This document shows, piece by piece, positions 1 through 64,000 of a stretch of 64,000 nucleotides of DNA. Numbering within the stretch: position 1 is the first letter of the stretch; each line of letters starts with the position of its first letter. The notes below the pieces were generated by a model. That model was not told the origin of the DNA and did no database searches. It saw only the letters and a program-made list of their open reading frames with translations. The stretch comes from an uncultured Lentisphaeria bacterium. Lineage in GTDB: Bacteria; Verrucomicrobiota; Lentisphaeria; Victivallales; UBA1829. The translations under genes were made by a program, and so were the position numbers. The stretch covers positions 16,710 to 80,709 of the forward strand of contig CASDPB010000053.1 of NCBI GenBank assembly GCA_949282305.1, given 5' to 3'.

Positions 1-165
1 GCGCAACCAGTATATGCGCGATCTTCATGCCAGAGCCAAGGCGACGGGCAAAAGCTTCGGCCCGCGCGGTCCGCGCATGGCGCAGCGTTGAGGTCAAGTC
101 GCGGAAAGCCTGCCGCTCCTGCTGCGTTCCGGTGCGGGGAATTGCCGGATGGCTTCCCGCGCCAT

Positions 166-990
166 TTATGCCTCGGTGACTTTGTTTTCGCACCGGAAGC
201 GGACCGGCGTCATTCCCGTGCTTTTACGGAAAATCCGGTGGAAGTATGCGGCATCGCGGAACCCGCAGCGTCTGGCGACGGAATCCATTGTGAAGGAGGA
301 GTTGCGCAGGAGCAGCCGGGCTTTTTCCAGCCGTTTTTCCCGCAGAACTGCACAAAAGTTCTGTCCGAAGAGGTTTTTGACGGCTTCCGAAGCGCGCGGA
401 GGTGTGAGCGAAAGAACTTCCGCAAGATCCGCGAGTCCAATATCGCGTATGCAGTTTACTTCGAGATATGTTTCGATGATTTCCCTGCGCGAAGCCGGGA
501 CGTGAGGCGGTTTCCTGATCTGCAGTCCGAGGAAGGAGGCGATGAGTGTCCCGTAAGCCAGAAACGGCTCCTCCTGTTCCGGGGGCAGAACGGGAAGCCG
601 GCTCCCGTGAGGAAGCCTGTGCGTCCGCGGATTCATGAGTTCCTCCGCCGTTCCGCGCGGCTGGAACGGCCCTGCGAAGAGGACGCCGTGAAGTCTGCCG
701 TCGGCGGTAATCGGGAAAACAGCCTCCCGCATTCCGCAGTGACAGCATTTGAAGAAGGGGCGGAGATGGTTTTTCAGCAGATGATGCTGAACCTTGTCCC
801 GGTCGAATTCGAGACAGAGTTCAGTCAATTTGTTTTTGTGCTCTTTCAGTCCCGTGCAGAAGGGATTCAGATGATATTGGGGCAGGGGCGTGTTCTGGAG
901 CTGTCCGCTGTAATCGTGGCAGCAGAGATGACAGCGGAACTGCTCTTCAAAAGTCCGCATTGCACTTTCCGGAACCGGCATGTCGGTCAT
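166..990 (-). CDS. AraC family transcriptional regulator
   Basis: 274-aa ORF with ATG at 990. C-terminal AraC-type HTH (LLLRNSSFTMDSVARRCGFRDAAYFHRIFRKSTGMTPVRFR). Cys/His-rich N-terminal half. Divergent from 1113..2417. Confidence 0.85.
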   Translation of the reverse strand: MTDMPVPESAMRTFEEQFRCHLCCHDYSGQLQNTPLPQYHLNPFCTGLKEHKNKLTELCLEFDRDKVQHHLLKNHLRPFFKCCHCGMREAVFPITADGRLHGVLFAGPFQPRGTAEELMNPRTHRLPHGSRLPVLPPEQEEPFLAYGTLIASFLGLQIRKPPHVPASRREIIETYLEVNCIRDIGLADLAEVLSLTPPRASEAVKNLFGQNFCAVLREKRLEKARLLLRNSSFTMDSVARRCGFRDAAYFHRIFRKSTGMTPVRFRCENKVTEA

Positions 991-1112
991 CGCGTTGTCC
1001 TCCCGTTTTTTTCACGCTGGCATAAAAATACATCAAAAAAGCAAAAAAATCCATAGGTTTTTCCTTTTTTCAGAAATATATTTGTCTTCAGGTCAAAATA
1101 GGAGAACTTTTC

Positions 1113-2417
1113 ATGAAGACGATTGCTTACAGAATGGAAAAGGAAATTCCGGTGATTGCGGAGGCGGACGTTCTCGTTGTGGGGGGAGGCCCGGGAGGCA
1201 TGAGCGCGGCGGTCATGGCGGCAAGACAGGGAGTCAAAGTCGTTCTGGCGGAGCGTTACGGGTGCGCCGGAGGCATGGCGAGTTTCGGAGAGGTGACGCC
1301 GTTCATGGCGAATCATCTTCACGGAGAGACTCTCGACAAGCCGATATTTGTCGATTGGTGCCGCAAAATGTGGGAGTACCGCGACGACGAAGTGAAAGAA
1401 GCCGTGTTTGATGAAAAGGTGATCCCCGGGACAAGAATTTCCAAAGACATTGCGATGCTGGCGATGGAGGATCTTCTGCTTGAAGCGGGCGTGAAGGTGA
1501 TCTATCATCATAACCTGGTCGACGTCGTCAGAGAGGGCGAGAGAATTCGCGCGGCGGTGTTCAGTTCAAAGTCCGGACTCTGCGCGATTTGCGCCGAAGA
1601 GTATGTGGACGGCACCGGAGACGGCGATCTTGCCGTGCTTGCCGGATGCGATTTCGAGTTCGGGAATGAGGACGGTTTCTGCCAGCCGATGACCCTGTGC
1701 TTCAAACTCGGCGGCGTGGATGCGGACCGTATGCCGGACCGTGCGGAGATCAACCGGCTTTATGATGAGGCGAAGGCAGCCGGCGAGATTGTCTGTCCGC
1801 GTGAAAATGTGCTCTGGTTCCTGACGCTTGAAAAGGATGTGATCCATTTCAATACGACGCGTATCATCAGGAAAAGCGGTGTCAACGGGCTTGATCTCTC
1901 CGACGCCGAAATCGAAGGCAGGAGACAGCTTCGCGATTTTCTGAAATTCCTGCGCGGGCATGTGCCGGGATTTGAACATGCCCGCATTCATTCGATCGCG
2001 CATCACGTCGGAATCCGCGAGTCGCGCAGAATCGTCGGAGAGCGTTACCAGACGGCGGATGACTTTACCGCCGCGAGAAAGTATGAGGACGGCATTGCGA
2101 AGGTCCGCTACCCGATTGACATCCACAATCCGTCCGGCACCGGCACAGTCATCAGGACATTGCCGGAGACGGAATATTACGAGATCAGTTTCCGTTCCCT
2201 GATTCCGAAGAAGTGTTCCAATCTGCTGATGGGATGCCGTGCAATATCCATTGACCATGCCCTTCACAGCAGTGCGCGCGTCATGCCGCCGGTCTGTTCC
2301 ATCGGTCAGGCAGCGGGAATGGGAGCGGCAATGGCGGTGAAGGCGCACTGCGCTCCCGCCGGGTTGAACGGCGTAGAGGTCAGAAGGAACCTTGCCGCCG
2401 CGGGAGCCGATCTCTGA
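1113..2417 (+). CDS. FAD-dependent oxidoreductase
   Basis: 434-aa ORF. RBS AGGAGA lies about 8 nt before ATG 1113. N-terminal dinucleotide-binding motif DVLVVGGGPGGMSAAVMAARQG. Overall resembles FAD_oxidored-type proteins common in glycan loci (family call from memory). Confidence 0.8.
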   Translation: MKTIAYRMEKEIPVIAEADVLVVGGGPGGMSAAVMAARQGVKVVLAERYGCAGGMASFGEVTPFMANHLHGETLDKPIFVDWCRKMWEYRDDEVKEAVFDEKVIPGTRISKDIAMLAMEDLLLEAGVKVIYHHNLVDVVREGERIRAAVFSSKSGLCAICAEEYVDGTGDGDLAVLAGCDFEFGNEDGFCQPMTLCFKLGGVDADRMPDRAEINRLYDEAKAAGEIVCPRENVLWFLTLEKDVIHFNTTRIIRKSGVNGLDLSDAEIEGRRQLRDFLKFLRGHVPGFEHARIHSIAHHVGIRESRRIVGERYQTADDFTAARKYEDGIAKVRYPIDIHNPSGTGTVIRTLPETEYYEISFRSLIPKKCSNLLMGCRAISIDHALHSSARVMPPVCSIGQAAGMGAAMAVKAHCAPAGLNGVEVRRNLAAAGADL

Positions 2418-2626
2418 TTTCTGCGCAGGGCCTTCCTCACGGATATGGCAGACAGTTGCCATGTCCATTCCGGTAATTGAACTCTCTCCGACGCGGAAAT
2501 GTGCGCGGTCGGGGAGAATTCGCTTTTTTTATGTCTGACCGGGCATGGGGAGGAATCTTCCTCAAATCCGGTGGAATCACGCATTTTTTCTGCAATTATC
2601 CTCTGTCTGGATGTAATCTTTTATTG

Positions 2627-2649
2627 ATTTATGCAAAAATTGCATAAAT
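2627..2649. promoter_or_regulatory. Perfect 10-bp inverted repeat ATTTATGCAA-AAA-TTGCATAAAT (candidate operator or activator site)
   Basis: Read directly from the sequence. It lies about 25 bp upstream of the -35 box of the lacI-family gene promoter. A third TTGCAT half-site sits at 2681-2686 inside the promoter spacer. Confidence 0.35.
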
Positions 2650-2673
2650 TTCTAAAATTTTTCTAATAAACCC

Positions 2674-2701
2674 TTGACATTTGCATGATTTTGTTTATAA
2701 T
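2674..2701 (+). promoter_or_regulatory. Sigma-70-type promoter with consensus hexamers
   Basis: TTGACA (2674-2679), a 16-nt spacer, then TATAAT (2696-2701). It lies 52 nt upstream of ATG 2754 in an AT-rich intergenic region. Confidence 0.55.
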
Positions 2702-2753
2702 TTAAAGGCAGAGAGAAACAAAAAGAGAAATCCTGAGAGAGAGGTGATAATCC

Positions 2754-3734
2754 ATGTCTGTAGCAATGAAAGCAAGGGTGTCGAACTCTTCATCCGTGCT
2801 TGCTCAGGTGGCGAAGAAGGCGTGTGTTTCCTCCGGAACCGTGAGCCGGGTGTTCAACAACAGCGAACTGATTCCGGACGGTACCCGGAGCCGTGTGCTT
2901 TCCGCCGCCCGTGAACTGGGATTCCGTCCGCGCGTGGGCGTGAGAACCCCGCAGATCGCGCTGATTACCGAACCCCCGCAGAAAACCGTGATGGGCGGAT
3001 ATGTCAATACCATGACGCAGTATATCTGCCATGCCCTTTCCCGTTCCGATGCGACTGTCAGGATGATTACGGAGGACCGGATCGACAATTTGGTCAACTG
3101 CTGGTTCGACGGCATCATCGGCGTTGCGTGGGAGGAGCATACAATCGACATTCTGAAGGGGATGAAGAACATTCCCGTAATCTGGCTGAGCGACCTTTAC
3201 AAAGATTATTTTCACTGCATTTACATCGACGGAAGGGAAACGGGAAACCTTGCGGGGGATTACCTTGTCAATAAGGGACACCGCAGGATTGCCGTGATCC
3301 ATGACGTCGATTACGCCGGATACCTGCGTGCGGACGGAGTCGGGGAGGCGATGCGCAGAAAGGGAATCGACCCCGCGCAGAACCTGATGAAGATTCCGAA
3401 TTCCATGCCGCTGCATCTTGCCGTCAAACAGCTGATTGACGCGGAATGCACGGCCGTGTGGGTCACCGGTGAAGATATGAAGGTGCTGGAAGTGAACTGG
3501 CTGATCCAGGAACTGGCGGGGAAACGGGTGCCCGAGGACATTTCCCTGATGGGATTTGAAAACCCCGGAATTTCCGAATTCCTCTGTCCGTCGCTTACCA
3601 CGATTGCGTCGCCTCTGCACGAGATCGCGGAGAAGGCGGTGGAACTGGTTCTCAGCGATGATCTCGGGGAGCTCCGGCAGGTCAAGATGCAGGTTCGCCT
3701 GATAGAACGTAATTCCATTACAACCATATCATAA
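2754..3734 (+). CDS. LacI family transcriptional regulator
   Basis: 326 aa. N-terminal LacI-type HTH (VLAQVAKKACVSSGTVSRVFNNSELIPDGTRSRVLSAARELGFRP). C-terminal periplasmic-binding-protein-like sugar-binding fold (VPEDISLMGFEN). Confidence 0.9.
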   Translation: MSVAMKARVSNSSSVLAQVAKKACVSSGTVSRVFNNSELIPDGTRSRVLSAARELGFRPRVGVRTPQIALITEPPQKTVMGGYVNTMTQYICHALSRSDATVRMITEDRIDNLVNCWFDGIIGVAWEEHTIDILKGMKNIPVIWLSDLYKDYFHCIYIDGRETGNLAGDYLVNKGHRRIAVIHDVDYAGYLRADGVGEAMRRKGIDPAQNLMKIPNSMPLHLAVKQLIDAECTAVWVTGEDMKVLEVNWLIQELAGKRVPEDISLMGFENPGISEFLCPSLTTIASPLHEIAEKAVELVLSDDLGELRQVKMQVRLIERNSITTIS

Positions 3735-3747
3735 AAGGAAGGAAAAC

Positions 3748-5862
3748 ATGAAGTTCACACAACTCACATCCGTTTTGTCGGCAATGTCCGTTCTGTTTGC
3801 GCTTTCAGGCATGGGACTTGGAGCGCAGGAGCAGGCACAGGGCGATGCCGGGAAGAGTGTGGCGCTGGAGTATGCCAAGGAGCAGTACCAGCCGCGCTAC
3901 AAAGCGAAGGTCACATGGGAAGGGAAAGACCTGATCCTCAGAACCGACACAGCAGAGTGGGATTCCGGGGTCAAGATCAATCCTCCGAAGGGGCAGTTCC
4001 TGGATCTTTCCAAGGGAAAAGTGCTTGCCGCCGATGTGGAGAATCTTTCCAAGACGAATCAGATGCGTCTGACCATGCACATTTCCAGCGGCAGCCGCAA
4101 GGACAAGAATTTCCGGGAAGCCTACACTGGTATCGGATTGAACCCCGGTGAGAAGCGCACCATGCGCATGTATCTGCCGCACAAGGCGATTTTTGAAGTC
4201 GGCAAGGATGCGCGCAACCTGAAGAATCCGCTCGACACGGACAAGATCAATGCCATTGAATTCAAGATGATCTGGCCTTATGAAGCGGGCAAGAAGGATC
4301 TGGCATACTGCCGTATTTCCAATCTCCGTCTGGAAGGCGAGCCGGAATATTCCAAGAAGATTCCGGCGGACAAGTATCTGCCCTTCATCGACACCTACGG
4401 GCAGTACAAGCATGGCGAGTGGGCGGAAAAGATTCATTCCGACGAGGATCTCAAGAAGAATCACGAAAAGGAACTTGCCGAACTGGAAAAGGTTTCCGCT
4501 CCGGAGGAGTGGGATCGTTTCGGCGGCTGGAAGAACGGCCCCAAGCTGAAGGCGACCGGATATTTCAGAGTCTCGAAATTCCAGGGCAAATGGTGGTTCG
4601 TCGATCCGGAAGGACGCCTCTTCTGGTCTGCGGGAATTGACGTGCTCCGCACTCACACCGACGCCACGCAGGGGAAAAAGCATCCGCAGTGGTTCTCGCA
4701 GCCCGTTCCCGCGGATGGAACGCTGCCGTTCACGCACTGGAACCTCCAGAAGAAATACGGCAAGGAAGATTATGTGGAGGATTTCTACAAGGTGCTCAAC
4801 AAGCGCATGACGGCGTGGGGCATCAACACCATCGGAAACTGGGGCGACAGAAGGCACATGCTCATGGGCGAGAAACCCTATGTCCTGTCTCTCTGCGACA
4901 ATGACCGCGACCTTCCGAAGTTCAAGGAAGTCGAAGTGAAAAACGGCGAGACCAAAATCAAGAACAGCCGTGTCAAGTTTTACGATGTGTTCGATCCGCA
5001 GTTTGAAGACCTGATGGGCAATATGCTTGCGAACCGCGCCGCGACCGATCCGATCGTGAAGAAGTCCATCACCGATCCGATGTGCATCGGCTATTTCGTT
5101 GACAACGAACTCCAGTTCGGCAATATCATGAAGGCTGTCATGAAGGCGCCCGCGGAACAGCCCGCGAAGGTGGAGTTCATCAAGGACCTGAAAGCCAAAT
5201 ACAAGGATTCCGTGGAGGAATTGAACAAGGCGTGGAATACGAAGTTCTCCACATGGGAGGACGTCGCAAACAATACTGTGACTCCCAAGGGCAAGGGATA
5301 CCGCACGGACGAGCGCGCGTTCTTCAAGAAGTTCGTGAACGAATACTTCCGGATCTGCCGCCAGGGAATCAAGAGCGTCGCTCCGCACAGACTCTATCTC
5401 GGATGCCGCTTTGTCGGATTCCGCAATGCGGGTGCTGTCTGGGAGGCTTCCACGAAACATTGTGACGTTTCCAGTGTCAATTCCTATGCGAACAGCATTG
5501 CGAACACGAATCGCGGCGACTTCCGTGACCGTCCGGTGATTATCGGGGAGTTCCACTTCGGAACCTATGACCGCGGCATGTTCTCCAACAGCCTGATGCC
5601 GCAGTACTCGCAGGAAGACCGCGCCGTCTCCTACAAGAGATACATGCAGGGAGCGCTGGTGCATCCGAACTATGTCGGAGCTCATTACTTCCAGCTCCGC
5701 GACCAGCCGCTGACCGGTCGCTATGACGGTGAAGGCTATCAGATCGGATTCGTCGACGTGGCGGACACTCCGTATCCGGAGATGACGAAAGCCGCGAGAG
5801 AAGTCGGCGAAAACATGTATCAGTACCGTGTAAACGGCAAACTTCAGAATGAGATGAAGTAA
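3748..5862 (+). CDS. Secreted glycoside-hydrolase-like protein (N-terminal beta-sandwich plus clan GH-A-like TIM barrel; family not assignable by eye, possibly GH50/GH42-like)
   Basis: 704 aa. RBS AAGGAAGGA before ATG 3748. Signal peptide MKFTQLTSVLSAMSVLFALSGMGLGAQE. TIM-barrel-type motifs GINTIGNWGD, FVDNELQFG (candidate acid/base NE) and VIIGEFHFG (candidate nucleophile E). Confidence 0.6.
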   Translation: MKFTQLTSVLSAMSVLFALSGMGLGAQEQAQGDAGKSVALEYAKEQYQPRYKAKVTWEGKDLILRTDTAEWDSGVKINPPKGQFLDLSKGKVLAADVENLSKTNQMRLTMHISSGSRKDKNFREAYTGIGLNPGEKRTMRMYLPHKAIFEVGKDARNLKNPLDTDKINAIEFKMIWPYEAGKKDLAYCRISNLRLEGEPEYSKKIPADKYLPFIDTYGQYKHGEWAEKIHSDEDLKKNHEKELAELEKVSAPEEWDRFGGWKNGPKLKATGYFRVSKFQGKWWFVDPEGRLFWSAGIDVLRTHTDATQGKKHPQWFSQPVPADGTLPFTHWNLQKKYGKEDYVEDFYKVLNKRMTAWGINTIGNWGDRRHMLMGEKPYVLSLCDNDRDLPKFKEVEVKNGETKIKNSRVKFYDVFDPQFEDLMGNMLANRAATDPIVKKSITDPMCIGYFVDNELQFGNIMKAVMKAPAEQPAKVEFIKDLKAKYKDSVEELNKAWNTKFSTWEDVANNTVTPKGKGYRTDERAFFKKFVNEYFRICRQGIKSVAPHRLYLGCRFVGFRNAGAVWEASTKHCDVSSVNSYANSIANTNRGDFRDRPVIIGEFHFGTYDRGMFSNSLMPQYSQEDRAVSYKRYMQGALVHPNYVGAHYFQLRDQPLTGRYDGEGYQIGFVDVADTPYPEMTKAAREVGENMYQYRVNGKLQNEMK

Positions 5863-5956
5863 AACTGCTCCGGGCAGCTCCGGGATTTCCCGGAGCGGTC
5901 CGGAATAACAGAAAGTGCTGTCGCGGCAGAAAACAAAGATATTCGGGAGAGAAAAA

Positions 5957-6853
5957 ATGAAGACATTCAGGCAGATTCTCAAGGAACGTTTTTCCCGGAA
6001 CCGGGCAAGTAGCACACAAAGAGAGGAAAAAAGCGGAATGCTGGAAATGAGGCGGGACAGAGGGGAGTTCACCCTGATAGAGCTCCTCGTGGTAGTTGCT
6101 ATTATAGCAATTTTGGCGGCAATGCTGCTCCCCGCGCTGAGCAAGGCGAGAGACAAGGCAAGAGATATTTCCTGTTTGAACAATCAGAAGCAGATGGGAG
6201 TGTTGATGGCAATGTACGCGGGAGAGAATCAGGACAAACTGCCGGCTTACACGGATAATATTGAAAGCGGCAGAGGCAAATGGCAGGATATGATTTTTGC
6301 TCTGTATGATCCTAAGACATATTACTCCGTCAGCAATCCGCGGGATCGCGATTTCATCCATTATGATGATCGCCGGGGCAGCAGTGCCACACTGCGGCCT
6401 TATGGTATTTTTGCATGTCCTTCCCAGCCTCTGCGGGCGGGCAAAGATACTTCGGAAGCCGGAGGCACGAAACATTATCTGGCAAACAAGTATATTTCCA
6501 ACAACACCCCGTCGGGTACTTGGAGTACCAGCAATCCGAATGATGAGCGCAACAAATACGCCACTCGTCTTCTGACGCGGATTAAAAACCCTTCGTCTGT
6601 GATGCATGTCTGCGACGGAGACCGCGGAACGGAGAAATATGAAGTGGCGATTCACATGAAGAAGTTCATCGGCGGCAATACCGGTGCTTCTGATGCGTAT
6701 GCCAACATCAATTTCGGCGGACCTTACAGACATTCGAGCAAACGCGGTTTGAACACTCTTATGGCTGACGGTCATGCCAAGCCGACGCTGGCAAAGGATA
6801 TTCCCACCGGCTATGACAAGCCGGGCGGAAAATTCTGGTGCGGCAATAACTGA
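5957..6853 (+). CDS. Prepilin-type N-terminal domain protein (DUF1559 / H-X9-DG-like pseudopilin paralog), copy 1
   Basis: Contains [47 protein letters not shown] and the C-terminal motif [20 protein letters not shown]. The start is uncertain. Candidates are ATG 5957 (RBS GGGAGAG), ATG 6038 or 6047 (short leader typical of prepilins), and GTG 5915 (ORF track). Confidence 0.85.
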
Positions 6854-6991
6854 GTTTTCGAGTTTTCGACAGTGCTGTTTCAGAGGCGGCGGATGGGGAC
6901 GCAAACGCCGCCTCTGGAACTGGACAAAAATATAGAGGGAAATGGGAAAGTTGCAAGAGGAATAATAAAAAACGGGATTCGGAGGATGAAT

Positions 6992-7792
6992 ATGAGAGTG
7001 CATTCACAGGAAGTTTTTTGGGGAATTCGGATGAGTCATGTTGAAGATTCGAGGAGAAACAGAGGGAATTTTACCTTGATAGAGCTCCTCGTCGTGATTG
7101 CGATCGTCGCCATTCTTGCGGCGATGCTGTTGCCCGCTTTGAACAAGGCGAGAGACAAGGCGAAAGACATCAGCTGTATGGCGAACATGCGTCAGCTCGG
7201 GCTTCTGATGAACTTTTACACGGACAACAACAACGGGCAGTTCCCGAAAGCGAACGGGCTTTTAAACAGCGGTCCCGGAAGCTGGAGCGGAAGCGGACGC
7301 TGGCAGGATGGACTGTATGCCATGAAGACCAATAAGACGCTCGCAAACAGACTGCACTGGCAGGCGCAGGACAACACCACGCTGACCCGTCCTTATGACG
7401 TCTTTGCCTGTCCCGCTTCGAGAGATATGCCCTGGAACAGCGATGGCGTCTATGGTTTCATGGGGCATTACCTGATTAATTCCTACATCGGCAACTATGG
7501 AATGGACGCATGGGCGAAGGAATATGCCGCATTCAATGTCAAATCCGTGAGACAGCCCTCCAGGACAATGGAGCTTATTGACGGAGCATCGGAGAGGCGG
7601 ACTGACGGCACTTCCCCGTGCTGCGACACCAAATCCCAGCTTACCATAAATGGCGGAAAATATCGCCACCAGGCAAATACAGGGGTGAACGTTCTCTTTA
7701 TCGACGGACATGCGGAAGCCATGACTCACAACAAGATTCCGACCAATGTCTTGGTAAGCGACGGAACACCTTTCTGGGGCAACAGGAAGTAA
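6992..7792 (+). CDS. Prepilin-type N-terminal domain protein (DUF1559 / H-X9-DG-like pseudopilin paralog), copy 2
   Basis: Contains [47 protein letters not shown] and the C-terminal motif [20 protein letters not shown]. Start candidates are ATG 6992 (GGAGG 6 nt upstream), ATG 7031 and GTG 6872. Confidence 0.85.
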
Positions 7793-7941
7793 TGTTCCCT
7801 TCTGCCGGGAGAAGGACGTCGCAAGTCCGAAGCACCGCGTCCTTCTTCCGTATGAAAGCATAAGGATTTTTCAGCTCAGCAGTTTTATTTTGTGGTCATT
7901 ATGAATATAATAAATTAAAAGACAAGGGAAAGTTTTTAATT

Positions 7942-10230
7942 ATGAGTTTTGCTAACTGGTGCGTCATGCTGATTCCTCTGATCGGGATCCTCGGTCTTGC
8001 CGTATATTCCCGGAAATACGTGCGCGGCGTGGCGGATTATCTGGCGGCGGGACGTGTCGCCGGGCGTTATGTGATCTCCGTAGGGGATTTGTCCACAATG
8101 CTGGGTGTAATTACCGTGATTGCCATGGTGGAGCAGCAGTACCAGTGCGGTTTTGCGCTGAACTTCTGGAACCACATCATCATGCCGATTTCCATCGTCA
8201 CTTCACTGACCGGCTACTGTCTTTACCGTTTCCGCGAAACGAAGGCGATGTCGATGGGGCAGTTCCTTGAAATGCGTTACAACCGCGCGTTTCGTATCTT
8301 TGCGGCGTCCCTCCGGACGATTGCCGAGATGCTGACGAACGCAATCGGGCCTGCCGTCGCCGCGCGCTTCTTCATTTATTTTCTGGGACTGCCTCACGCT
8401 GTCACAATCTTCGGCGTGTCGATTCCCTCCTTTATTCTGATTCTGATTCTCTGTCTGATTCTCGCCATGGTCGTGATCTGGCCCGCCGGACGGGTTTCCC
8501 TGATCGTGACCGACTGTTTCCAGGGGCTTATCAGCTATCCGATTTTCGTGATTTTCGTCTTCTTCATTCTCGGTGAATTTTCTTGGTCCGCCCAGATTGC
8601 GCCCGTCATGTCGAACCGCGTTCCGGGGGAAAGTTTCCTGGATCCCTATGACATCAAGGATCTCCGGGACTTCAATCTGTTCGCACTGGTGGTGACTGTG
8701 ACCAATAACATACTGAACCGCGCAAGCTGGATCGGCAACGATACCAGCGGCTGCGGAAAAAGCCCGCATGAGCAGAAAATGGCAGGCATCATCGGGTCGT
8801 GGCGGAACGGTTTCGGCTTCCTGATGTGCATGATTATTGCAATCGGCATGATTACGCTGATGGGGCATAAGGACTTTGCCGCGCAGGCGAAGTCGATCCG
8901 CAATGAGCTTTCCGCCAAAGTCGCCGCCGAGACAGTGGAGGATTCCGCGGTGCGCCGGCAGGTGGTCGCGGCGCTTGAGTCGCAGCCGGAGATCGTCTTC
9001 CCCGAAGGCGAGAAGTTTTCCCGTGTGCACAATCCCGACACGGAGTATCTGAGCACTGCGGCGGATATTATCACCCGGCAGGAAAACGGCAATGCGGTTT
9101 ATCAGGGATTCCGCACTCTCTATTATCAGATGATGATGCCGGTCGTCCTCCGCAACATCCTGCCGAGTTTCATGATCGGTCTGATTGCCCTGCTGATGAT
9201 TATGCTGATGCTCTCCACGGATGATTCGCGTATTTTCAACGCATCGTCCACGATCGTGCAGGACATCATCATGCCGTTGAAGAAGGAGCCTCTGACTCCA
9301 AAACAGCATTTATGGTATCTGCGATTCCTGTCGCTGGGGGTTGCGGTGTTCTTCCTCTGCGGTTCGATCTTCCTTGCGCAGATGGACTACATCAACATGT
9401 TTCTCACGATTATGACAAGCATCTGGTGCGGCGGCGCGGGACCGGTGATGATCGGCGGTCTTTACAGCCGTTTCGGCACGACGGCGGGCGCGTTCGCCTC
9501 GCTGATCGGCGGCGCCGTGATTTCCGTCGGCGGCATCGCCATGCAGCAGAACTGGGCGGAGCGCATCTATCCGTGGCTGGCGCGTCTCGGTTACTGTGAT
9601 TCGATTGACTATATGCTTCAGACGATTTCCGCGCCGTTCTCCCCGTATATCGTATGGAAAATGGATCCGCTCAAGTTCCCGATCAATTCCATGGAGATTT
9701 TCTTCATTGCGATGGTGACGGGAATCCTCTGCTATGTGATCGTGTCGCTGATCACTTTCAAGAAGCCCTACAATCTGGATCAGATGCTTCACCGCGGCAT
9801 TTACAGCATCGACGGCGAAAAACGCATCAAGTCTCCCTGGACCTGGCGGAATGTGTTCAGCAAGCTGATCAACATCACGCCCGAATACACCCGCGGAGAC
9901 AAGATCATCGCATGGTCGGTGTTCTTCTACAGCTTCGTCTACCAGCTGCTGATCATGTTTGTGATCGTGGTGATATGGAACGCCATTTCCCCGTGGCCGA
10001 AGGAGTGGTGGAGCACTTACTTCTATTTCGGAAGTATCGTCGTCGCCTGCATTGTCGGTATTATTTCGACCGTGTGGATGCTGATCGGCGGATGTATTGA
10101 CCTGCGCCGTCTCTTCGTCGATCTTGCCGCGCGGATTGACAATCCTCTGGACGACGGGCGTGTCGAAGGGAATATCTCCCTGATGGACCGTCAGAAGATC
10201 GAAGCGATCAAGGAAAAATCAGAACATTGA
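7942..10230 (+). CDS. Sodium:solute symporter (SSS) family transporter, unusually long (762 aa)
   Basis: Polytopic membrane protein. The N-terminus (LAVYSRKYVRGVADYLAAGRVAGRYV) resembles the SSS-family signature around the conserved LAGR. Many hydrophobic segments run throughout. It is followed by a strong terminator. Confidence 0.7.
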   Translation: MSFANWCVMLIPLIGILGLAVYSRKYVRGVADYLAAGRVAGRYVISVGDLSTMLGVITVIAMVEQQYQCGFALNFWNHIIMPISIVTSLTGYCLYRFRETKAMSMGQFLEMRYNRAFRIFAASLRTIAEMLTNAIGPAVAARFFIYFLGLPHAVTIFGVSIPSFILILILCLILAMVVIWPAGRVSLIVTDCFQGLISYPIFVIFVFFILGEFSWSAQIAPVMSNRVPGESFLDPYDIKDLRDFNLFALVVTVTNNILNRASWIGNDTSGCGKSPHEQKMAGIIGSWRNGFGFLMCMIIAIGMITLMGHKDFAAQAKSIRNELSAKVAAETVEDSAVRRQVVAALESQPEIVFPEGEKFSRVHNPDTEYLSTAADIITRQENGNAVYQGFRTLYYQMMMPVVLRNILPSFMIGLIALLMIMLMLSTDDSRIFNASSTIVQDIIMPLKKEPLTPKQHLWYLRFLSLGVAVFFLCGSIFLAQMDYINMFLTIMTSIWCGGAGPVMIGGLYSRFGTTAGAFASLIGGAVISVGGIAMQQNWAERIYPWLARLGYCDSIDYMLQTISAPFSPYIVWKMDPLKFPINSMEIFFIAMVTGILCYVIVSLITFKKPYNLDQMLHRGIYSIDGEKRIKSPWTWRNVFSKLINITPEYTRGDKIIAWSVFFYSFVYQLLIMFVIVVIWNAISPWPKEWWSTYFYFGSIVVACIVGIISTVWMLIGGCIDLRRLFVDLAARIDNPLDDGRVEGNISLMDRQKIEAIKEKSEH

Positions 10231-10236
10231 TTTCTG

Positions 10237-10315
10237 CCGGACCGGCAGGCAAGGGAATGCGGCACTCTCTCCCCCCAAAAAACGCATTCCCGAACCGCCG
10301 GTCCGGTTTTTTTTT
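10237..10315 (+). terminator. Rho-independent terminator (two-tier hairpin plus T9)
   Basis: CCGGACCGGC (10237-10246) pairs with GCCGGTCCGG (10297-10306). An inner stem pairs GGGAATGCG with CGCATTCCC. A run of 9 T follows (10307-10315), 7 nt after the transporter stop. Confidence 0.75.
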
Positions 10316-10494
10316 GCTCTCTGCCGGTCTTCTGCGGAGACGGCTGGAGTAAATGACGGGTGACAGCGGGAGCGCGCGAATCGGCAGCGGAGTGCGTTCC
10401 CCGCCGACCGGGGAGAGACGGCTTGAATATTCCTGCGTTTCAAAGCTGAACCGGATGTGCGTATGAATTGCAAAACATCCGCCGGGAGTCAGAC

Positions 10495-10537
10495 AAAAAA
10501 CGCCGGGCACATGCTGGAATGAATTGCAATGTCCGGC
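10495..10537 (-). terminator. Probable rho-independent terminator for 10571..11674
   Basis: On the minus strand, GCCGGACAT...ATGTGCCCGGCG forms an imperfect stem followed by TTTTTTG. It lies about 35 nt downstream of the stop at 10571. Confidence 0.4.
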
Positions 10538-10570
10538 TCTCCCGGCGGAATTGTATTGGAGAAACCGCTG

Positions 10571-11674
10571 TCAGCGTTTCCCGTTCAGATTCAGAAGTTT
10601 TCTGTAGTAGGCGAGGCGATCTGCGGCGGCCTGTTCCAGATGAGTTCCCTTCCTGAGTGCCAGCGCTTTCTCCTGAAGCGCGACCGCTTTTGCCGGATTG
10701 CCCGTTTCCGCGCTGATTCTGGCAAGGGTTTCGTGGGCGACCGCCGCCACCTGCGTGTTCTGGTTTTTCACTTTGTCGTATGCCTTTTCCGCATAAGCGA
10801 GCATGACTGCGGGATCCATGATCCCGTAGGGAGCGTTTTCCAGCGTGTATGCGGTGAGAAAGACCAGACTGCTGTCTTTTTCCGCGGCGAAATCATGGAA
10901 TGCCTTTTCCGTCGCCTGCTTGTAGGTCTGCATGTTGCCCTGGTTCAGCAGGAAGTCCAGCTGCATCATGCGGAGTCTGGAATCCTGCGGATTTTTTGCG
11001 CAGATTTCCTGAATGAACTTGACCGCCTCCCCGGGCTGTCCTTTGTTGTTGAAGGCGAAAAGTTTTGCCTGAATCGCGATTTTGTCGTCCGGAGCGATTT
11101 TGAGTATTTTGTCGGCGGAGTTGGAGATGACGTCGGGCAATCCGGCCTGGATCGCCATCTGGAGTTCCAGCCGGATTGCTTCGATCTGTTTCTGCCGGGA
11201 TTCGGAGAACTTGCCGTTCATGACTTTCTCTGTCACGGACTCAAGTTCCGTCGGGTGCCCGGACCAGACGACCACACCGTTCTGCGCAAGGACGGCATAG
11301 GGGAAAAGCGACTCCGTTTCAGCGAAACGGACGCGGCTTTTCAGATTGTCGTCCGCCGCCAGAGGAATTTGGAACGGGCCGTTGTCATGCACAACGGCAT
11401 CCGTGGTTTTCACCGGATTGATGGCGACAGCGGCGAGCGTCAGCCGCGGGTGTGTCACTCCGATGGTTTCCAGCATCCGCAGGGTATTGACTGCATCTTC
11501 GGAGGTGATGTCCAGCAGGACGACCGCCGTAAGCCCCTGTGCGGGAAGCACCGTTGGCTGGGTATACCATTTTGCGGCTTCAATTGCCGGCATGGGCTTG
11601 CCGGCGTCGATTGCGCCCAGAGAAAATGTGCAGAGCGCTGCTGTGGAGAGCAGTCCGAAGATGATGCGTTTCAT
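10571..11674 (-). CDS. Secreted hypothetical protein: thioredoxin-fold-like N-domain without CxxC, plus TPR-like helical repeats
   Basis: 367 aa. RBS GGAGGA before ATG 11674. Signal peptide MKRIIFGLLSTAALCTFSLGA. The C-terminal two thirds are alpha-helical repeats (TPR-like by eye). The fold assignment is weak. Confidence 0.5.
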   Translation of the reverse strand: MKRIIFGLLSTAALCTFSLGAIDAGKPMPAIEAAKWYTQPTVLPAQGLTAVVLLDITSEDAVNTLRMLETIGVTHPRLTLAAVAINPVKTTDAVVHDNGPFQIPLAADDNLKSRVRFAETESLFPYAVLAQNGVVVWSGHPTELESVTEKVMNGKFSESRQKQIEAIRLELQMAIQAGLPDVISNSADKILKIAPDDKIAIQAKLFAFNNKGQPGEAVKFIQEICAKNPQDSRLRMMQLDFLLNQGNMQTYKQATEKAFHDFAAEKDSSLVFLTAYTLENAPYGIMDPAVMLAYAEKAYDKVKNQNTQVAAVAHETLARISAETGNPAKAVALQEKALALRKGTHLEQAAADRLAYYRKLLNLNGKR

Positions 11675-11689
11675 GAAATCCTCCGTAAA

Positions 11690-12691
11690 TCAGGGTGTGA
11701 TCTGTACCCAGTTTTTGTTTCCGGCGGCGCGGTACATGGCTTCCATGACAACGCTGCGCTGTGCCGCTTCCCTGGCGGAAACAAGTTTGACTTTTTCACC
11801 GGCGAGAGCGTCAAGGAACAGGACAAATGCATGCGGCCAGGCATCCGGCAGAACCGACCAGGGCTCTTTTCCGTCGGCGCCGGTGACATGGTTGCTTTTG
11901 AAGAAAAGCTGTTCGTTGACGACGACGGCATGGCCTTCGGTTCCGCTGATCTCGCAGGTGACGGGATTTGCCAGATCGACCCAGCCACCGGCGAGAGTGC
12001 CGACCGCTCCGCATGGAAAGTGCAGGAGCCCTTCGCCGGATTCATCGCAGTCCGCGCCATAGCGTCCCGTCACCGTATGAATATCCGCCGTGACCCGTTC
12101 CGGCATTCCCATGAACCACAGCATGATGTCGAGGGAGTGTGTTCCCAGATCACCGAACGCGCCGCATCCGGCAATCGCGGGATCTGCCATCCAGCGCCAC
12201 TGAGTATCGAACCAGCCGCCGAGAGAACCGCAATGACAGTTGGAATGGCGGATTCTCGTAATTTTCCCGAACGCGCCCGCCTCGATCTGCTGTTTCAGGA
12301 ACAGATGCACCGGATTGCCGCGCATGAAATATCCTGTCTGAAAAAGAACGCCCGCCTTTTCGATGGCGTCCGCCATCTCGACGGCATCCTTTGCGGCAAA
12401 GCCGAGCGGCTTTTCGACGAACATGTGCTTTCCCGCTTCCGCGGCTCGAAGCACAAGCTCCCGGTGCCGATTGGTTTCCACGCAGATGACGACCGCGTCA
12501 ATCGCGGGGTCATTCCAGATTTCAGTGTCGGAATCATATCCTTTTGTGTTCAGGATTTCCGCGTTTTCCCGGGCGCGCAGGGAATCGTGATCCCATACGC
12601 CGGCGATTTGAATGTCTTTTCTTTCTTTCAGCGTTTTCACGAAATTCGGCGTATGGATGTGTGCACATCCGGCAAGTGCGATCCGTTTCAT
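11690..12691 (-). CDS. Gfo/Idh/MocA family oxidoreductase
   Basis: 333 aa. N-terminal Rossmann segment MKRIALAGCAHIHTPNFVKTLKERKDIQIAGVWDHD and the EKP motif (HMFVEKPLG) typical of the family. Confidence 0.85.
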   Translation of the reverse strand: MKRIALAGCAHIHTPNFVKTLKERKDIQIAGVWDHDSLRARENAEILNTKGYDSDTEIWNDPAIDAVVICVETNRHRELVLRAAEAGKHMFVEKPLGFAAKDAVEMADAIEKAGVLFQTGYFMRGNPVHLFLKQQIEAGAFGKITRIRHSNCHCGSLGGWFDTQWRWMADPAIAGCGAFGDLGTHSLDIMLWFMGMPERVTADIHTVTGRYGADCDESGEGLLHFPCGAVGTLAGGWVDLANPVTCEISGTEGHAVVVNEQLFFKSNHVTGADGKEPWSVLPDAWPHAFVLFLDALAGEKVKLVSAREAAQRSVVMEAMYRAAGNKNWVQITP

Positions 12692-12711
12692 TCTGCTGTT
12701 TCCTTTTGCTT

Positions 12712-14178
12712 TCAGTTTATCCCTCGTTCCAGTTCAAATGCGCGAGCCGTGCGGAACATGCGGTCTTCCGCAAGATCCGGCGCGATCAACTGAATGCCGA
12801 CGGGCATTTTCGTATTTTCATCCATTCCCGCGGGAACACTGATTCCGCAGGTTCCGGCAAGATTCAGAGCGGTTGTGAAGACGTCTGAAAGATACATCTG
12901 CATCGGATCGGATTTTTCCCCGAACCTGAATGCCGTTGCCGGCGTGACAGGCGTGAAGATCACGTCACATTGTTTGAACGCTTCCGTAAAATCACGGCGG
13001 ATCAGAGTGCGGACTTTCTGCGCCCGCACATAATAGGCGTCGTAGTAACCGCTGCTGAGCACATACGTGCCGAGCATGATTCTGCGCACGACCTCCGGGC
13101 CGAAGCCTTCGCCGCGGGAGTCCAGATACGTGGAGAGCAGATCCGTTGCGTTCGGACTGCGGTATCCGTAACGGATGCCGTCGAAACGCGCCAGATTCGC
13201 ACTGGCTTCGGCGGGGGCGATGATATAGTAGCACGCCATGGCATACTTTGTATGCGGCAGCGAGATATCTACAAATTCGGCACCGAGTTTTTCCAGCTTT
13301 GCCCTGGCGTCTGCACAGACTTTTTTCACTCCGTCGGAAATGCCTTCGACATTGAAATACTCTTTCGGGATGCCGATGCGCAATCCCTTCAGAGTCGGCG
13401 CTTTTTCAAACTCTTCGAGATCCTTTGCGAATCCGCCTTCCGGCACCGGGGCGGGAAGACTGGTCGTGTCTTTCGGGTCGGCGCCGCAGATTACATCCAG
13501 CATTGCCGCCGCATCGTAGACGCTCTTGCTCATGGGACCGATCTGATCCAGGGAAGAGGCAAAGGCGACAAGTCCGAAACGGGATACGCGCCCGTAGGTC
13601 GGTTTGACTCCGACAATGCCGCAGAACGCCGCGGGCTGGCGGATGGAGCCGCCCGTGTCGGAGCCGAGAGCAATCACGGTCTCCCCAGCTGCCACCGCGG
13701 CGGCGGAACCGCCGCTCGAACCTCCGGGAACACAGTCCGTGTTGAGAGGATTTCTGGTTTTCTGATAGGCGCTGTTTTCGCAGGAGGAGCCCATTGCGAA
13801 CTCGTCCATGTTGGCACGGCCCATTAGAACGAATCCGGCGGCTTTCAGCTTTCCGGTGACGGTCGCGTCATACGGAGAGACAAAATCCCTGAGAATTTTT
13901 GAGGCGCAGGTGCAGGGATACCCTTTCGCCGCGATGTTGTCCTTGATCGTAACCGGAATGCCGTCGTAAGGCCCGAGCGCCTTTCCGGAGGCGCGGCGTT
14001 CATCCGAGGCTTTCGCCTGTTCGAGCACCGATTCCCTGTCAAGAGAGAGAAGCGCCTGAACAGAGGGTTCCACTTCCGCGATGCGTTCAAGATACGCCCG
14101 GCAGAGCTCCACGGATGTGACAGCTCCGTCCCGCAGAAGTTCGGCGGCCTGCCGGAGTGTGAGATTTCTGACTTCCAT
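12712..14178 (-). CDS. gatA: Asp-tRNA(Asn)/Glu-tRNA(Gln) amidotransferase subunit A
   Basis: 488 aa. Amidase signature GGSSGGSAAAVAAG. GatA-like N-terminus (LTLRQAAELLRDGAVTSVEL). Its start overlaps the gatC stop by 1 nt (TAATG at 14176-14180). Confidence 0.95.
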   Translation of the reverse strand: MEVRNLTLRQAAELLRDGAVTSVELCRAYLERIAEVEPSVQALLSLDRESVLEQAKASDERRASGKALGPYDGIPVTIKDNIAAKGYPCTCASKILRDFVSPYDATVTGKLKAAGFVLMGRANMDEFAMGSSCENSAYQKTRNPLNTDCVPGGSSGGSAAAVAAGETVIALGSDTGGSIRQPAAFCGIVGVKPTYGRVSRFGLVAFASSLDQIGPMSKSVYDAAAMLDVICGADPKDTTSLPAPVPEGGFAKDLEEFEKAPTLKGLRIGIPKEYFNVEGISDGVKKVCADARAKLEKLGAEFVDISLPHTKYAMACYYIIAPAEASANLARFDGIRYGYRSPNATDLLSTYLDSRGEGFGPEVVRRIMLGTYVLSSGYYDAYYVRAQKVRTLIRRDFTEAFKQCDVIFTPVTPATAFRFGEKSDPMQMYLSDVFTTALNLAGTCGISVPAGMDENTKMPVGIQLIAPDLAEDRMFRTARAFELERGIN

Positions 14179-14489
14179 TACGACATCTCCTCTCCCGGCA
14201 GCACCTGCGGGACTTTAATCAGTTCGCCGTCAACGGTATCGGGTGCGTTCGCAAGCATGGCGTCACGCCCGAGCGGCGTTCCCTGGACATCGTCGCGCAG
14301 GACATTGGAACGCGGGACGGCATGTGCCGTCGGTTCAATGCCCGTCACGTCAAGTTCGGAAAGCATTTCGACGTATCCGACGATGGATTCCATTTCCGAC
14401 TGCAGCTTCTGAACGGAGCCGGGCTCGACACGCAGACGCGCAAGCGTTGCGATATGAGCCACATCAATACCTTTTGACGAATCGGACAT
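14178..14489 (-). CDS. gatC: Asp-tRNA(Asn)/Glu-tRNA(Gln) amidotransferase subunit C
   Basis: 103 aa. IDVAHIATLARLRVEPGSVQKLQSEMESIVGYVEMLSELDVTGIEP is typical of GatC. It lies directly upstream of gatA. Confidence 0.85.
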   Translation of the reverse strand: MSDSSKGIDVAHIATLARLRVEPGSVQKLQSEMESIVGYVEMLSELDVTGIEPTAHAVPRSNVLRDDVQGTPLGRDAMLANAPDTVDGELIKVPQVLPGEEMS

Positions 14490-14492
14490 GGA

Positions 14493-16154
14493 TTATTTTC
14501 CCTTCTCAAGAGCAAGGGTCTTGGTCGTGATGTCTGCGACTTCCGCAGGACCGAAGAACTGAATCGGGCCCGGATAGACATAGCAGGTCTCGACCGCCCA
14601 TTTTTCACGGTTTTCCGCGAGCTTTCTGAACGGTGCCCCGTCGAGTTCGACAAGAGCCTTCTTGATGACCGGCTTGTCTTCGCCGTGGCGTCTTTCCATG
14701 TTCATCATGGCGGTCAGCGGAATTGCTCCGGCGATCCACTTGTCCGCAGGTTCCGTGAGGTTGCGGACGGAGGACATGTAGCCGGTCTTTCCGGTGCTGA
14801 TGATGGATGCGGCATTGTAACCGAGGCTGTAGCAGTAGTCCGCGTCGAAGTTGGACGGCATGGAGCAGCGTCCTTCGTAACCGAAGAAGTGTGTCTGCGC
14901 GGAGAACTTGCCGGCATATCTGCCTTCTTTCTTCCATGCCGCGAGTTTGTTCTTCACGAGTTCGACGAGCAGTTTTTCCGTCTCAATGCGGGAAACCTGC
15001 ACGTTGCCGTGGGGGTCGCGGTCCATCGTAAGCTGCATCTTGATCTCCATCGGGAGGGTTGCAAAAACCGCGCTGGAGCCGGCGGAAAGTCTGGCGCTGA
15101 TGAATGCCGCCTTTTCATCGTTGGATGCGAGAGCGGCGTAGGCTTCGCCTTCTTTTGCGAGCAGGTCGTTGAGTTCGGCGATCAGACTCTTGAAGTCCGG
15201 AATGAATTCGATCAGACCTTCCGGGATAAGCGCCACGCCGAAGTTGTCGCCGTTCGCGGCACGTTTTGCAACGGAGTCGGCAATGATTGTGACGACTTCG
15301 TCCGTGGACATCTTTTTCGCCTCGACTTCTTCGGATATGAGGGTTACGTTGGCATGGGTTTTCAGTCCGCATTCAAGAGCGATATGGGAGGCGGAGCGTC
15401 CCATCAGCTTGATGAAGTGCCAGTATTTCTTGGCGGAATTCGCATCACGCTCAATGTTGCCGATCAGCTCGCTGTAGACTTTGCTGGCGGTGTCGAAGCC
15501 GAAGGAGGTTTCGATATAGGCGTTTTTGAGGTCGCCGTCAATGGTTTTCGGGCAGCCGACCACAACGATTCCGGCATTTTTCGCCTTGTAGTATTCCGCG
15601 AGAAGGCAGGCGTTGGTGTTGGAATCGTCTCCGCCGATGATGACGATCGCCGTGATTCCAAGTGCCTTGCAGTTGACTTCCGCTTTTTCAAACTGTTCCT
15701 GTGTTTCAAGTTTGGTTCTGCCGGACCCGATCATGTCGAAGCCGCCGGTGTTGCGGTAGGCAGCGAGGAAGTCGGCTGTGATTTCAATGTATTTGTTGTC
15801 AGTGAGTCCGCTGGGACCGCCTTTGAAACCGTAAAGTCTGGACTCGGGATGAAGGGATTTCAGACCGTCGAAGAGTCCGGCGATGACGTTGTGCCCGCCG
15901 GGAGCCTGTCCGCCGGAAAGAATCACTGCAACATTAATGGGCTTTGCAATTTTTTCGCCGTTTCCGGGTGCAAAGGTCAGAAGCGGCATATTGCTTGTGG
16001 ACGGGAATTTCGCCGTGATCTTTTCCGTATCGGCGAATGCGGCGAGTTTTTCGCCTTCCGTGCATGCGACGTTTGCACCTGCCTTGAAGGCGGCGGGGAG
16101 TTTCGGGGCATAAGCCATTCTGGCTTTCTGCAGGGGGGAAACGGTACAATCCAT
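14493..16154 (-). CDS. pfp: Diphosphate--fructose-6-phosphate 1-phosphotransferase (PPi-dependent phosphofructokinase, long form)
   Basis: 553 aa. The PFK fold carries GGDDS (IIGGDDSNTNA) rather than GGDGS, and PKTIDGDL rather than PGTIDND. Both are PPi-type discriminators (established knowledge). Confidence 0.9.
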   Translation of the reverse strand: MDCTVSPLQKARMAYAPKLPAAFKAGANVACTEGEKLAAFADTEKITAKFPSTSNMPLLTFAPGNGEKIAKPINVAVILSGGQAPGGHNVIAGLFDGLKSLHPESRLYGFKGGPSGLTDNKYIEITADFLAAYRNTGGFDMIGSGRTKLETQEQFEKAEVNCKALGITAIVIIGGDDSNTNACLLAEYYKAKNAGIVVVGCPKTIDGDLKNAYIETSFGFDTASKVYSELIGNIERDANSAKKYWHFIKLMGRSASHIALECGLKTHANVTLISEEVEAKKMSTDEVVTIIADSVAKRAANGDNFGVALIPEGLIEFIPDFKSLIAELNDLLAKEGEAYAALASNDEKAAFISARLSAGSSAVFATLPMEIKMQLTMDRDPHGNVQVSRIETEKLLVELVKNKLAAWKKEGRYAGKFSAQTHFFGYEGRCSMPSNFDADYCYSLGYNAASIISTGKTGYMSSVRNLTEPADKWIAGAIPLTAMMNMERRHGEDKPVIKKALVELDGAPFRKLAENREKWAVETCYVYPGPIQFFGPAEVADITTKTLALEKGK

Positions 16155-16332
16155 TTTTTCTCCTTCTTGGTTTTAATTGTGTCATGGACAAAAAATCATT
16201 TCGTAATTTAGCTTCCGAATTGCTTATAATCAAGTGATGCGCGATACAATTTTTCCTGCTTTTCGCGCAAGCCGCCTGTAAATTCCGGGAAAGCATACTA
16301 TATTGACGGAAAACCGGAGAACAGGCTTGACG

Positions 16333-17181
16333 ATGCGTTTGACAACTGAAATGACAGCACTGAACCAGCGGGATTACAATTGTTACCGCAATACTTTCTG
16401 CGGGACGGAGTTTTTCCCGGAGCACAAACACTGCTTCTTTGAGTTTTTTCTGGTGGTTTCCGGGATTCTGCTGCATCGGCTGAACGGTGTGGATTACCGT
16501 CTGAATCCGGGAAGCATCCAGCTGCTTCAGCCGGAGGATGCGCACGCTCTGCGGAGTGCCGATCCCGGAGGGCAGGTGGATATTTACAATATGAACGTGG
16601 CTTCCCATGAGTTTTTGAAGAATCTGTATTTCGTGTCTCCGACCAGGGGGAATACTCTGCTGGACGGCGTGCAGATCATCTCCGAAGTGCCGGAACTGGA
16701 ATGGCGGTCGCTGGTTTCCAAGGCGGAAACGCTTGCCGTGCACCAGCAGACGGTTTACAATTCGGCGGAACTGCGGAATTCCCTCTGCCGTCTGCTTACC
16801 CAGGAGGTGATTTACCTGTTCCTCCGGCGGAATGCGCGGGAGACGCATCCCGTTGTCCCGTGGCTGGACAAGGCAATGCGGGAGATGGAAAAGCGTGAAA
16901 ATTTCCTGAACGGGTTTCAGCGTTTTGTCGAGCTTTCCGGCCGTTCTCCGGAACACCTCTGCCGGACGATGCGGCTTTATTACGGCAAGTCTCCGCAGCG
17001 CTGGATCACGGAACTGCGTCTTCAGAATGCAGCCGTGCTTCTGGAACATTCGCCCATGAACGTTGGAGAGATTGCCCATGCCTCCGGCTTCCGGAACCTT
17101 TCCTACTTCCGGCGCTGTTTCCTGGCGCATTATGGAATTGCCCCGCTGGCATACCGCCGGAAACTGCGCGAATGCGGCTGA
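16333..17181 (+). CDS. AraC family transcriptional regulator
   Basis: C-terminal AraC HTH (LRLQNAAVLLEHSPMNVGEIAHASGFRNLSYFRRCFLAHYGIAPLAYRRKL). The ORF track starts at TTG 16303, but the first ATG is 16333 (MRLTTEM). Confidence 0.85.
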   Translation: MRLTTEMTALNQRDYNCYRNTFCGTEFFPEHKHCFFEFFLVVSGILLHRLNGVDYRLNPGSIQLLQPEDAHALRSADPGGQVDIYNMNVASHEFLKNLYFVSPTRGNTLLDGVQIISEVPELEWRSLVSKAETLAVHQQTVYNSAELRNSLCRLLTQEVIYLFLRRNARETHPVVPWLDKAMREMEKRENFLNGFQRFVELSGRSPEHLCRTMRLYYGKSPQRWITELRLQNAAVLLEHSPMNVGEIAHASGFRNLSYFRRCFLAHYGIAPLAYRRKLRECG

Positions 17182-17289
17182 ACCGGAAAACCGTCCGTTT
17201 TACATGGGACTGCTTTCCGGGAATTTGACTGGCGTTTCTGCATTTTTCCTTTCCGGGATATTTTTCCTGATAAAAATAGAGAACAAGAC

Positions 17290-17317
17290 TTGAAAAGCGG
17301 AAAAGATGGAATATAGT
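17290..17317 (+). promoter_or_regulatory. Candidate sigma-70 promoter for the tRNA
   Basis: TTGAAA (17290-17295), a 16-nt spacer, then TATAGT (17312-17317). It lies 30 nt upstream of the tRNA 5' end. Confidence 0.35.
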
Positions 17318-17347
17318 AACGCCCATCAGGTCGGAAAAACCTGATAT

Positions 17348-17423
17348 GGCGGCTTAGCTCAGTCGGTAGAGCGATGGAATCATAATCCACAGGTCACTGG
17401 TTCGAACCCGGTAGCCGCCACCA
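17348..17423 (+). tRNA. tRNA with anticodon CAT (elongator Met, or Ile2 if lysidine-modified), CCA encoded
   Basis: The cloverleaf was folded by hand. Acceptor stem GGCGGCT/AGCCGCC. D-arm GCTC-AGTCGGTA-GAGC. Anticodon loop ATCATAA. T-arm ACTGG-TTCGAAC-CCGGT. A73 followed by CCA. The G1-C72 pair argues against an initiator tRNA. Confidence 0.9.
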
Positions 17424-17437
17424 CTGGTAATTTGCAG

Positions 17438-17463
17438 GCGATTCACTTTGAATCGCTTTTTTT
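17438..17463 (+). terminator. Rho-independent terminator after the tRNA
   Basis: GCGATTCA-CTT-TGAATCGC hairpin (17438-17456) followed by T7. Confidence 0.7.
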
Positions 17464-17609
17464 GTGCACTGGCGGATTCCGGTTGTTCGGGAAAGGAAAA
17501 CGGACATCTTCCTTTTCGGTTCCTTGCCTTCTCTCCCGGGAATTCCGTTTCTGCCTGATAAAGTCGGAAACTCCGTATACATTCATTACCGGGAAAACGA
17601 GAGTCTGAA

Positions 17610-19097
17610 ATGCCGGAAGTTTATGAAACTGTAAAAATACATGACAAATATCAGTTCGAGTTGAAATTCACCTATCCGCTGGACCGCAGACGCGATACGA
17701 ATGAATATCAGGTCGACACCTATGTGTTTCTCCCGAACAATCTCTACATCAATAAAAGAACCTACTCTGCGGATGATTTCTACGGTGATCTCCATAAATA
17801 TATCCGTCTGCGGACTCCGGTGGTTCATCTTGCCTCCATGTCCGCTTCGCCGGATTCCCCGATGAGCAAGCTGGAGGACGCCATGCGGCGCCTTGCGGAG
17901 ACGCCGGACGATCCGTCTGTGATTCAGACATACGAGGATCGCCTGAAAATGTTCTGCTCCATCATGAAAAGCGCCCTGCGCGACGAGGAGGGAAATCTGG
18001 AACGGGGACTTGCCTCGGCTTCCGCCCCGGCCGCTGTCAGAAATTATCTGAAACAGGCGGACCGGCTTCTTGAGGATTTCCGGGAGCTGATGCATATTGT
18101 GCGCTTTCCCGATATTGACAGGAAACGATTGAATCTTTTCAGGCTGGTGGATGAGTTTCTCAGCATCACGGTGAATAAGTACCGTTACCGTTTGTATCTG
18201 GCGCTGGAACGCTGCCCGGAGCGTTATGAGTGGCTGGAGGCTTTGCGGGGGGAGATTGCCGCGGCTCTCCGCCATGAGGTCGATTACCGGTGCGGATGCG
18301 GTTATCCGACCGTGCCCTCGAAAAACAGCGACAACGAGGAGCTGGTCTATCGTGAAAACATTCTGAAAAAAGTGATGGCGAGCGTTCTGTTCCTCAGAAG
18401 CGATACGCGGCGCGACGGAGTGTTCATGACGAATCTGGTGTTCGGAATTGCCGCCGGAATCGCGATGACGTTTGCCACCATTGTCACATTTTTGTCGCAG
18501 AACCTGATTTTCCAGGAGTTTTCACTGACATTCTGCATCATTGTGATTGTCGCCTACATGGGCAAGGACAGGATCAAGGAACTGGGGCGCTCCTATCTTT
18601 ATTCCAAACTCAAATCCCATATCTACGATTATAAGACGAGGATCCGGAGCACGCTGGGAAAAGAGGTGGGAATCTGCCGTGAGAGTTTTGCGTTCATCAA
18701 TGAATCCAGACTTCCCCCCGATATTGCCCGGCTCAGAAACAAGGATTATATTTCCGAACTGGAAAACGGCATTGTCGGGGAAGACATCATCCATTCCAAA
18801 GAGGTGCTGACGCTCCATTCCCGGAACTGCAAGGAGATTTATTCCGATTTCAATGTGGACGGGCTGGTGGACATTGTGCGTTTCAACGTGCGGCATTTCC
18901 TGGCGAAGATGGATAATCCCGTCAAGGAAATCTTCATGCCGGACGAAGTTGCTGGCGTGGTGAAGGTGCAGGCGAAGCGGACTTACAAGATTCATCTGAT
19001 TATTCAATGCCGGATGAACGGCGGCAGAGAGTCCTATGCCAGTTTCCGCCTGACGCTCGCACGCAACGGCATCAAGCGCATTGAGCGCCTGGCGTGA
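17610..19097 (+). CDS. Hypothetical membrane protein, no recognisable family
   Basis: 495-aa ORF with coding-like composition. Two hydrophobic segments lie mid-protein (about aa 271-296 VFMTNLVFGIAAGIAMTFATIVTFL and aa 303-317 FSLTFCIIVIVAYMG), flanked by large soluble domains. Confidence 0.6.
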   Translation: MPEVYETVKIHDKYQFELKFTYPLDRRRDTNEYQVDTYVFLPNNLYINKRTYSADDFYGDLHKYIRLRTPVVHLASMSASPDSPMSKLEDAMRRLAETPDDPSVIQTYEDRLKMFCSIMKSALRDEEGNLERGLASASAPAAVRNYLKQADRLLEDFRELMHIVRFPDIDRKRLNLFRLVDEFLSITVNKYRYRLYLALERCPERYEWLEALRGEIAAALRHEVDYRCGCGYPTVPSKNSDNEELVYRENILKKVMASVLFLRSDTRRDGVFMTNLVFGIAAGIAMTFATIVTFLSQNLIFQEFSLTFCIIVIVAYMGKDRIKELGRSYLYSKLKSHIYDYKTRIRSTLGKEVGICRESFAFINESRLPPDIARLRNKDYISELENGIVGEDIIHSKEVLTLHSRNCKEIYSDFNVDGLVDIVRFNVRHFLAKMDNPVKEIFMPDEVAGVVKVQAKRTYKIHLIIQCRMNGGRESYASFRLTLARNGIKRIERLA

Positions 19098-19130
19098 TTT
19101 TCTGTCCGTATGCAGGACGCCTGCGTTGCG

Positions 19131-20681
19131 TCATTTCTGACTTTTTCTCTGGCGGTACCAGTCGGGTCTGATTCCGAGATTTTTGATTTTGTAATGAATG
19201 ATCCGTTCGGACAGGCCGAGCTGACGCGCCGCCGCAGCCGCATTGCCGCTGTTGGCTTTCAGTGCTTCGACGATCAGTTCGCGTTCAAAGGAATTGACCA
19301 GCGTCTGAAAATCCGCTTTTGCGTTCGGGTGGATGACCGCCGTTCCGGAGGCTTCTCCCGTTTGCAGGGAAGGGGGCAGGTCGTAACCGTGAATCACGGT
19401 GTCGCCGGCGGTCAGAACCGCGCGTTCGATGCAGTTTTCGAGTTCGCGGACATTGCCGGGCCAGTGATAGGACATCAGCATGTTGATTGCCGGCGTTGAA
19501 ATGCGCGCGATGTTTTTCCCGTGAAGACGGTTGTATTTTTCAAGGAAATGATCTGCAAGCAGAATGATGTCGCTCGGACGCTTGTGCAGGCTCGGCAGGT
19601 GAATCGGGAAGACGTTCAGGCGGTAATAGAGGTCTTCGCGGAATTTGCCTTCCTCCATCAGTTTTTCCAGATCGCGGCTGGTGGCAGTCAGCAGACGCAC
19701 ATCGACCTTGATCTCCTCATTGCTTCCGACGCGCGAGAAGGTGCGTTCCTGAATGAAGCGCAGAAGTTTGACCTGGACATGCTGGCTCAGGTCGCCGATT
19801 TCGTCCAGAAACAGCGTGCCGCCGTCCGCCGCCTCAGCACGCCCGATGCGGCGGGAAACGGCTCCGGTAAACGCGCCTTTTTCATAACCGAACAGTTCGC
19901 TTTCAATGAGATTGTCGGGCAGGGCGGCGCAGTTGACCGCGATAAAAGGCTTGTCACGGCGTCCGCTGGACATCTGGATGGCGCGTGCGACGAGCTCCTT
20001 GCCGGTGCCCGATTCGCCCCGGATCAATACCGTCGCGGAGCTGTTTGCAACCTGTCCGATCATTTTGTAGACGGCACGCATTGCATTGCAGTTGCCTATG
20101 ATGTTGGCGGGGCGCGGCGTGGTGCCGAGCTCTTCGCGCAGACGCATGTTCTCTTCGAGGAGCTGCCGCCGCTCGTCATATTTTCTGAGGCAGGAGGCGA
20201 CTGCTTCCGCCATGATGTTTGCCACAGTGTCGAGCAGGCGGAGATCCCGTTCCAGTTCTTCACGTTTCCCGGCGGCGCAGTCGATGCTGAGCGTGCCGAT
20301 CACATTGTCCAGATGCACGATCGGAACGCAGATGAATGCGATATGCTCATTTTTGCCGCGTGCCTGGGTACGCCCGAGAAATTCCGGTTCCCGGGAGATG
20401 TCCGGGATCAGTGCGGGTCTGCCGGTTTGCGCGACTTTGCCCGTGATGCCTTCCCCGATCATGTACTTGCCGCGGCTGATCTCTTCATCCGTAAGACCGT
20501 TGGAGGCTTCAATGACAAGAGTGTCTTCGTGCTTCAAAGTAATGGTTCCGCGGATGAGCCCCATCTCTTTGCGCAGGATGTTCAGAACGTCGTTAAGGAG
20601 TTCGGAGACGTTCAGTTCATGCACGATTGCATGGCTGATCTGGTTCAGTACCGCAATTTCAATATCGTTTCTTTCGGGCAT
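19131..20681 (-). CDS. Sigma-54-dependent transcriptional activator with N-terminal GAF domain (NifA-like architecture)
   Basis: 516 aa. GAF-like N-domain. AAA+ core with Walker A GESGTGKE, the sigma-54 contact loop EKGAFTGA and Walker B LFLDEIG. C-terminal Fis-type HTH ([23 protein letters not shown]). No receiver domain. Confidence 0.9.
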
Positions 20682-20758
20682 TCCCGGTTCCTGTCTTTTT
20701 TTATTGAAAAGTCGAAGGCGGAAAGGGAATATAACGCGGCCTTCCTGATTGTCAAGCT

Positions 20759-20799
20759 ACAAAAATGTAAGAATAACAAAAATGTTGTTACAAAAATGT
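20759..20799. promoter_or_regulatory. Three direct copies of ACAAAAATGT (candidate enhancer/UAS for the adjacent sigma-54 activator)
   Basis: Exact 10-mers at 20759-20768, 20776-20785 and 20790-20799. They lie 82-122 bp upstream of the -24 element at 20880. Confidence 0.4.
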
Positions 20800-20879
20800 A
20801 GCTTTTTCGAGTTCGTCACTGCCCGGATGAATGTCGAAATCATTTTCTTTGAGTTCAAATTCCGCATTTTCGGAAAAGT

Positions 20880-20894
20880 TGGCACGCGATTTGC
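20880..20894 (+). promoter_or_regulatory. Sigma-54 (-24/-12) promoter of glnN
   Basis: TGGCAC-GCGAT-TTGC is an exact match to the consensus TGGCAC-N5-TTGC. It lies 57 nt upstream of ATG 20951 and next to a divergent sigma-54 activator gene. Confidence 0.8.
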
Positions 20895-20950
20895 TTAAAA
20901 TACAGACATCAGTTTGAAAAATCACCAAAACAAATAGGAGTGAAGTGAGA

Positions 20951-23092
20951 ATGAACGCTGACAGAAAAACGGCAATCGAAGGAATTCTGGCGCGGGAGGA
21001 CAAGGAAAACATTCCCTTGAAGCCTTTCACTACGGATAACTTTGGCGAAGATGTGTTTCATTGCGGACGCATGAAAGAACGTCTCCCGAAACCGATTTAT
21101 CAGAAACTGATGGATACTGTCAACGAAGGCAAGGCGCTGGATCCCTCCATTGCGGATGCGGTCGCCCATGCCATGAAAGAGTGGGCTCTGGAAAAGGGCG
21201 CCACTCATTATACTCACTGGTTTCAGCCGCTGACCGGAACGACTGCGGAAAAGCATGATTCTTTTCTGGAACCTTCCGGGCACGGTCATGCGATCCTCTC
21301 TTTTTCCGGAAAAAATCTGATCGTCAGTGAACCCGACGCCTCAAGTTTTCCGTCCGGCGGCATCCGTTCCACCTTTGAAGCGCGCGGTTATACCGCATGG
21401 GACCCCACGAGCCCCGCGTTCATCAAGCGCGGACGCAATGGCGCGACACTCTGCATTCCGACTGCTTTCTGCGCCTACACCGGAGAGGCTCTGGACAAGA
21501 AGACTCCGCTTCTGCGCTCAATGCAGGCGCTTACGAAATCCGTCCGCCGCATGATGAAATGTTTCGGAGACGACGGAACAAAGAATGTGAGAATTACGCT
21601 TGGCGCCGAGCAGGAATATTTTCTGATCGACGAACAGTTTTATTATGCGCGGCCCGATCTAGTGCAGAGCGGAAGGACTTTGTTCGGCGCACCGCCGCCG
21701 AAGCATCAGCAGCTTGAGGATCACTATTTCGGCTCCATCAAGCCGCGTATTCTCGCTTTCATGACGGATGTGGATTCCGAACTCTGGAAACTCGGCATTC
21801 CCGCGAAGACACGGCACAACGAAGTGGCTCCCGCTCAGTTTGAGATCGCACCGGTATTCGAGGAGCTCAATCTTGCCGTTGATCACAACATGATTATCAT
21901 GGAGGTGCTCAAGCAGACTGCGGAGAAACACGGGCTTGTCTGCCTGCTTCATGAAAAACCGTTTGCCGGAATCAACGGGTCGGGCAAGCACAACAACTGG
22001 TCGCCCGCCTACGGAAACATCAATCTGCTGAATCCCGGAAGCGATCCGCACCAGAATGCGATCTTCCTGACAACGCTCTGCGCGATCATCATGGCTGTTG
22101 ACAAGCATAGCGATCTGCTCCGCTCCGCAACGGCTTCCGCCGGAAACGACCATCGTCTCGGCGCGAATGAAGCGCCGCCTGCCATTATTTCGATTTACAT
22201 CGGAGAACAGCTCGCGGATGTAATCAGCCAGCTTGAAAAAGGTGATCTCAAGTCCTCGAAACATGCGGGAACGATGAGAATCGGCGTGGATACGCTTCCT
22301 CCGCTTCCTCTGGACGCCACGGACCGCAACCGGACAAGCCCGTTTGCGTTTACAAACAACAAGTTCGAGTTTCGCGCTCCGGGGTCCAGCCAGTCCTGTG
22401 CCGGCGCAAATGTGATCCTGAATACGATTTTCGCCGAGGCGATTGATGAGATTGCCGCGCAGCTGGAAAAACTGCCGAAGGCGAATTTCAACAATGGACT
22501 CCAGAAGGTTCTCCAGAAAATCATCAAGGCGCACAAGCGCATCATCTTCAACGGCGACAATTACAGCGAGGCATGGAGGAAAGAGGCTGCCAGACGCGGA
22601 CTTCCGAATCTGCGCAATACGCCGGAGGCCATCAAGCCGCTGCTGGACAAGGACAATGTGGCTCTGTTTGAGAAATACAACGTGTTCTCGAAAGTCGAGC
22701 TCCATTCCAGATATGAGATTTTCCTCGAGGAATACGAGAGAAAAATCCGGATCGAGGGGGAACTTGCCCTCAACATGGTGCGGACAATTATTCTCGCCGC
22801 CGGAAGCCGTCAGCTTTCCGAACTGGTCAAGACGATTGCCGTGATGGACGGATGCGGCTTGAAGAGCGGTCTGGCTTCCCAGAAGGAACTTGCGGACCGG
22901 ATCGGAAAGCTGCTTGACGGAATCACTGCCGCTGCCGCGAAACTGGAAAAGATTCTGGCGAAGGAGGAAACCGGCATCGCCGTAGTGGATGCCCTCTGCG
23001 AACTCCGCAAGCTGGTCGATACGCTTGAAAAACAGGTTGACGATGATCTCTGGCCACTTCCGAAATACCGGGAGATGCTTTTCATCAACTGA
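20951..23092 (+). CDS. glnN: Glutamine synthetase type III
   Basis: About 713 aa from ATG 20951 (AGGAG at 20936-20940; the ORF track uses GTG 20945). The length and the N-terminal segments [24 protein letters not shown] and [14 protein letters not shown] fit GSIII rather than GSI. Confidence 0.9.
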
Positions 23093-23168
23093 TTATTTGA
23101 ATTCTCTCTCCATCATTATCGGCTGATTCTCTCTCTCGCAGCCGGTAATACGATACACCCCCACTCAG

Positions 23169-23204
23169 GCGGGGACCTCGTTCCGGGGTCCCCGCTGCTT
23201 TTTC
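23169..23204 (+). terminator. Rho-independent terminator after glnN
   Basis: GCGGGGACC...GGTCCCCGC hairpin followed by TGCTTTTTC. Confidence 0.7.
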
Positions 23205-23363
23205 AGCAGATTTCATTTTCTGTTTTTCCGGTCCGCCGCGAAGTGTGTTTTTCCGTAAACTCCATAAAGATTTTTCCTTTTATCTTTGATTTTTCTGTTT
23301 TTCCATGCTATTTTTCATCCATGCGCGGAACATTGCCTTAAAAAATATGAAGGAGGATTTTTT

Positions 23364-24833
23364 ATGAAAGACAAGCTGAGGATTTCCTGTACCGCCGGAT
23401 TGACCGCACTGGCGGCATTTTTCCTGAGTGCATGTTGTTGCGGATGCGTGACTGCGGATGAGTCTGCAAAAGCGGAAGCCGTTTCCGGCGAATCTCCGAA
23501 AAAAGCGGAAGCCCCGGTTGCGGAGGACGCGGCGCTGAAAAAGAAAACGGCAAGGCAGAAGCCGGAAAGACCCGCCTATGAGAGTTACAGGCTTCGGGTT
23601 GCTCCCGTCGGGAAGAAGAGAATTTACAAAGCCGGCGAGCAGATCCGCTTCAACATTACGCTGCTCGACAAAGCAAAACAGCCGGTTTCCGGGCAGAAGA
23701 TCGGATATGCGGTTTCTTCCGGTGACGGCAGACTTCAGAAGAATATCATTACAACCACCGATGGCAGACCGCTGGTTTGCGAGGTTTCCCTCGACAAGCC
23801 CGGCTGGGTTCAGGTTCGTGCTTTTCTGCTGGACGAAAACGGCAAACCGCTTCTGAAACGCGGGAAGAAGATTATGGCAGGAGCCGGTGCGATGGTGGAG
23901 CCGGAAAAAATCAAAGCCGGCTGTGAAGAACCCGCGGATTTCAAAAGTTTCTGGGACGCTCAGAAAGCCGTGCTTGCAAAGGTTCCTGTGAAGGCGGAAA
24001 AAGTGGAAGTTCCGCTGAAGGGAAAGCAGGCGGGAAAATTCAAATGCTATGATGTAAAGGTGGACTGCGTGGACAATGTTCCGGTTTCCGGTTATCTCAC
24101 GATGCCTGCGAATGCAAAGCCCGGGACTCTTCCCGCGGTGGTTTCCTATCATGGCGCGGGGGTCTATACAGCAAGCAAGCCGGTGAGAAACAATGCGATC
24201 TCTTTTGACGTCAATGCGCACGGAATTCTCAACGGACAGCCGAAGGAATATTATAATCATCTGAAAACGAATGATTTGCGCGGATATCCCCAGAAGAATA
24301 AGAATGACCGTGACAAATTCTACTTCAAGAACATGTATCTGCGTGTTCTCCGCGCCCTTGATTATGTGAAAACGCTTCCTGAATGGGACGGCAAAAATCT
24401 GATTGTTGTCGGTTCAAGCCAGGGCGGCGCGCAGGCGATTGTTGCGGCGGCGCTTGATCCGCAGGTTTCGCTCTGCCTGACGGGTGTGCCGGCATTGAGC
24501 GATCATTGCGGTAATCTCGCCGGGCGTCAGTCCGGCTGGCCGCGCCTGTTTTCCGTCAAGAACGGCAAACCGGCGGATGCCAGGACTGCGGAAGTTTCTA
24601 AATATTACGATAATGTGAACTTTGCCAAATACATCAAGGCGCCGGTCTATATGACGGTCGGCATGATTGATGAAACCTGTGTGCCGACTTCCGTGTATGC
24701 CGTTTACAACAATCTTCCCGCGGCGACGGAGAAGCACATGACCATTTTTCCGACGGAAGGGCATGTCGGCAAGAATCCGGCGGGATACAGAGCGATGAAC
24801 AAAGTTCTGAAACAGGCGGCAGAGAAGAAGTGA
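23364..24833 (+). CDS. Acetyl xylan esterase / cephalosporin-C deacetylase-like (CE7-type) lipoprotein with an extra N-terminal domain
   Basis: AGGAGG at 23351-23356 precedes ATG 23364. Lipobox FFLSAC. The C-terminal alpha/beta-hydrolase carries the CE7-like nucleophile motif VVGSSQGGAQA. The ORF-track start at 23286 was rejected in favour of the RBS-supported ATG. Confidence 0.8.
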   Translation: MKDKLRISCTAGLTALAAFFLSACCCGCVTADESAKAEAVSGESPKKAEAPVAEDAALKKKTARQKPERPAYESYRLRVAPVGKKRIYKAGEQIRFNITLLDKAKQPVSGQKIGYAVSSGDGRLQKNIITTTDGRPLVCEVSLDKPGWVQVRAFLLDENGKPLLKRGKKIMAGAGAMVEPEKIKAGCEEPADFKSFWDAQKAVLAKVPVKAEKVEVPLKGKQAGKFKCYDVKVDCVDNVPVSGYLTMPANAKPGTLPAVVSYHGAGVYTASKPVRNNAISFDVNAHGILNGQPKEYYNHLKTNDLRGYPQKNKNDRDKFYFKNMYLRVLRALDYVKTLPEWDGKNLIVVGSSQGGAQAIVAAALDPQVSLCLTGVPALSDHCGNLAGRQSGWPRLFSVKNGKPADARTAEVSKYYDNVNFAKYIKAPVYMTVGMIDETCVPTSVYAVYNNLPAATEKHMTIFPTEGHVGKNPAGYRAMNKVLKQAAEKK

Positions 24834-24858
24834 AAAAGTAGTTTTTCAATTTCATGCG

Positions 24859-24893
24859 AAGCGGAGGCTTTCTTTGAGAGCTTCCGCTTTTTT
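24859..24893 (+). terminator. Rho-independent terminator after the esterase gene
   Basis: AAGCGGAGGCT...AGCTTCCGCTT forms an 11-bp stem with one G-U pair, running into TTTTTT. Confidence 0.65.
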
Positions 24894-24905
24894 GTTTCCG
24901 GAGAA

Positions 24906-24939
24906 ATAAAAAAGCCCCGGAATGATGTCATCCCGGGGC
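24906..24939 (-). terminator. Rho-independent terminator after hpf
   Basis: The minus strand reads GCCCCGGGATGACATCATTCCGGGGC followed by TTTTTTATTT. Confidence 0.65.
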
Positions 24940-24955
24940 TTCCGCTATAGAAACT

Positions 24956-25315
24956 TTATTCTGCGGAAACGGCTTTTGCCTTTTCTGCATTTTTCATTTC
25001 AAGCTCGACGAGGGTTTCGCCGTTCTTGTGATGCTGCCGCTTGTCCAGATATTTGCGCGCCTGTGTGGCGGCTTTCAGGACGGCGGCGTCAATCGCCTTG
25101 TAGAGATCGAAATCTTCGACTTGCGCCTTGGCAGTGAGATTTTTGATGTTTACGACAATATCCGCGATTGCCCTGTTGCCCTGGACATCCAGGACCGCAG
25201 TTGCTGAAATGATTTTCAGCGGCAGGTCCGCGAAATCTGCCGTAAGCGCATCAATGACCCTCTGCCTGATTTGCTCTGTGACATCGAAATGTCTTCCGCT
25301 AACTGTGATTTCCAT
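24956..25315 (-). CDS. hpf: Ribosome hibernation promoting factor (short HPF/RaiA type)
   Basis: 119 aa. MEITVSGRHFDVTEQIRQRVIDAL...YKAIDAAVLKAATQARKYLDKRQ is typical of the S30AE/HPF family. Confidence 0.9.
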   Translation of the reverse strand: MEITVSGRHFDVTEQIRQRVIDALTADFADLPLKIISATAVLDVQGNRAIADIVVNIKNLTAKAQVEDFDLYKAIDAAVLKAATQARKYLDKRQHHKNGETLVELEMKNAEKAKAVSAE

Positions 25316-25406
25316 AGCTACACCTCCTTTTTAGAGTGCTGTCTAAACATAAACCCCGCTTTGCGGATTTCAAGTTCAAACACAAGGAAAAGTGAATTTT
25401 TTCAAT

Positions 25407-26642
25407 TTATAAAATCGACGGCGTGCGCATTTTCCTGTTGTCCAGGTGCTTCCGGACATTTTCCACGCCGGGGAATTTACTGAACAGGAAGCAGCCGCCG
25501 GTTTTCCTGATCCGTTCCTGAAGTTCCTCCCTGCCTTTGACGCAGGAGCGGTCAACTCCGATCAGAAGTCCGATTTCCGGATGTTTCTCCAGATAGTCCA
25601 GACGCTCCGTGATCTGTCCCGCGTGCCATTGATGAAACAGCTCCAGATCGAGCTCCTCTCCCGTTGCCGTGTTGCGGAAACTGAAATCGGGAAAGATCAG
25701 GCGGTTTTCCTCCGTTCTGATATAGGGGGCGCGGTCAATGATCTGCCAGGTTGTTTCCATCCGGTTGAAGCAGGTCTGGAACATTTTGATCTCTTCGGGA
25801 ATGTAGGCGCCGAAGTTTGCGTAATGGCACTTCAAACCGGAAGTCTCGTCCAGTTTGAGCTTGAGATTGCGCTCCTTTACTTTGATCGCGCTGGATATCT
25901 TCCACTTCTTCAACCGGCAGAGCGCAGGGAAAAACGATGCCAGCTGAAGTCCGTATTTCAGGCTGTTTTCCAGAATGGACGCCGGACCGTCTATCCTGAG
26001 CCGGATGAGCGGCGGCCCCTTTTTATTTTTTTTGTCCGTGACCGTTTCGGCAATGCAGAGGAGACGGAAGAATTTCAGGTATTTGAACAGGCGCCTCAAC
26101 TCTGCCGGATCCTCCTCGGCGATTTCCGCCTCCAGCTCGGAACTGAACAGCAGCAGGGACTGCACCAGGGAGGTGTTGTAGCGTTCCAGAAGTTCCGAGG
26201 GAAAAATCTTCTTGACGCCGGTCAGCTGTTCGTTTTCCGGCAGGTCGGCATAGATGCCGCGGCTGAGGACTTCCTCCCCCTCCATGACTTTGTCGTGATA
26301 GACGGAAATCTCTTCGGGCAGTTCCGAATTTTTGAACAGTTCGGCGGAACGTGCGAAAAGAGCCTGCCGCAGAGCCGGATAATCATAATCGCCGCATGAG
26401 GAATATTCGCAGCGGTCTTCCAGTATCTTCTGAAGCCCGCGCGCCAGTTTCAGGTCGCGTTTCGCATTGACAAGCTGCGCCGCGGCGGATTCTACGTCCA
26501 CACGTTTTGAGCCGCAGCCGTCGGTATAGACCGCGATCAGCTGCGAGGCGAAATTCAGGAGCGAAGGGTCGCGCGTTTCGATGAAAGAAGGTTTGGCATT
26601 GCCCCCCGCAATTCTGTAACGCAGTAAATCTTTGGTCAACAT
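25407..26642 (-). CDS. DUF790 family protein (Bax1-like nuclease partner of XPB)
   Basis: 411 aa. The N-terminus MLTKDLLRYRIAGGNAKPSFI, the length and the position immediately downstream of an XPB-type helicase (72-nt gap) match my recollection of DUF790/Bax1. The family call has not been verified by search. Confidence 0.65.
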   Translation of the reverse strand: MLTKDLLRYRIAGGNAKPSFIETRDPSLLNFASQLIAVYTDGCGSKRVDVESAAAQLVNAKRDLKLARGLQKILEDRCEYSSCGDYDYPALRQALFARSAELFKNSELPEEISVYHDKVMEGEEVLSRGIYADLPENEQLTGVKKIFPSELLERYNTSLVQSLLLFSSELEAEIAEEDPAELRRLFKYLKFFRLLCIAETVTDKKNKKGPPLIRLRIDGPASILENSLKYGLQLASFFPALCRLKKWKISSAIKVKERNLKLKLDETSGLKCHYANFGAYIPEEIKMFQTCFNRMETTWQIIDRAPYIRTEENRLIFPDFSFRNTATGEELDLELFHQWHAGQITERLDYLEKHPEIGLLIGVDRSCVKGREELQERIRKTGGCFLFSKFPGVENVRKHLDNRKMRTPSIL

Positions 26643-26714
26643 GGTTTTGTGCTCCTGAACGGCGAAAAGGAGGCAAAGAACGGATGCGGCATGAATTTTC
26701 TCATTGTTTCCCTT

Positions 26715-28133
26715 TCATTCCTTGATATACCCGCGCCGGTAGAATTGCAGACGGCGCTGCTCATAGGCACGGTGCTGGCGGCGGCGGTCGCTGACGCGCA
26801 TTTCCGAAGTGCCGTCGCTGACAAGTTCATACAATACCGCCTGTTTTCCGTCTTTCGCGCGCAGGATGCGCCCGAGGCGCTGCACATGTTCCCGCGTGCT
26901 TCCGCTGCCGGAAACCACGATCCCGATGCTTGCCTCCGGCACGTCCACGCCTTCGTTGAGAACTTTGCTGGTCAGCAGAACCGGATATTCTCCGCTGCGG
27001 AAACGGTCGAGAAAATCCTTTCTTTCTGCCGCCTTGGTCTTATGCGTGAGCACCGGCATGCAGAAAATCTCGCCCATGCGGTAGGCGGTGTCGTTGTCCG
27101 CTGTGAAAATGATGATGCGTTCGCTGCGGTTTTCGCGCATGATGTTCCATACGATATTCAGTTTCGCGTGGCTGCACTGGGCGATTGCGCGCTGTTTCAG
27201 GTAGGCTTTCATGGCGTCGCGTCCGCCTGGCAGACGTGCCGAAAGCATGATGAACCTTGTCCAGCCATCGCGTTCGGAGAAGTCGATCTGATGGGCGCGG
27301 ATGAAATTCGTGTACATGCGCCTTGCCGCGGCGTATTCCTCGGCTTCTTCCGGGGAAAGCGTGACCCGTATCCGGCGCGTAATGTAGGGGGCGAGCACTT
27401 TGCCTTCCAGTTCGTCGATGTGCGCCTGAAATACGATCGGGCCGATCAGACGTTCCATGACTTCCATGCCGTCGTCCTCGCGTTCCGGCGTTGCCGTAAG
27501 CCCGAGACGGTAGGGGGCGATGCACATGGACGCCGCCATGCGGTTGACCTGTCCGGGGAGGTGGTGGCACTCGTCGAAAACGATGAATCCGAAGCGGTTG
27601 CCGATGAACTCCATCATCAGCACAGCCGAGTCGTAGGTGCTGACCGTGATGTCCTTGACCTCCTTGCTTCCTCCGCCGAGCATTCCCACTTCGCATTGAA
27701 AAAAGGAGCTCAGCACTTTCTGCCACTGGATCATGAGATCGATGGTCGGCACGACGACCAGAGTCGAGCGCCGGATTGCGGCAATCGCCAGAACCGCGAA
27801 ATACGTTTTGCCGGAACCCGTCGGCATGACGACCATGCCGCGCCCTTTGGCTTCGCGCCATTTTTCCAGAGCTTTCCGCTGATGCGGCATGGGCGGATGC
27901 GGATTGAATATTTTCAGATCGAGAGAATGATAGTCCCGTGCGGCGTCTTCGACTTCAAACCTGTTTTCGTAGGCGGTGCGCATGATCTTTGCATAATCGG
28001 ACGCGGCGGCGCGGAAGGAGTTGACGCGGATGTCCTGGATTGTGGAGGAGGCGATGGATTCCGGCAGTTCCGTTCCTTCTTCGGGTTTGACGAGCAGAGT
28101 GCCCGCGGAGAATTCGAGTCGTATCTTAGCCAT
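26715..28133 (-). CDS. XPB/Rad25-like SF2 DNA helicase
   Basis: The start is set at ATG 28133 (MAKIRLEF) because the upstream gene stops at 28138. Motif I is MPTGSGKT, motif II DECH, and motif III TAT directly followed by RED (LTATPERED, an XPB hallmark). Motif VI is QRLGRILR. Confidence 0.85.
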   Translation of the reverse strand: MAKIRLEFSAGTLLVKPEEGTELPESIASSTIQDIRVNSFRAAASDYAKIMRTAYENRFEVEDAARDYHSLDLKIFNPHPPMPHQRKALEKWREAKGRGMVVMPTGSGKTYFAVLAIAAIRRSTLVVVPTIDLMIQWQKVLSSFFQCEVGMLGGGSKEVKDITVSTYDSAVLMMEFIGNRFGFIVFDECHHLPGQVNRMAASMCIAPYRLGLTATPEREDDGMEVMERLIGPIVFQAHIDELEGKVLAPYITRRIRVTLSPEEAEEYAAARRMYTNFIRAHQIDFSERDGWTRFIMLSARLPGGRDAMKAYLKQRAIAQCSHAKLNIVWNIMRENRSERIIIFTADNDTAYRMGEIFCMPVLTHKTKAAERKDFLDRFRSGEYPVLLTSKVLNEGVDVPEASIGIVVSGSGSTREHVQRLGRILRAKDGKQAVLYELVSDGTSEMRVSDRRRQHRAYEQRRLQFYRRGYIKE

Positions 28134-28137
28134 TGCG

Positions 28138-29427
28138 TCAGGGATTTTCAAGCATGTCTTTGAGGTGCTGCGAATACCCGAGGAATGAACCGCATGTTTC
28201 CGGGAGGGCAAAAGTCGATCCCAGAACGACGGCATTTCCGGCGCGTCCGTGGGAACCTCTGACAAGCCTCGCGTCGGTGCTGGTGCGGAACGGATTCCAC
28301 CATTGCAGCGGAAAAAGTTCACAGGGGTCGAAACCCGGTTTGCTGTGGATGTCCACATGATCCGCATAATCGGGCGCTTCTTCGTCTTTGTTCCACCACT
28401 GATAGGAGAAATGATAGCCTTCCGCCGCTTCGAGAATCAGTTCCCCGGCGCGCGGGTGGTTCAGTTCCGGCGAATCACCGCGTTCCATGACGCGTCCGAT
28501 TCCATTGGACATGCTGAACAGCATTTTGAGGGGAGCCAGGTCTTTCTCCTCTCTGACATAGACGTGTGCGATCTGGTGATCGACAAGCGCGAACGCGCGG
28601 CTCGTGACATACTGCGGATATGTCATCTTCTCCACATGCCGCACGTCGAAATAGGAGGAATCGCGCAGAATCCTGTTCGGGTAAACCGGCGTGTCAACCT
28701 CCGTGATCTCGTAATCTCCGCAGAATGTGAATTCGTATCCGTTTTCCTGCGCATTCTGAAAAAGCGCCTCCACCATTTTCTCCAGTTCGGAGAACGCCTT
28801 TGCCGCGCTCCGGCTTTGCGGACCGTGTTTCTGCTGCGCATAGTCCAGATGCGGAAGGTAGATGAGGATCAGCGACTCTTTTTCGGAGGCAAGGCGGCGT
28901 ATCGTTTCGATTCCCGCTTCGGTGATCCATTCGGAGGACTTGATCGATGCGAACGGCCCCCAGTAGTTCATCAGATTGAATTTGAGTCCGGTGATTTCGC
29001 AGATTTCATGATACAGATTCGGCGGCAGTGAAAGAAATTCCTGAATCATTCCGCCGTGATGCTTGTGAACCGGCGCGGGACTCAGAAAAACATCGGAGTC
29101 CGTGCCGGGGCACTGCTGAAAACAGATCTGCGCCACCTTGCCGCCGCGCAGCCGGAAATTTTCCCAGATGCGCGGACCGCTGAAAAGGGTGGACGGCTGT
29201 TTCCAGAAGAAGGGCTCCTGCAGCGCACGGTCGAAATAACCGCTTGCGATCATGCCGTGCGCATTCGGAAGCGAGGCAGTTCTGAGGGTCGCCTGAACGG
29301 GGCAGGTGAGAGCGGGGAAAAGCGATTCCGCGCGTTTGGGCGAAAGTTTTTCCCAGAATGCCGCCTGCCTGCGGGACTCGAACAGAGAGTAGCCCGCGCC
29401 GGCTCCCAGAACGACTGCCAGCTTCAT
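28138..29427 (-). CDS. Alkaline-phosphatase-superfamily protein (type I phosphodiesterase / nucleotide pyrophosphatase-like)
   Basis: 429 aa. FPALTCPVQATLRTASLPNAHGM resembles the nucleophile-Thr/metal-site motif of the family. The gene ends 4 nt before the helicase start and its own start overlaps the ilvN stop (29424-29427). Confidence 0.7.
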   Translation of the reverse strand: MKLAVVLGAGAGYSLFESRRQAAFWEKLSPKRAESLFPALTCPVQATLRTASLPNAHGMIASGYFDRALQEPFFWKQPSTLFSGPRIWENFRLRGGKVAQICFQQCPGTDSDVFLSPAPVHKHHGGMIQEFLSLPPNLYHEICEITGLKFNLMNYWGPFASIKSSEWITEAGIETIRRLASEKESLILIYLPHLDYAQQKHGPQSRSAAKAFSELEKMVEALFQNAQENGYEFTFCGDYEITEVDTPVYPNRILRDSSYFDVRHVEKMTYPQYVTSRAFALVDHQIAHVYVREEKDLAPLKMLFSMSNGIGRVMERGDSPELNHPRAGELILEAAEGYHFSYQWWNKDEEAPDYADHVDIHSKPGFDPCELFPLQWWNPFRTSTDARLVRGSHGRAGNAVVLGSTFALPETCGSFLGYSQHLKDMLENP

Positions 29428-29948
29428 TTCTTGCGGAATCCCGCGGTGACGCCGGATGCGCGGGATACGGCAGTGCTGCCGGTTCGCGCGATTTCGACGA
29501 TTTTGTAGTCCGACATCAGCGTCAGGAAATGCTCGATCTTCTCGGGTGTGCCGGAGATTGCGATGCAGAGTTCGTCCTTGTTGACGTTCGGGATGTTTCC
29601 GTGGAAAAGTTCCACGAGCTGAACAATCGCCACACGGGTGAGCTGGGTTGTCTTGACCTTGATGATTGCCAGTTCCAGTTCCAGATAATCTTCCGAATCA
29701 AGATCCGTGACGGAAACCACGTCGACCAGCTTGTTCAGCTGTTTTTCTATCTGTTCGAGCACATCGTCGTCGCCTCTTGTGACGATCGTCATGCGCGAAA
29801 GATTCGGGTCGTGCGTGTGGTTGACGGTCAGTGACTCAATATTGTAGCCGCGTCCGCTGAAAAGCCCCGCGATTCTGGCAAGTGCGCCGAATTTGTTTTC
29901 GACAAGCACCGAAATCGTATGCTGTTTGATGTCTTTTCCCATAATCAA
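29424..29948 (-). CDS. ilvN: Acetolactate synthase small (regulatory) subunit
   Basis: 174 aa. ACT domain HTISVLVENKFGALARIAGLFSGRGYNIESLTV plus the ALS small-subunit C-terminal domain. Confidence 0.9.
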   Translation of the reverse strand: MIMGKDIKQHTISVLVENKFGALARIAGLFSGRGYNIESLTVNHTHDPNLSRMTIVTRGDDDVLEQIEKQLNKLVDVVSVTDLDSEDYLELELAIIKVKTTQLTRVAIVQLVELFHGNIPNVNKDELCIAISGTPEKIEHFLTLMSDYKIVEIARTGSTAVSRASGVTAGFRKK

Positions 29949-29967
29949 TGCCCTTTGTTTAAGACTG

Positions 29968-31896
29968 TTACTTCAACATGACCTGTCCGCCGGTAACGGG
30001 GATCGCCTGTCCTGTTTCATATTTCTGCTCCACGGCGTAAAGGATCGCCTTTGCCACGTCCGCGGGGTAACAGCCGCGGTTCATCGGAACTTTTGCCTCG
30101 TAGAAACGCTTGACGTCTTCAACGGTCTTGGCGCCGGGAACCTTGCCGCTGTTCAGATACTGGACGAAAAGCCCGCGTTCGGGATTGCTCCAGAGCGGTC
30201 CGTCGAAGAAATTGCCGGGGCATACGCTGTTGACTTTGATGCGGTCCGCGACCAGTTCCATGGCGAAGCTCTGCGTAAGCCCGATTCCGCCGAATTTGCC
30301 GCCGGCGTATGCGCCGTTCTTATTGCTACCCTGAAGCCCGCTCTTGGAGTTGACCTGAACGATGTCGAGCCAGTCGCCGCCGTCCGCCGTTTCCGCCGCC
30401 ATGACGGCGGAGACATGCTTGACGCAGAGGAAATACCCGTTGTAGTTGATGTCCGTGACGAACTCCCAGTCCTTGAGGGAGAAGGTCTTGACGGAACCCG
30501 CCTTGAGCACGCCGGCATTGGCTACGAAAAGGTCGATGCCGCCGCAGAGCTTCGTGACGTCGCAGACCATTTTCGAGACGGAGCCTTCATCCGCGATATT
30601 GACCGCGACGGAGAACGCCTCCACCGCCGGATATTCCGCCTTTATGGTGTCCGCCGCTTTCTGCGCGCCTTCGACATTCAGATCGGCGATCACGATCACC
30701 GCGCCCTCTTTTGCAAGCTCTTCCGCGATGCCGTAGCCGAATCCCTGCGCGGCGCCGGTGACGACCGCCACTTTGCCTTTGAGTCTGCCGCCTGCGGACG
30801 GACTGGATTTCGCCGCCTGCGCACGACGGTAGGATTCCACCTCCCAGTTTTCAATGAACAGACGGTCGCGGTCGCTGAGGTAGTGTGGGCCGCCGAATGC
30901 CGCCGCAAGCTGTTTCACGAGTCCGGCGTCCGCCGCGAGAGCCGCCACGGTCGAAGCGCCTTTCAGCGTGTCGCCCGCGCAGAAAACGCCTTTTCCGGGG
31001 ACGCTGACCACCAGCGGTTTGAAGCCGTTGGCTTTTTCATACGCATCGACCTCTTCCTTTTTCGGGTCGTCGGACACCATCGGAAAGGATTTGGCATACA
31101 CAATGTGATCGGGGGAGAGCGGGCCTCCCGTGACTTCGAATTCGCCCGCCCAGGTGATGAATTTGCGCTGGACGGCTTCCCCTTCGCCCGCGCCGAGGAG
31201 GGTGCGGAGTTTCGGGGCGATCAGTTTGGATGCCTCGAAATCAGGTTCGGAGCGTTTGAGTTCCACGGCGACTCCGGCTTTGGCATACGCCGCTTTCAGA
31301 GTGGACATGATGTTGTCGTAAATTGCATTGATCTCCGTATCGGTATCCGCGCCGACAAACACGCCGTGATTCTGGAGGAAGATCACCTGGGGAGCGGTTC
31401 CCCTGGCTTTTTTGTATGCAGCCATCTCGTCCGCGACTTTGCGTGAAAGGGTGTATCCCGGATCAACATACGCGATCCAGAGAGCGTCCGGGAAGAGTTC
31501 CGCGCAGACTTTTGCGCCGTTTTCGGCACAGGTCATCCCGTTGACGAGAGCCGGATGGAGGTGCACGACATACCGGAACGGGATGAGTTCATGAAGCGGA
31601 GCCTCGACCGAGGGGCGTCCGGAAGATTCCGGACAGACCGCCGCCATCATGAATTCTTTCGCAATCACTTCGCGCTGCGTGACGTCGGACGGCATCTCAT
31701 GGGTGAAGATCTTTTCAATCAGCGCACGTTCCATTTTCACAAAATTTTCCGGTCTGATCTTTGCAAGCGCCACGCCGCTGGGCTTGACATAGAGGTATTT
31801 CTCATCTTTCACGGAGGTATTGCCCCCGCCGGCAAGGACATACGCCGGATCAGAACCGTATTTGACAGACAGTGCTGTGATCGTTTCGAGAGACAT
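29968..31896 (-). CDS. Bifunctional class II aldolase/adducin-domain and short-chain dehydrogenase protein (rhamnulose-1-phosphate aldolase/alcohol dehydrogenase-like)
   Basis: 642 aa. The N-terminal aldolase II-like region is YVLAGGGNTSVKDEKYLYVKPSG. The C-terminal SDR carries GKVAVVTGAAQGFGYG (TGxxxGxG) and the catalytic YAGGK (YxxxK). Confidence 0.85.
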   Translation of the reverse strand: MSLETITALSVKYGSDPAYVLAGGGNTSVKDEKYLYVKPSGVALAKIRPENFVKMERALIEKIFTHEMPSDVTQREVIAKEFMMAAVCPESSGRPSVEAPLHELIPFRYVVHLHPALVNGMTCAENGAKVCAELFPDALWIAYVDPGYTLSRKVADEMAAYKKARGTAPQVIFLQNHGVFVGADTDTEINAIYDNIMSTLKAAYAKAGVAVELKRSEPDFEASKLIAPKLRTLLGAGEGEAVQRKFITWAGEFEVTGGPLSPDHIVYAKSFPMVSDDPKKEEVDAYEKANGFKPLVVSVPGKGVFCAGDTLKGASTVAALAADAGLVKQLAAAFGGPHYLSDRDRLFIENWEVESYRRAQAAKSSPSAGGRLKGKVAVVTGAAQGFGYGIAEELAKEGAVIVIADLNVEGAQKAADTIKAEYPAVEAFSVAVNIADEGSVSKMVCDVTKLCGGIDLFVANAGVLKAGSVKTFSLKDWEFVTDINYNGYFLCVKHVSAVMAAETADGGDWLDIVQVNSKSGLQGSNKNGAYAGGKFGGIGLTQSFAMELVADRIKVNSVCPGNFFDGPLWSNPERGLFVQYLNSGKVPGAKTVEDVKRFYEAKVPMNRGCYPADVAKAILYAVEQKYETGQAIPVTGGQVMLK

Positions 31897-32086
31897 GTTT
31901 TCTGGCTCCTTTCATTGTTTGCAGTAACAATTCCGTAAAATAACCTGCAAATCAGTGATTTCAAGCGAAGAAGGGTGTCTCTTCCATGTTTTTAGCGGAT
32001 GGCTTTCCCGAAGGACGCGGGCGCGGAAGGTTTCAACTGACGGAGACCGCCGGGCAAAACGGGAACCGGCGGTTCCGGGAACGGGG

Positions 32087-33787
32087 TCATCTTTTTTCCG
32101 CGAACAGCTTTTTTACCGTTTCCGCGGCGAGTTTCGGGCGGCGATACTGGTCGAAGACTCCGGCGAGATTCTGGGCGAGCGGCTTGCAGCGGATGTCGGA
32201 ACCCTTCCGCAGATAGCTTTTCGCATCGTTGAACTGCCAGATCGCGAGTCCGCAGAGTTCCGGAGATGCGAAGACCTGTCTGATGACCTCCGCCAGATAC
32301 TCCGCCTGGAATTCCTCTGTCCATTGAGCTGCGGCGCGGTCGTGGCAGCCGTAGAGCCCGCAGCAGCCCATTTCGCTGACCATGATCGGCTTGTCCGGCG
32401 GATTGTACGTTTTGAAACGCTCTATGATTTTGTCGCGGTTTTCGCGGATGCGGGAAGTCGGTTCCGACTCCGTGTCTTCCGTGATCCAGCCGGGATAGGT
32501 GTTGTAGGCGACGATGTCCATGAGATCGGTGCAGATGTCGTTCCAGACCGCTGCGCATGCGAATGTGACGAGGCGGCTTGCGTCTTCCTCTTTGATCGCT
32601 CCCGTCAGTCGCCGGCAGATGGCGCGTCCTTCCTTCCAGCGGGAATGGAGTTCGTTCAGGAACGCCCAGATGATTACGCATGGATGGTTGATGCTGTTCC
32701 TGACCATGAGGCGCGTCTGTTTTTCCTGCAGGGCGATGAATTCCGGGTCCGCCATCTGTTCTTTCGTATTGCCCCAGCCGAGACTTTCCTCCCATACCAG
32801 GAACCCCATGCGGTCGCAGAGATCAAGAAAGCGCTGATCCTGCGGATAATGACAGCCCCGAACGAAATTGCAGTTCAGCGCCTTCAGGTTCTGGAGGTCT
32901 TCGATCATGATCTGTTCCGGCATCGCCGGGCCGAATTCCGGGTGGGATTCATGACGGTTGAAGCCTTTCAGAAAGACCGGTTTCCCGTTCAGGAGAATCT
33001 GCTTTTTCCCCGTCCTGACTTCACGTATGCCGAAAGATTCGACGATGCGGTCGTTTCCCGTTCCGACTTCCAGCGTATGCAGATTCGGCGTTTCCGGAGA
33101 CCAGAGCCTGAAGTCCGGCACAACCGCCTCAAGTGAGGCGGAATGAGCTTGTATCGTGAGCGTCTCAGACCTGAATGCGCTTTCCGTGTCGAATTTCAGC
33201 TCGACGCCGAGCGTTTCCGGCACATCGCCCCGGAACAGAAAGCGCAGATTCACTTTTCCTGTCCTGTAGTCCGCCGTGCGTATCTGAACGCGGTCGATGA
33301 AACAGCCTTCCGGCAGAAGATGCAATGTGACGCCGCGGTAGAATCCGCCGAATGCGTAAAAGTCATAATAAGGCTGGAACAGCTTCATTTTTTCGGGATC
33401 GAAACGGTTGTCCAGTGCGGCGCAGAGGGTGTGCTTTCCCGCCGTAACCCTCCCCGTTTCAAATTCGACGCCGGAGTAGGGCAGGTTCGTGAAACCGATT
33501 TCCCTTCCGTCAATCCAGAAGCGTGCGCGCAGCCCGAGCCCGCCGAGTTTCAGGAGAGCGTTCGGCGCATTCCGCTCCAGCGTGAACTCCGTGCGGTAAA
33601 GTGCGATTCCCCGCTTGCAGTAATATGCGGGGGTGCAGTCGAACGCTCCGGGGACGCACATGATGTCATGGAACGTGAACTCCGCCGGATCAAGCTGTTC
33701 CAGTTCCGCGTCGCCGATGAAATTGAAGTCCCATGCTCCGTCGAGAACAAGGATTTTTCTGGATGGATAAAGTGGATAGGCGTTCAT
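32087..33787 (-). CDS. Glycoside hydrolase family 2, beta-glucuronidase-like
   Basis: 566 aa from ATG 33787 (GGAGG at about 33800; the ORF-track start 33895 was rejected). GH2 motifs NFVRGCHYPQDQR and NHPCVIIWAFLNE (acid/base E), MVSEMGC (nucleophile E) and WQFNDAKSY. Confidence 0.85.
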   Translation of the reverse strand: MNAYPLYPSRKILVLDGAWDFNFIGDAELEQLDPAEFTFHDIMCVPGAFDCTPAYYCKRGIALYRTEFTLERNAPNALLKLGGLGLRARFWIDGREIGFTNLPYSGVEFETGRVTAGKHTLCAALDNRFDPEKMKLFQPYYDFYAFGGFYRGVTLHLLPEGCFIDRVQIRTADYRTGKVNLRFLFRGDVPETLGVELKFDTESAFRSETLTIQAHSASLEAVVPDFRLWSPETPNLHTLEVGTGNDRIVESFGIREVRTGKKQILLNGKPVFLKGFNRHESHPEFGPAMPEQIMIEDLQNLKALNCNFVRGCHYPQDQRFLDLCDRMGFLVWEESLGWGNTKEQMADPEFIALQEKQTRLMVRNSINHPCVIIWAFLNELHSRWKEGRAICRRLTGAIKEEDASRLVTFACAAVWNDICTDLMDIVAYNTYPGWITEDTESEPTSRIRENRDKIIERFKTYNPPDKPIMVSEMGCCGLYGCHDRAAAQWTEEFQAEYLAEVIRQVFASPELCGLAIWQFNDAKSYLRKGSDIRCKPLAQNLAGVFDQYRRPKLAAETVKKLFAEKR

Positions 33788-33971
33788 GATGTTGTGACCT
33801 CCTGTTTTTCCGTTGTTTGCGTTAAAATATCCTCCTGCCGTTGTCCGCGCAATCGGATTTTTGGCTGAAAAACCGGACTTTTGAGGCATCTGCATAGGAT
33901 TTTCAGTTGTAAAAAAGGTTCTGAAATGCTAAAATATATATTTGAAACTTGCAACTTTCTGGGAGACTACC

Positions 33972-35165
33972 ATGCAGACTGTAACAGATGAAATCAGAAA
34001 TTTCCTCGCCAACTCTTCCGGCATCCGCAAAATGTTTGAGGCGGGAATTGAATTGAGGAAAAAATACGGCGACGACAAAGTGTATGACTTCAGCCTCGGC
34101 AATCCGGATCTTCCGCCCCCGCCTGAAGTCGGAAGCGCACTCGGGAAGATCGCGCTCCGAGCCGGGGAGCCGTTTTCCATCGGCTATATGCCGAACGCCG
34201 GGTATCCCGCTCTCCGCGAAATACTTGCCCGGAAACTTTCCGCGGAGCAGGGTGTGAAGATACCGGCTTCCAGCGTGATTGTCACCTGCGGTGCGGCGGG
34301 CGCGATCAATGTTTTTTTCCGTTCGGTTCTTTCCGCCGGGGATGAGGTTATCACCCCGAGTCCGTATTTTGTGGAGTATGGTTTTTACGCGGGAAACTTC
34401 GGCGGCAGACTGGTGCCGGTGAAATCCGTGGATTTCACTTTTGAACTGGATGTGGATGCGATGGCAAACGCCGTCAATGAAAAAACGCGCGCGATCATCC
34501 TCAATTCCCCGCACAACCCGACCGGTCAGATTTATACCCGCGACCAGCTCCAGGCGCTTGCGAAAATCGTTGCGGATGCGGAAAAACGTTACGGGCGCGC
34601 AATTTACATCGTCGCGGATGAGCCTTATCGTTTCCTGAACTTCGACGATGCGGATATTCCTTCCGTGTTCGAGTATTTCCCGCACAGCGTCGTGATCGGT
34701 TCTTTCTCTAAGAGTCTTTCCCTTGCCGGCGAGCGTATCGGTTATATTGCCGCGAATCCCGCGATGGAGGGGATTGACGATCTGATGAACGGACTGATTC
34801 TCTGCAACCGCATTCTCGGCTTCGTGAATGCTCCGGCGGTCGCCCAGCAGATTCTGATGGAGTGCGCCGATGCACAGGTTGACCTGAATATCTACCGTTC
34901 CCGCCGTGCCGCGATGGCGGAAGTCCTGACGGATGCCGGAATCAAGTTCACAATGCCGAAAGGCGCGTTTTATTTCTTCCCGAAATCGCCTGTCGCGGAC
35001 GACAAGGTATTCATTGATGCGCTGGTGAAGGAGTGTGTGCTTGCCGTTCCCGGAAGCGCGTTCGGCGGTCCCGGTTATTTCCGTATGGCGTTCTGCGTGG
35101 ACGAGAAAGTGATCCGTGCCGCCGCCCCGGGCATGAAACGCGCCGTCGAAGCGGTGCTGAAGTAA
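33972..35165 (+). CDS. Pyridoxal-phosphate-dependent aminotransferase, class I/II (aspartate aminotransferase-like)
   Basis: 397 aa from ATG 33972 (MQTVTDEIRNFLANSSGIRKMFE). PLP-lysine motif SFSKSLSLAGERIGY. Also NSPHNPTG. Confidence 0.9.
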   Translation: MQTVTDEIRNFLANSSGIRKMFEAGIELRKKYGDDKVYDFSLGNPDLPPPPEVGSALGKIALRAGEPFSIGYMPNAGYPALREILARKLSAEQGVKIPASSVIVTCGAAGAINVFFRSVLSAGDEVITPSPYFVEYGFYAGNFGGRLVPVKSVDFTFELDVDAMANAVNEKTRAIILNSPHNPTGQIYTRDQLQALAKIVADAEKRYGRAIYIVADEPYRFLNFDDADIPSVFEYFPHSVVIGSFSKSLSLAGERIGYIAANPAMEGIDDLMNGLILCNRILGFVNAPAVAQQILMECADAQVDLNIYRSRRAAMAEVLTDAGIKFTMPKGAFYFFPKSPVADDKVFIDALVKECVLAVPGSAFGGPGYFRMAFCVDEKVIRAAAPGMKRAVEAVLK

Positions 35166-35186
35166 AGTTCTTCTGACCGGGAAAAC

Positions 35187-35198
35187 AGCCTGATGCCG
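35187..35198 (+). repeat. Left copy of the 12-bp direct repeat AGCCTGATGCCG
   Basis: An exact 12-mer is also present at 40589-40600. This copy lies 22 nt after the aminotransferase stop. Confidence 0.6.
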
Positions 35199-36224
35199 CA
35201 GTGCCCTGCGCCTGGCTGGTCATTGTAGAAACCTCCGGTCCTATATTGGAGTTCGGCTCACCAGCCGGACTCTGTATAGAACAGGAGGTTGCAATGACAG
35301 AAGATAGAAGCAGTCTATTCATAATCGAAGAAGCCGGGCAGTGTCCAGATCATATCCCCATGCCGGTGGGTATTCCCCGAATTTGAGTGTATCGCAGTTT
35401 GCAGACTGTTTGATGGGTAAGAGTTTCTTGAAGGTCTTTGACCGTCATGCACAGCTGAAACGCCGGCATGACAACTGCCATTTTGGGGGGCGTGCGACTT
35501 TGTTCAAAGTTCTTTGAGGGGCAGGGCGGTATCATGCTCTTACAGGGCTGGAACAAGTCACCGGCTCAGCACGGCAGGTGGTTTTGACTTTCCGCTGGAG
35601 ATGGTGTTTTTCCATCAGATAAAAAAGCAGTTTAACGCCTATGGATTCACAATCCTGCCGCATTCCTGCGCAGAAAAGAACGGCTGCCCCGGACGAATTC
35701 CTCCCCGGCCAGTTTTGCTTTTTCCGGCAATTTTATTGGAGCTCCTGCGATTTGGTGCATTTTCGATCAGAAAAGGTTCAGGATGATGCCAAGATACTCC
35801 AAGTTCAAAAAACTTCCAGCTTTCGGTCAGCGTATGGGATTTTCCTCTTCCGATTGAAATATTGATTGCCTATTTACCCGCCAATATCCAGTAGCTAGTT
35901 TTTTCTCTAGTTCAACTGATGCCGGAGATTGTTTTTACCGGCAGTCTATGAAATATTTCAGGAGTCTGCCTGTCATGGACAATAATTTTGTGGTTGATCT
36001 GAACAATATCACAACCGAGTGCTTCAAGCACATCCATATCAATTTCAGCTAACATCTGTATAATACCAATACAGCGGAACGATTTTCCGGCTGTCTAGAA
36101 AAACGTAGTAAATCCAGACATGTAAGCAGATGGATTCCTTGTATTTACCTCCGAGGTCAATGGGACAGCGATCTGCAGGTCATTTATTTTATGTTACAGT
36201 GACACGTTAACATGAGTTCATAAA
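35199..36224. other. About 1 kb without an intact gene, with protein-like frames broken by stops (possible decayed gene or mobile-element remnant)
   Basis: Only short ORFs occur here. Hand translation of the minus strand gives stretches such as GKSHTLTESWKFFELGVSWHHPEPFLIENAP, IGVKLLFYLMEKHHLQRKVKT, DLGGKYKESICLHVWIYYVFLD and LAEIDMDVLEALGCDIVQINHKIIVHD. Each ends in a stop or frameshift. Their identity is unknown. Confidence 0.3.
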
Positions 36225-38270
36225 TTAATCCTTGCTAAGAATATCTGAGCAGATGTTTTTGCCACGGAAAATATAACTTCCCGTATTACTGTTGACCGTT
36301 TTCCCGGTCAGGGAATGGAAACCCGGCGGCAAGGTGATTTCTGCTTCCGCTATGCCGGGACCGATACCGCAGATCAATACCCGCTGTGCTCCGTGCCCGT
36401 CATCAAATCGTGCGGCGTAAACCTCCCCGGAAATCGTTTTTACCGGTAACTGTTCAGGTGGAATATCAGACAGTATGAATGGTTCCAGTTTACGTAGATT
36501 TCGGGCGATGCGACAAACTTGCGGCCAGCGTTTTTTGAATTGATTCGGATCTGGACCTTGGAGCAGATCAAAGTAGGAATACATGATGAAGCCTTTGGAA
36601 CCGAAAATTGCTTCCAGCAAACACATAGACATGATTTCTTCTTCTGTTGGATAGCGAAATTCGGTCAGATAGACTTTCAGGTTGTTGACTGCTGTCGGAC
36701 GGTAATTGCCGACATTGAAGATTTGCGGGACGGTCCAGAGCGGCATTCCGTTATGAGAATTGCACAATACACGCCGGGCACTTTTCATAAAACGCAATAC
36801 TTCTGACATATTTTGGATATCAGCGCGAGCAATTGGGTAGGGGTCAATTCCGAGAATATCGTAACCGGAAGCATAATATTGCAGATTTTCTTCCTGGAAG
36901 AGTACAGAAAGAGTCGGATGTCCGGGGTCCAGACGATTGACCAGACGGCGCCGTTCCAGCAGGGCTTTAATCCGATTCGTATGAAGTTCATCACATATAT
37001 ACCAAGCCAATAGTGCCGGATGACTTTTCCAGCGTTCAACGATTGCCTGTATGATTCGGTCTGCCCCCTCGTATCCTTGCCATTTCAGCCATTTGGAATC
37101 GTAGGGTTCAAAAGGGTAGACCTGAGTAAATGAGAAGATCAGTTTCAGCCTGTTTTCCGCCAAGCAATCCATTACGGCATCAATCGCTTCCAGACCGTTT
37201 TTACCGGGATACTTCAGTTCCATGCTGTTGTAGGATAGTACACAGTTGAAACCGCCATTGGCAATCATTTTTATCTCTGTCGGACTCATCTGCCCCGTAT
37301 AAAGTCCTATAGGCATGAACGGTTTCCCGTTTACGATAGTACGTCCGAGCTCATCTATTGAAACTCTATTCGCCTGTTTTCCTGCAATAATTTGCAGAGG
37401 AATATTTTTTTCAGCCAGAATATAACAGTTTGCTGTATCAAGCAGCTTCATATGCAATTCCATTGTTCCTTTCGGCAACTTGCCGGGATGAATTAAAATC
37501 CGATTGTTATTTATTGGTGAAATCGTATGGAATAATGAATTGCCGTCTTTTCGGATATCCACCCATGCCTGATATATGGGGGATCGCCGCTGTTTATAAT
37601 CGAATATTCCCACGACGAAAGAAGATAGTTCAAGTGTTGCAGTATTGTCACAGTCAATTATTTCCTGTATCGGCATGATTAATCCGGTATACCAGTTACC
37701 CCCGTTTTCTTCATATAGAAAGGCATCATCAAATATTGCGGTTCCGGTCGTTCCGGGTCGTAGATAAAGTGCAATGGAATAATAATAGTCCGGATTCGCA
37801 ACAAAAGTTTGTTCCAGTTTGGTCCAGTCGGAGTTCCCCCGCAGGTTCTTCAGATAATAGCCACTCACATATTTTCCTGTTTTACGATCGCTCCATTCAA
37901 GACAGACACTTGCGCCTTCTCCTTGGACTGTATGTGTTTTTACCCACATGCCGAAGCGGTATTTGACGCCGGGCTTCAAATTGCGAAGTGGAATTCCCGG
38001 TAGAATATATGAGTCCGGAGCAGTTCGCCGATAGAGCAGAGCATTGGTGTAACTTCTGCCGATTCCTTTTTCAACGCTGATCCCGTGTTTACCGATGTTT
38101 TGCCAACCATGTTCTCCTTTTTCAAAATCTCCGTTTGGAAACAGATTGATTCGTTCTTTCAACTGACTGGAAGATAATCTCTTATAATTCTCCAATGTAA
38201 TTTCTTCCGCAGTCGTGTTCAGGATGGATAACAGAGTAGCCAGAATTATCATGTAAGTGGAAGTTTGCAT
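36225..38270 (-). CDS. Secreted CBM4/9-like plus TIM-barrel glycoside-hydrolase-like protein (family unknown)
   Basis: 681 aa with low G+C. Hydrophobic N-terminal signal [25 protein letters not shown]-like module (NGDFEKGEHGWQNIG...AIFDDAFLYEE). A TIM-barrel-like region (GFNCVLSYNS, LAWYICDELH, ILGIDPYPI). Its start overlaps the upstream stop by 1 nt (TAATG). Confidence 0.55.
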   Translation of the reverse strand: MQTSTYMIILATLLSILNTTAEEITLENYKRLSSSQLKERINLFPNGDFEKGEHGWQNIGKHGISVEKGIGRSYTNALLYRRTAPDSYILPGIPLRNLKPGVKYRFGMWVKTHTVQGEGASVCLEWSDRKTGKYVSGYYLKNLRGNSDWTKLEQTFVANPDYYYSIALYLRPGTTGTAIFDDAFLYEENGGNWYTGLIMPIQEIIDCDNTATLELSSFVVGIFDYKQRRSPIYQAWVDIRKDGNSLFHTISPINNNRILIHPGKLPKGTMELHMKLLDTANCYILAEKNIPLQIIAGKQANRVSIDELGRTIVNGKPFMPIGLYTGQMSPTEIKMIANGGFNCVLSYNSMELKYPGKNGLEAIDAVMDCLAENRLKLIFSFTQVYPFEPYDSKWLKWQGYEGADRIIQAIVERWKSHPALLAWYICDELHTNRIKALLERRRLVNRLDPGHPTLSVLFQEENLQYYASGYDILGIDPYPIARADIQNMSEVLRFMKSARRVLCNSHNGMPLWTVPQIFNVGNYRPTAVNNLKVYLTEFRYPTEEEIMSMCLLEAIFGSKGFIMYSYFDLLQGPDPNQFKKRWPQVCRIARNLRKLEPFILSDIPPEQLPVKTISGEVYAARFDDGHGAQRVLICGIGPGIAEAEITLPPGFHSLTGKTVNSNTGSYIFRGKNICSDILSKD

Positions 38271-39013
38271 TAGAAGTACATCCTTATTCCGTTTTCACTC
38301 CAAAATATGAATGGTTTGGTTAAATCAAATTCCCGTCCTATTGGGGATAGTTCTATGCCATGTCTGGATTCCACATGCAAATCTCCGTACGTAGCATTGA
38401 CACTTTGCGAGTGGCGTGCATGCATTGCCGCCGAAGTGTCTAATGAAGTTTTCTGTGCGCGAAACCACCAATTCTGTAACTGATTGGCGTTCCTAGTGTC
38501 AGCGAAAATTATTTGCCTGGTCGGATTCAGCAGTTTGTTTATCGCAATATTGCAGGTGGTAGTATCATTTGCCGCAGTGTGTCCTCCTCCTCTGTAATAA
38601 AGAAAGGTATTCAGACCGTAGCCACATGGTTCAGTTCCATTCAAGGTTGATTCCTGGGTGTAATAAGGCGGATAGGTCGGGCAGGCAAATAGTTTATATG
38701 CGCCTGATCTCAGATAATCGTCATTGTCGTCAGCTTTAGATACTGAACCATAATAACCGTTTCTGATTAACAGATTATACCAGAATGAATTACTGTCTTT
38801 ATATATATATTTACCGGCAAACGTGACATCGTTATTATCATTGAGATACATTCCGGTTATTGTTCCGATTTGTTTCAGGTTGCTGACACATTTGATGCTC
38901 ATAGCCTTTGCCTTGGCTTTGTTTAATGACGGCAATAGCAAAGCAGCTAAAATGGCGATGATCGCAATTACGACAAGCAGTTCTATCAATGTGAAATTTT
39001 TCCGTTTCCCCAT
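38270..39013 (-). CDS. Prepilin-type N-terminal domain protein (DUF1559 / H-X9-DG-like pseudopilin paralog), copy 3, divergent
   Basis: 247 aa with very low G+C. It starts [50 protein letters not shown]. The C-terminal motif is a variant, [18 protein letters not shown] (GDLH instead of DGH). Confidence 0.85.
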
Positions 39014-39063
39014 TCAGCAGTCCTCCGTTTTTGTTGAATTTTATTTTTCCTGATTTGCTGTTT

Positions 39064-40152
39064 TCAAATTTCGTCACAAGTCTGCGGCGCTTCCTTCAGT
39101 TCCGCTACGGATTCACCTTCCCTGATAGTCAGGCCGATATAATCAATCGAATTCATTTCCGGATCGTTCCTGCGGCGTTCAAAAAGATTCCATGCCAGCT
39201 CCATGATCTTTGCCGTGGAGTTCACGACTGAAGTCGGCTTCGGGTGCAGATCATCCCGTTCCAGACCGTCCGAGGAGATGAGGGATATGTCCCTGCCGAT
39301 TGTCAGCCGCCGCTGTTTCATATACTCATAGACATTCTTCAGGAACCAGTCGCTTACCACCAGAGCCGTCGGTTTCGGGGAAGAGGCAAACATGGCGTCC
39401 AGACGCTCGCAGAGCTGTTCCCGTTTCTGGGAGTAGTGTATGACCCACTCCGGACGGACCGTTAAACCGTTTTCGCTCATGAAGCGGTAGAAGGCTTCAC
39501 GGCGCAGCAGGTCTGTGAGGCTGGCAAAGCCCAGATCCACCGTATGGATGAACCCGATCCTGCGGTGTCCGTGCCGGAACAGATACTGCAGCTGCATTTC
39601 GACCAGCTCCGGCGCATCAATGACTGCCGGTCCCGTATTCGGATAATACCGCGGCAGCACTACCGCATAGTTGATTCCGTGATGATCGAAAATTTTCTGT
39701 ATGTCATTGTGATGGGGCATCATCAGCAGGGCGTTCCTGATATTGTATTTGGTTATGATCTCCTCATATTCTGATATCGGCGCATACCAGCTGATCCGGT
39801 GAAAGCGCGGAGTGAGCTGATGCCGGGCGGCACCGGCAAGAAAATGGTTGATGAGCTCCATCGCAAAATTGTCCGTCTCGACGTAGCTGATTTCGGAACA
39901 GGCGACCAGGTCGATGATATGAAGGCTTTCTTCATGAATCCTTTCCGTCAGGTAAATGCCGGAGCGGGCACGGGTTTCCAGAACTTTGTCGTGCTTCAGC
40001 TTGCGGATGGCGTTTTCCAGCACATTGCGTCCCAGCTGAGATTCCTGCTGCATCCGGCGGAGCGGCGGCAATGCTTCTCCGGCGTTTAAATTCACCAGAC
40101 ATTGCCGTATATACTCTTCCGCCTGTCGATTCTTTATGTCTCTGATGCTCAT
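39064..40152 (-). CDS. Transcriptional regulator: GntR-type winged HTH fused to a LacI/PBP1-type sugar-binding domain
   Basis: 362 aa. The N-terminus (LPPLRRMQQESQLGRNVLENAIRKLKHDKVLETRARSGIYLTE) is GntR-like. The C-terminal part resembles the LacI effector domain (ALVVSDWF..., IGRDISLISSDG). Confidence 0.7.
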   Translation of the reverse strand: MSIRDIKNRQAEEYIRQCLVNLNAGEALPPLRRMQQESQLGRNVLENAIRKLKHDKVLETRARSGIYLTERIHEESLHIIDLVACSEISYVETDNFAMELINHFLAGAARHQLTPRFHRISWYAPISEYEEIITKYNIRNALLMMPHHNDIQKIFDHHGINYAVVLPRYYPNTGPAVIDAPELVEMQLQYLFRHGHRRIGFIHTVDLGFASLTDLLRREAFYRFMSENGLTVRPEWVIHYSQKREQLCERLDAMFASSPKPTALVVSDWFLKNVYEYMKQRRLTIGRDISLISSDGLERDDLHPKPTSVVNSTAKIMELAWNLFERRRNDPEMNSIDYIGLTIREGESVAELKEAPQTCDEI

Positions 40153-40531
40153 TGGATTCCCCCTTTTGCTGATTTATATTATAAACAATAACAGCGCAAT
40201 GTCAATAGGAAAACAGCAAAAAAACGGAAAAATATTCTTAAATTGTGCTGTTTTATTATAATCTGTGTTGAATTTTGATGAAAGCGGCAATTTGTCCGGA
40301 ACAGAAGGACCGGGGATGTGCTGTTTTTCAAGCAGGGAGGCGCGGAGATCCGGGAAATCTCAGGGAACACCGTCATGCGGAAATATCATACCGCATTCCT
40401 CCCGGAAGCGCTGCTGATGCTTCCGGACGTTTCCCGCCGGTCTTTCCGCAAGAGCCATGAACCGGAACCCCTTCTCAACCTGAGAAAGCAGGGGAACGGG
40501 CAGACTCGAAGACATTCCGGAGAAGACACAG

Positions 40532-40576
40532 AAAAAAAGAGAAGACTGCGGCGGCGATGCCGCATTCTGTCTTCTC
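40532..40576 (-). terminator. Rho-independent terminator downstream of folP
   Basis: The minus strand reads GAGAAGAC...GTCTTCTC (8-bp outer stem, inner stem GCGGC/GCCGC) followed by T7. It lies about 50 nt after the folP stop. Confidence 0.65.
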
Positions 40577-40588
40577 CGTCCTATTGAA

Positions 40589-40600
40589 AGCCTGATGCCG
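40589..40600 (+). repeat. Right copy of the 12-bp direct repeat AGCCTGATGCCG
   Basis: An exact 12-mer is also present at 35187-35198. This copy lies 27 nt beyond the folP stop codon. Confidence 0.6.
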
Positions 40601-40626
40601 GAATCCAGTTCGCAGTTTTGATTCCC

Positions 40627-41427
40627 TTATTTACTGCTGCATTGCGCAAAAGCGGTCATTGCCTCCCGCGCCATCGGAACATTGTGGACACGCACAAATT
40701 CAATCCGTTGAGCAGTCAGGGCGGCGAGGACTCCGGCAGTGGCGTAATCGCGCTCCGCCGGTTTCCTGCCTTCGCAGATCTGCGCCAGGAAGGATTTGCG
40801 GGAGGGCGCATAGAACAGAGGCGCTTCAACTCTCTCTCTCAGCTTTGAAGCCCCTCTGACAAGTTCAAAGTTCTGCTCCTGCGTTTTGGCGAATCCCAGA
40901 CCGGGGTCCAGCAGGATTGAATCAGGGTGGATTCCTGCCGCGACCGCACTTTCAAAGGCTTCCTGAAGACGGGACGCCACTTCGGAACAGACGTCGTCGT
41001 AAATAAGATTTTCCGGATTCTGCATTGTCTGCGGCGTTCCGCGCATGTGCATCAGGATGACCGCCGCGTCGCGGGATGCGACGACGGAAGCCATATCCGG
41101 ATCGAAAGTCATTGCGCTGATGTCGTTGATGATTTCCGCACCGGCGTCCAGAGCCGCCGCCGCCACCGCTGCTTTGCGGGTATCCACACTGACAACCGCT
41201 TCCGGGCGTTTCTCCTTCAAGGTGCGGATCACAGGAATGATCCGCGCAATTTCCAGAGGAACGGGCACTTCTTCGGCGCCCGGCCGCGTGGATTCCGCGC
41301 CGATGTCAATGGCGCAGGCTCCGGCATCCAGCATTTCAAGAGCGCCTTTCAGCGCCTGTTCCATATGGATGAAACGCCCGCCGTCGCTGAAGGAATCCGG
41401 AGTCACATTCAGGATTCCAAAAATCAT
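40627..41427 (-). CDS. folP: Dihydropteroate synthase
   Basis: The start is set at ATG 41427 (MIFGILNVTPDSFSDGG, the canonical DHPS N-terminus). The longer ORF-track start at 41514 would overlap gyrA. Confidence 0.9.
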   Translation of the reverse strand: MIFGILNVTPDSFSDGGRFIHMEQALKGALEMLDAGACAIDIGAESTRPGAEEVPVPLEIARIIPVIRTLKEKRPEAVVSVDTRKAAVAAAALDAGAEIINDISAMTFDPDMASVVASRDAAVILMHMRGTPQTMQNPENLIYDDVCSEVASRLQEAFESAVAAGIHPDSILLDPGLGFAKTQEQNFELVRGASKLRERVEAPLFYAPSRKSFLAQICEGRKPAERDYATAGVLAALTAQRIEFVRVHNVPMAREAMTAFAQCSSK

Positions 41428-41461
41428 CGGTATCCGCGCGGCTCCGTAATCCAGCGAACGG

Positions 41462-44230
41462 TTATTCCTCAGTCTTAGTCTCGTCTGTTTCATTCGGAGC
41501 ATCCGTATCTGCATTTTCGTTCAACTCTTCCGGGGGAACTTCCATTTCTTCAAAATCGTCGTCCTTTCTGCCGAATGGAATCTGATCGACTCCCGCGGCG
41601 ACCATGACGTTCTCTTCGTTTTCCGCAGCCGGGCTTTCGCTTGCTTCGACTTCCACGACGATTGTGGCGCCCGTGACTTTGTCGCCTTTGCGGAGATCCA
41701 TGATACGCACGCCCATGGAGGCGCGTCCGACAATGCGGATTTCATCTACGGGAATCCGGGAAACCTGTCCGCGCTCGGTTGTCAGGATGAGTTCATCGCC
41801 ATGCTTGACGCGGAGGGCGGCGATCACGACTTCGCCTGGACGGAGATTCAGATTCTTGACGCCCTTTGCTCCACGTCTGGTCAGACGATAAGTATCGACA
41901 TAACTGCGTTTGCCCATGCCTCCGCTCGTCACGACCAGAAGCTGCGGTCTTCCGTCGTCCGCGATTTCCTCCTCCTCTGCGTTTTCCGTCTCTCCGGCAC
42001 TTTCCGCGGCTTCCTCTTCCGGTGTCTCCGCTGGTTCCTCCGTTTCGACGTTTTCGGCTGTTTCATCGACTTCCGGCAATTCGCTGACTGCGCCGGACGC
42101 GGGAACAACCTCCATGCTGACGATCTCGTCGTCCGCGAGTTTGAAACGGATTCCCGTCACGCCGCGTGTGGCACGTCCCATCGTGCGGACGTCGGTTTCC
42201 ACAAACCGGCACGCCATTCCCTTTGCCGTGGAGAGGATGACTTCACTGGCGCCGTCCGCGATTTCTGCCCCGATCAGGTCGTCGCCTTCCTCGATGACGA
42301 TTGCGCGCAGTCCGATGTTTCTCAAATGTCTGAACTCCTTGAGTGCGGTTTTCTTGATGATGCCGCGCTTCGTCGCCATGACAATGGAGAGATTTTCCTG
42401 CTCGAACATCTCTTTTTTGAGTGTCAGCATTGCGCGGATCTGTTCACCGGGCTCGATTTTGATCAGATTGACGATTGCCTTGCCCTTGCCGGTTCTTGCG
42501 CCTTCGGGGATGTCGTAAACATTCAGCCAGTACATGAATCCGCGGTCCGTGAAGAAGAAGATCAGGTCATGGCTGTCCGCGTTGAACAGATGCTCGACGT
42601 GATCTTCGTCCTTCGTCTCCATGCCGATGATGCCGACGCCGCCGCGGTGCTGCGTGCGGTAGGTGTCTGCGGGAACGCGCTTGATATAGCCGGTATTGGA
42701 AACGGTGATGACGCAGGAATGGCGCGGAATCAGGTCTGCATAGTTGATGTCGCCTTCGTCGTAGGTGATTTCAGTCCGTCGCGGTTCGGCATATCTGTTC
42801 TTGACGTCGACGAGCTCGTCCTTGATGACGCCGAGGCGCAGTTCACGGCTTGCCAGAAGACTGCGGAGGTATTCGATGAGCTTCATCAATTCGTCGTATT
42901 CCTTCTGGAGATCCTCAATCGCCAGTCCGGTCAGCTGATGCAGTCTCATATCGAGGATTGCCGTCACCTGGATTTTGGAAAGTCCGAAGCGTGCCATCAG
43001 GGCGGCTCCGGCTTCTTCTCTGGTGCGGGACTCGCGGATGATTTTCACGACCTCGTCAATGTTCTGCACCGCGATCAGCAAACCGCTTACGATGTGGGCG
43101 CGCGCTTCCGCTTTGTTCAGTTCAAACTGAGTCCTGCGCGTCACGACCTCCAGGCGGTGATCCACGAATGCCTGAAGAATCTGCGCCAGATTCATCGTGC
43201 GCGGGCGGTTGTGATCGACGACCAGAAGCTGGCAGCCGAGGATGCTCTCCATCTGCGTATGCGCGTAAAGCTGGTTCAGGACGACGGATGCCATTGCGCC
43301 GCGTTTGATCTCTATTACGATTCTGATGCCGGTGCGCAGACTTGTCTCGTCGCGCAGGTCGGAAATGCCGGTGATTTTCTTGTCCTTGACCAGATCGGCA
43401 ATCTTCTTGACCATCAGTTCCTTGTTGACGGCGTAGGGAATCTCCTTTACGATGATGACTTCCTTGCCGTTCTGCTCCACGATCTCCGCTTTGGCGCGGA
43501 CTTTGATTACTCCGTGTCCTGTCTCATAGAGACTGCGGATCGGATCGAGACCGCAGATGATCGCACCGGTCGGGAAGTCGGGGCCCGGCAGGAATTTCAT
43601 CAGGTCGCGCACCGGAGCGGAAGGATTTTCCAGCAGGTGAATGGTGGCGTCGATCACTTCTCCCAGGTTGTGCGGCGGAATGTTGGTCGCCATGCCGACG
43701 CCGATGCCTACGCTGCCGTTCACCAGCAGGTTCGGGAATTTTGCAGGCAGAACTTCCGGTTCCGTGGTGTTCTCGTCGAATGTCGGGATCATGTTGACGG
43801 TGTCTTTGTCAATGTCGCTCAGAAGCTCTTCCGTGAAACGCTCCATGCGGCACTCCGTGTAACGGTATGCCGCGGGCGGGTCTCCGTCGATGCTTCCGAA
43901 ATTTCCCTGACCGTCGATCAGCGGCATGCGCATGGAGAAGTCCTGCGCCATGCGGACCAGCGTATCGTAAACCGAAGCGTCGCCGTGGGGATGATACTTT
44001 CCGATCACTTCACCGACCACGCGCGCGCTTTTCATGTGGGGACGCGATTTCACAAGGCCGAGCTGGCGCATCGCATACAGGATTCTGCGGTTGCAGGGCT
44101 TGAGCCCGTCGCGGACGTCAGGTATGGCGCGCCCTACGTTCACGCTCAAAGAATACTGCAGATACGCAGTGTGCATGATGTCTTCGATATTTACAGGAAA
44201 ATCCCGTTTTTCGATTGCGTTGTCACTCAT
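41462..44230 (-). CDS. gyrA: DNA gyrase subunit A
   Basis: 922 aa. Contains [21 protein letters not shown], the [15 protein letters not shown] and the active-site AAYRYTE. The C-terminal beta-pinwheel repeats carry an internal acidic insert (aa 711-761) and an acidic tail. Confidence 0.97.
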
Positions 44231-44389
44231 CTTTCGTTCCCTTAATATAATTAAACTGCTGTTTTATTTTCAAACTGTAAATATGCCGGAATCTGCCGGC
44301 GGAAACTGTAATATACACCGGATATGCGCCAACTCAAGGGCGCGCACGCGTACGCGTGAGGAAAATCTCCGAAAAGTTTGCCGGATGAA

Positions 44390-46720
44390 TCAATGCGGTC
44401 CGAACGATGCGCCGATATTGAAGTGGAAACGCAGAGAGTTGGAAACGCCGTCCTGCTTGTTGATGATCGGGAACGCGAGATCCAGACGGATCGGGGCGTT
44501 GATGTTCGGCAGCTTGATGCGCAATCCGTAACCGATGCCCATGTTGACCGTCCTGAACTGAAAACGTTCCGGGCCGGCGTCGCCAATATCCACGAAGAAG
44601 GCGCCGCGCACAATACTGTAAATCGGGTGGGAGAGCTCGGCGGTCAGCATATACATGGTCTGTCCGCCGTAGTTGTCGTTGTTGCCGTCTTCCGGTCCGA
44701 TGCCGCGGTAGGGGAAGCCTCGGACGGAGTCGCCGCCGCCCATGAAATACCGTTCAAACAGAGGCACCATTCCCCCTTCGCCGATATTGGAAATGAAGCC
44801 GACTTTACCGCCGGCGCTGAATACGAACCAGTCATTGAAAAACGAATAGTGATATGTGCCTTTGGCTTCCAGTCTGGCATAGTCGTTGGTTGCACCGAAT
44901 GCCTGGGAGGTGACGGATGCGTAGCCGCCGATGCTGTAACCGCGTGTGGGATCGGTGGCGCTGTTGCGTGTGTCACGCTCGATGGAGAGGTGCAGACGGC
45001 CGACCAGTTCGTTGCCTTTCCATTTCTGGAATTTTTCGGAAAGTTTATGCGCCATCTCATGAATCCGGACCTGCTCGAACGTATAGCCGATGGAGGCGGT
45101 CGTGAAGTCGTCAAACACACGTTTGGTCAGAGAGGTGGAGAACCCGATCCTGCGTTCGGACCAGTCGTCGTAATCAATATTCCGGACATAACCGGAAACG
45201 TCCCATCTCAGCGGTATGCCGAAAAGCCAGGGCTCCGTGAAGTCAAGTTCAAAATTGTAACGCTCCAGACCCATCACCGCCAGAAGCCGCATGCGCTGCC
45301 CGCCTCCGGTGAAATAGTTCCACGGGTCAAGAATGTCCATATTGCTGTGCGTGATCTCAAGCATGCCGGACAGATTGTCCGTATCCGACCACGATCCGCC
45401 GATCTTTGCATCGATGAAGCGCTTTTCCTTGACTGCAATATCAATGTCTTTCGTATCGGGTGCACCCATTTCAGAGCTTTTGGCGACCGCATCCACTTTT
45501 TCAAAGTATCCCATGCCCATCAGACGGCTTTTGGCGACCTTGACCATATTCTTGTCCACGGGATCTCCGGGAATCATCGGAAGTTCACGGCGGATGACAT
45601 GATCCTTCGTATACTTGTTGCCGGAAATCAGGATGTCATGGATCTTGTAAAGCGGTCCTTCGCTGAGCTTGTAGGCGAGGTCGACCGTATGCGTCTTATA
45701 GTTGGGAATGCGGATCGGGCGAACCAGAAAATCGGCATATCCGAGGCGGCTGTATTTGCTGTCCAGCGCCTCCGCTCCCTCGTTTTCCAGAGTGCTGGAG
45801 AATGTCATGCCCGGTTTCAGAGGGATCAGCTCCACAAGCTCCTCCGGCTTGAAGCGCTGAGCGCCGTCGACATAGACTTTGCCGACTTTGTAAGGCTCGC
45901 CTTCCTCCACCGTGAAAGTCACATCGACAATTTCGGGATCTTTCGGATCTTCCACCACCTTGACGTCTTTCACCTTGAAGTCAAGATACCCCTTCTGCCA
46001 GTAAAGTTCGCGCAGACGCACCGGATCGCGCCCGAGCTCCTCCCGGTTGAGCAGTCCGTAATCCAGAATCCAGCTGAACCACGGATGGCTCAGAAATGAA
46101 TGGCGGGTTGCAATCGCGTCGCGGAGCTCGTCCGCCTGGTATGCTTTAGCGCCGATGAAGTTCACCTTGCCGACGCGCAGGCGCAGATTTTCCTTGATGT
46201 TGAAAACGATCTTGATGTGGTTTTCATCAATTTTTTCGATCTTCGGAATGATGATCGCATCATTCAGACCTTTGGAAAGATAAAATTTGCGCAGTGCGTC
46301 GGCGCTGTTCCGGAGCGCCATGTCATTCAGCGGAACTCCTTCGACAACCGTCACTTCCTCGCGCAGCTTCTTCGTGTCGTACTTCTTGTTCCCCATGAAT
46401 GCAATTTCGCGCACCACGGGTTTCGGGGTGATCTTGAATATGATCTCAATCTTGCCGTCCGGAGTCTTTCTTGTTTCGGACGCGACATCCGAAAACATTC
46501 CCATGGCATGCAGACGCTTGATGTCGTCATTGACAGTACGTTCACTGTACATGCCGCCTTTGCGGCTTTGCACATTGTAGCGGAGCACATCTTCCCCGAA
46601 TTTGTAATCGGATCCCTGATCAAAGGAAACAGAAGCAATTTCCTGCGCCTGAATCGTATAGTACGTATAGGGCGCGCCCAGGATCATGCCTGCCGCTAAA
46701 AATACTGTCGTTCTATTCAT
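44390..46720 (-). CDS. bamA: Outer membrane protein assembly factor BamA (Omp85 family)
   Basis: 776 aa. It has a signal sequence, repeated POTRA-like modules (VREIAFMGNKKY..., VGKVNFIGAKAY..., VGKVYVDGAQRF...) and a C-terminal beta-barrel ending ...LRFHFNIGASFGPH. Confidence 0.9.
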   Translation of the reverse strand: MNRTTVFLAAGMILGAPYTYYTIQAQEIASVSFDQGSDYKFGEDVLRYNVQSRKGGMYSERTVNDDIKRLHAMGMFSDVASETRKTPDGKIEIIFKITPKPVVREIAFMGNKKYDTKKLREEVTVVEGVPLNDMALRNSADALRKFYLSKGLNDAIIIPKIEKIDENHIKIVFNIKENLRLRVGKVNFIGAKAYQADELRDAIATRHSFLSHPWFSWILDYGLLNREELGRDPVRLRELYWQKGYLDFKVKDVKVVEDPKDPEIVDVTFTVEEGEPYKVGKVYVDGAQRFKPEELVELIPLKPGMTFSSTLENEGAEALDSKYSRLGYADFLVRPIRIPNYKTHTVDLAYKLSEGPLYKIHDILISGNKYTKDHVIRRELPMIPGDPVDKNMVKVAKSRLMGMGYFEKVDAVAKSSEMGAPDTKDIDIAVKEKRFIDAKIGGSWSDTDNLSGMLEITHSNMDILDPWNYFTGGGQRMRLLAVMGLERYNFELDFTEPWLFGIPLRWDVSGYVRNIDYDDWSERRIGFSTSLTKRVFDDFTTASIGYTFEQVRIHEMAHKLSEKFQKWKGNELVGRLHLSIERDTRNSATDPTRGYSIGGYASVTSQAFGATNDYARLEAKGTYHYSFFNDWFVFSAGGKVGFISNIGEGGMVPLFERYFMGGGDSVRGFPYRGIGPEDGNNDNYGGQTMYMLTAELSHPIYSIVRGAFFVDIGDAGPERFQFRTVNMGIGYGLRIKLPNINAPIRLDLAFPIINKQDGVSNSLRFHFNIGASFGPH

Positions 46721-46794
46721 TCAAATCAATTTCCCATATAAGTCAAATTAAACATGCAGGCAACTATAACCCGCATTCCGCCAAATTGCAAATA

Positions 46795-48390
46795 TTATTT
46801 AGGCGAATTTGCAGCAGGAACATCAGAATCTCCGTAACGGTGTTCCATGCTCCGGAATTCCATGAGCGCCGGAAAGAATTTCAGTTTCACGACGCCGGTC
46901 TTGCCGTTACGGTTTTTTTCCACGATCAGTTCCGCATCCACACCGACTTTGTTCGCTTCCGGGTTTGACTCCTTCGCATCATCACGGTTTCGGTGCAGGA
47001 ATACGACAACGTCCGCATCCTGTTCAATTGCTCCCGATTCCCGCAGATGGCTCAGTTTGGGGCGCGCATTCGCAGGCCCCGCGCCTTTTTCCACCTCGCG
47101 GTTCAGCTGGGCGAGAACCAGCACAGGCAGCTGCAGATCCTTTGCCAGTTTCTTCAGCCCTCCGGAAATTGCCGCGACTTCCACCTGACGGCTGTCCTTG
47201 CCCGCCGCATCGCCGGATTTCATCAACTGAAGATAGTCGATCACAATCAGGTCAAGTTTGTGCTGGTCGTGAAGTTTTCTCGCCTTGGCGCGAAGTTCAA
47301 ACACGGAGATGCCGGCAGTCGGGTCGATGAACAGGCGCGCATTCTTCAGAGAAGTTGCCGCGGCGCTCAGCCGGGACGAATCGCCGGGTTTCAGATTGCG
47401 GTCCATGATTGAGGAAATCGAGACGTGCGACTCGGTGCAGAGAAGTCGCTGCGCAACCTGTTCCGCGCTCATTTCCAAACTGAAAAAAGCCACGGTCTTG
47501 CGTCTGCCACCAATATCTTTCATCATGATGTTGCGCACGATATTGAGGGCGATGGCTGTTTTGCCGATGGAGGGACGGGCTGCAAGAACGAACATTTCTC
47601 CCGGTTTCAGACCTCCGCCGATCAAAGCGTCCAGATCCGGGAATTCCGTTGGAATGCCCGGTTCGATTTCGCGGTTGTAAACCCGCATGAAGTATTCAAA
47701 AGTCTCCTGCATCAGCCCGCGGAGGTCACGGACTTCCGGCTGGACGAAGCGGTTGCGGACTTTAAAAATTTCAGATTCAATCGTGTCAAGAAGACTCTTG
47801 ACGTCTTCCGTGGTGTTGCGGCACAGGTCAACCGCCGCTGAACAGGTGCGGATCATTTCCCGGAGCATCGCATAGTCGCGCAGTGTGTGACACCACGATT
47901 CCACATTGGCTGTGCTGACAATGGAGCTTTGAATTTCAAGCAGGTATTCCTGCCCGCCGATCACTTCCAGTCTGGAGCTGCGTTCCAGGTAGTCGGAGAC
48001 GGAAAGGACGTCAATGCCCACTCCTTTTTCACTGAGGTCAAGAATTGCCTCGTAGACGGCGGCGTGTTTCGGGTCATAGAAGATCATGGCCGCCTGACTG
48101 TGGAAAGCGCTTTTTTTCAGGCTGTCCACGTCTTTTGACTTTTTCCTTTGCACTGCTGCCGTTTCGTCTGCGGAAATGCCTCCGAGGATTGTGAGAACGG
48201 TGGAGATGCAGGCAGGTTCAATGAGCAGAGCGGCGATCACGGCGCGCTCTGTGTTCAGATCCGCAAATGCGGAAGATGCAGAGGAAGGGCTGTTGCGACT
48301 GCCCCGCCTCTGCATTCCCGTTTCGGGGCCCCGCGCTTCCGGAGATTCTCCGGCGGCGGGTCCCTGGCTGTAATCTTCCTCGGCCATCAT
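46795..48390 (-). CDS. dnaB: Replicative DNA helicase DnaB
   Basis: Walker A AARPSIGKTAIALNI, a RecA-like core and the DnaB N-domain. The first ATG at 48390 overlaps the rplI stop by 1 nt (TGATG); the ORF track uses TTG 48393. An N-terminal extension of about 60 aa is low-complexity. Confidence 0.95.
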   Translation of the reverse strand: MMAEEDYSQGPAAGESPEARGPETGMQRRGSRNSPSSASSAFADLNTERAVIAALLIEPACISTVLTILGGISADETAAVQRKKSKDVDSLKKSAFHSQAAMIFYDPKHAAVYEAILDLSEKGVGIDVLSVSDYLERSSRLEVIGGQEYLLEIQSSIVSTANVESWCHTLRDYAMLREMIRTCSAAVDLCRNTTEDVKSLLDTIESEIFKVRNRFVQPEVRDLRGLMQETFEYFMRVYNREIEPGIPTEFPDLDALIGGGLKPGEMFVLAARPSIGKTAIALNIVRNIMMKDIGGRRKTVAFFSLEMSAEQVAQRLLCTESHVSISSIMDRNLKPGDSSRLSAAATSLKNARLFIDPTAGISVFELRAKARKLHDQHKLDLIVIDYLQLMKSGDAAGKDSRQVEVAAISGGLKKLAKDLQLPVLVLAQLNREVEKGAGPANARPKLSHLRESGAIEQDADVVVFLHRNRDDAKESNPEANKVGVDAELIVEKNRNGKTGVVKLKFFPALMEFRSMEHRYGDSDVPAANSPK

Positions 48391-48842
48391 CAAGCTCTGA
48401 CGATAACGATTTTACCGCTGGCGATGATTTCCTGGTGAAGTTTGATATTGATGGTGTATTCACCAAGAGAACGGATATGCTTGTCCATTCTGATGCGCTG
48501 ATGTTCGATCTTCACGCCGTTGGCGGCATAGGTTTCCGCCACCATTCTTTCCGTCACGGAACCGAAAAGATGATTGTCGTCGGATGCCTGCATCGGGATC
48601 TGGATGACCATTGCGGCGATCTTGTCCGCGAGAGCCTGAGCTGCCTCAAGATCCGCTTTGCGTTTCGCTTCGATTTTTTCTTTCTGTGCTTCAATCTGCT
48701 TGAGAGCGACGGCGGAGGCAGGTGCGGCAAGTCCTTTCGGGATCAGGTAATTTCTTCCGTATCCCGGAGCGACGTGCACGGACTCGCCGGCGAGGCCGAG
48801 ATCCTCAACATCCTGCAGAAGTATCAAATTCATAGATGCCAT
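48390..48842 (-). CDS. rplI: 50S ribosomal protein L9
   Basis: 150 aa. MNLILLQDVEDLGLAGESVHVAPGYGRNYLIPKGLA is the canonical L9 N-domain. The start may be ATG 48833. Confidence 0.9.
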   Translation of the reverse strand: MASMNLILLQDVEDLGLAGESVHVAPGYGRNYLIPKGLAAPASAVALKQIEAQKEKIEAKRKADLEAAQALADKIAAMVIQIPMQASDDNHLFGSVTERMVAETYAANGVKIEHQRIRMDKHIRSLGEYTINIKLHQEIIASGKIVIVRA

Positions 48843-48870
48843 TGTGATATGCCTTTCTTAAAAAGTTTCT

Positions 48871-49107
48871 TCAGAGAACAATGCTGATGATTCTGGCGCG
48901 CTTGACGGCGACGCTGAGCATCTTCTGGTGTCTCAGGCAGGTGCCTGTGATGCGGCGCGGAAGAATACGGCCTTTTTCCGTCTGGAATTTCTTCAGCAGA
49001 TCAGCATCCTTGAAATCAATGAAGTTGATCTTGTTTTCGCAAAGTCTGCAAATTTTCGGTTTTGCCATGCGTCTCTTCATGCGACGCTTTTTATTAACCA
49101 TTGCCAT
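48871..49107 (-). CDS. rpsR: 30S ribosomal protein S18
   Basis: 78 aa. [46 protein letters not shown]. Confidence 0.9.
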
Positions 49108-49152
49108 GGCTGGAATCTCCTTAAAAATTTATTTTGTTTTCTTGGATTCGGT

Positions 49153-49773
49153 TCAGAAAGGAATATCGTCGTCAACGCCTTCCACTGTTTCAAACGGCGG
49201 CGGTTCGTCGATCGGCATCTGCGGCACATCTTCCGCCGCGGGAGCCTGCGGACCCGCCTGGCGATACTGCTGCTGGGGGCGCGCCTGCTGTCCACGCTGG
49301 GCATATCCGCCCTGCGGGACATTGCCGTAACCGCCCTGCGGGACATTGCCGTAACCGCCGCCCTGGGGACCGCGGTTGTACTGGGAATAACCGCCGGGCT
49401 GTCCTCCGTCCGGAGGCATTTCCCCGCCGGCACGGTCATCCCTGCGGTCGAGGAACTGCACGCGGTCCGCATTTACCCGGAGCCTGGAACGTTTCTTCTG
49501 TGTTTCCCTGTCGTCCCACTGATCGTAGACGAGACGTCCTTCGATGAATACAGCTGACCCTTTCTGCAGAAAGCGGGAGGCTGTCTCCGCCTGTTTGCCC
49601 CAGACAACGATGTCGACGAAACATGTTTCGTCTCTTTCCTGTCCGTTTGCCTGCATGAAGCGTCTGTTGATCGCCATGCCGAATTCGCATACGGCACTGC
49701 CGGACGGCGTATACCTGATCTCCGGGTTCCTGGTAAGGTTTCCCATAAGCAATACTTTATTCAGCGATGGCAT
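49153..49773 (-). CDS. ssb: Single-stranded DNA-binding protein
   Basis: 206 aa. OB fold LNKVLLMGNLTRNPEIRYTPSGSAVCEFGMAINRRF, a Gly/Gln/Pro-rich linker and the canonical acidic tip DDDIPF. Confidence 0.95.
   Translation of the reverse strand: MPSLNKVLLMGNLTRNPEIRYTPSGSAVCEFGMAINRRFMQANGQERDETCFVDIVVWGKQAETASRFLQKGSAVFIEGRLVYDQWDDRETQKKRSRLRVNADRVQFLDRRDDRAGGEMPPDGGQPGGYSQYNRGPQGGGYGNVPQGGYGNVPQGGYAQRGQQARPQQQYRQAGPQAPAAEDVPQMPIDEPPPFETVEGVDDDIPF
49307..49354. repeat. Perfect 24-bp tandem duplication inside the ssb linker
   Basis: CCGCCCTGCGGGACATTGCCGTAA occurs twice (49307-49330 and 49331-49354). It encodes GYGNVPQG twice on the minus strand. Confidence 0.9.
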
Positions 49774-49805
49774 ATTGAAGGACTCTCCTTTCTTTGAAGT
49801 CTCTG

Positions 49806-50147
49806 TTATTCACCGATCTCGGTTGTCGTCGCCAGTGTGGAACGAACCTGTTCCGGACGCTCGAAATTGATGATGAGCAGTCGGATGACTCTTTCATCCA
49901 GACGGAACTTCTCTCTGATGTCTTTGCATTTCGCGGGATCAAGCTCGAAAATGTAATTCCAGTAGATACCGGCTTTCCGCTTCCTGATTTCGCGTGCGAA
50001 CTGTTTGCGGCCCATTGCGTTGGACTCAACAACACTGCCACCCCAACTCTGAATCATCTGTGCGAATTCTTCAGAGAAGGCCTTTCCCTCATCCTCCACT
50101 TTTCTCATGTCGAGAATGAATACTGCCTCATACTTTTTCAAGACCAC
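49806..50147 (-). CDS. rpsF: 30S ribosomal protein S6
   Basis: 113 aa. KKYEAVFILDMRKVEDEG...GRKQFAREIRKRKAGIYWNYIFE. First gene of the rpsF-ssb-rpsR-rplI-dnaB block. Confidence 0.9.
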   Translation of the reverse strand: MVLKKYEAVFILDMRKVEDEGKAFSEEFAQMIQSWGGSVVESNAMGRKQFAREIRKRKAGIYWNYIFELDPAKCKDIREKFRLDERVIRLLIINFERPEQVRSTLATTTEIGE

Positions 50148-50172
50148 ACCTCCTGGTGTTTTTTTATATTGT

Positions 50173-50832
50173 TCAAATGTCTTTTGTTTCTGTTTCCGCT
50201 TCGGACTTTTCTTCGGAATAGTCCTGCGAATTGTAAGTGTTCATCGCCGCCGTGCATCCGCGCCTCAGCATGAGAATCAGCGCATCTGCCGCCGCTTCAA
50301 TGACTCTGTCACAAACAGGTTTTTCCTCTTCCTGGAACTCCGACAGAACGAAATCCGCTCCGCCGTGTCCGCCTTCACCGTGCCCGATCCCGATTCTGAT
50401 TCGGGGGAACGCTTCCGTTCCAAGCCTTCCGATGATTGACTTCATCCCGTTGTGACCGCCGCTGCTGCCGTTTTTCCGGATTCTGATCCGCCCGAGTTCC
50501 AGATCCATGTCGTCATAGACGACTGTGATTTCTCCCGGCTCGATTCCTTCCCGTTTCATCAGTGCGGAGACAGCATCGCCGCTCAGATTCATATAGGTTT
50601 CCGGTTTCTGCAGCAGAAGCGTTCTGCCCGCATACATGCCGCGCCAGTATCTGGAGGAACAGCCGTGCACCGCTTCAAAATTCTTCGGAAGTTTTGTCAG
50701 CAGCCTGTCCACAACCATGAATCCCATATTGTGTCTTGTGCCGGAATATTCTTCGCCGGGATTTCCAAGCCCCGCAATCAGCAGGCATCTTGTAAAATCA
50801 TTTCCGGTATTTGCCATATTCTCGGTCTCCAC
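50173..50832 (-). CDS. pth: Peptidyl-tRNA hydrolase
   Basis: 219 aa. LIAGLGNPGEEYSGTRHNMGFMVVD. It has a short acidic C-terminal extension. Confidence 0.9.
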   Translation of the reverse strand: METENMANTGNDFTRCLLIAGLGNPGEEYSGTRHNMGFMVVDRLLTKLPKNFEAVHGCSSRYWRGMYAGRTLLLQKPETYMNLSGDAVSALMKREGIEPGEITVVYDDMDLELGRIRIRKNGSSGGHNGMKSIIGRLGTEAFPRIRIGIGHGEGGHGGADFVLSEFQEEEKPVCDRVIEAAADALILMLRRGCTAAMNTYNSQDYSEEKSEAETETKDI

Positions 50833-50859
50833 TTGAGGGATGCGTTGCGCGGCACCGCG

Positions 50860-51546
50860 TTATTTCTTCTTTTTGCCGTCGCCTTCCGCTGCAGCCGCGG
50901 CCGCTTTCTCAGCTCTTTCCTTCTCGCCGATGACTTCCGGCTCCGCGCCTTCCGCAGGAGTCGCGGCAGGTTCGGGAACATCTTCCACGATCTTGGACGG
51001 ATCAACAACGTGGAAAACAACAATGTCTCCTTCGGAAACGGCTTTGACGCCTTCCGGAAGAGAGAGTTCTTCCACACGCATTTCCTGGTCAAGTTCAAGT
51101 TTGCTGACGTCGATTTCAACGGATTCCGGCAGAGCATCCGGGAGACACTCGACCTCAATCTCATGGACGAACTGTTCCAGAAGCCCGCCCTGGGAGATTC
51201 CGACCGGCGGGATGTGTCCCGCATGGATCGCGACAGTCGCTTTGATGACCTGATCGCGTCTGACTTCGAGGAAGTCGACGTGGGAGGTCTTGCCGCGCAT
51301 GAAATCGTTCTGAACATCTTTGATCAGCGCGAGAATTTCATTTTCGCCTTCCTTGAGAGCGATCAGGTTGAGCTCGAATTTCTGGAGAGCCTCCCATTCC
51401 GCAGCTCCGAAGTAAATTGTTTTGGCGGCGGCGCCGCTGCTGTAAACCACGGCGGGGATGTGACCTGCTTTACGCAGTCTCTTCACCGCGCCTTTGCCGA
51501 GTTCGGAACGTGTCACCACGTTCAACACATGTTTCTGTTTTGCCAT
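50860..51546 (-). CDS. rplY: 50S ribosomal protein L25 / general stress protein Ctc (long form)
   Basis: 228 aa. LNVVTRSELGKGAVKRLRKAGHIPAVVYSSG, with an Ala/Glu/Lys-rich tail. Confidence 0.85.
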   Translation of the reverse strand: MAKQKHVLNVVTRSELGKGAVKRLRKAGHIPAVVYSSGAAAKTIYFGAAEWEALQKFELNLIALKEGENEILALIKDVQNDFMRGKTSHVDFLEVRRDQVIKATVAIHAGHIPPVGISQGGLLEQFVHEIEVECLPDALPESVEIDVSKLELDQEMRVEELSLPEGVKAVSEGDIVVFHVVDPSKIVEDVPEPAATPAEGAEPEVIGEKERAEKAAAAAAEGDGKKKK

Positions 51547-51606
51547 TTCTTACTTTCCTTACGTTATTATAAAACTGAGTTCTTCTTGTCTTCGTTCATA
51601 ACTGCA

Positions 51607-52584
51607 TCACAGGAAGAGCATCGCTTCCGGATTGACACGGAAAAGACTTGATACGGATTCTCCGTCGTGGATCCGCTTGATCGCGCGTGCCAGAAGCGGA
51701 GCAATGCAAAGCGTGCGGACCCGTCCGCCTTCCAGGTCGGTATGCGGAACGGAGTTGGTTGTCACCAGTTCTTCGATTGCACTGTTTTTCAACTTTTCCT
51801 GCGCCGCTTCGGTCAGGAGACAGTGGGAAACTACCGCATAGACTTTCTTTGCTCCCTCTTTTTTCAGAAGCTCGGCGGCGGCGCAGAGCGTTCCCGCCGT
51901 GGATGTCAGGTCGTCGCAGATTACGCAGTCGCGTCCTTTGACGTCACCGACGAGATGAGAGGATTCCACCGTGGTTGCGCTGACGCGGCGTTTTGCCACA
52001 ACGGCGAACCCGCAGTTGAGTCTGTCCGCGAAAGAGTGCGCCAGCTTTACGCTGCCGGAGTCCGGAGCGACGATTACGGCTTCGCCATTGATTTTGAGGT
52101 GATCGCGCAAATACGGAATCATGATCGGGGAAGCGTAAAGATGATCTACGGGAATATCGAAGAAACCCTGGATCTGCTGTGCGTGAAGATCCATCGTGAG
52201 GATGCGGTTTGCACCGGCGACGGTGAGCAGGTTTGCGACCAGCTTTGCTGTAATCGGAACGCGCGGACGGTCTTTTCTGTCCTGGCGTGCATATCCGAAA
52301 AACGGGATCACGGCGGTGATTCTTGCCGCGGATGCGCGTCTTGCCGCATCAAGCATAATCAGGAGTTCCATGATGTTTTCGTTGGTCGGATTGCAGGTCG
52401 GCTGAATGAGAAAGACATCCGCTGTTCTGAGATTGTCTATGTACTGGACGAAGATTTCCCCGTCGGGAAAACGCTCGACGTTCACATGTCCAAGTTCCAT
52501 TTCCAAATGTCTGGCAATTGACGCAGCCAGCGTCGGGTTGGCCGTTCCGCTGAAAAGCTTGATGTCTCTTGCATAACCGTCCAT
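51607..52584 (-). CDS. prs: Ribose-phosphate pyrophosphokinase
   Basis: 325 aa. Contains IKLFSGTANPTLAASIARHLEMELGHVNVERFPDGE, YARQDRK and the PRPP-binding loop VICDDLTSTAGT. Confidence 0.95.
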   Translation of the reverse strand: MDGYARDIKLFSGTANPTLAASIARHLEMELGHVNVERFPDGEIFVQYIDNLRTADVFLIQPTCNPTNENIMELLIMLDAARRASAARITAVIPFFGYARQDRKDRPRVPITAKLVANLLTVAGANRILTMDLHAQQIQGFFDIPVDHLYASPIMIPYLRDHLKINGEAVIVAPDSGSVKLAHSFADRLNCGFAVVAKRRVSATTVESSHLVGDVKGRDCVICDDLTSTAGTLCAAAELLKKEGAKKVYAVVSHCLLTEAAQEKLKNSAIEELVTTNSVPHTDLEGGRVRTLCIAPLLARAIKRIHDGESVSSLFRVNPEAMLFL

Positions 52585-52992
52585 ATCGCAGATAACCCCC
52601 TTCCAAGGTGTGTTGAAAATTAAACCGAAAACGGAAGTTTAATCGGAAGAGGATACGCGGAAAGACTTGACGACACAACAGGGATGACACATCATTTCCG
52701 GACAGGAAATGCCGTTCATACCCCTTTGCAGAAACCTTTCGGGCGTGTCAAGCCGCTTTTTCAGCGGCATCCGGCGAGCCGGATGACTTGGAATCCATCT
52801 TCGGATTAAGGCTTCCCATATCGGGATTCGATTAATTTAACACATTACGGAAAAAAATCAATGACTTTTTTGACTTTTTATCCGAAAAATCAGGGTCTGC
52901 TCCGACGCGGCTGCTTCCGGGGAAGGGGGGCAGGGGCGAATGAGTTTGCAAAACATGCGGGCATCGCGGAGCCGGACCCGTTTCCTTCAATG

Positions 52993-53030
52993 AAAAATGT
53001 CCGGAGGAAGTCTCCGGACATTCGTTTTTC
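52993..53030. terminator. Bidirectional rho-independent terminator (serves the 53065..54573 gene on the minus strand)
   Basis: An 11-bp stem AATGTCCGGAG / CTCCGGACATT (52996-53006 / 53012-53022) is flanked by an A-run on one side and TTCGTTTTTC on the other. Confidence 0.65.
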
Positions 53031-53064
53031 CGCCTTTTATTTCGTGAAGACGGTGCATTGTCTT

Positions 53065-54573
53065 TCAGACGCTGACATGTTCCCCGTCCTTGCCGCATAC
53101 CTGCTTCAGCAGTTGGGCGACGCCGGATTCAAACAGCCGCTGCCACTCCGGACCCAGGAGGCATTCCGTTACCTCATAGCCGCCTCCGTCATATAATTCC
53201 GCAGGCGGGCCGTAATGGAGATACCCGTTGGTATACCCGACAGTCAGTGTCGGTGAAAACGGACTCATTTTCTTAATGTCCTGCCCGATCTGTGTGAGCA
53301 GCTCCGCCGCGGAGGTCACAATGGCGGCGTTGTTGATTCTGATGACCTGGATTTCCGTGGCGATCGTCGTTTCTCCGCTGGCGGCATTGAGTCGCTGATG
53401 TTTCTCCAAAGTCGCCAGGTCGTCCTGAATCTGCGCCAACTCCTCCATCGCGGCAATGTTGCTCAGATATTTTTCGATATTCATGCGGTTGAGGTGATCC
53501 ATATCCCGCCATCCGGTGTATCCGTCCGCATCAGCCTGCAGATATTGAAAGGCGTCTGTCAGCGGATAGTCCGGCTCCAGCCGGTAATGCAGCAGCAGAA
53601 GAAGAAAATTCTTGAAGTTCAGCGGACAGTAATGCAGTTGTTCCAGCAATTCCTGCTGCCGCCGTCGCAGTGCGGCAGTTTTCTCGTCGACGTCGGTGCG
53701 GCGCGGAAGCCGCAACGTTGCAACTGCGCAGCGGACGGCTGCCTCCGGGGTTGTTTGTATTGCCGAAGCTGCCGGGACAATCTGCAATGCGATCAGTTTT
53801 GCCGGTGTTTTGACGTCGCGCGGATGCAGGAAGTCCTTGAACCCGCGGTCGATGACATCCCCGGCGCATCCCTGCAGAAAGAACGCCGTGGCTCCGTTTC
53901 CAAGCAGCTGTTCCAGTGTTGCGGAGATTTCACCCGGGAAGTTCGCCGTGAGACTGCCGTAACAGTCCCCGAACAGCGGATGACAGCCGAAGTTGTATAC
54001 CAGTGCCAGAGGCGTGCCGTCTGCACGATCCACCCGGATCAGCCCGATTTCATTGTCGATCGGGCGCACAGCCTCAACCCGGCAATCCGCCGGAGTCGGA
54101 TTCGTGTGGCGGATGGCGCAGTCCTTTCCAGTTTTCAGCTTCAGATTGCGGTTGATCGCCACGGGGGGGAGTTCCGCTTTGCCGAAACCGATGCGTGCGG
54201 GAACCAGACGGCTCAGGGCTTCACTGCATGCCGCTGTGATTCTCCGCAGCTGTTCCGCGTCATCGCAGAGCAGCTGCCCCGCCGGGTGCGTGTGGGAGGC
54301 GTTGACAACCACGCCTTCCGCGGGGATGTTCCATTGCCGCATCAGGTATTCGCGCAGAGCGGGAACCAGGCCTTCCCCGCCGTCCGGCAGAATGCCGTCG
54401 CTGATGGCGCGTCCGCCGACTGCCGTAACGTCTATGGTGACGAAGACAAGCGTCTGTCCGTCCGCCTGCAGGACCAATATTCTGGCATAGAGCGGATCCA
54501 GCACTTTTCCCGATGGGTGCGGATTTGTCAATTCGGTTCTGGCTGTTGCCGCCATCATTGTCTGTGAGTTCAT
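53065..54573 (-). CDS. Hypothetical hydrolase, neutral/alkaline ceramidase N-terminal-domain-like
   Basis: 502 aa with no signal peptide. LDPLYARILVLQADGQTLVFVTIDV and VVNASHTHPAG resemble the ceramidase_alk N-domain pattern (weak, from memory). The start abuts the upstream stop (TAAATG). Confidence 0.45.
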   Translation of the reverse strand: MNSQTMMAATARTELTNPHPSGKVLDPLYARILVLQADGQTLVFVTIDVTAVGGRAISDGILPDGGEGLVPALREYLMRQWNIPAEGVVVNASHTHPAGQLLCDDAEQLRRITAACSEALSRLVPARIGFGKAELPPVAINRNLKLKTGKDCAIRHTNPTPADCRVEAVRPIDNEIGLIRVDRADGTPLALVYNFGCHPLFGDCYGSLTANFPGEISATLEQLLGNGATAFFLQGCAGDVIDRGFKDFLHPRDVKTPAKLIALQIVPAASAIQTTPEAAVRCAVATLRLPRRTDVDEKTAALRRRQQELLEQLHYCPLNFKNFLLLLLHYRLEPDYPLTDAFQYLQADADGYTGWRDMDHLNRMNIEKYLSNIAAMEELAQIQDDLATLEKHQRLNAASGETTIATEIQVIRINNAAIVTSAAELLTQIGQDIKKMSPFSPTLTVGYTNGYLHYGPPAELYDGGGYEVTECLLGPEWQRLFESGVAQLLKQVCGKDGEHVSV

Positions 54574-56616
54574 TTATTCACCTTCTGTCTCATTTGTTGA
54601 ATAATGTATTTTTTCTCCGTTCGGTAACGTGTAATCAAGGGTAAATTGCAAACCGTTGATCTTGAGTGGTTCCAGACGATACTGCTTCCAGCCGGGGAGC
54701 GTTGGCATGAGTCCGCACAAATGCCGGACAATCGCATTGGCGGGAGAGGCTCCCCATGGGTGTGCCCAGCTCATGTTTGCCTTCTGGCTGCAGTTCCATG
54801 CTTCTGTGGTGATGGTGGCGCCCGCCTTCAGCATGTTGCGCCAGGAACACGGACCGTCGTCGAGCAAAAGGGCGAGTGCCTGTTCCGCACGCCCGTATTC
54901 AAACAGGACATCCAGCACATATTGGGCATTGTAGATGCCGCACGCCATGCCTTTGGAGACAATGAAATCTACAACGTTTTCACAGTCCTCCGGGGGAACC
55001 ACCCGGTTCCATAATGCCCATACATTGGTATGCAGGGACGAATGGCCGCTTCCCCGGTGATCGACGAACAGACGCCGCTCCGGGTTCCAGAATGCCGAGC
55101 GGATGACAGGGAGCATGGCATCCGCTGCCGGGGTGAAACAATCTTCTTCACCGATTTCCTTTGCCAGAAACGCCAGTTTGCGCAGGTTTCCATATAGAAG
55201 GAAATGCGGAATTGCCACATAATCGGCATCAATTTCACATCCGTCGCGCAGGTTTATCGGCCAGTCGACGATAATTTCGAGGGGGAAGCGTTTCACGAGT
55301 CCGTTTTCCAGCAGATGGAGATAGGACGCTTTCCGCACCAGCTCCTTCCAGTTCTCCCGGATTGTTTCCGCATCGGCGGTGTGCATGTAATATTCATAGT
55401 ATACCGGAATCATCATCTGCATCCACTCGCATGGCCAGGTCGGATGGGAGATCATATATTTCACGCTGCGTTTGGCTGCCGGAGCCGCGCTGTCAACGGC
55501 GAAATTGGCGAGCATGTTCACATAGGAGTCCGCTTCATAGCAGATCCGTTCCCGTGTAAAACAGTCCGTATAAAGATCCATTGCCGTCGCCTCCACCGTA
55601 TAACGGCATAGTTCCCAGATGCGGTTCAGCTCCGGATTGCTGGAAACAAAGCGGACCGCGTCCGATCGGAACGGTGCGTGAATCACCCGGCGCCGGAAAT
55701 TTTCCCGGCTCAGCTCCCCGGGGAAGCCATGCACTTCCGCATAGCGGAATTCCCGGACGCCGAAATGCGACAGTGTCTGCCCCGCGCGTGCGAAGTGCCA
55801 CAGTTCCTGATAACAGGTATCAGCTCTCAATTGGAATCTGACACATTTGTCGTTCATGAGTTCCTCGCCCAGACGCAGTTCGACGTAAGCCGCTTCCGGC
55901 GCGGTCATTTCAATCTGCGCGATGGCTTCCCTGCCGAAGTCAATGAGGAAGGAACCATTGCCGAGCGGAACGATGCGCTCCGGAGATTCCGGTTCGATCC
56001 GGTAGTTCCATTCCGCCTTTTCCGGGACGCCTTCCCACTGTTTCGGGGTGCACTCTTCCCAGGAGGAGTCGTCGAAACCGGCGTTCATCCAGCCTTCCGG
56101 TTCAAATTCCCCCTGGAGATGTTCAAATAATTCTCCGGGGCCGATGTCTCCCTTGAAGTAACTGCTGATTTCGGGACGTGTCCAGCAAACCGGGGACAGG
56201 AACTCATTGGCACTGCATTGGCGGAACGCGGAAGCCGAATCCGCAATGACCTGTCCGCCCGCCCGGATCTCGATGGCGATTCCCTGTTGTTCCATGCGCA
56301 TGAGACATGCGATGACGTGTTTCCCGGAGGCGAGGCTTCCTGCCGGAAAGATGTGTTCAACCCGGTTGCCGTTGCGAATGCCGCGGAACGGACCGACTCC
56401 CAGCCTTTTCCCGTCCAGAAACAGGTGATACTTGATGAAGCTGCCTCCCATCAGCCAGTTGCCGTCGTTGCCGTCGCTTCGGAGCTTCTGGCAGTAGGCG
56501 CAGACATAGGAATGGGCGTCCGCTGTCACCGCAATGGTAACGGGGCCCGTCCCCGTGTCCGTCTCAAATTCTCTGCGGCAGAACTTCTGTCCCGGACCGC
56601 CGATAAAATAACGCAT
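54574..56616 (-). CDS. Alpha-L-rhamnosidase-like (GH78-type six-hairpin) glycoside hydrolase
   Basis: 680 aa. The C-terminal region TTEAWNCSQKANMSWAHPWGASPANAIVRHLCGLMPTLPGWKQYRLEP resembles the conserved end of bacterial GH78 catalytic domains. The assignment is by eye. Confidence 0.55.
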   Translation of the reverse strand: MRYFIGGPGQKFCRREFETDTGTGPVTIAVTADAHSYVCAYCQKLRSDGNDGNWLMGGSFIKYHLFLDGKRLGVGPFRGIRNGNRVEHIFPAGSLASGKHVIACLMRMEQQGIAIEIRAGGQVIADSASAFRQCSANEFLSPVCWTRPEISSYFKGDIGPGELFEHLQGEFEPEGWMNAGFDDSSWEECTPKQWEGVPEKAEWNYRIEPESPERIVPLGNGSFLIDFGREAIAQIEMTAPEAAYVELRLGEELMNDKCVRFQLRADTCYQELWHFARAGQTLSHFGVREFRYAEVHGFPGELSRENFRRRVIHAPFRSDAVRFVSSNPELNRIWELCRYTVEATAMDLYTDCFTRERICYEADSYVNMLANFAVDSAAPAAKRSVKYMISHPTWPCEWMQMMIPVYYEYYMHTADAETIRENWKELVRKASYLHLLENGLVKRFPLEIIVDWPINLRDGCEIDADYVAIPHFLLYGNLRKLAFLAKEIGEEDCFTPAADAMLPVIRSAFWNPERRLFVDHRGSGHSSLHTNVWALWNRVVPPEDCENVVDFIVSKGMACGIYNAQYVLDVLFEYGRAEQALALLLDDGPCSWRNMLKAGATITTEAWNCSQKANMSWAHPWGASPANAIVRHLCGLMPTLPGWKQYRLEPLKINGLQFTLDYTLPNGEKIHYSTNETEGE

Positions 56617-56710
56617 GTTCCAACCTCTTGTGCTTTTGAATCAGATTTTATCTTTCATTGTTCTGTTTTTATTCAGCCCCGGCAATCCCGCCGGAGCTGA
56701 TGAACGGTTC

Positions 56711-59700
56711 CTATTTTTTCTGTGTTTCCTGGGATACGGCGCCGAGTCCCTGCGGGGTTAACGGCACGACGATAATCGCCTGACCGTCGCGGATTTCCGG
56801 TGTGAGCACCTTGTCGTTCCATAGATCACGGTATACCGCGCCTTCCACATGCGGGACGGCCAGCACTTCGCCGCAGCGGCTCATCGGAGACGCATTCAAC
56901 AGCGTCCATACCATCCGTCCGTTTCCGGGGAAACGGTTCGCATAGACGTTGCCCATCCGGGTCTGCACTCTCGGTTCCGGATTTGCAGTGAGGAAGCAGT
57001 CCCGGTAGCGGTCTTTGATTGCCAGCGCCCGGTTGTTGCGTTCGCGCACGTTGCTTTCATGCAGGAACCAGGTGTCTTCGTGAAATACTTCGCCGTTGAA
57101 GAAGATATAGTCCACCTGCGACGGTTTGTTGCCGGCTTCGATTCCGCCGGGCAGACCGAAGAGCTTGTAATGCGGCAGCAGGTAGCGCACCGCCGCAAAC
57201 GGAGCCTCGAATCCCGTTTCGTTCCTCCGGTCGTCGATGTCATATACCGGTGCGAAAAATTCGTTCAGTTCCATGAAATAATAGGAAATGAATCCGTCGC
57301 TGTACATGGAGGCGGAGTCGGGCTGACCGTATTCCGTCCATAACGCGATGTCATCAGGGAGCGCTTGCCGGAGACGGCTCATGAACTTAATGTCGCCTTT
57401 GATCGAGTTGGATGGAACCTCGTGTCCGTGTTTGGGATTGTAGCACTTGGAATTGTTGAAAGAGCTGATTACATCGGAATAGAGGATTTTCGCTCCGGTG
57501 TCCCGCATCAGTTTGCTCAGATCCGCCACGGCGAAATCGACCCAGCGGTCGTAATTCAGGCAGGTGTAAGTTTCCTTTGCATTCGCCAGCGGCGTTCCGT
57601 CGGGATAATAGGTCAGTGCCGCATCCCGCAGCGGGAAGTCCGGCGGCATGTCCTTGTTTATGCACCGGTCGCTGACCGTATACAGTGAGATCGGGATTCC
57701 CTTTTCTTCCTGGAAATACCGGATCGCCTCCCGGAATTTCTTCAATCCGCCGGATTGACGGTAATAGGGTTCGCTGGACCAGTTGCCATACTGGAAACGG
57801 TCTTCATCATCGCTGTATGACCACCAGAGATGGACGAAATCCGGTTTGCGGCCGAGGTGCGATGTTTCAAAATCGACAACTTCATCAATATAGTACTTTG
57901 ATTTGTCTTTGGCAAGAATCGGCGGCACCTTGTAAAAACGCCATGCCAGCGTATTGGTTGTGTGATAACAGGTATTTACAAGAGTGTTTCTGAAGAACGG
58001 CTTGTTCTGCGATTTCACCGGTTTGTAAAAGCTGTCCAGGAATTTCCGGTAGATCGCCATTGCCGAATGCCAGTCACCTTCATGAGGCTGCCAGCGTATT
58101 TCCGGCAGGTTCCGGCTTTGCCCCGGCGCGAGTTTGGAGAACAGCTCCTGCAAGTTGACGGACCCGGACAGGCCGGAAGCGCGTTTTGCGGCGCGGTATT
58201 CGTTTTTCGCGTTGTCGCGATTGTCGCACAACACCATCAGCCCGCGTCCCAGTTTCGGATTGTAGAAGTCGAAAAACATGTGCATGAATTCCTGCCCGTA
58301 AGCCGACCGGTAGGTTGCGTCGGCTGCCGACACCTCGGCACGGAAACGGGGGAAAAATATCATGTCGTCTTCGGTTTTCCCGATTTTCAGATCCTGAACC
58401 GCGCCGGCGGATGCCATGACCGTCGCCTCGGCGCTGCCGGTGTTCCGGATTGTCCCGTTCCAGATCAGATCCCCAGTATTTCCGGGACGCAGCCGCAGTG
58501 CAAGCCGCAGACCGCGGATGCCGTCGGCGTCGCCACGCAGATTGACTACCGCCTCATTTTTCGTGATTTTCGCGTCATCGACTTTGAAGCTGCGGCCGGT
58601 AAACCAGTCATTGCCGGATTTGAGCAGTATTCCGGACGCCGGATGCAGACTTCCGCCGGGAACGCCTGTCGTGGCAAAGCCATGCCGCAGATCGAAACGG
58701 TATTCACCGATGGCGAGCTGTCCGTCGCGCAGGGTGATTTCCGCTTTCCGTTCTTTCGGGATGACCGGAGCCAGTTCAATTGCCGGTGCCGGGTTGCGGA
58801 AGGCGTCAAGCAGTCTGCCGTTCTGCGCCAGTGTCAGGGCGGCCAGATAAAAGTCAATCGAATAAGACGGGAAATGCAGGATCAGTTCGCGCAGTTCCCG
58901 ATTGGGATTCAATGCCACGGCATACGCTCCCGCAGTGCGGCCGGAAATGTAGAAGGCGCGGTTTTCCACCGAATAGGGGAATGCCGTTTCTCTGCTCCCG
59001 TCGGCATAATGCAGTTCAACATGAAAGTTTTCCATGTCGTCAAGTCGCAGCGGGCGGTTGGGGGACGCATAGCGGCGCTGAGACGGATTATTGATTCCGA
59101 AGAGCAGCAGATAGGCCTCTCTGGCTGTTTTGCCGACAGGAATCACAATCCGGTCTTTGCGGGACAGCGGCGCAATATTTTTGCGGGTGCCGGTTTCCCC
59201 GAGGAAGGGGAACGTTTTCCGGTTGGCGCTGTCGTCAAAGGGCGGTTTGACCAGATTGTTGCCGGTGGTCTGCACCCGGAACGGGATTCCCGCCCATCGG
59301 ATTTCCGGGGAGGAGAGCGCGGGCAGGGCGTCCTGCAGGATGGCATATTTGTCCAGCCCGTCGCGGTAGAGATTCTTCAACTGCGTGTTGAACAGCCCGT
59401 TCAGGGGGATGGCGTCAAATCCCGTTTTCGGGAAGGCTTCCGCACTGGCGGTCAAGGGCAGTTTTGAAGTGAACTGCAGATCGGCGATTTCCAGAGAAGC
59501 CCGGGAATAGTTGGTTTTCAGATTCACCTGCAGCGCCGTTGCCGTCATGCCTTTGGGGATTCTTCCCGTCACAGTGTGAAATTCCCCGTCGTCGAATGCC
59601 GTGGCTGTATTCAGCAGATCAAGCGTCACCGCATTGGATGAGGCGCCGGTTCCCTTCAGCTGGACGACTCCCGCAACCGGAGCCATCCGCAGTACTCCCC

Positions 59701-60538
59701 GTGCCCGGTAGCGGATGGTGTAATACGTGACATTTTCCAGTCGGCGCGGCTGTTCAAAATTGGTTTCCCAGCTCATGGCGCGGACGGTTCCGGCTTCCCC
59801 GTTGACGGTGAAGTGTGCGACTCCGTCTTTCTCCTGAAACTGAAAGGGCACGGTCTGACGGACTTCCCTGCCGTCCACCGTCCGGGTGAGAACCGGCATT
59901 TCCGCAGATGCCACCGCTCCCGGTGCGGGCGTCCATCCCGAACACCAGTTGATCGGCTGCTGTCCTATGGCGACACTTGGTTTTGTCCCCGCGCGCGGAG
60001 TTCCGACACGGAGTTCCTTGAAAAAGACTTCGCCCGGACTGGTCAAATCCAGCCGGACCCGGATGGACGCCGAATTTTCGGGCACGGTGAATTCCCCGGC
60101 AATCGTGTGCCACTGCCCGATGACCATGTTGTTGTGAAGAATATGAGCCAGCACCGTCGGCTTGCCGTCTGCGTCGAAGCTGTAAATTTCAATGCCGATG
60201 TGCTGTCCGGGGACAAATGCCGAATGCCGGACGCTGACACTTGCCTGATAGGGACCTCCGGGCGGCAGTTTCACCGGCGGACGCAGTTCCCATGCGCCGT
60301 AGCCGTTGTCCTGTTTTTTCGCACGGATTCCCAGCAGGCCTTCGCTGGACCCGACATAGCTGATGAATCCGGTATAATTTTCCGGGCTGTTTGTACAGTA
60401 AACATATCCGTTGGGAGCGGTTTTTCCCGCATCCACTGCGGTTTCAGTGCGCCCGACAAGTCCTGAAGTATTTTCCTCGGCGGCACAGACTCCGCCGATC
60501 CAGCCGCACAATACGGCAATGATCGTCTTTTTCCACAT
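56711..60538 (-). CDS. Large secreted protein (1275 aa), CBM-like N-terminal module plus uncharacterised TIM-barrel-like C-terminal half
   Basis: Signal peptide MWKKTIIAVLCGWIGGVCAAEE. The N-terminal beta-sandwich-like region ends in EVFFKELRVG. The C-terminal half carries HLWWSYSDDEDRF..., ILYSDVISSF...CYNPKHGHE and ALWTEYGQPD. No family was recognised. Confidence 0.6.
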   Translation of the reverse strand: MWKKTIIAVLCGWIGGVCAAEENTSGLVGRTETAVDAGKTAPNGYVYCTNSPENYTGFISYVGSSEGLLGIRAKKQDNGYGAWELRPPVKLPPGGPYQASVSVRHSAFVPGQHIGIEIYSFDADGKPTVLAHILHNNMVIGQWHTIAGEFTVPENSASIRVRLDLTSPGEVFFKELRVGTPRAGTKPSVAIGQQPINWCSGWTPAPGAVASAEMPVLTRTVDGREVRQTVPFQFQEKDGVAHFTVNGEAGTVRAMSWETNFEQPRRLENVTYYTIRYRARGVLRMAPVAGVVQLKGTGASSNAVTLDLLNTATAFDDGEFHTVTGRIPKGMTATALQVNLKTNYSRASLEIADLQFTSKLPLTASAEAFPKTGFDAIPLNGLFNTQLKNLYRDGLDKYAILQDALPALSSPEIRWAGIPFRVQTTGNNLVKPPFDDSANRKTFPFLGETGTRKNIAPLSRKDRIVIPVGKTAREAYLLLFGINNPSQRRYASPNRPLRLDDMENFHVELHYADGSRETAFPYSVENRAFYISGRTAGAYAVALNPNRELRELILHFPSYSIDFYLAALTLAQNGRLLDAFRNPAPAIELAPVIPKERKAEITLRDGQLAIGEYRFDLRHGFATTGVPGGSLHPASGILLKSGNDWFTGRSFKVDDAKITKNEAVVNLRGDADGIRGLRLALRLRPGNTGDLIWNGTIRNTGSAEATVMASAGAVQDLKIGKTEDDMIFFPRFRAEVSAADATYRSAYGQEFMHMFFDFYNPKLGRGLMVLCDNRDNAKNEYRAAKRASGLSGSVNLQELFSKLAPGQSRNLPEIRWQPHEGDWHSAMAIYRKFLDSFYKPVKSQNKPFFRNTLVNTCYHTTNTLAWRFYKVPPILAKDKSKYYIDEVVDFETSHLGRKPDFVHLWWSYSDDEDRFQYGNWSSEPYYRQSGGLKKFREAIRYFQEEKGIPISLYTVSDRCINKDMPPDFPLRDAALTYYPDGTPLANAKETYTCLNYDRWVDFAVADLSKLMRDTGAKILYSDVISSFNNSKCYNPKHGHEVPSNSIKGDIKFMSRLRQALPDDIALWTEYGQPDSASMYSDGFISYYFMELNEFFAPVYDIDDRRNETGFEAPFAAVRYLLPHYKLFGLPGGIEAGNKPSQVDYIFFNGEVFHEDTWFLHESNVRERNNRALAIKDRYRDCFLTANPEPRVQTRMGNVYANRFPGNGRMVWTLLNASPMSRCGEVLAVPHVEGAVYRDLWNDKVLTPEIRDGQAIIVVPLTPQGLGAVSQETQKK

Positions 60539-60561
60539 AACAACTCCTGATTAAAAATGTA

Positions 60562-61437
60562 TCACTCAACACCGGTTTTGCAAGTAATGGTTCCGGAAAT
60601 GAACTTCTGCGCTTGAAGTCCTTCGGCATGACCGTCAAACAGCAGGGCATTCGTCTTTCCGCGCGCCAAGGCAACAGTAGCAGTGGATACAAGCCATACC
60701 CTTCCATCTCCACCTCCGTGACGGTAGGAAAACCACTGGTAATTCTGCGCGACTGCATAATCATACGCCAGACTGTCTGCGCAGAAAATGGCCTGAGAGG
60801 CTGATTTTACCTGATTTGCGCGTTTTGCGCCGCCACCCGATGCTGTCCAGCCGGTAAGATAGCCGTTGGATTCATTGCTCCATACCAGGCAGCAGTTGAT
60901 TGCGTAATGAGTTGCATAATAGGCCTCGCCGCCTACAATTGTGCCATTGATGGGTTTCTTTTCCGTAGGGCATACGAAGGTGGAGTTCTGGGTGGTGTTT
61001 TTTGAGGTATTCTGGTCGTAATAAGTGACGCCGTAATTGGTTGTTGCGTTGCATACGGGAGCTCTGCCTGCCAGCACATTGTACCATCCGGTCGTCCAGT
61101 GCATATTGGCACCGCTTGTAGTCGGCTGATTGCCCAGTATGATCCAATCGTCAAAATCTCCGGAGTACATTGCCTGGGCGGAACCGATGGTTTTCAAATT
61201 GTTCAGGCATTTTGCATTCTGGGCCATTGCGCGCGCCTTGTTCAAAGCGGGAAGAAGCATGGACGCTAAAATTGCTATAATAGCAATTACTACGAGGAGC
61301 TCTATCAAGGTGAAAAATCCTGTTTTTCCCCTGCTGAGCAGGAACGGATTTTGACGATCCCGGCACTGCCGGAATGAAGCTCCCCTCAGAAGCATTTTTT
61401 CATGGGGAGTCCCATCAATCTGAAAAACTTTCTGCAT
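60562..61437 (-). CDS. Prepilin-type N-terminal domain protein (DUF1559 / H-X9-DG-like pseudopilin paralog), copy 4
   Basis: Contains [48 protein letters not shown]. The C-terminal motif YRHGGGDG...[11 protein letters not shown] has a longer spacer. Start candidates are ATG 61437 (AGGAAAGGA upstream) and ATG 61395. Confidence 0.85.
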
Positions 61438-61470
61438 TTCCTTTCCTTTCTGTCATTTATCATTGTAAAT

Positions 61471-64000
61471 TTAATCGAGTCGGTAGATTCGAGTCTGGGG
61501 ACGGTCAGATGTAAAGCGAATACAGGTCTCCTTTCCTGGTTTTCTGGTTTCCGGATATATTTGAGTGACGGTTCCGGGCCTGGGCAAAGTGATGACCCGT
61601 TCGCCCGCGTCGCGGCCGGTATGAATCGCCAGATAGTTTTCACAGACGTAAACCGCGTCATAGCTGTTCAGGTAAATGTGAACTCCGGCGTTCTGCGCCA
61701 TCGCCCGCAGAATTTGCGGGGGAAGCATCGGAAATGCGGCGTAATAGTGCGTGACGCCGTCCGCCTGTTTTTTGCGCGCCAATCCGATCTCCTGAGACAA
61801 GTGCAGACGCGCCAGAGGCTCCGCCGTGCCGTCGCGCACGACGAAGATCGGATCCTGTCGGTCTTCGTCGAACATGCCGAACGGCGTATGAAAGTCCCGG
61901 AGCAGGGGATTTCCCGGAATCAGGCTCATTTTTGTATCCGCTGGATTGTGGATGATTTCCAGGTTCATGCCGGTCAATTTCCGGATATGGTTCAGATCCT
62001 GTGTTTTTCCGTCTATGTAGCCCGGAGCATAAAACCATAATGCCGTGGCGCCGTTCCTTGCCAGTTTGCGCTGAACCGCCTGGCGTTCTTCCGGCGTCAG
62101 ACAGAAAACGTTCAGGAAAATGTAGAATTTATAATCCGGCATTGCGTCGTTGAGGAACACATCGACCAGATATTCCTCGAAGGGCGCGCCGATCCTGCCG
62201 ATGCCCGCACGCTGGAAGAATCCCCGCGTTCCCGCCTGATCCGTAAACACATAACGTTTTTCCTGGCGGATGTAATGGAACGTCTTGTCGCTGGCGATCA
62301 CCGCGATTTCACTGACCGGCGCCAGAGAACTGTGTTTGACGGCATAATCCCCGAGCGCCTGAAGTTTTTTCAGTTCCGTCAGATAGGTCACATCATCAAA
62401 CCAGTTGCGCTGATCCGTCCCGAATTCATGCAGATACATCAACGCTCCCCCTGTCAGTGCCTTGGCGAATTCCCGCGCCAGCACCTGAACGCTTTCTTCC
62501 GGACGGCGGATTGAATACGCATATTCCCTGGGATACAGGTGGGTACGCAGGTCGTCTTCCTGAATCCACAGCTTGTTGTACATCCGGAGCATGGAAGGCG
62601 TCGGATAGTCGAAACTGGCGACTCCGCCGAGATCGCGGAACCACCAGCGGTATTCCACCGGCCCGCAGAAGAAATCAATGTCGGGACACTCCAGCAGCGG
62701 CTGTTGGTTCACGTAGCCCGCCAGTTCTGCGATGTAGCCGTCGCCGACGTCGGCAAGGTGTCCGTAGAAATATCCCACCAGCGATTCCCGGTTTGTTTCT
62801 TCCTTGATGATTCCGGCGTACAGTTCCAGATTGTCGTTGATACATTGCGACAGCGCTTCCCCGTAATCAATGGCATTCCGATGGAGCTGCGGGTCGCGGA
62901 ACATTCCGGTTCCGGGGGCGATCCGCTCTTCCCTGCTCGGGATTGTCGCCGTTTCCAGTGTGACGTGAGGATTTCCCCAGGCTTTCCGCAGCATTTCGTC
63001 ACTGCCGTATTTTCTGGCGAGCCAGTTGCGGAAATAACGCAGCATCGGGGCGCTGTAATCGCTGAAAGTTCCCGGTTTTCCGGGATCGCTGCCGCCCCAG
63101 TGATGCAGCCATTGCCCTTCCTCGCCGCCGCAGGGAACATATCCGACGACCCGGTCGGCGTATGGACCGGAGCGGACGTGCCGCACCAGTTTTCTTACTG
63201 CATTGCCTGCCACGGTATGCCAGCGTTCGGAGGCAAGAGACGGTTTATTGAATCGGGTGCCGTTGTCGAACACTGCCAGTTCTTCCGGATATTTCCGCTG
63301 GAAGAAGTTGTCGACAATGCCGCGGTCCATGTAGAAACAAAGAACCAGAAGAGTCTCCGGATTGTCCGCCAGGACTCTGCCCACATGTGCGTCGATTGCC
63401 GCAAAATCGACTTCGCCGTCATCCTTGATTGTCATGTTGGCAAGGATGCGCGCCACTCGTCCCCCGGCTTTATGAAAAGCGCGGATCATCGTGGTCTGCA
63501 TAGGATACCCGGCGGCGTAGGGGACGGTGTAAAAGATATTCCACATGGCTTCTCCGTTGACCGTCCAGGTCGGCATATTCCCTTTTCCCCGCCGGATTTC
63601 CGAGCATACCGGTTTCGGGTGCCGCCGGTTTACGACATGCACTTTGCGGGAAGCGGGGGCTCCGGTCAGTTCCGCAAACGGAAGATAAAGGGAAAATTCG
63701 TATTCTCCCTCCGGCCAGAATGCGTTGACGGGCAGCACCGTCTTCAACGTCAGCGTTTCTCCCCTGTCGCAGTCTGCAAGACGTTTTCCGTCGTCGAGGC
63801 GCAGTTCCAGAAAGAGCTGGCCTTCGCGAACGACCCGCAACCATACGGGAACCGGGCGCCGGATTTTTTCTTCCGGGGTCAGTTCCAGTTGTAAGGAAAA
63901 CTCCGTTCCGGCTGCAAGTTTTTCCGGAAAGACAGCCTGCTCCATGCGTATCCGCTGTTTCCCGACATACATGGTGTAGGGCACTTCCCCCCAGATCCCG
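61471..64000 (-). CDS. GH42-like hypothetical glycoside hydrolase (TIM barrel plus trimerisation-like domain), possibly 5'-truncated by the window edge
   Basis: The frame is open up to position 64000. Internal start candidates are GTG 63984 (ORF track) and ATG 63972. No signal peptide is seen from these starts. The C-terminal segment KFYIFLNVFCLTPEERQAVQRKLARNGATALWFYAPGY resembles the GH42 trimerisation (GATase-like) domain. The assignment is weak. Confidence 0.5.
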   Translation of the reverse strand, partial: GIWGEVPYTMYVGKQRIRMEQAVFPEKLAAGTEFSLQLELTPEEKIRRPVPVWLRVVREGQLFLELRLDDGKRLADCDRGETLTLKTVLPVNAFWPEGEYEFSLYLPFAELTGAPASRKVHVVNRRHPKPVCSEIRRGKGNMPTWTVNGEAMWNIFYTVPYAAGYPMQTTMIRAFHKAGGRVARILANMTIKDDGEVDFAAIDAHVGRVLADNPETLLVLCFYMDRGIVDNFFQRKYPEELAVFDNGTRFNKPSLASERWHTVAGNAVRKLVRHVRSGPYADRVVGYVPCGGEEGQWLHHWGGSDPGKPGTFSDYSAPMLRYFRNWLARKYGSDEMLRKAWGNPHVTLETATIPSREERIAPGTGMFRDPQLHRNAIDYGEALSQCINDNLELYAGIIKEETNRESLVGYFYGHLADVGDGYIAELAGYVNQQPLLECPDIDFFCGPVEYRWWFRDLGGVASFDYPTPSMLRMYNKLWIQEDDLRTHLYPREYAYSIRRPEESVQVLAREFAKALTGGALMYLHEFGTDQRNWFDDVTYLTELKKLQALGDYAVKHSSLAPVSEIAVIASDKTFHYIRQEKRYVFTDQAGTRGFFQRAGIGRIGAPFEEYLVDVFLNDAMPDYKFYIFLNVFCLTPEERQAVQRKLARNGATALWFYAPGYIDGKTQDLNHIRKLTGMNLEIIHNPADTKMSLIPGNPLLRDFHTPFGMFDEDRQDPIFVVRDGTAEPLARLHLSQEIGLARKKQADGVTHYYAAFPMLPPQILRAMAQNAGVHIYLNSYDAVYVCENYLAIHTGRDAGERVITLPRPGTVTQIYPETRKPGKETCIRFTSDRPQTRIYRLD

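Follow-up and report, generated by a model that had tools for sequence, protein, structure and literature searches.

The DNA analyzed here, a window of 64 kb, comes from a gut-type Victivallales bacterium (Lentisphaerota) and carries pilin-like genes in gene groups that we refer to as cassettes A, B and C (Table 1). In cassette A the genes for a LacI-family repressor, an exported glycoside hydrolase of family GH50, two type-IV-pilin-like proteins of the DUF1559 family (P1 and P2) and a Na+/solute symporter follow each other on the same strand. All five open reading frames listed in an earlier note on this sequence are present, and the gaps it gave between lacI and GH50 (13 nt), P1 and P2 (138 nt) and P2 and the transporter gene (149 nt) were recovered. 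The start of P1 is ambiguous (5957, giving 298 amino acids, or 6038, the start annotated in the public assembly), and an alternative start of P2 is located at 7031. A comparison with the loci L006 and L018 revealed nucleotide homology from about 2593 to about 10240 between unrelated flanks, and the order LacI-GH50-P1-P2 is kept in L003, L006, L018, L090, L091 and L092 amid differing genomic flanks. The symporter gene is missing from the orthologous cassettes of L003 and L092. Cassette A is a discrete, conserved operon whose genes are predicted to be co-transcribed, and its conserved core is LacI-GH50-P1-P2, of which the symporter is not part.

Table 1. Features of cassettes A, B and C, with positions counted from the first nucleotide of the window.
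Feature	Position	Strand	Description
Cassette A	2593-10316	+	Operator palindrome, sigma-70 promoter, LacI, GH50, P1, P2, symporter, U-tract terminator
Candidate LacI operator	2627-2649		Palindrome ATTTATGCAA-AAA-TTGCATAAAT
Sigma-70-type promoter	2674-2701	+	TTGACA-16 nt-TATAAT, 12/12 consensus positions
LacI-family repressor	2754-3734	+	326 aa; Pfam LacI, Peripla_BP_3, Peripla_BP_1
Exported GH50 glycoside hydrolase	3748-5862	+	704 aa; Sec signal peptide
GC hairpin 3' of GH50	5869-5904	+	-31.5 kcal/mol, z -5.9; no U tract
P1, DUF1559 type-IV-pilin-like	6038-6853	+	271 aa; leader ends ...RDRGE before FTLIELL
GC hairpin 3' of P1	6872-6925	+	-37.3 kcal/mol, z -6.1; no U tract
P2, DUF1559 type-IV-pilin-like	6992-7792	+	266 aa; leader ends ...RNRGN before FTLIELL
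GC hairpin 3' of P2	7806-7850	+	-26.7 kcal/mol, z -3.6; no U tract
Na+/solute symporter	7942-10230	+	762 aa; Pfam SSF
Intrinsic terminator	10236-10316	+	Long hairpin then U9; -43.5 kcal/mol, z -5.4
Cassette B	36225-40152	-	Regulator/pilin-like/enzyme triad
CBM_4_9 protein	36225-38270	-	681 aa; start overlaps pilin-like stop
Pilin-like gene of B	38270-39013	-	
GntR-PBP regulator	39064-40152	-	
Cassette C	53065-63984	-	Five genes, the pilin-like gene included
Protein of 502 aa	53065-54573	-	502 aa
GH78 rhamnosidase	54574-56616	-	
CBM_4_9/DUF6259 protein	56711-60538	-	1275 aa
Pilin-like gene of C	60562-61437	-	
GH-like protein	61471-63984	-	837 aa

The candidate operator occurs as a single copy in the 64-kb window, where 0.08 matches are expected by chance, and an extra TTGCAT half-site is found inside the promoter spacer (about 2682-2689). 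Its core TGCAAAAATTGCA and the spacer motif TTTGCATG are kept upstream of lacI in L003 and L006, in which the surrounding sequence diverges, and the sigma-70-type promoter is conserved in the same two loci. Together with the helix-turn-helix and PBP-like sensor domains of the regulator, the palindrome at the promoter is what would be expected of an operon under a LacI-family repressor. The GC hairpin without U tract behind the hydrolase gene, previously placed at 5877-5896, was confirmed, and the terminator behind the transporter gene is the sole U-tract terminator of cassette A.

The hydrolase matches four solved GH50 beta-agarases (E 4e-80 to 2e-76, including PDB 4bq2, 5z6p and 6xj9) with Aga50D (4bq2) as the best match (E 3.7e-80), and both catalytic Glu are present, as those of VDNE and GEFH align with the catalytic pair of Aga50D. 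The protein is a member of GH50 (GH clan A), for which we predict an activity like that of a beta-galactosidase or an exo-beta-agarase; the family also holds a beta-galactosidase of Victivallis vadensis (PMC11079163). The symporter passes the SSF cut-off (PF00474; 27.2 bits, cut-off 22.8) and stays under that of TIGR00813. A profile search retrieved SiaT (5nv9), and Foldseek with the AF2 model retrieved hSGLT1 (E 5e-11), SiaT (TM 0.80), SGLT2 and vSGLT. It is a member of the SSS family with a modelled SGLT/SiaT (LeuT-type) fold and belongs to a subfamily of about 765 amino acids spread over the PVC group (Planctomycetota-Verrucomicrobiota-Lentisphaerota), with homologues of 56-62% identity in Opitutaceae, Lentimonas, Kiritimatiellia and Phycisphaerae.

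P1 and P2 are 37% identical to each other, and both exceed the gathering cut-offs for N_methyl (PF07963) and DUF1559/SBP_bac_10 (PF07596; 32.5 bits for P1 and 25.4 bits for P2, cut-off 23.3 bits), which bears out their assignment to the DUF1559 pilin-like family; TIGR02532 is also above its cut-off at the N-terminus. They share PF07596 with the DUF1559 / H-X9-DG proteins of Planctomycetota and Verrucomicrobiota, but their C-terminal motif is spaced H-X11-DG and their scores for TIGR04294 (H-X9-DG domain) are 12.3 and 15.2 bits where 19 are needed. The label "DUF1559 / H-X9-DG-like" in the earlier note is correct for DUF1559 and for its "-like", while membership in TIGR04294 fails. Homologues bear the source names DUF1559 or H-X9-DG. 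The family comprises 47,077 clusters at 50% identity (E<1e-30), and no function is reported for it in the searchable literature, in agreement with that note.

The N-terminus of P1 and P2 has features of a type IV pilin or pseudopilin, namely the methylation motif, Phe+1, Glu+5 and a hydrophobic alpha-1, and Phe+1, Thr+2, Leu+3 and Glu+5 are invariant among 111 homologues. Searches with the family profile reach solved type IV pilins and GspG through their alpha-1 helix (E down to 6e-17), and the homology of P2 to solved pilins is confined to this N-terminal helix. The AF2 model of P2 (pLDDT 93.8) predicts a pilin-like lollipop, in which residues 16-66 form a long alpha-1 helix that carries a small alpha/beta head; Foldseek found zero PDB matches for the head. 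A two-lobe periplasmic solute-binding protein was considered as an identity of P1/P2 and rejected, since the model consists of a helix and a small head and no PDB binding protein was retrieved at E<0.5. With their short basic leader, Phe+1/Glu+5, alpha-1 and small head the proteins resemble T2SS pseudopilins (GspG/GspH) and type IV pilins, but they lack Gly at -1 and their head has no detectable solved homologue. Furthermore, genes of this type lie in catabolic operons under sugar repressors instead of gsp or pil clusters, and paralogues are numerous, with one or two in each enzyme operon, unlike in GspG/GspH systems. The exported enzymes beside P1/P2 are in keeping with type II secretion, a route for folded hydrolases.

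The arrangement of cassette A had been described as recurring twice more in the window. This holds in a loose sense only: in cassettes B and C the pilin-like gene is flanked by regulators or CAZyme-like genes, and a transporter is missing from both. Both genes fall under the PF07596 cut-off, yet were found with a family HMM built here, and neither cassette has a match to TIGR04294. The triad of cassette B recurs in L096 with the same overlap of stop and start codon, and the pilin-like gene (57% identity) diverges faster than its own enzyme (72%); the regulators are 32% identical. Across 45 pilin-like blocks in 33 Lentisphaerota loci, which were chosen by P2 similarity and rest on crude ORF calls, Peripla_BP_3 is found in 13 of 84 adjacent genes versus at most 1 of 105 distant genes (p=1.3e-4), and the downstream gene on the same strand encodes at least 600 amino acids in 20 of 29 cases versus a background of 66/337 (p=6.6e-8). 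A signal-peptide-like N-terminus is encoded by 18 of these 20 large genes, and the gap from the pilin-like gene to the downstream gene is at most 44 nt in 17/29, some stop and start codons overlapping. The usual partner of Lentisphaerota pilin-like genes is a large exported protein. Cassette A is atypical compared with the usual regulator/pilin-like/enzyme triad, as the enzyme comes first and the gaps are larger and contain hairpins. The regulator and exported-protein context was not seen in Verrucomicrobiota or Planctomycetota loci and sets the Lentisphaerota branch, which also lacks G or A at -1, apart from other DUF1559 proteins.

Core synteny and the significant enrichment in Lentisphaerota make the proposed link of P1/P2-type genes to carbohydrate-active genes and sugar regulators a real one. 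They also bear on the possibility that P1 and P2 are interchangeable subunits of a housekeeping T2SS or type IV pilus with no operon-specific role, whose copies were scattered by duplication, so that adjacency to CAZymes would merely reflect a CAZyme-rich genome. The sheer size of the family, with 68-74 paralogues per planctomycete genome, and the heterogeneous neighbours in Verrucomicrobiota and Planctomycetota would agree with this. It seems quite unlikely, however, because the LacI-GH50-P1-P2 core moves as a unit among genomic contexts, regulators and large exported proteins remain enriched when distant genes of the same loci serve as background, and short or overlapping junctions tie the pilin-like genes to downstream enzymes.

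SSF was detected in 3/84 adjacent genes, every one from a cassette of the A type. With this number, the absence of the symporter in L003 and L092 and a large exported protein as usual partner, the suggested hand-over of glycans to the importer is not supported, whereas the family assignment and the carbohydrate/regulator link of the earlier interpretation stand. A variant in which the DUF1559 head (SBP_bac_10) binds the released sugar and passes it on like a solute-binding protein could draw on the symporter gene directly 3' of P2 in the window, but it is highly improbable: the AF2 model is not two-lobed and has no Foldseek match to a PDB binding protein, the two orthologous cassettes manage without the symporter, and transporters are rare among family neighbours. 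To our knowledge, there is no binding-protein-dependent SSS transporter.

The residue at -1, where cleavage by a prepilin peptidase calls for Gly or rarely Ala, is Glu in P1 and Asn in P2. Gly occupies this position in 5/110 close homologues and in 4/51 members from Lentisphaerota loci, compared with G or A in 55/60 members from Verrucomicrobiota/Planctomycetota, and Lentisphaerota members without the canonical Gly still keep Phe+1 and Glu+5. For PilD-type peptidases the absence of Gly at -1 should block cleavage, and therefore no assembly would be expected. No secretin, type IV filament ATPase, platform protein or prepilin peptidase was found among the scanned ORFs of the 64-kb window, as noted before, and when the pilin-like loci (1.25 Mb) were searched for Walker motifs, none of 103 pilin-like blocks had filament machinery within 10 kb. 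On the role outside a pilus that the earlier note favoured, the evidence is divided: the missing Gly points away from canonical processing, while the invariance of Phe+1/Glu+5 and hypervariability at the strain level point towards a surface filament.

Within cassette A, this hypervariability is confined to P1 and P2. In strains that are 99-100% identical over the rest of the operon, P1/P2 are just 63-69% identical (dS 0.9-1.1 vs at most 0.03), and between L006 and L018 an identity of 99-100% over lacI, GH50, symporter and flanks stands against 55-89% over P1-P2. Across five closely related genomes, identities are 60-94% for P1 and 63-86% for P2 versus 92-100% for neighbouring genes, and alleles of both genes reassort independently; lacI is 96-100% identical among five related genomes. 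The dS values are 0.8-1.4 in P1/P2 versus 0.01-0.3 in the flanks, and a dN/dS of 0.15-0.30 indicates that purifying selection is retained. The pilA allele groups of Pseudomonas aeruginosa are likewise old, divergent filament-subunit alleles in a conserved chromosomal backbone that are exchanged by recombination, but in our case the variation affects two adjacent genes of a catabolic operon, which reassort independently. The faster strain-to-strain swapping of P1/P2 relative to their neighbours suggests that they are surface-exposed helpers tied to exported enzymes. Together with the conserved core, the adjacency to regulators and exported proteins and the non-canonical -1 residue, allelic hypervariability goes beyond what the earlier note contained.

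Alternatively, the Lentisphaerota proteins may never be cleaved or polymerised and could be held in the inner membrane by the hydrophobic helix as a periplasmic partner of the co-translated enzyme, for example a chaperone, scaffold or retention factor. The -1 position, unconstrained in Lentisphaerota only, the lack of machinery nearby and the tight or overlapping spacing to the downstream enzyme, which suggests stoichiometric co-production, are in line with such an anchor. Nevertheless, we consider it unlikely, as Phe+1/Glu+5 would hardly be so strictly invariant if the proteins were not processed and assembled, a swapping of alleles with deep dS is typical of exposed and not of periplasmic proteins, and a specific partner interface should be conserved where the enzyme is conserved.

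We tentatively propose that cassette A is a self-contained, LacI-repressed glycan operon and that P1 and P2 are inducible, surface-exposed subunits of a type IV filament at the service of the exported enzyme, a reading that we regard as quite possible though short of probable. One sigma-70 promoter behind the conserved palindromic operator would drive all genes from lacI to the symporter, the exported GH50 would act as a retaining glycosidase, and the symporter would take up the released sugar. P1/P2 would face outwards as parts of a type IV filament or pseudopilus, with motor, platform and secretin encoded elsewhere in the genome, and may help the enzyme of their own operon to cross the outer layers or hold enzyme and substrate at the cell surface; the importer would not be served by them. 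Because they are exposed, the heads would be under diversifying selection, and recombination would exchange them between strains. What we infer here is that P1/P2 assemble into filaments, are exposed at the surface and serve the enzyme, and several observations stand against this: the missing machinery in the window and around the pilin-like blocks, and Glu or Asn at -1, which should prevent cleavage. Moreover, if the heads docked specifically on GH50, an identity of 99% in GH50 should go along with conserved heads, which is not the case, BLAST among adjacent enzymes detected no common docking domain, and the gene order of cassette A is unlike the usual triad.

It is also conceivable, but on balance doubtful, that P1/P2 make up a retractile fibre or its tip, with heads that bind the polysaccharide of the operon, and that the fibre pulls it to or through the outer membrane, where a periplasmic GH50 digests it ("selfish" uptake) and the symporter imports the product. 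Mucin uptake in Akkermansia is reported to need pili genes, and periplasmic glycan accumulation is reported for Verrucomicrobiota (PMC12418764; PMC13174399). The invariant filament-type N-terminus, the co-regulation by a sugar-sensing repressor and the plain Sec signal of GH50, which could be periplasmic, are compatible with glycan capture, and an exposed fibre fits the hypervariability. However, neither a lectin fold nor that of a carbohydrate-binding module was detected in the head. The enzyme, and therefore presumably its substrate, stays the same while the heads differ by 31-37%, and the family adjoins large exported proteins and not transporters or outer-membrane channels. Like the mucin utilisation loci (MUL) of Akkermansia muciniphila, the cassettes appear to tie pilus-type genes of a PVC bacterium to glycan acquisition and not to motility, but Akkermansia has one or two dedicated loci instead of a pilin-like gene per enzyme operon. 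The comparison concerns context and makes no claim of homology between P1/P2 and the MUL proteins, among them PilM and the type IV pilin-like Amuc_1102 of MUL2. Glycan capture is the reading nearest to the idea of the earlier note.

The "Sus-like" logic invoked there holds as an analogy only. Like the Sus-like PULs of Bacteroidota, cassette A appears to be a substrate-inducible cluster of regulator, exported glycosidase, envelope accessory proteins and importer, but the Pfam results for the window contain neither a SusC/SusD pair nor a TonB-dependent transporter; the accessory proteins are of the predicted pilin fold, and the importer is an inner-membrane Na+ symporter. Extending the filament reading of P1/P2, we speculate that Lentisphaerota follow a principle of "one pilin per enzyme", although we would not call it likely. 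The filament subunit of each sugar-inducible operon, processed without Gly at -1, would couple enzyme or substrate to a shared surface filament machine, and recombination under phage or host pressure would maintain the hypervariability of the exposed heads. If true, this principle would stand beside Sus-type loci as a pilus-linked counterpart and would give a first function to the very large DUF1559 family.

Cassette A is a repressor-controlled GH50/symporter operon in which two fast-swapping pilin-like genes, P1 and P2, are embedded. All five open reading frames that the earlier note had described for it were recovered (see table below). The regulator carries LacI and Peripla_BP_3 domains (Pfam), and the hydrolase is a GH50 homologue that matched four solved beta-agarases (E 4e-80 to 2e-76) over the barrel plus the region N-terminal to it. 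Both catalytic glutamates align with those of the solved agarases (VDNE and GEFH in the query), and the protein begins with a plain Sec signal peptide. As GH50 comprises several activities, including a Victivallis vadensis beta-galactosidase and also beta-1,3-glucanases (PMC11079163), the enzyme may act on any of several substrates. P1 and P2 share 37% identity, and in each of them both the N-terminal methylation motif and DUF1559 score above the Pfam cut-off. In-frame N-terminal extensions precede their short basic leaders (5957-6037 in P1, 6992-7069 in P2) and are kept across divergent alleles; the P2 extension begins MNMRVHS.EVF. The leaders may be unusually long, about 26-37 aa; another possibility is that it is regulatory sequence that has been conserved here.

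Features of cassette A and of further loci in the window
Feature	Position	Strand	Details
Candidate LacI operator palindrome	2627-2649		ATTTATGCAA-AAA-TTGCATAAAT; just 5' of promoter; single copy in window
Sigma-70 promoter	2674-2701		12/12 consensus positions
lacI	2754-3734
GH50	3748-5862
GC hairpin, GH50/P1 junction	5869-5904		-31.5 kcal/mol, no U tract
P1	6038 or 5957 to 6853
GC hairpin, P1/P2 junction	6872-6925		-37.3 kcal/mol, no U tract
P2	6992-7792
GC hairpin, P2/symporter junction	7806-7850		-26.7 kcal/mol, no U tract
Symporter	7942-10230
tRNA gene	17348-17420	+	sole Rfam match in window
GH2 glycosidase and fused class II aldolase / short-chain dehydrogenase	29968-33895	-	fusion rhamnulose-phosphate-aldolase-like
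Cassette B	36225-40152	-	pilin-like stop overlaps start of 681-aa CBM_4_9 protein; likewise in L096 (another genome), 4878-8813
Cassette C	53065-63984	-	837-aa GH-like, pilin-like, 1275-aa CBM_4_9/DUF6259, GH78 rhamnosidase, 502-aa protein

The palindrome core and a TTGCAT half-site in the promoter spacer are kept 5' of lacI in two other genomes despite diverged surroundings, and a search of the window found no second operator copy ahead of P1, P2 or the symporter gene. The three junction hairpins are very stable (z -3.6 to -6.1) and match no family in the Rfam scan of the window; they might stabilise the RNA or act as attenuators, and thereby tune how strongly GH50, P1, P2 and the symporter are expressed relative to one another. 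U9 follows only the post-transporter hairpin (-43.5 kcal/mol). From the sequence we infer that the genes are probably co-transcribed. Nucleotide homology with two orthologous cassettes (L006, L018) extends from about 2593 to about 10240 between unrelated flanks, and these edges together with the operator and terminator limits therefore define cassette A as a discrete 7.7-kb module. A divergent pair directly upstream, a PocR/AraC-type regulator (166-990, minus strand) and an FAD-dependent oxidoreductase (PF12831; 1113-2417, plus strand), lies outside this module because the homology starts only at ~2593.

The order LacI-GH50-P1-P2 was found in six other assemblies (L003, L006, L018, L090, L091, L092), where it sits in several distinct genomic surroundings, and in V. 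vadensis LacI is followed by three tandem pilin-like genes adjoining GH42 genes. The symporter follows the core in four of the six assemblies and is missing in L003 and L092; what the conserved core joins to the pilin-like pair is thus the enzyme with its regulator, not the importer. A binding-protein-like hand-over by P1 and P2 to the symporter, their neighbour in those four assemblies, is one of the weaker explanations. In the transporter only residues 396-524 score above the Pfam SSF cut-off, and its AF2 model (pLDDT 75.9) matches hSGLT1, SiaT, SGLT2 and vSGLT. Its subfamily of about 765 aa is tightly conserved across the PVC group (Planctomycetota-Verrucomicrobiota-Lentisphaerota), at 56-62% identity. 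A helical insertion of ~90 aa (residues about 310-395) lies outside the SSF match. Public records commonly name the subfamily 'sodium:pantothenate symporter' or 'Na+/proline symporter'; these names are probably mistaken, and the substrate is likely to be a sugar. In Coraliomargarita a member adjoins sulfatases and a beta-helix protein.

In the AF2 model of P2, which is confident (pLDDT 93.8), a long alpha-1 helix is followed by a small alpha/beta head. Solved homologues, namely type IV pilins and GspG, are confined to the helix, and the head found no Foldseek match in the PDB. A two-lobe solute-binding fold, as implied by a Pfam name and a literature statement, is ruled out by the model and Foldseek. 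Numbered from the canonical prepilin cleavage site, all 111 homologues keep Phe+1, Thr+2, Leu+3 and Glu+5 as well as a Cys pair. Gly at -1 is rare (5/110 close homologues, 4/51 members in Lentisphaerota loci); among members from other PVC phyla, Gly or Ala occupies this position in 55/60. Prepilin peptidases require Gly at -1, and the Lentisphaerota branch is therefore either unprocessed or processed by an enzyme of altered specificity. The former outcome belongs to a further explanation of weaker standing, in which P1 and P2 would be an unprocessed, membrane-anchored periplasmic partner.

The C-terminal motif is H-X11-DG and falls under the TIGR04294 cut-off; the earlier label, DUF1559 / H-X9-DG-like, is accurate. 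In agreement with the earlier note no filament machinery was found in the window, nor near family members at any locus examined, where no Walker-A motif matched a filament ATPase. A profile search returned 47,077 50%-identity clusters (E<1e-30, full-length similarity), planctomycete genomes carry dozens of copies each, and literature searches on DUF1559, H-X9-DG and Lentisphaerae prepilins found no functional study. Beside these numbers stands the weaker explanation that P1 and P2 are generic paralogues without an operon-specific role.

The neighbourhood of the family reveals a lineage-specific link of pilin-like genes with sugar regulators and large exported proteins. We analyzed 80 family loci taken from species-representative genomes, picked by similarity to P2 and in a few cases orthologous to one another, with crude ORF calls and members marked by HMM. 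The 84 genes adjoining 45 pilin-like blocks in 33 Lentisphaerota loci include 13 with a Peripla_BP_3, 11 with a GntR, 2 with a LacI and 4 with an AraC domain as well as DUF4838, Laminin_G_3, GH42-like, CBM_4_9 and DUF6259 proteins, whereas the 105 genes at least 5 genes away contain at most one Peripla_BP_3 and at most two GntR (Peripla_BP_3 13/84 versus <=1/105, Fisher p=1.3e-4). The same-strand gene downstream of the block encodes at least 600 aa in 20/29 cases against a background of 66/337 (p=6.6e-8), its N-terminus is usually signal-peptide-like, and the gap is <=44 nt in 17/29, sometimes with overlapping stop and start codons. The recurrent Lentisphaerota unit is thus a sugar-sensing regulator, a pilin-like gene and a large exported protein, as exemplified by cassette B. 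In L094, a Lentisphaerae MAG, two such units with giant proteins flank a member of the cassette A symporter subfamily. Neighbours are mixed in the 56 Verrucomicrobiota/Planctomycetota loci and regulators rare (Peripla_BP_3 2/101). BLAST of 36 large neighbour proteins, each against all the others, turned up no docking domain common to the partners. L006 also holds (13453-18999, minus strand) a GntR regulator, a pilin-like gene, an 810-aa Laminin_G_3 protein and a second pilin-like gene (234 aa), so that this exported protein has a pilin-like gene on either side. Just beyond the window on its own contig (L001 2626-6344, 5'), an IclR regulator and a GH13 alpha-amylase precede a 194-aa protein that matches DUF1559 faintly and a 229-aa protein that matches nothing in Pfam, which makes another enzyme-plus-pilin-like pairing.

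Cassette B differs from L096 in its upstream regulator, which is swapped for an unrelated PBP-type regulator (32% identity); an exact-sequence look-up found no record of the cassette B regulator. Cassette C is probably a rhamnose-containing glycan locus; its 837-aa GH-like protein has no Pfam match and its 502-aa protein a faint ceramidase-like one. The cytoplasmic-looking sugar enzymes GH2 and aldolase/dehydrogenase have no adjoining pilin-like partner. ORFs 33903-34685, 23280-24260 (-) resemble non-coding shadow frames. Housekeeping genes elsewhere (gatA, pfk, glnA type III, gyrA, bamA, dnaB, ssb, pth, L25, prs) identify the window as chromosomal DNA. Its close homologues and contigs identical to it assign it to Victivallales / Lentisphaeria, with MAG UBA11452 as the nearest.

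A comparison of L006 and L018 revealed 99-100% nucleotide identity over lacI, GH50, the symporter and both flanks but 55-89% over P1-P2, where the alpha-1 coding parts are most conserved and the heads reach 55-69%. Among five close genomes, protein identity is 96-100% for LacI, 92-99% for GH50 and 94-100% for the symporter versus 60-94% for P1 and 63-86% for P2, and the alleles reassort: L006 and L091 share 94% in P1 and 63% in P2, and the pattern is reversed for L018 and L091 (66% and 82%). Synonymous divergence is 0.8-1.4 in P1/P2 versus 0.01-0.3 in the flanking genes, with P1/P2 dN/dS of 0.15-0.30. Judged from these values, the alleles are old lineages moved by recombination with purifying selection retained, not decaying genes. 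L006 and L018 are 100% identical in another pilin-like gene that lies a few kb off, and the exchange is therefore local. Gene conversion between paralogues looks an unlikely source of the alleles: the alpha-1 coding regions of the four window paralogues agree at only 66-79% of nucleotides, and no exact run exceeds 20 nt. Between cassette B and L096 the pilin-like protein is again more diverged (57% identity) than the enzyme (72%).

Such variability is expected where frequency-dependent selection acts on filament subunits exposed at the surface, and it speaks against P1 and P2 fitting tightly and specifically onto the conserved GH50 or symporter. We tentatively favor P1 and P2 as inducible, exposed type IV filament subunits; the filament would be assembled by machinery encoded elsewhere and would serve the exported enzyme by secretion or surface display. 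The main rival, a retractile fibre of P1/P2 that captures glycan, has a precedent in the pili-dependent mucin uptake of Akkermansia (PMC12418764, PMC13174399), but we consider it rather unlikely. The DUF1559 family and the operon type are of already known kinds. The searchable literature yielded neither the regulator/pilin-like/enzyme arrangement in Lentisphaerota, nor loss of Gly -1 with Phe+1 and Glu+5 kept, nor the exchange of alleles within a catabolic operon that is otherwise conserved.

DUF1559 pilin-like proteins are among the largest uncharacterised PVC families, and gut Victivallales offer three handles on them: a conserved gene arrangement, a lost peptidase site with the assembly residues kept, and allele swapping in an otherwise 99%-identical operon. 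These make it testable whether the family functions in export or display of large glycan-degrading enzymes in bacteria without Sus systems, and which selective agent lies behind surface variation in a gut commensal.

Follow-up and report, generated by a model that had tools for sequence, protein, structure and literature searches.

The glycine or alanine that sister phyla keep just before the prepilin cleavage site appears to have been lost from the pilin-like family throughout Lentisphaerota, and on the sequences compared the missing glycine is a trait of the family in this phylum, not a peculiarity of the four paralogs described here. In the 64-kb window (the whole stretch of DNA that was analyzed), a six-frame scan detected exactly four pilin-like N-termini, P1 to P4 (Table 1), i.e., 4 copies per 64 kb, and a fifth copy is located just beyond the window edge. 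All four share FTLIELLVV(I/V)AI(I/V)AILA. As the preliminary description had reported, none of them carries Gly at position -1, which is occupied by E, N, N and F, respectively: ...RRDRGE↓FTLIELL in P1 (F+1 at 6068, + strand), ...RRNRGN↓FTLIELL in P2 (F+1 at 7070, + strand), MGKRKN↓FTLIELL in P3 (F+1 codon beginning at 38995, - strand) and ...RGKTGF↓FTLIELL in P4 (F+1 codon beginning at 61314, - strand), the arrow marking the boundary between -1 and +1. The same description had placed Gly at -2 in three copies, and we found it there in P1, P2 and P4 and nowhere at the leader end of P3. K or R is present within -2 to -5 in all four proteins, whose leaders are hydrophilic and positively charged.

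Table 1. Features of the window discussed in the text, with coordinates, strand and supporting evidence.
Feature	Coordinates	Strand	Evidence and position
LacI-family regulator	2754-3734	+	Pfam; upstream of GH42-like gene and P1
GH42-like glycosidase	3748-5862	+	Pfam; directly upstream of P1
RNA hairpin, strong	5869-5904	+	Between GH42-like gene and P1
P1, DUF1559-type pilin-like protein, 298 aa	5957-6853	+	Pfam N_methyl and SBP_bac_10/DUF1559; start conserved in 17 orthologs
P2, DUF1559-type pilin-like protein, 266 aa	6992-7792	+	Profile matches; start conserved in orthologs
Sodium:solute-symporter-like membrane protein	7942-10230	+	Pfam SSF; directly downstream of P2
681-aa protein with carbohydrate-binding module (CBM_4_9)	36225-38270	-	Pfam and ORF coordinates; directly downstream of P3, its start overlapping the P3 stop codon
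P3, pilin-like protein, 247 aa	38270-39013	-	N_methyl match; GGAGG 8 nt before ATG
GntR-HTH regulator with periplasmic-binding-protein-like sugar-sensing domain	39064-40152	-	Pfam; directly upstream of P3
Alpha-L-rhamnosidase	54574-56616	-	Pfam; downstream of P4, same 54574-60538 block
1275-aa CBM_4_9/DUF6259 protein	56711-60538	-	Pfam; directly downstream of P4
P4, pilin-like protein, 291 aa	60562-61437	-	Profile matches; 291 aa called in three assemblies

P1 to P4, which come from a Lentisphaeria/Victivallales genome, belong to the DUF1559/H-X9-DG type IV pilin-like (pseudopilin-like) proteins, a family that has greatly expanded in the Planctomycetes-Verrucomicrobia-Chlamydiae (PVC) group. 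In each of them a basic cytoplasmic leader, short or long, precedes the invariant pilin helix, and a periplasmic globular domain follows. The Pfam N_methyl and TIGR02532 (GFxxxE) models match all four proteins, each match beginning at Phe (profile positions 7-27 of 27 and 4-24 of 24) and leaving the Gly column unmatched in both cases. The TIGR02532 cut-off was exceeded by all of them and the N_methyl cut-off (21.2) by three, P4 scoring 20.5. For PF07596 (cut-off 23.3 bits), P1 (32.5) and P2 (25.4) were above the threshold and P4 (17.9) below it; P3 gave no match, although its homologs carry this domain. The RH...DGH columns are invariant in the family alignments A2 and A3. The family profile also matched solved pilins starting at F1, namely Thermus PilA (6xxd, E = 2e-17), a Geobacter pilin and GspG (5wda), and an AlphaFold model of a pilin-like protein presents a helix over residues 16-66 (pLDDT 88.8). 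An assignment to the true major pseudopilin GspG (TIGR01710) was rejected, the best score, 35.8 bits, falling below the cut-off of 88.85, with only the N-terminal part matched. A signal peptidase I cut after the hydrophobic stretch was likewise rejected, as the conserved ...LLPAL↓N would place Leu at -1 and Pro at -3, and one continuous helix is predicted by the model. Pattern-based pilin finders (PROSITE PS00409, PilFind-type rules) require Gly at -1, and P1 to P4 all failed a PS00409-style pattern. Such finders therefore miss a family that forms a sizeable share of Lentisphaerota genes.

The preliminary description had also proposed unusually long leaders for three of the copies, which was largely borne out. 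The P1 leader measures 37 aa (5957-6067, ending ...RGE), that of P2 26 aa (from 6992, ending ...RGN, with GGAGG 6 nt upstream of the start) and that of P4 41 aa, or 27 aa from an internal Met (ending ...TGF). For P4 the nearest ATG, GTG or TTG lies at least 27 codons upstream of F+1, and gene callers choose the 41-aa start, which is preceded by a AGGAAAGGAA site. The P2 start is kept as MRVHSQ(E/D)VF in the ortholog P0289, an MRVHSQ start is also present in locus L011, and gene calls give 266 or 268 aa. In contrast, the leader of P3, MGKRKN, has a normal length of 6 aa. A protein identical to P3, P0001, occurs in public assemblies. GTG starts at 5915 and 6872, taken from a mechanical list of open reading frames, were unsupported. 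It is scarcely credible that the missing glycine results from start-codon choice, misalignment or decaying pseudogenes. Gene callers do disagree on the start of P1 (298 aa from 5957 in the NCBI-sourced contig annotation, 271 aa from 6038 with the ENA caller). However, the residue before Phe is unchanged by the choice of start, the ribosome-binding site and start of P3 are of textbook type, the open reading frames are uninterrupted, subject to purifying selection and conserved across many assemblies, and the pattern recurs in hundreds of independent proteins.

We then analyzed position -1 across the family, whose size in Lentisphaerota is at least tens of thousands of proteins. A first homolog search, with P3 including its leader as the query, gave Asn at -1 in 82 of 120 matches, which we judged to be biased by the 'KN' of the query; leaderless queries were used instead and Asn at -1 fell to about 13%. 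The preliminary description had allowed that a wider alignment could reveal Gly at -1 as the rule. We observed the opposite, Gly occupying -1 in only 5-13% of the proteins in the leaderless-query searches. This position is the least constrained of the leader (0.43 bits) and accepts Pro, Asp/Glu and bulky aromatic residues, the small or polar N, S, G, A and C together making up about 40%. By contrast, F+1 and E+5 were present in 244/244 proteins, and positions +1 to +24 are nearly invariant, at about 4 bits each. K or R was found among the last four leader residues of 220/244 proteins, as in class III signal peptides, and the leaders of the family are of two kinds, very short (2-6 aa) or unusually long (26-57 aa). 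To compare phyla, we counted paralogs with the same mature N-terminus in organism-labelled genome loci. Gly or Ala was at -1 in 43/45 paralogs of Verrucomicrobiota and 15/15 of Planctomycetota but in only 2/41 of Lentisphaerota (Fisher p = 4e-23 for 58/60 against 2/41).

Three fates had been proposed for these proteins, of which cleavage by a peptidase of changed specificity and the absence of cleavage both still stand, whereas cleavage after the Gly, which would put Glu at +6, is refuted. Gly at -2 in three of the four window paralogs suggested such a cut. However, this Gly is missing from P3, the would-be +1 residue is not conserved, and across the family K or R occupies -2 in about 45% of the proteins and Gly in about 3-6%. 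The Gly is not kept even in close orthologs: those of P1 have E, G, A, R or W at -2 and D, N, E or V at -1, the P2 ortholog P0241 reads CRRN↓F, and the P4 ortholog P0382, 86% identical, reads KMRI↓F. We consider this cut extremely improbable.

We put at about one in two the probability that P1 to P4 still undergo cleavage at X↓F and that the peptidase responsible has ceased to read the -1 residue. An enzyme of the prepilin-peptidase type would still mature the proteins at this site, its recognition having shifted off -1 and toward the invariant mature side together with the basic residues at -2 to -4. Once matured, the proteins would begin with Phe1 and may remain compatible with a machine of the type II secretion or type IV pilus-like kind, probably acting as substrate-specific subunits that bind or handle glycans. 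The cliff in conservation exactly at the canonical site, from a low -1 to an invariant +1, fits the discarding of all residues upstream of Phe. In addition, Phe1 and the membrane-buried Glu5 are kept in hundreds of diverged paralogs, which suggests selection for pilin-type assembly. Among the window paralogs, the first 26 mature codons exhibited 7-18 synonymous differences and only 2-4 non-synonymous ones, an excess that again points to selection for pilin-type assembly and not for a generic membrane anchor, and that rules out gene conversion as the source of the identical N-termini. Finally, the simultaneous loss of Gly/Ala in all the paralogs of one phylum, with an unchanged mature segment, suggests one change in a shared enzyme rather than many changes in its substrates. 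The K or R near the leader end in 220/244 proteins and the profile matches to solved pilins starting at F1 also count in favor of cleavage at X↓F, as does the induction by laminarin of secretins and type II secretion proteins in cultures of Lentisphaerae (PMC11361711, supplement).

Other observations count against this cleavage. A review of published mutagenesis (PMC4471445) describes the Gly as 'absolutely critical' in each of the bacterial systems that were tested, and Pro, Asp/Glu and aromatic residues at -1 would need an unusually permissive protease. No A24 peptidase was detected in the window with Pfam, nor with GxGDxK-type motif scans of the window and related loci (about 1.7 Mb in total). 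Scans of the same 1.7 Mb for Walker-A GspE and secretin motifs found the only ATPase pair in locus L146, where the pilin-like gene carries Gly at -1, and among the window neighbor genes Pfam detected no gsp or pil machinery genes near P1 to P4. The literature on DUF1559 is sparse; neither the -1 residue nor a prepilin peptidase of Lentisphaerota is discussed in the papers examined, and Lentisphaerae are absent from a large survey of type IV filament systems.

The main rival to X↓F cleavage is the absence of any cleavage, which we regard as rather unlikely. The pilin-like N-terminus would then be a signal-anchor (N-terminus cytoplasmic, C-terminus outside) tethering periplasmic glycan-binding modules to the inner membrane in a bindosome-like manner, and some orthogroups would keep a functional cytoplasmic tail. 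An essentially unconstrained -1, open to proline, acidic and aromatic residues, is consistent with this, as is the lack of an A24 peptidase in all the sequence examined; however, a peptidase missing from about 1.7 Mb of flanking DNA tells little about genomes of 4-8 Mb. Some leaders are merely 2-3 aa long, and the P1 orthogroup, in contrast, conserves the first 14 of its 37 leader residues (MKT[FL][RK]QI.AGRF[SF]R across 17 orthologs), which is odd for a discarded peptide; both observations fit an uncleaved protein better than cleavage at X↓F. Yet a generic anchor needs neither Phe1 nor a buried Glu5 at 100% over 24 nearly invariant positions, and without cleavage the sharp boundary between -1 and +1 would be unexpected.

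The operon partners, which include sugar regulators, glycosidases and a transporter, also speak for uncleaved glycan-binding modules. Each of the genes P1 to P4 lies within a regulator–glycosidase(–transporter) operon (Table 1), and the order of regulator and pilin-like gene is also found in Victivallis vadensis. Upstream of P1, the folding energy of the 101-nt stretch 5860-5960 is -37.6 kcal/mol (z = -3.7 vs. shuffles), and the hairpin within it has no U-run after it.

Processing could also be mixed, an ordinary PilD cutting only the paralogs with a small -1 residue (G, A, S, N, C) and the others staying anchored, or an unrelated protease or aminopeptidase could trim the leader. The roughly 40% share of N, S, G, A and C at -1 would suit a mixed regime, and -1 does switch between small and bulky residues in close orthologs. 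However, a -1 residue that decides the fate of the protein should be conserved within an orthogroup, whereas we observed D/N/E/V in P1, N/I in P2 and F/I in P4, and nothing pointed to an alternative enzyme. We therefore consider this improbable.

Tentatively, and at slightly less than even odds, Lentisphaerota may have abandoned the supposedly universal Gly(-1) determinant, with either a prepilin peptidase or a replacement enzyme that reads the mature side only and cuts after any residue, or an uncleaved bacterial counterpart of the archaeal bindosome in which every paralog is tied to a single glycan-degrading operon. Either a prepilin peptidase of new specificity exists or pilin-type N-termini work uncleaved, and both would alter the view of pilin maturation. 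The tight link to glycosidase operons suggests pilin-based polysaccharide handling in gut and marine PVC bacteria without SusC/D-type uptake. Cultured strains (Victivallis vadensis, Victivallis sp. Marseille-Q1083 and Lentisphaera araneosa) make the maturation question directly testable.

P1 to P4 share with the type IV pilins and type II pseudopilins (PilA, GspG/PulG; PF07963, TIGR02532) a hydrophilic leader of basic character, a Phe at +1, a Glu at +5 and a long N-terminal helix made up of about 21-24 hydrophobic residues. What sets them apart is a -1 residue other than Gly or Ala, with the Gly column skipped in the profile matches, and membership of a family whose leaders are of extreme length, short or long. 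The type IVb pilins (TcpA, BfpA, Flp) carry 15-30 aa leaders, a length similar to that of the P1, P2 and P4 leaders. However, type IVb leaders still end in Gly, whereas the long leaders described here are orthogroup-specific and one of them, that of P1, has a conserved N-terminal motif. The DUF1559/H-X9-DG proteins of Planctomycetota and Verrucomicrobiota (PF07596) belong to the same family, with the invariant N-terminus, a globular domain marked by the R-H...D-G-H and Cys-pair invariants, and large paralog expansions, and they are set apart from those of Lentisphaerota by the Gly or Ala kept at -1. The archaeal class III signal peptides (PibD/FlaK) follow a looser -1 rule and rely on a basic residue just upstream (PMC4471445), two features in which they resemble the Lentisphaerota family. 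In archaea, however, Gly, Ala or Ser still predominates at -1 and Glu5 is frequently missing, whereas in the Lentisphaerota family -1 can be any residue and Glu5 is invariant. In the bindosome of Sulfolobus solfataricus, pilin-type signals are carried by sugar-uptake proteins, in parallel with the sugar-operon context of P1 to P4; any common descent of the bindosome and DUF1559 globular domains is hypothetical, and sugar binding by DUF1559 proteins is putative.

A six-frame scan detected exactly four pilin-type N-termini in the window, the paralogs P1 to P4, and the residues preceding FTLIELL in the preliminary description were correct for all of them. Positions are numbered from the Phe of FTLIELL (+1), the predicted first mature residue, with −1 as the last leader residue. 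All four paralogs matched Pfam N_methyl (PF07963) and exceeded the cut-off of NCBIfam TIGR02532 'IV_pilin_GFxxxE', and DUF1559/SBP_bac_10 (PF07596) was matched above its cut-off by P1 and P2 and below it by P4. The N_methyl and TIGR02532 matches started at the Phe in each case (positions 7-27 of 27 and 4-24 of 24, respectively), so the Gly column is skipped in both models; a PROSITE PS00409-style pattern was matched by none of the four. Over the first 26 mature codons, the window paralogs showed synonymous differences at 7-18 codons and non-synonymous ones at only 2-4.

Pilin-like paralogs and other features of the window (slash, boundary between −1 and +1)
Feature	Position	Strand	Sequence at −1/+1	Neighbourhood
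P1	F+1 at 6068; start 5957	+	...RRDRGE/F	LacI regulator – GH42-like glycosidase – P1 – P2 – SSF-like transporter
P2	F+1 at 7070; start 6992	+	...RRNRGN/FTLIELL	as P1
P3	F+1 at 38995; stop 38270	-	MGKRKN/FTLIELL	GntR/sugar-sensor regulator – P3 – CBM_4_9 protein
P4	F+1 at 61314	-	...RGKTGF/FTLIELL	837-aa protein – P4 – CBM_4_9/DUF6259 protein – rhamnosidase
Fifth paralog	5046-5630 of locus L001, just left of window position 1		MQRRY/FTLIELLMVVGVIAILAG (Tyr at −1)	after alpha-amylase; IclR regulator adjoining; then 229-aa protein, rich in Arg/Glu and with a single hydrophobic segment
P1 leader residues 1-14	5957-5998	+
Hairpin, 15 bp	5869-5904	+		between GH42-like stop (5862) and P1 start
754-aa ORF	10529-12793	+
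495-aa ORF	17610-19097	+
DUF790 protein and XPB/ERCC3-type helicase	25407-28367	-		adjoining each other

With P3 and its leader as the query, Asn was found at −1 in 82 of 120 homologs. Since this query contained 'KN', the homolog searches were redone without leaders. Mature P1 against a 90%-clustered database (n = 118) gave D15 N15 G15 K12 S10 A10 L7 R6 C5 H5 P4 Y4 F3 I3 T2 V1 Q1 at −1, and a search of 1.84 billion 50%-cluster representatives with mature P2 (n = 137) gave K20 N18 R17 L15 I10 S9 F9 G7 A7 H6 Y4 P3 D3 V3 C3 Q2 E1; the latter search marks the family as very large, 217,631 representatives matching with E ≤ 1e-3 and 43,319 with E ≤ 1e-10. That Gly might prove to be the rule at −1 in a wider alignment, as the preliminary description had considered, is not borne out (15/118 and 7/137), and its absence is not peculiar to the four window paralogs. 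When both leaderless searches were pooled (n = 244), −1 held 0.43 bits, the least of all leader positions, F+1 and E+5 were present in 244/244 and positions +1 to +24 held about 4 bits each. The last four leader residues included K or R in 220/244 proteins; leaders in the family were mostly 4-8 aa long (MKKx), a few having just 2-3 aa.

One genome per GTDB species was scanned using mature-side patterns only (FTLIELL[VI]V, IAIIAILA[ASG]), and every pilin-like N-terminus, flanks included, was taken from the 80 organism-named loci obtained. The −1 residues were G24 A19 K1 F1 in Verrucomicrobiota (n = 45), G11 A4 in Planctomycetota (n = 15) and R7 S7 P5 T4 K4 G2 I2 D2 C2 N2 Q1 Y1 L1 E1 in Lentisphaerota (Victivallales, Lentisphaerales, Oligosphaeraceae; n = 41). 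Gly or Ala was thus present in 58/60 sequences of the first two phyla compared to 2/41 in Lentisphaerota (Fisher p = 4e-23): the loss of Gly/Ala at −1 is a phylum-level trait of Lentisphaerota. As the mature segment is identical across the three phyla, the difference is confined to the region upstream of the Phe. Named matches in the protein searches were all from Lentisphaerota and all non-Gly at −1, including those from two cultured members, Victivallis vadensis and Victivallis sp. Marseille-Q1083; the species representative nearest to the window's Lentisphaeria/Victivallales MAG was UBA11452 (87% identity to P2). A JGI metagenome sample, mostly environmental contigs, gave G45, A37 and 14 others. 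Ala is nearly as common as Gly in Verrucomicrobiota (19 vs 24; loci L005-L081), so the 'invariably Gly' rule is already relaxed to Gly/Ala there.

Unusually long leaders, proposed earlier for three copies, were largely confirmed (37 aa in P1 and 26 aa in P2, both from conserved starts, and at least 27 aa in P4). The P1 start (MKTFRQIL...) is annotated at 5957 on the NCBI-sourced contig and at 6038 by the ENA gene caller; the internal Met needed for a shorter product is missing from several orthologs. Among 17 orthologs (59-86% identity), leader residues 1-14, MKT[FL][RK]QI.AGRF[SF]R, were conserved at or above the protein average and the last 20 residues before the Phe below it, which suggests that the cytoplasmic extension is functional or that the translation-initiation region is constrained. 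Upstream of P1, the 101-nt stretch with a strong hairpin folds at -37.6 kcal/mol (z = -3.7); lacking a U-run, this hairpin is not a standard terminator and may be an intra-operon processing, stability or attenuation element. The P2 start has GGAGG 6 nt upstream and is kept as MRVHSQ(E/D)VF in the ortholog P0289 and in locus L011. For P4, the nearest possible ATG, GTG or TTG is at least 27 codons upstream of the Phe, and the gene-caller start, preceded by a AGGAAAGGAA site, gives a 41-aa leader. P3 has GGAGG 8 nt 5' of its ATG and a leader of normal length, 6 aa.

Cleavage after the −2 Gly, an option of the preliminary description, was rejected: P3 has no such Gly, and orthologs do not keep it. 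The P1 orthogroup has E/G/A/R/W at −2 and D/N/E/V at −1, P2 orthologs read CRRN/F and DRGI/F, the P4 ortholog P0382 (86% identical), in which the leader extension is not kept, reads ...KMRI/F, and K or R predominate at −2 across the family. An artefact was also excluded, the residue before the Phe being the same whichever start is chosen and the P1-P4 genes being intact, widespread and under purifying selection. Two options are left, a peptidase blind to −1 or no cleavage.

We favour, with a probability of about one half, the reading that the paralogs are still cut immediately before the Phe, by a peptidase that would not read −1. Conservation breaks off precisely at the −1/+1 junction, and Phe1 and the membrane-buried Glu5, which a simple anchor would not need, are both invariant. 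The constraint was also lost together in all paralogs of one phylum while the mature segment of their Gly/Ala-bearing relatives was kept, most simply through one change in a shared enzyme, and laminarin induces type II secretion proteins and secretins in cultured Lentisphaerae (PMC11361711 supplement). However, the residues at −1 include Pro as well as acidic and aromatic ones, some family leaders have only 2-3 aa, the long P1 leader has a conserved N-terminus, and mutagenesis found the −1 Gly 'absolutely critical' in all bacterial systems studied (PMC4471445). In addition, neither the window nor some 1.7 Mb of related DNA, scanned for motifs, yielded an A24-family (PilD/GspO-type) prepilin peptidase, a result that at a scope short of whole genomes is weak negative evidence. 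On these grounds, we retain as the main, though less likely, alternative that the paralogs are uncleaved and stay membrane-tethered.

The window is ordinary chromosome (gyrA, bamA, dnaB, ssb, pth, prs, type III glutamine synthetase), and each of P1-P4 is placed in a sugar operon. The P3 stop and the start codon of the CBM_4_9 gene that follows it overlap, suggesting translational coupling. V. vadensis has a LacI – pilin-like – pilin-like arrangement adjoining GH42 genes. Such contexts suggest that the paralogs may be substrate-specific accessory subunits of glycan-degrading systems. AlphaFold models, which are confident (pLDDT 88.8 overall and 81.2 in the globular domain), consist of a 50-residue helix and a small sheet; the globular part had no significant PDB match by Foldseek, and the sequence profile aligned with solved pilins over the N-terminal region only. 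Columns invariant in two alignments of the P2 globular domain and relatives, among them two paired Cys, W, D, N, D and R-H...D-G-H, may form a metal- or ligand-binding site.

Elsewhere in the window, two large ORFs matched nothing in Pfam at E ≤ 0.001. For the region of the 754-aa one, the ENA calls for L001 give three opposite-strand genes, one coding for a 367-aa protein without family, another for a GFO_IDH_MocA oxidoreductase and the third for part of an amidase, so this ORF may not be a real gene. The DUF790 protein and its helicase, which we take to be the known Bax1-XPB-like nuclease-helicase pair, are unrelated to the −1 finding.

P1-P4 are clearly members of the DUF1559 family; they descend from pseudopilins of the type IV pilin-like kind and are predicted to work like them. 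Lentisphaerae are absent from the main survey of type IV filament systems, and the literature found on the topic does not discuss a missing −1 Gly in Lentisphaerota pilin-like proteins; its absence would surprise pilus specialists and is directly testable in cultured strains. Unlike the bacterial class III signal peptide, P1-P4 lack the defining −1 Gly, and they are therefore not classed as canonical prepilins. The nearest functional analogy for these sugar-operon paralogs, a parallel that we only infer, is the Sulfolobus bindosome, with class III signal peptides on sugar-binding proteins (PMC4471445).

Follow-up and report, generated by a model that had tools for sequence, protein, structure and literature searches.

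How did a low-G+C cassette come to lie between a convergent aminotransferase gene and folP in an uncultured Lentisphaeria bacterium? In a 64,000-nt stretch of its DNA (the window), the first-pass annotation had described 35187-40600 as a horizontally acquired, self-contained islet bracketed by a 12-bp direct repeat. Our analysis favors a different origin: the aminotransferase-folP interval is probably a mosaic at a synteny breakpoint, in a region where CAZyme cassettes turn over fast, and the two effector genes of a resident cassette were swapped in place.

Contents and composition of the interval

The gene content first proposed, a GntR/LacI regulator, a divergent pseudopilin and a translationally coupled CBM+TIM protein, is borne out by domains and coordinates (Table 1), while the supposed 1 kb of decayed sequence proved to be a composite of three unrelated pieces. 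The pseudopilin has the leader MGKRKN and a C-terminal H-X9-DL motif, and matches TIGR02532 and the GspG N-terminus; a DUF1559 match was not detectable. Its stop codon overlaps the hydrolase start as TAATG, indicating translational coupling. The hydrolase matches Pfam CBM_4_9 (E 4e-6), its AF2 model (pLDDT 92.2) matches GH2 enzymes in Foldseek (prob 1.0) and its family profile matches a GH158 chain (E 6.7e-11). The cassette is most likely a sugar-responsive regulator-pilin-hydrolase operon.

Table 1. Features of the aminotransferase-folP interval and the third 12-mer copy (window positions).
Feature	Position (strand)	Evidence or remark
Third exact 12-mer copy	5590..5601 (+)	in frame (S-L-M-P) within GH42-like CDS
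Class I/II aminotransferase, left core gene	33942..35165 (+)	Pfam Aminotran_1_2, E 1.8e-47
Native aminotransferase 3' flank, includes 12-mer copy 1	35166..35223 (+)	aligns to L001 and L089
12-mer copy 1, AGCCTGATGCCG	35187-35198	21 nt past aminotransferase stop codon (ORF end 35165)
Window-specific 365 nt with possible IS200/IS605-like TnpA fragment	35224..35588 (+)	NCBIfam NF033573 (below cutoff), Pfam Y1_Tnp
Conserved non-coding 113-nt block, distal edge of replaced segment	35589..35701 (-)	
Non-coding low-GC tail, 523 nt	35702..36224 (-)	G+C ~0.40-0.44
Secreted CBM4/9 + Ig-like + (beta/alpha)8 glycoside-hydrolase-like protein, 681 aa	36225..38270 (-)	
Prepilin-type pseudopilin-like protein, 247 aa	38270-39013 (-)	Pfam N_methyl, E 5e-7
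Regulator plus 50-nt regulator-pilin intergenic region with ribosome-binding site	39014..40152 (-)	
Native regulator, GntR wHTH + LacI-type sugar-binding domain, 362 aa	39064-40152 (-)	Pfam GntR, Peripla_BP_3
Regulator promoter/operator region, conserved	40153..40330 (-)	promoter scan, L089-L094 alignment
Window-specific 296 nt with folP terminator and 12-mer copy 2	40331..40626 (-)	
12-mer copy 2, AGCCTGATGCCG	40589-40600	26 nt from folP stop codon at 40627 (minus-strand gene)
folP (dihydropteroate synthase), right core gene, overlaps gyrA	40627..41514 (-)	Pfam Pterin_bind, E 2e-77

No other part of the window deviates in composition as strongly as the low-G+C tract. Its G+C in 1-kb windows is 0.41-0.45, compared to a mean of 0.539 (sd 0.035), and tetranucleotide distance peaks at a robust z of 7.9, with the outlier limited to 35.5-39.5 kb. 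Only the pilin (GC3 0.427, z = -3.0) and the hydrolase (0.447, z = -2.7) are GC3 outliers among 38 ORFs; the regulator (GC 0.531, GC3 0.656, z +0.3) is not. The profile check showed that the low G+C once assigned to all of 35187-40600 is real but confined to ~35.6-39.2 kb, or 3.3 of 5.4 kb, the regulator and 40153-40626 being compositionally native. In L089, which together with L001 is the closest relative of the window, the pilin and hydrolase, which are of the ancestral type, likewise have low GC (0.43/0.46; GC3 0.42/0.47, with a regulator GC3 of 0.63), so low GC here is not by itself proof of foreign origin.

All relatives compared are metagenome-assembled contigs. The window arrangement is no mis-assembly, since contigs from three other samples jointly tile 31496-51514 at 99.9-100% identity (99.93-100% at folP), with two exceptions: one 79-N scaffold gap, at which 4 bases of the window find no counterpart, and an indel of 31 nt in contig L084.

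The 12-bp repeat and the borders of the interval

The 12-mer does occur at 35187 and 40589 near the stops of both core genes, as annotated. If it were a target-site duplication or an att-type repeat, a 5.4-kb self-contained islet could have inserted between formerly adjacent aminotransferase and folP genes, an origin that we regard as very improbable. Consistent with it, the exact copies lie close to the two stop codons, the low GC falls inside the bracket, and no other repeat pair in the window has each of its copies in a post-stop zone. For the aminotransferase/folP pair specifically, the nominal chance of this placement is ~3e-4; if any two stop codons are allowed, ~0.1 pairs are expected to have their copies no more than 45 nt behind them. 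The placement is unusual, yet it was chosen post hoc. Of exact direct-repeat pairs 12 nt or longer, the window has 348, compared to ~234 expected under a Markov-2 model, and the repeats in this region are short, chance-level matches only. Nor is the 12-mer restricted to the two flanks: a third copy lies inside a CDS, and the match between it and the left copy spans 19 nt (from 35184), whereas the left copy shares only 12 nt with the right one.

The repeats are also displaced from the homology junctions. Synteny with L001 extends over 25425-35223 (91.8% nt), the aminotransferase 3' flank of L001 and L089 carries AGTCTGATGCCG, and in both relatives homology to the window continues 25 nt past the left 12-mer, ending at 35223. 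The right 12-mer belongs to the folP 3' UTR, between the folP stop and folP's own intrinsic terminator (hairpin 40576-40539, U-run to 40532, minus strand), and an inserted islet would need to have brought that terminator with it. Left-flank homology crosses copy 1, and copy 2 lies upstream of the terminator; on these grounds we rejected the 12-mer as a junction mark. In our reading, the native 3' flank of the aminotransferase and the folP 3' UTR share it by coincidence. Further against insertion, the bracket encloses a native regulator and promoter (92% nt identical to L089), only part of it is low-GC, and neither an integrase in the interval nor terminal inverted repeats adjoining the direct repeats were found. 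The empty site that had been anticipated, with both core genes adjacent and a single 12-mer, was absent from 80 aminotransferase loci (0/80 with folP nearby) and 3 folP loci; in the three folP relatives, a DUF4153 gene follows folP.

A resident regulator and a probably exchanged gene pair

The regulator is 95.6% identical to that of L089 in amino acids and 91.7% in nucleotides (72% and 70% to L095 and L096), a divergence that matches that of the aminotransferase (90.6% nt), which is itself 94% identical in amino acids to its L001 counterpart. A promoter scan returned a 12/12 sigma-70 match at 40205-40178, and the palindrome AAAACAGC...GCTGTTTT adjoins the -35 of this predicted promoter. The promoter region is 88% identical to L089-L094 and its core is kept in L095 and L096; the L095 palindrome carries compensatory changes. 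From these alignments, the regulator and its promoter are native and vertically inherited. Given L089-level identity and normal GC3, we rejected the regulator as part of an acquired module.

DNA homology to L089 falls into three blocks, 33714-35223 (90.6%), 35589-35701 (90.4%) and 38925-40330 (91.7%), with none between them. Near-identity runs through the regulator-pilin intergenic region, ribosome-binding site included, and breaks down beyond the pilin ATG. Because all paralogs share a conserved pilin leader (67-86% nt), the proximal breakpoint can be placed only between ~39013 and 38925. At the distal edge, the 113-nt block is 90% identical to L089/L090 13858-13971, which lies 53 nt past the stop codon of their CBM655; it has no Rfam match and folds no better than shuffles. 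The adjacent tail has no homology to L089 and no protein-family or tblastx signal at 35702-36224, and in another sample it shows a 31-nt indel polymorphism (36149-36179).

The pilin is 34% identical to the L089 pilin, mainly in its N-terminal part, and without its first 40 aa the match drops to 24% (E 0.003); the hydrolases are 33% identical. L089 and L095, by comparison, are collinear over 3958 nt, with pilins 67% and hydrolases 69% identical, while the window differs from either (pilin 34-44%, mainly N-terminal; hydrolase 33-34%). This contrast marks the window pair as a replacement and hence as the derived state. The reverse polarity, in which the window keeps the ancestral pair and the L089 lineage took up an L095-like one, seems to us decidedly unlikely. 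The L089 pair is indeed atypical for L089 in composition, and another sample contains a variant of the window-type hydrolase (P0263) that is 94% identical, with its differences concentrated at both ends, which makes this type no singleton. However, the L089-L095 collinearity covers the whole cassette and the identity of their pairs is in step with that of their regulators (73%), a signature of orthology, whereas the window-type genes stand equally far (32-37%) from every known relative.

It is somewhat less improbable, though still unlikely, that no horizontal transfer took place. The pair could have diverged in place with low-GC drift under relaxed or diversifying selection, or been copied ectopically from a cassette in the same genome through the pilin leader. 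The low-GC orthologous-type pair of L089 suggests that the slot may favor AT-rich genes, the similarity of paralog leaders could anchor recombination, and two other cassettes of this kind in the window together hold three more pilin genes. Point divergence, however, cannot produce 33% amino acid identity and abrupt loss of DNA homology beside flanks at 90-92% nt. The protein database, which includes the genome's own assembly (P0264, 239-kb contig), has no paralog above 38% identity, and GC3 in the other window cassettes is mostly 0.53-0.73 and in none near 0.43-0.45.

Returning to exchange in place, the resident, vertically inherited cassette would have comprised the promoter/operator, the GntR-LacI-type regulator, a pseudopilin and a secreted CBM-glycosidase. 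Double recombination in shared flanks would then have replaced ~35702-39010, that is, both downstream effector genes and ~0.5 kb of 3' tail, with a distantly homologous pair of lower GC. The crossovers would lie at the pilin start codon and in the conserved 113-nt 3' block, positions that derive from one pairwise comparison. We did not find a donor for the incoming pair; the best hydrolase match outside its own 90% cluster reaches 37-38% among 5.8 billion proteins. Everything from the promoter through the regulator and the regulator-pilin intergenic region to the ribosome-binding site would have been spared, which would place the new pair under the old regulatory control. Of the acquired, self-contained islet first envisaged, what survives is a part that is foreign in composition and came by replacement, behind a native regulator and with repeats that are not junctions.

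Neighboring fragments and known modes of exchange

Two further window-specific pieces are unrelated to the swap. At 35224-35588, which has no DNA homology to any of the loci compared, there is a possible IS200-like tnpA remnant: the fragment (~35283-35520) is degenerate, frameshifted and possibly 5'-truncated, and its peptide, patched by eye across one frameshift for the HMM search, matches NF033573 below the cutoff (E 8e-4, 19.6 bits) and Y1_Tnp at E 0.04, with no match in a PDB sequence search. The check proposed earlier, for integrase or transposase remnants in 35199-36224, comes down to this sub-threshold fragment, with no integrase. At the position of this piece, L001 and L089 instead have a GntR/pilin/DUF6259 cassette of 5.6 kb. 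The second piece, the 296 nt at 40331-40626 with the folP terminator, lacks homology to L089 and also to L099-L101, the folP relatives, in which similarity to the window reaches no further than 40625.

Like direct-repeat-bounded islands and transposons, the interval combines a tract of low GC flanked by core genes with a short repeat near both of them and a transposase trace. It departs from such islands in that its repeats lie off the homology junctions, its regulator is native, and neither integrase nor empty site was found. It also departs from target-duplicating transposons, as its sole transposase trace is IS200-like; the IS200 family is not known to make target duplications.

Glycan loci can be replaced allelically through conserved flanks, as in the capsule (cps) locus of Streptococcus pneumoniae, which switches in the dexB-aliA interval, and in O-antigen and polysaccharide-utilization-locus variants. 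Our locus resembles these in having flanks at background divergence around an abruptly non-homologous interior that is functionally analogous, compositionally atypical and free of a dedicated recombinase. It differs in that the unit is only two genes, a pseudopilin-CAZyme pair in a gut Victivallales bacterium, and that one breakpoint lies at a start codon, which leaves the regulator, promoter and ribosome-binding site of the resident cassette in place.

The pilin itself recalls prepilin-like families of the PVC superphylum (PF07963 N_methyl, PF07596 DUF1559, TIGR04294 H-X9-DG), with an N-terminal cleavage/methylation motif and a variable C-terminal domain, and like members of these families found near CAZymes it adjoins a LacI/GntR regulator and a glycosidase. 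Unlike them, it lacks a detectable DUF1559 and has H-X9-DL instead of H-X9-DG. Our literature search for regulator/pseudopilin/CAZyme cassettes found nothing; the pilin/regulator/glycosidase pattern itself occurs three times in the window and also in the loci of homologs.

Cassettes do turn over at this slot: L001 and L089, whose flanks are 97% identical, likewise differ in the cassette that they carry there. The modules had been thought mobile, and they do turn over between close relatives, but with no sign of repeat-bounded transposition. The arrangement, with exchangeable coding cargo behind a constant module of promoter, regulator and ribosome-binding site, is reminiscent of an integron platform, which has a fixed promoter and exchangeable promoterless cassettes, although the region has no integrase and no attI/attC sites. 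A fixed module with exchanged cargo is seen twice independently, in the window compared to L089 and in L095 compared to L096, where unrelated hydrolases stand behind regulators 88% identical. The cargo is presumably exchanged by homologous or homology-facilitated recombination.

Comparison of the aminotransferase-folP interval with related loci

Homologs of the regulator encoded between the aminotransferase gene and folP form a graded series (96%, 74%, 72% and 70%), and the 96% homolog sits on L089/L090, a 177-kb ENA scaffold. In the orientation of the window, L089 carries, after the aminotransferase, a GntR regulator/pilin/DUF6259 cassette (cassette X: reg346, pilin230, DUF6259-1160). On the opposite strand follow CBM655, pilin225 and reg362, the counterparts of the window's hydrolase, pilin and regulator, and then a LacI-type regulator. 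Aminotransferase homologs place the source organism in the Victivallales (Lentisphaerota), the closest species representatives being L001 (Lentisphaeria UBA11452; 94% aa) and L002 (89% aa). Synteny between L001 and the window (91.8% nt) starts at 25425 and stops exactly at 35223. Beyond this breakpoint L001 has a different cassette, made up of a GntR regulator, a pilin and a DUF6259/CBM6 protein of 1162 aa, and L002 has UDP-glucose dehydrogenase and ExbB/TonB genes at that place. Upstream of the aminotransferase, the true gene is a 602-aa GH2-like protein at 32087-33895 (-), as called in the other-sample contig L084; no Pfam family matches the plus-strand ORFs 31955-33136 and 33143-33868, which are apparently shadow ORFs.

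Features of the window between the aminotransferase gene and folP
Feature	Position	Strand	Remarks
Aminotransferase	33942-35165	+	
Native aminotransferase 3' flank	35166-35223		Aligns to L001 and L089
Spacer	35224-35588		Window-specific; occupies the cassette X position of L001 and L089
113-nt block	35589-35701		
Hydrolase, CBM_4_9 + TIM	36225-38270	-	ATG overlaps pilin stop as TAATG
Pilin	38270-39013	-	Leader MGKRKN|FTLIELL; C-terminal H-X9-DL
Regulator	39064-40152	-	GntR winged helix PF00392, E 2e-7; Peripla_BP_3 PF13377, E 4e-15
Regulator promoter region	40153-40330	-	88% identical to L089-L094
Unmatched stretch	40331-40626		Matches nothing
folP	40627-41514	-	

The window aligns to L089 DNA in three blocks (33714-35223, 90.6%; 35589-35701, 90.4%; 38925-40330, 91.7%), between which there is no DNA homology save a 45-nt chance-level match in 35702-38924. 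Near-identity extends past the regulator stop and across the 50-nt intergenic region with its ribosome-binding site, and collapses at the pilin ATG; the apparent homology over 89 nt of the pilin gene comes from the universally conserved leader and helix. Identity over this leader was considered as a breakpoint marker and proved uninformative, because every paralog, unrelated ones included, shows 67-86% nt there (window against L089, 80%). The distal edge is the 113-nt block, which in L089 lies 53 nt past the CBM655 stop.

L089 and L095, a more distant, Victivallis-like locus, are collinear over the whole cassette (regulator 73%, pilin 67%, hydrolase 69%). The window regulator is 95.6% identical to that of L089. 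The window pilin is 34% identical to its L089 counterpart and 44% to that of L095, the hydrolase 33% and 34%; both pilin matches rest mainly on the N-terminal part, and identity to L089 is 24% once the first 40 aa are removed. Because L089 and L095 are collinear and share 67-69% in this pair, against 33-34% between the window and L089, the L089 type is ancestral. Judged from these alignments, a replacement introduced the window pair, which with its 523-nt non-coding tail takes up about 35702-39010. The pair has the features of in-place xenologous replacement by flank recombination: flanks of 90.4-91.7% nt, an abruptly non-homologous interior with distant homologs, and relatives that keep the ancestral type. 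On this comparison a foreign pilin-hydrolase module has been placed behind a resident regulator, its promoter and its regulation. The event is a well-resolved case of the known in-place gene replacement in glycan-utilisation loci. It gives base-level breakpoints for the diversification of the CAZyme repertoire in Victivallales, and a cleanly resolved turnover of glycan-degradation genes in a poorly studied gut phylum. It also shows the pseudopilin and its hydrolase moving as one, a modest but tangible clue to what the very large families of prepilin-like paralogs do in the PVC superphylum.

The mosaic is not an assembly chimera, since contigs from three other samples jointly tile 31496-51514 at 99.9-100% identity; two of them, L083 and L085, share a 415-nt overlap within the regulator region. 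Both exceptions to the tiling are in L084 (ERZ16268048), otherwise 99.9-100% identical: a 79-N scaffold gap (38077-38080, four window bases unaligned) and an indel at 36149-36179, where 31 nt of the non-coding tail are missing. Independent same-strain assemblies are interrupted within the regulator gene: two contigs stop at 39871 and one begins at 39919, while another sample has contig ends at 39505 and contig starts at 39515. Strain variation or a repeat among paralogous regulators may be the cause.

The pilin-hydrolase pair, its composition and its source

The gene content of the interval is as the first-pass annotation described it, a regulator, a pseudopilin and a CBM+TIM protein. The pilin carries the N-terminal cleavage/methylation motif (PF07963, E 5e-7; TIGR02532, 21.7 bits against a cutoff of 16.3). 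It matches neither PF07596 (DUF1559) nor TIGR04294 and ends in H-X9-DL, not H-X9-DG; the cassette-A pilins elsewhere in the window do match PF07596. The hydrolase carries a signal peptide, and its AF2 model (pLDDT 92.2, pTM 0.87) comprises a jelly-roll CBM, an Ig-like sandwich, a (beta/alpha)8 barrel and a C-terminal sandwich. In a Foldseek search against the PDB the top 50 matches were nearly all GH2 enzymes, with prob 1.0 but TM of only ~0.29. The predicted barrel and the GH2-like domain order would place the protein in clan GH-A. A profile of its family partially matches a GH158 chain, over 115 positions (E 6.7e-11). Strand 420-427, taken as beta-4, has the invariant pair D427-E428 at its end, and no invariant Glu follows the strand taken as beta-7 (W512...Q516).

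The low G+C reported for the whole stretch between the repeats is real, but the low stretch does not fill the bracket. In 1-kb windows, 35.5-39.5 kb has a G+C of 0.41-0.455 (mean of the whole window 0.539, sd 0.035) and holds the only strong outliers, 20.5-21.5 kb (0.485) being barely flagged. Tetranucleotide distance is maximal at 37.0-39.0 kb (robust z 7.9) and normal in windows starting at or beyond 39001. Third-position G+C is low in the pilin (0.427, z -3.0) and the hydrolase (0.447, z -2.7) and ordinary in the regulator (0.656, z +0.3). The deviation is thus confined to ~35.6-39.2 kb, and the regulator and 40153-40626 are native in composition. However, the ancestral-type pilin and hydrolase of L089 (L089:11139-13805) are also low (GC 0.43/0.46, GC3 0.42/0.47), so low G+C at this slot is not simply a marker of the window's replacement. 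The L089 regulator (GC3 0.63) and the L089 locus overall (GC 0.52) are not low, and the L095 orthologs of the pair are GC-rich.

Among 5.8 billion proteins the best match of the hydrolase outside its own 90% cluster reaches 37-38%, and nothing similar turned up in plasmids, phages, viral contigs or JGI metagenomes; no donor lineage was found. As the database covers the window's own genome assembly (protein P0264 on a 239-kb contig) and gives no close second match, there is no intragenomic source copy. An apparent second copy, suggested by a 'PVKTISG' match between the non-coding tail and the hydrolase C-terminus, was rejected as just a 20-nt, 90% repeat (E 0.15). Exact-protein look-ups of the aminotransferase, regulator and hydrolase returned no match, although the collection contains the regulator and the hydrolase, as is evident from cluster members. 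A 94%-identical hydrolase variant, P0263, is encoded on a 6,640-bp Logan contig from another sample, so the window type (W type) is in circulation in at least one further lineage. With a single exception, the differences of this variant fall in the first 60 and last ~48 aligned residues, the central ~300 being near-identical, and this mosaic suggests recombination among W-type alleles.

The 12-bp repeat and the flanks of the interval

The first-pass annotation read 35187-40600 as a self-contained mobile islet bounded by a 12-bp direct repeat, AGCCTGATGCCG. Both copies are present, at 35187-35198, 21 nt past the aminotransferase stop, and at 40589-40600, 26 nt beyond the folP stop. A third exact copy (5590-5601) lies in frame within a GH42-like CDS; the left copy, from 35184, matches this region over 19 nt, against only 12 nt shared with the copy at 40589. 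Exact direct-repeat pairs of 12 nt or longer number 348 in the window, where a Markov-2 model predicts ~234. With random placement, ~0.1 pairs would have both copies at most 45 nt after two stop codons, and the chance for the aminotransferase/folP pair specifically is ~3e-4; the placement is unusual but was chosen post hoc. The 12-mer is absent from the 97 loci not of the same strain, so it does not belong to a dispersed family of repeats. The sequences around the copies show no extended similarity, and no terminal inverted repeats adjoin them.

What decides against the repeat as a boundary is the position of the homology breaks, at 35223/4, 35588/9, 35701/2, about 39010 and 40330/1, none of them at a 12-mer. 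L001 and L089 carry AGTCTGATGCCG in the aminotransferase 3' flank, and their homology to the window runs 25 nt further, to 35223, which directly contradicts a junction at the left copy. The predicted empty site did not appear either: folP or gyrA lay within 10 kb of the aminotransferase in 0 of 80 related loci, whose flanks were covered for at most 10 kb. On the other side, the folP relatives L099-L101 (folP 84-85% aa, gyrA-folP kept) lose homology to the window at 40625, the folP stop, and have a DUF4153 gene after folP. The available data (80 aminotransferase loci, 3 folP relatives) thus contain no aminotransferase-folP empty site.

The search for integrase or transposase remnants (Pfam and NCBIfam, all ORFs and selected spacer frames) returned a sub-threshold IS200-like fragment only. 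It lies in the spacer, where a peptide read across one frameshift (...DHIPMPVGIPRI/LSVSQFADCLMGKSFLKVFDRHAQLK...) matches IS200/IS605 TnpA below threshold (NF033573, E 8e-4, 19.6 bits, cutoff 55; PF01797, E 0.04). Its HUH motif reads DHIPM, and it has no match among PDB sequences. The matched part of the profile is positions 47-102, so the 35223/4 breakpoint would have cut the gene short; the fragment appears truncated at both ends (35224, 35588). Cassette X, whose position the spacer occupies, was either lost in the window or gained in the L001/L089 lineage. An Rfam scan of 35000-40800 at E <= 1 found nothing, and when the spacer and 40153-40626 were compared by tblastn/tblastx with the full set of collected proteins and loci, no remnant apart from the conserved blocks came up. 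In RNA folding, neither the 113-nt block nor the aminotransferase flank nor the tail did better than shuffled sequence, and the folP terminator was the one element to stand out.

This terminator is an intrinsic one in the unmatched stretch, with a minus-strand hairpin (40576-40539) and U-run (z -2.1). The right 12-mer lies between the folP stop and the terminator, that is, within the folP 3' UTR. An 89-aa ORF called in ENA annotations at 40318-40587 (+) is probably spurious, since it runs through the terminator hairpin and has no family match.

The evidence does not support a repeat-bounded mobile regulator/pilin/CAZyme islet; such an islet would have represented a new type of mobile element. 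Of the original interpretation, the presence of foreign DNA and the turnover of cassettes stand, but the repeat boundary and the foreign origin of the regulator do not: the regulator is native, and what was acquired is the two-gene pilin-hydrolase module.

Minor matches were also seen in the aminotransferase 3' flank: besides the 19-nt match, a 14-nt direct match (712-725/35178-35191) and a 14-nt perfect inverted repeat with the hydrolase gene (35173-35186/36298-36311). The two direct matches (5587-5605/35184-35202 and 712-725/35178-35191), the only ones checked in this respect, have no extended similarity around them, and we regard all three as chance or codon-composition effects. Elsewhere, 49307-49359 holds a 29-nt exact repeat, CCGCCCTGCGGGACATTGCCGTAACCGCC, whose copies start 24 nt apart (49307, 49331).

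The regulator, its promoter and cassette turnover

The regulator combines an N-terminal GntR winged helix with a C-terminal periplasmic-binding-protein (LacI-type sugar-binding) fold. Upstream of it, within 40178-40259 (-), lies a 12/12 sigma-70 match (TTGACA-16-TATAAT; 40205-40178), and the promoter core is conserved even in L095 and L096, another homologous locus. A palindrome, AAAACAGC...GCTGTTTT, abuts the -35 element. L095 has compensatory changes in the two arms (AAATCAAC/GTTGATTT); this points to an operator, and we infer that the palindrome is the operator of this regulator. From the conserved promoter and operator the regulator probably controls the regulator-pilin-hydrolase unit. A half-site-like GAAAACAGCA overlaps the regulator stop (39054-39066).

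The regulator/pilin/CAZyme pattern occurs in two further cases in the window, with ordinary composition, and also around hydrolase homologs. Between L001:16833-20795 and L089:9666-14027 the flanks are 97% identical and the cassettes in the slot entirely different: a GHL6-like 662-aa enzyme with a 316-aa LacI-type regulator in L001, and reg362/pilin225/CBM655 in L089. For L095:2489-3844 and L096:9894-11246, DNA homology (84%) is limited to the promoter, the regulator and the initial 114 nt of the pilin gene; their regulators are 88% identical (aa), and the downstream hydrolases are unrelated (652-aa CBM-TIM in L095, 799-aa GH123 in L096). On these alignments, turnover at this slot is recurrent. 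In the literature on DUF1559, pseudopilins, H-X9-DG, Victivallales and Kiritimatiellales we found no description of such cassettes.

A broader reading, which we consider unlikely, is that in Victivallales the promoter/operator, regulator and ribosome-binding site would form a fixed expression socket, behind which pilin-glycosidase pairs would be exchanged as two-gene modules across strains and species without a dedicated recombinase. It draws on two independent cases (the window against L089, and L095 against L096) and one whole-cassette swap (L001 against L089). The best match of the window pilin is the pilin adjoining a W-type hydrolase in locus L088, a hint that the pilin may co-vary with its hydrolase. 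If so, each pseudopilin would be a dedicated enzyme partner, for example in secretion, surface display or substrate capture.
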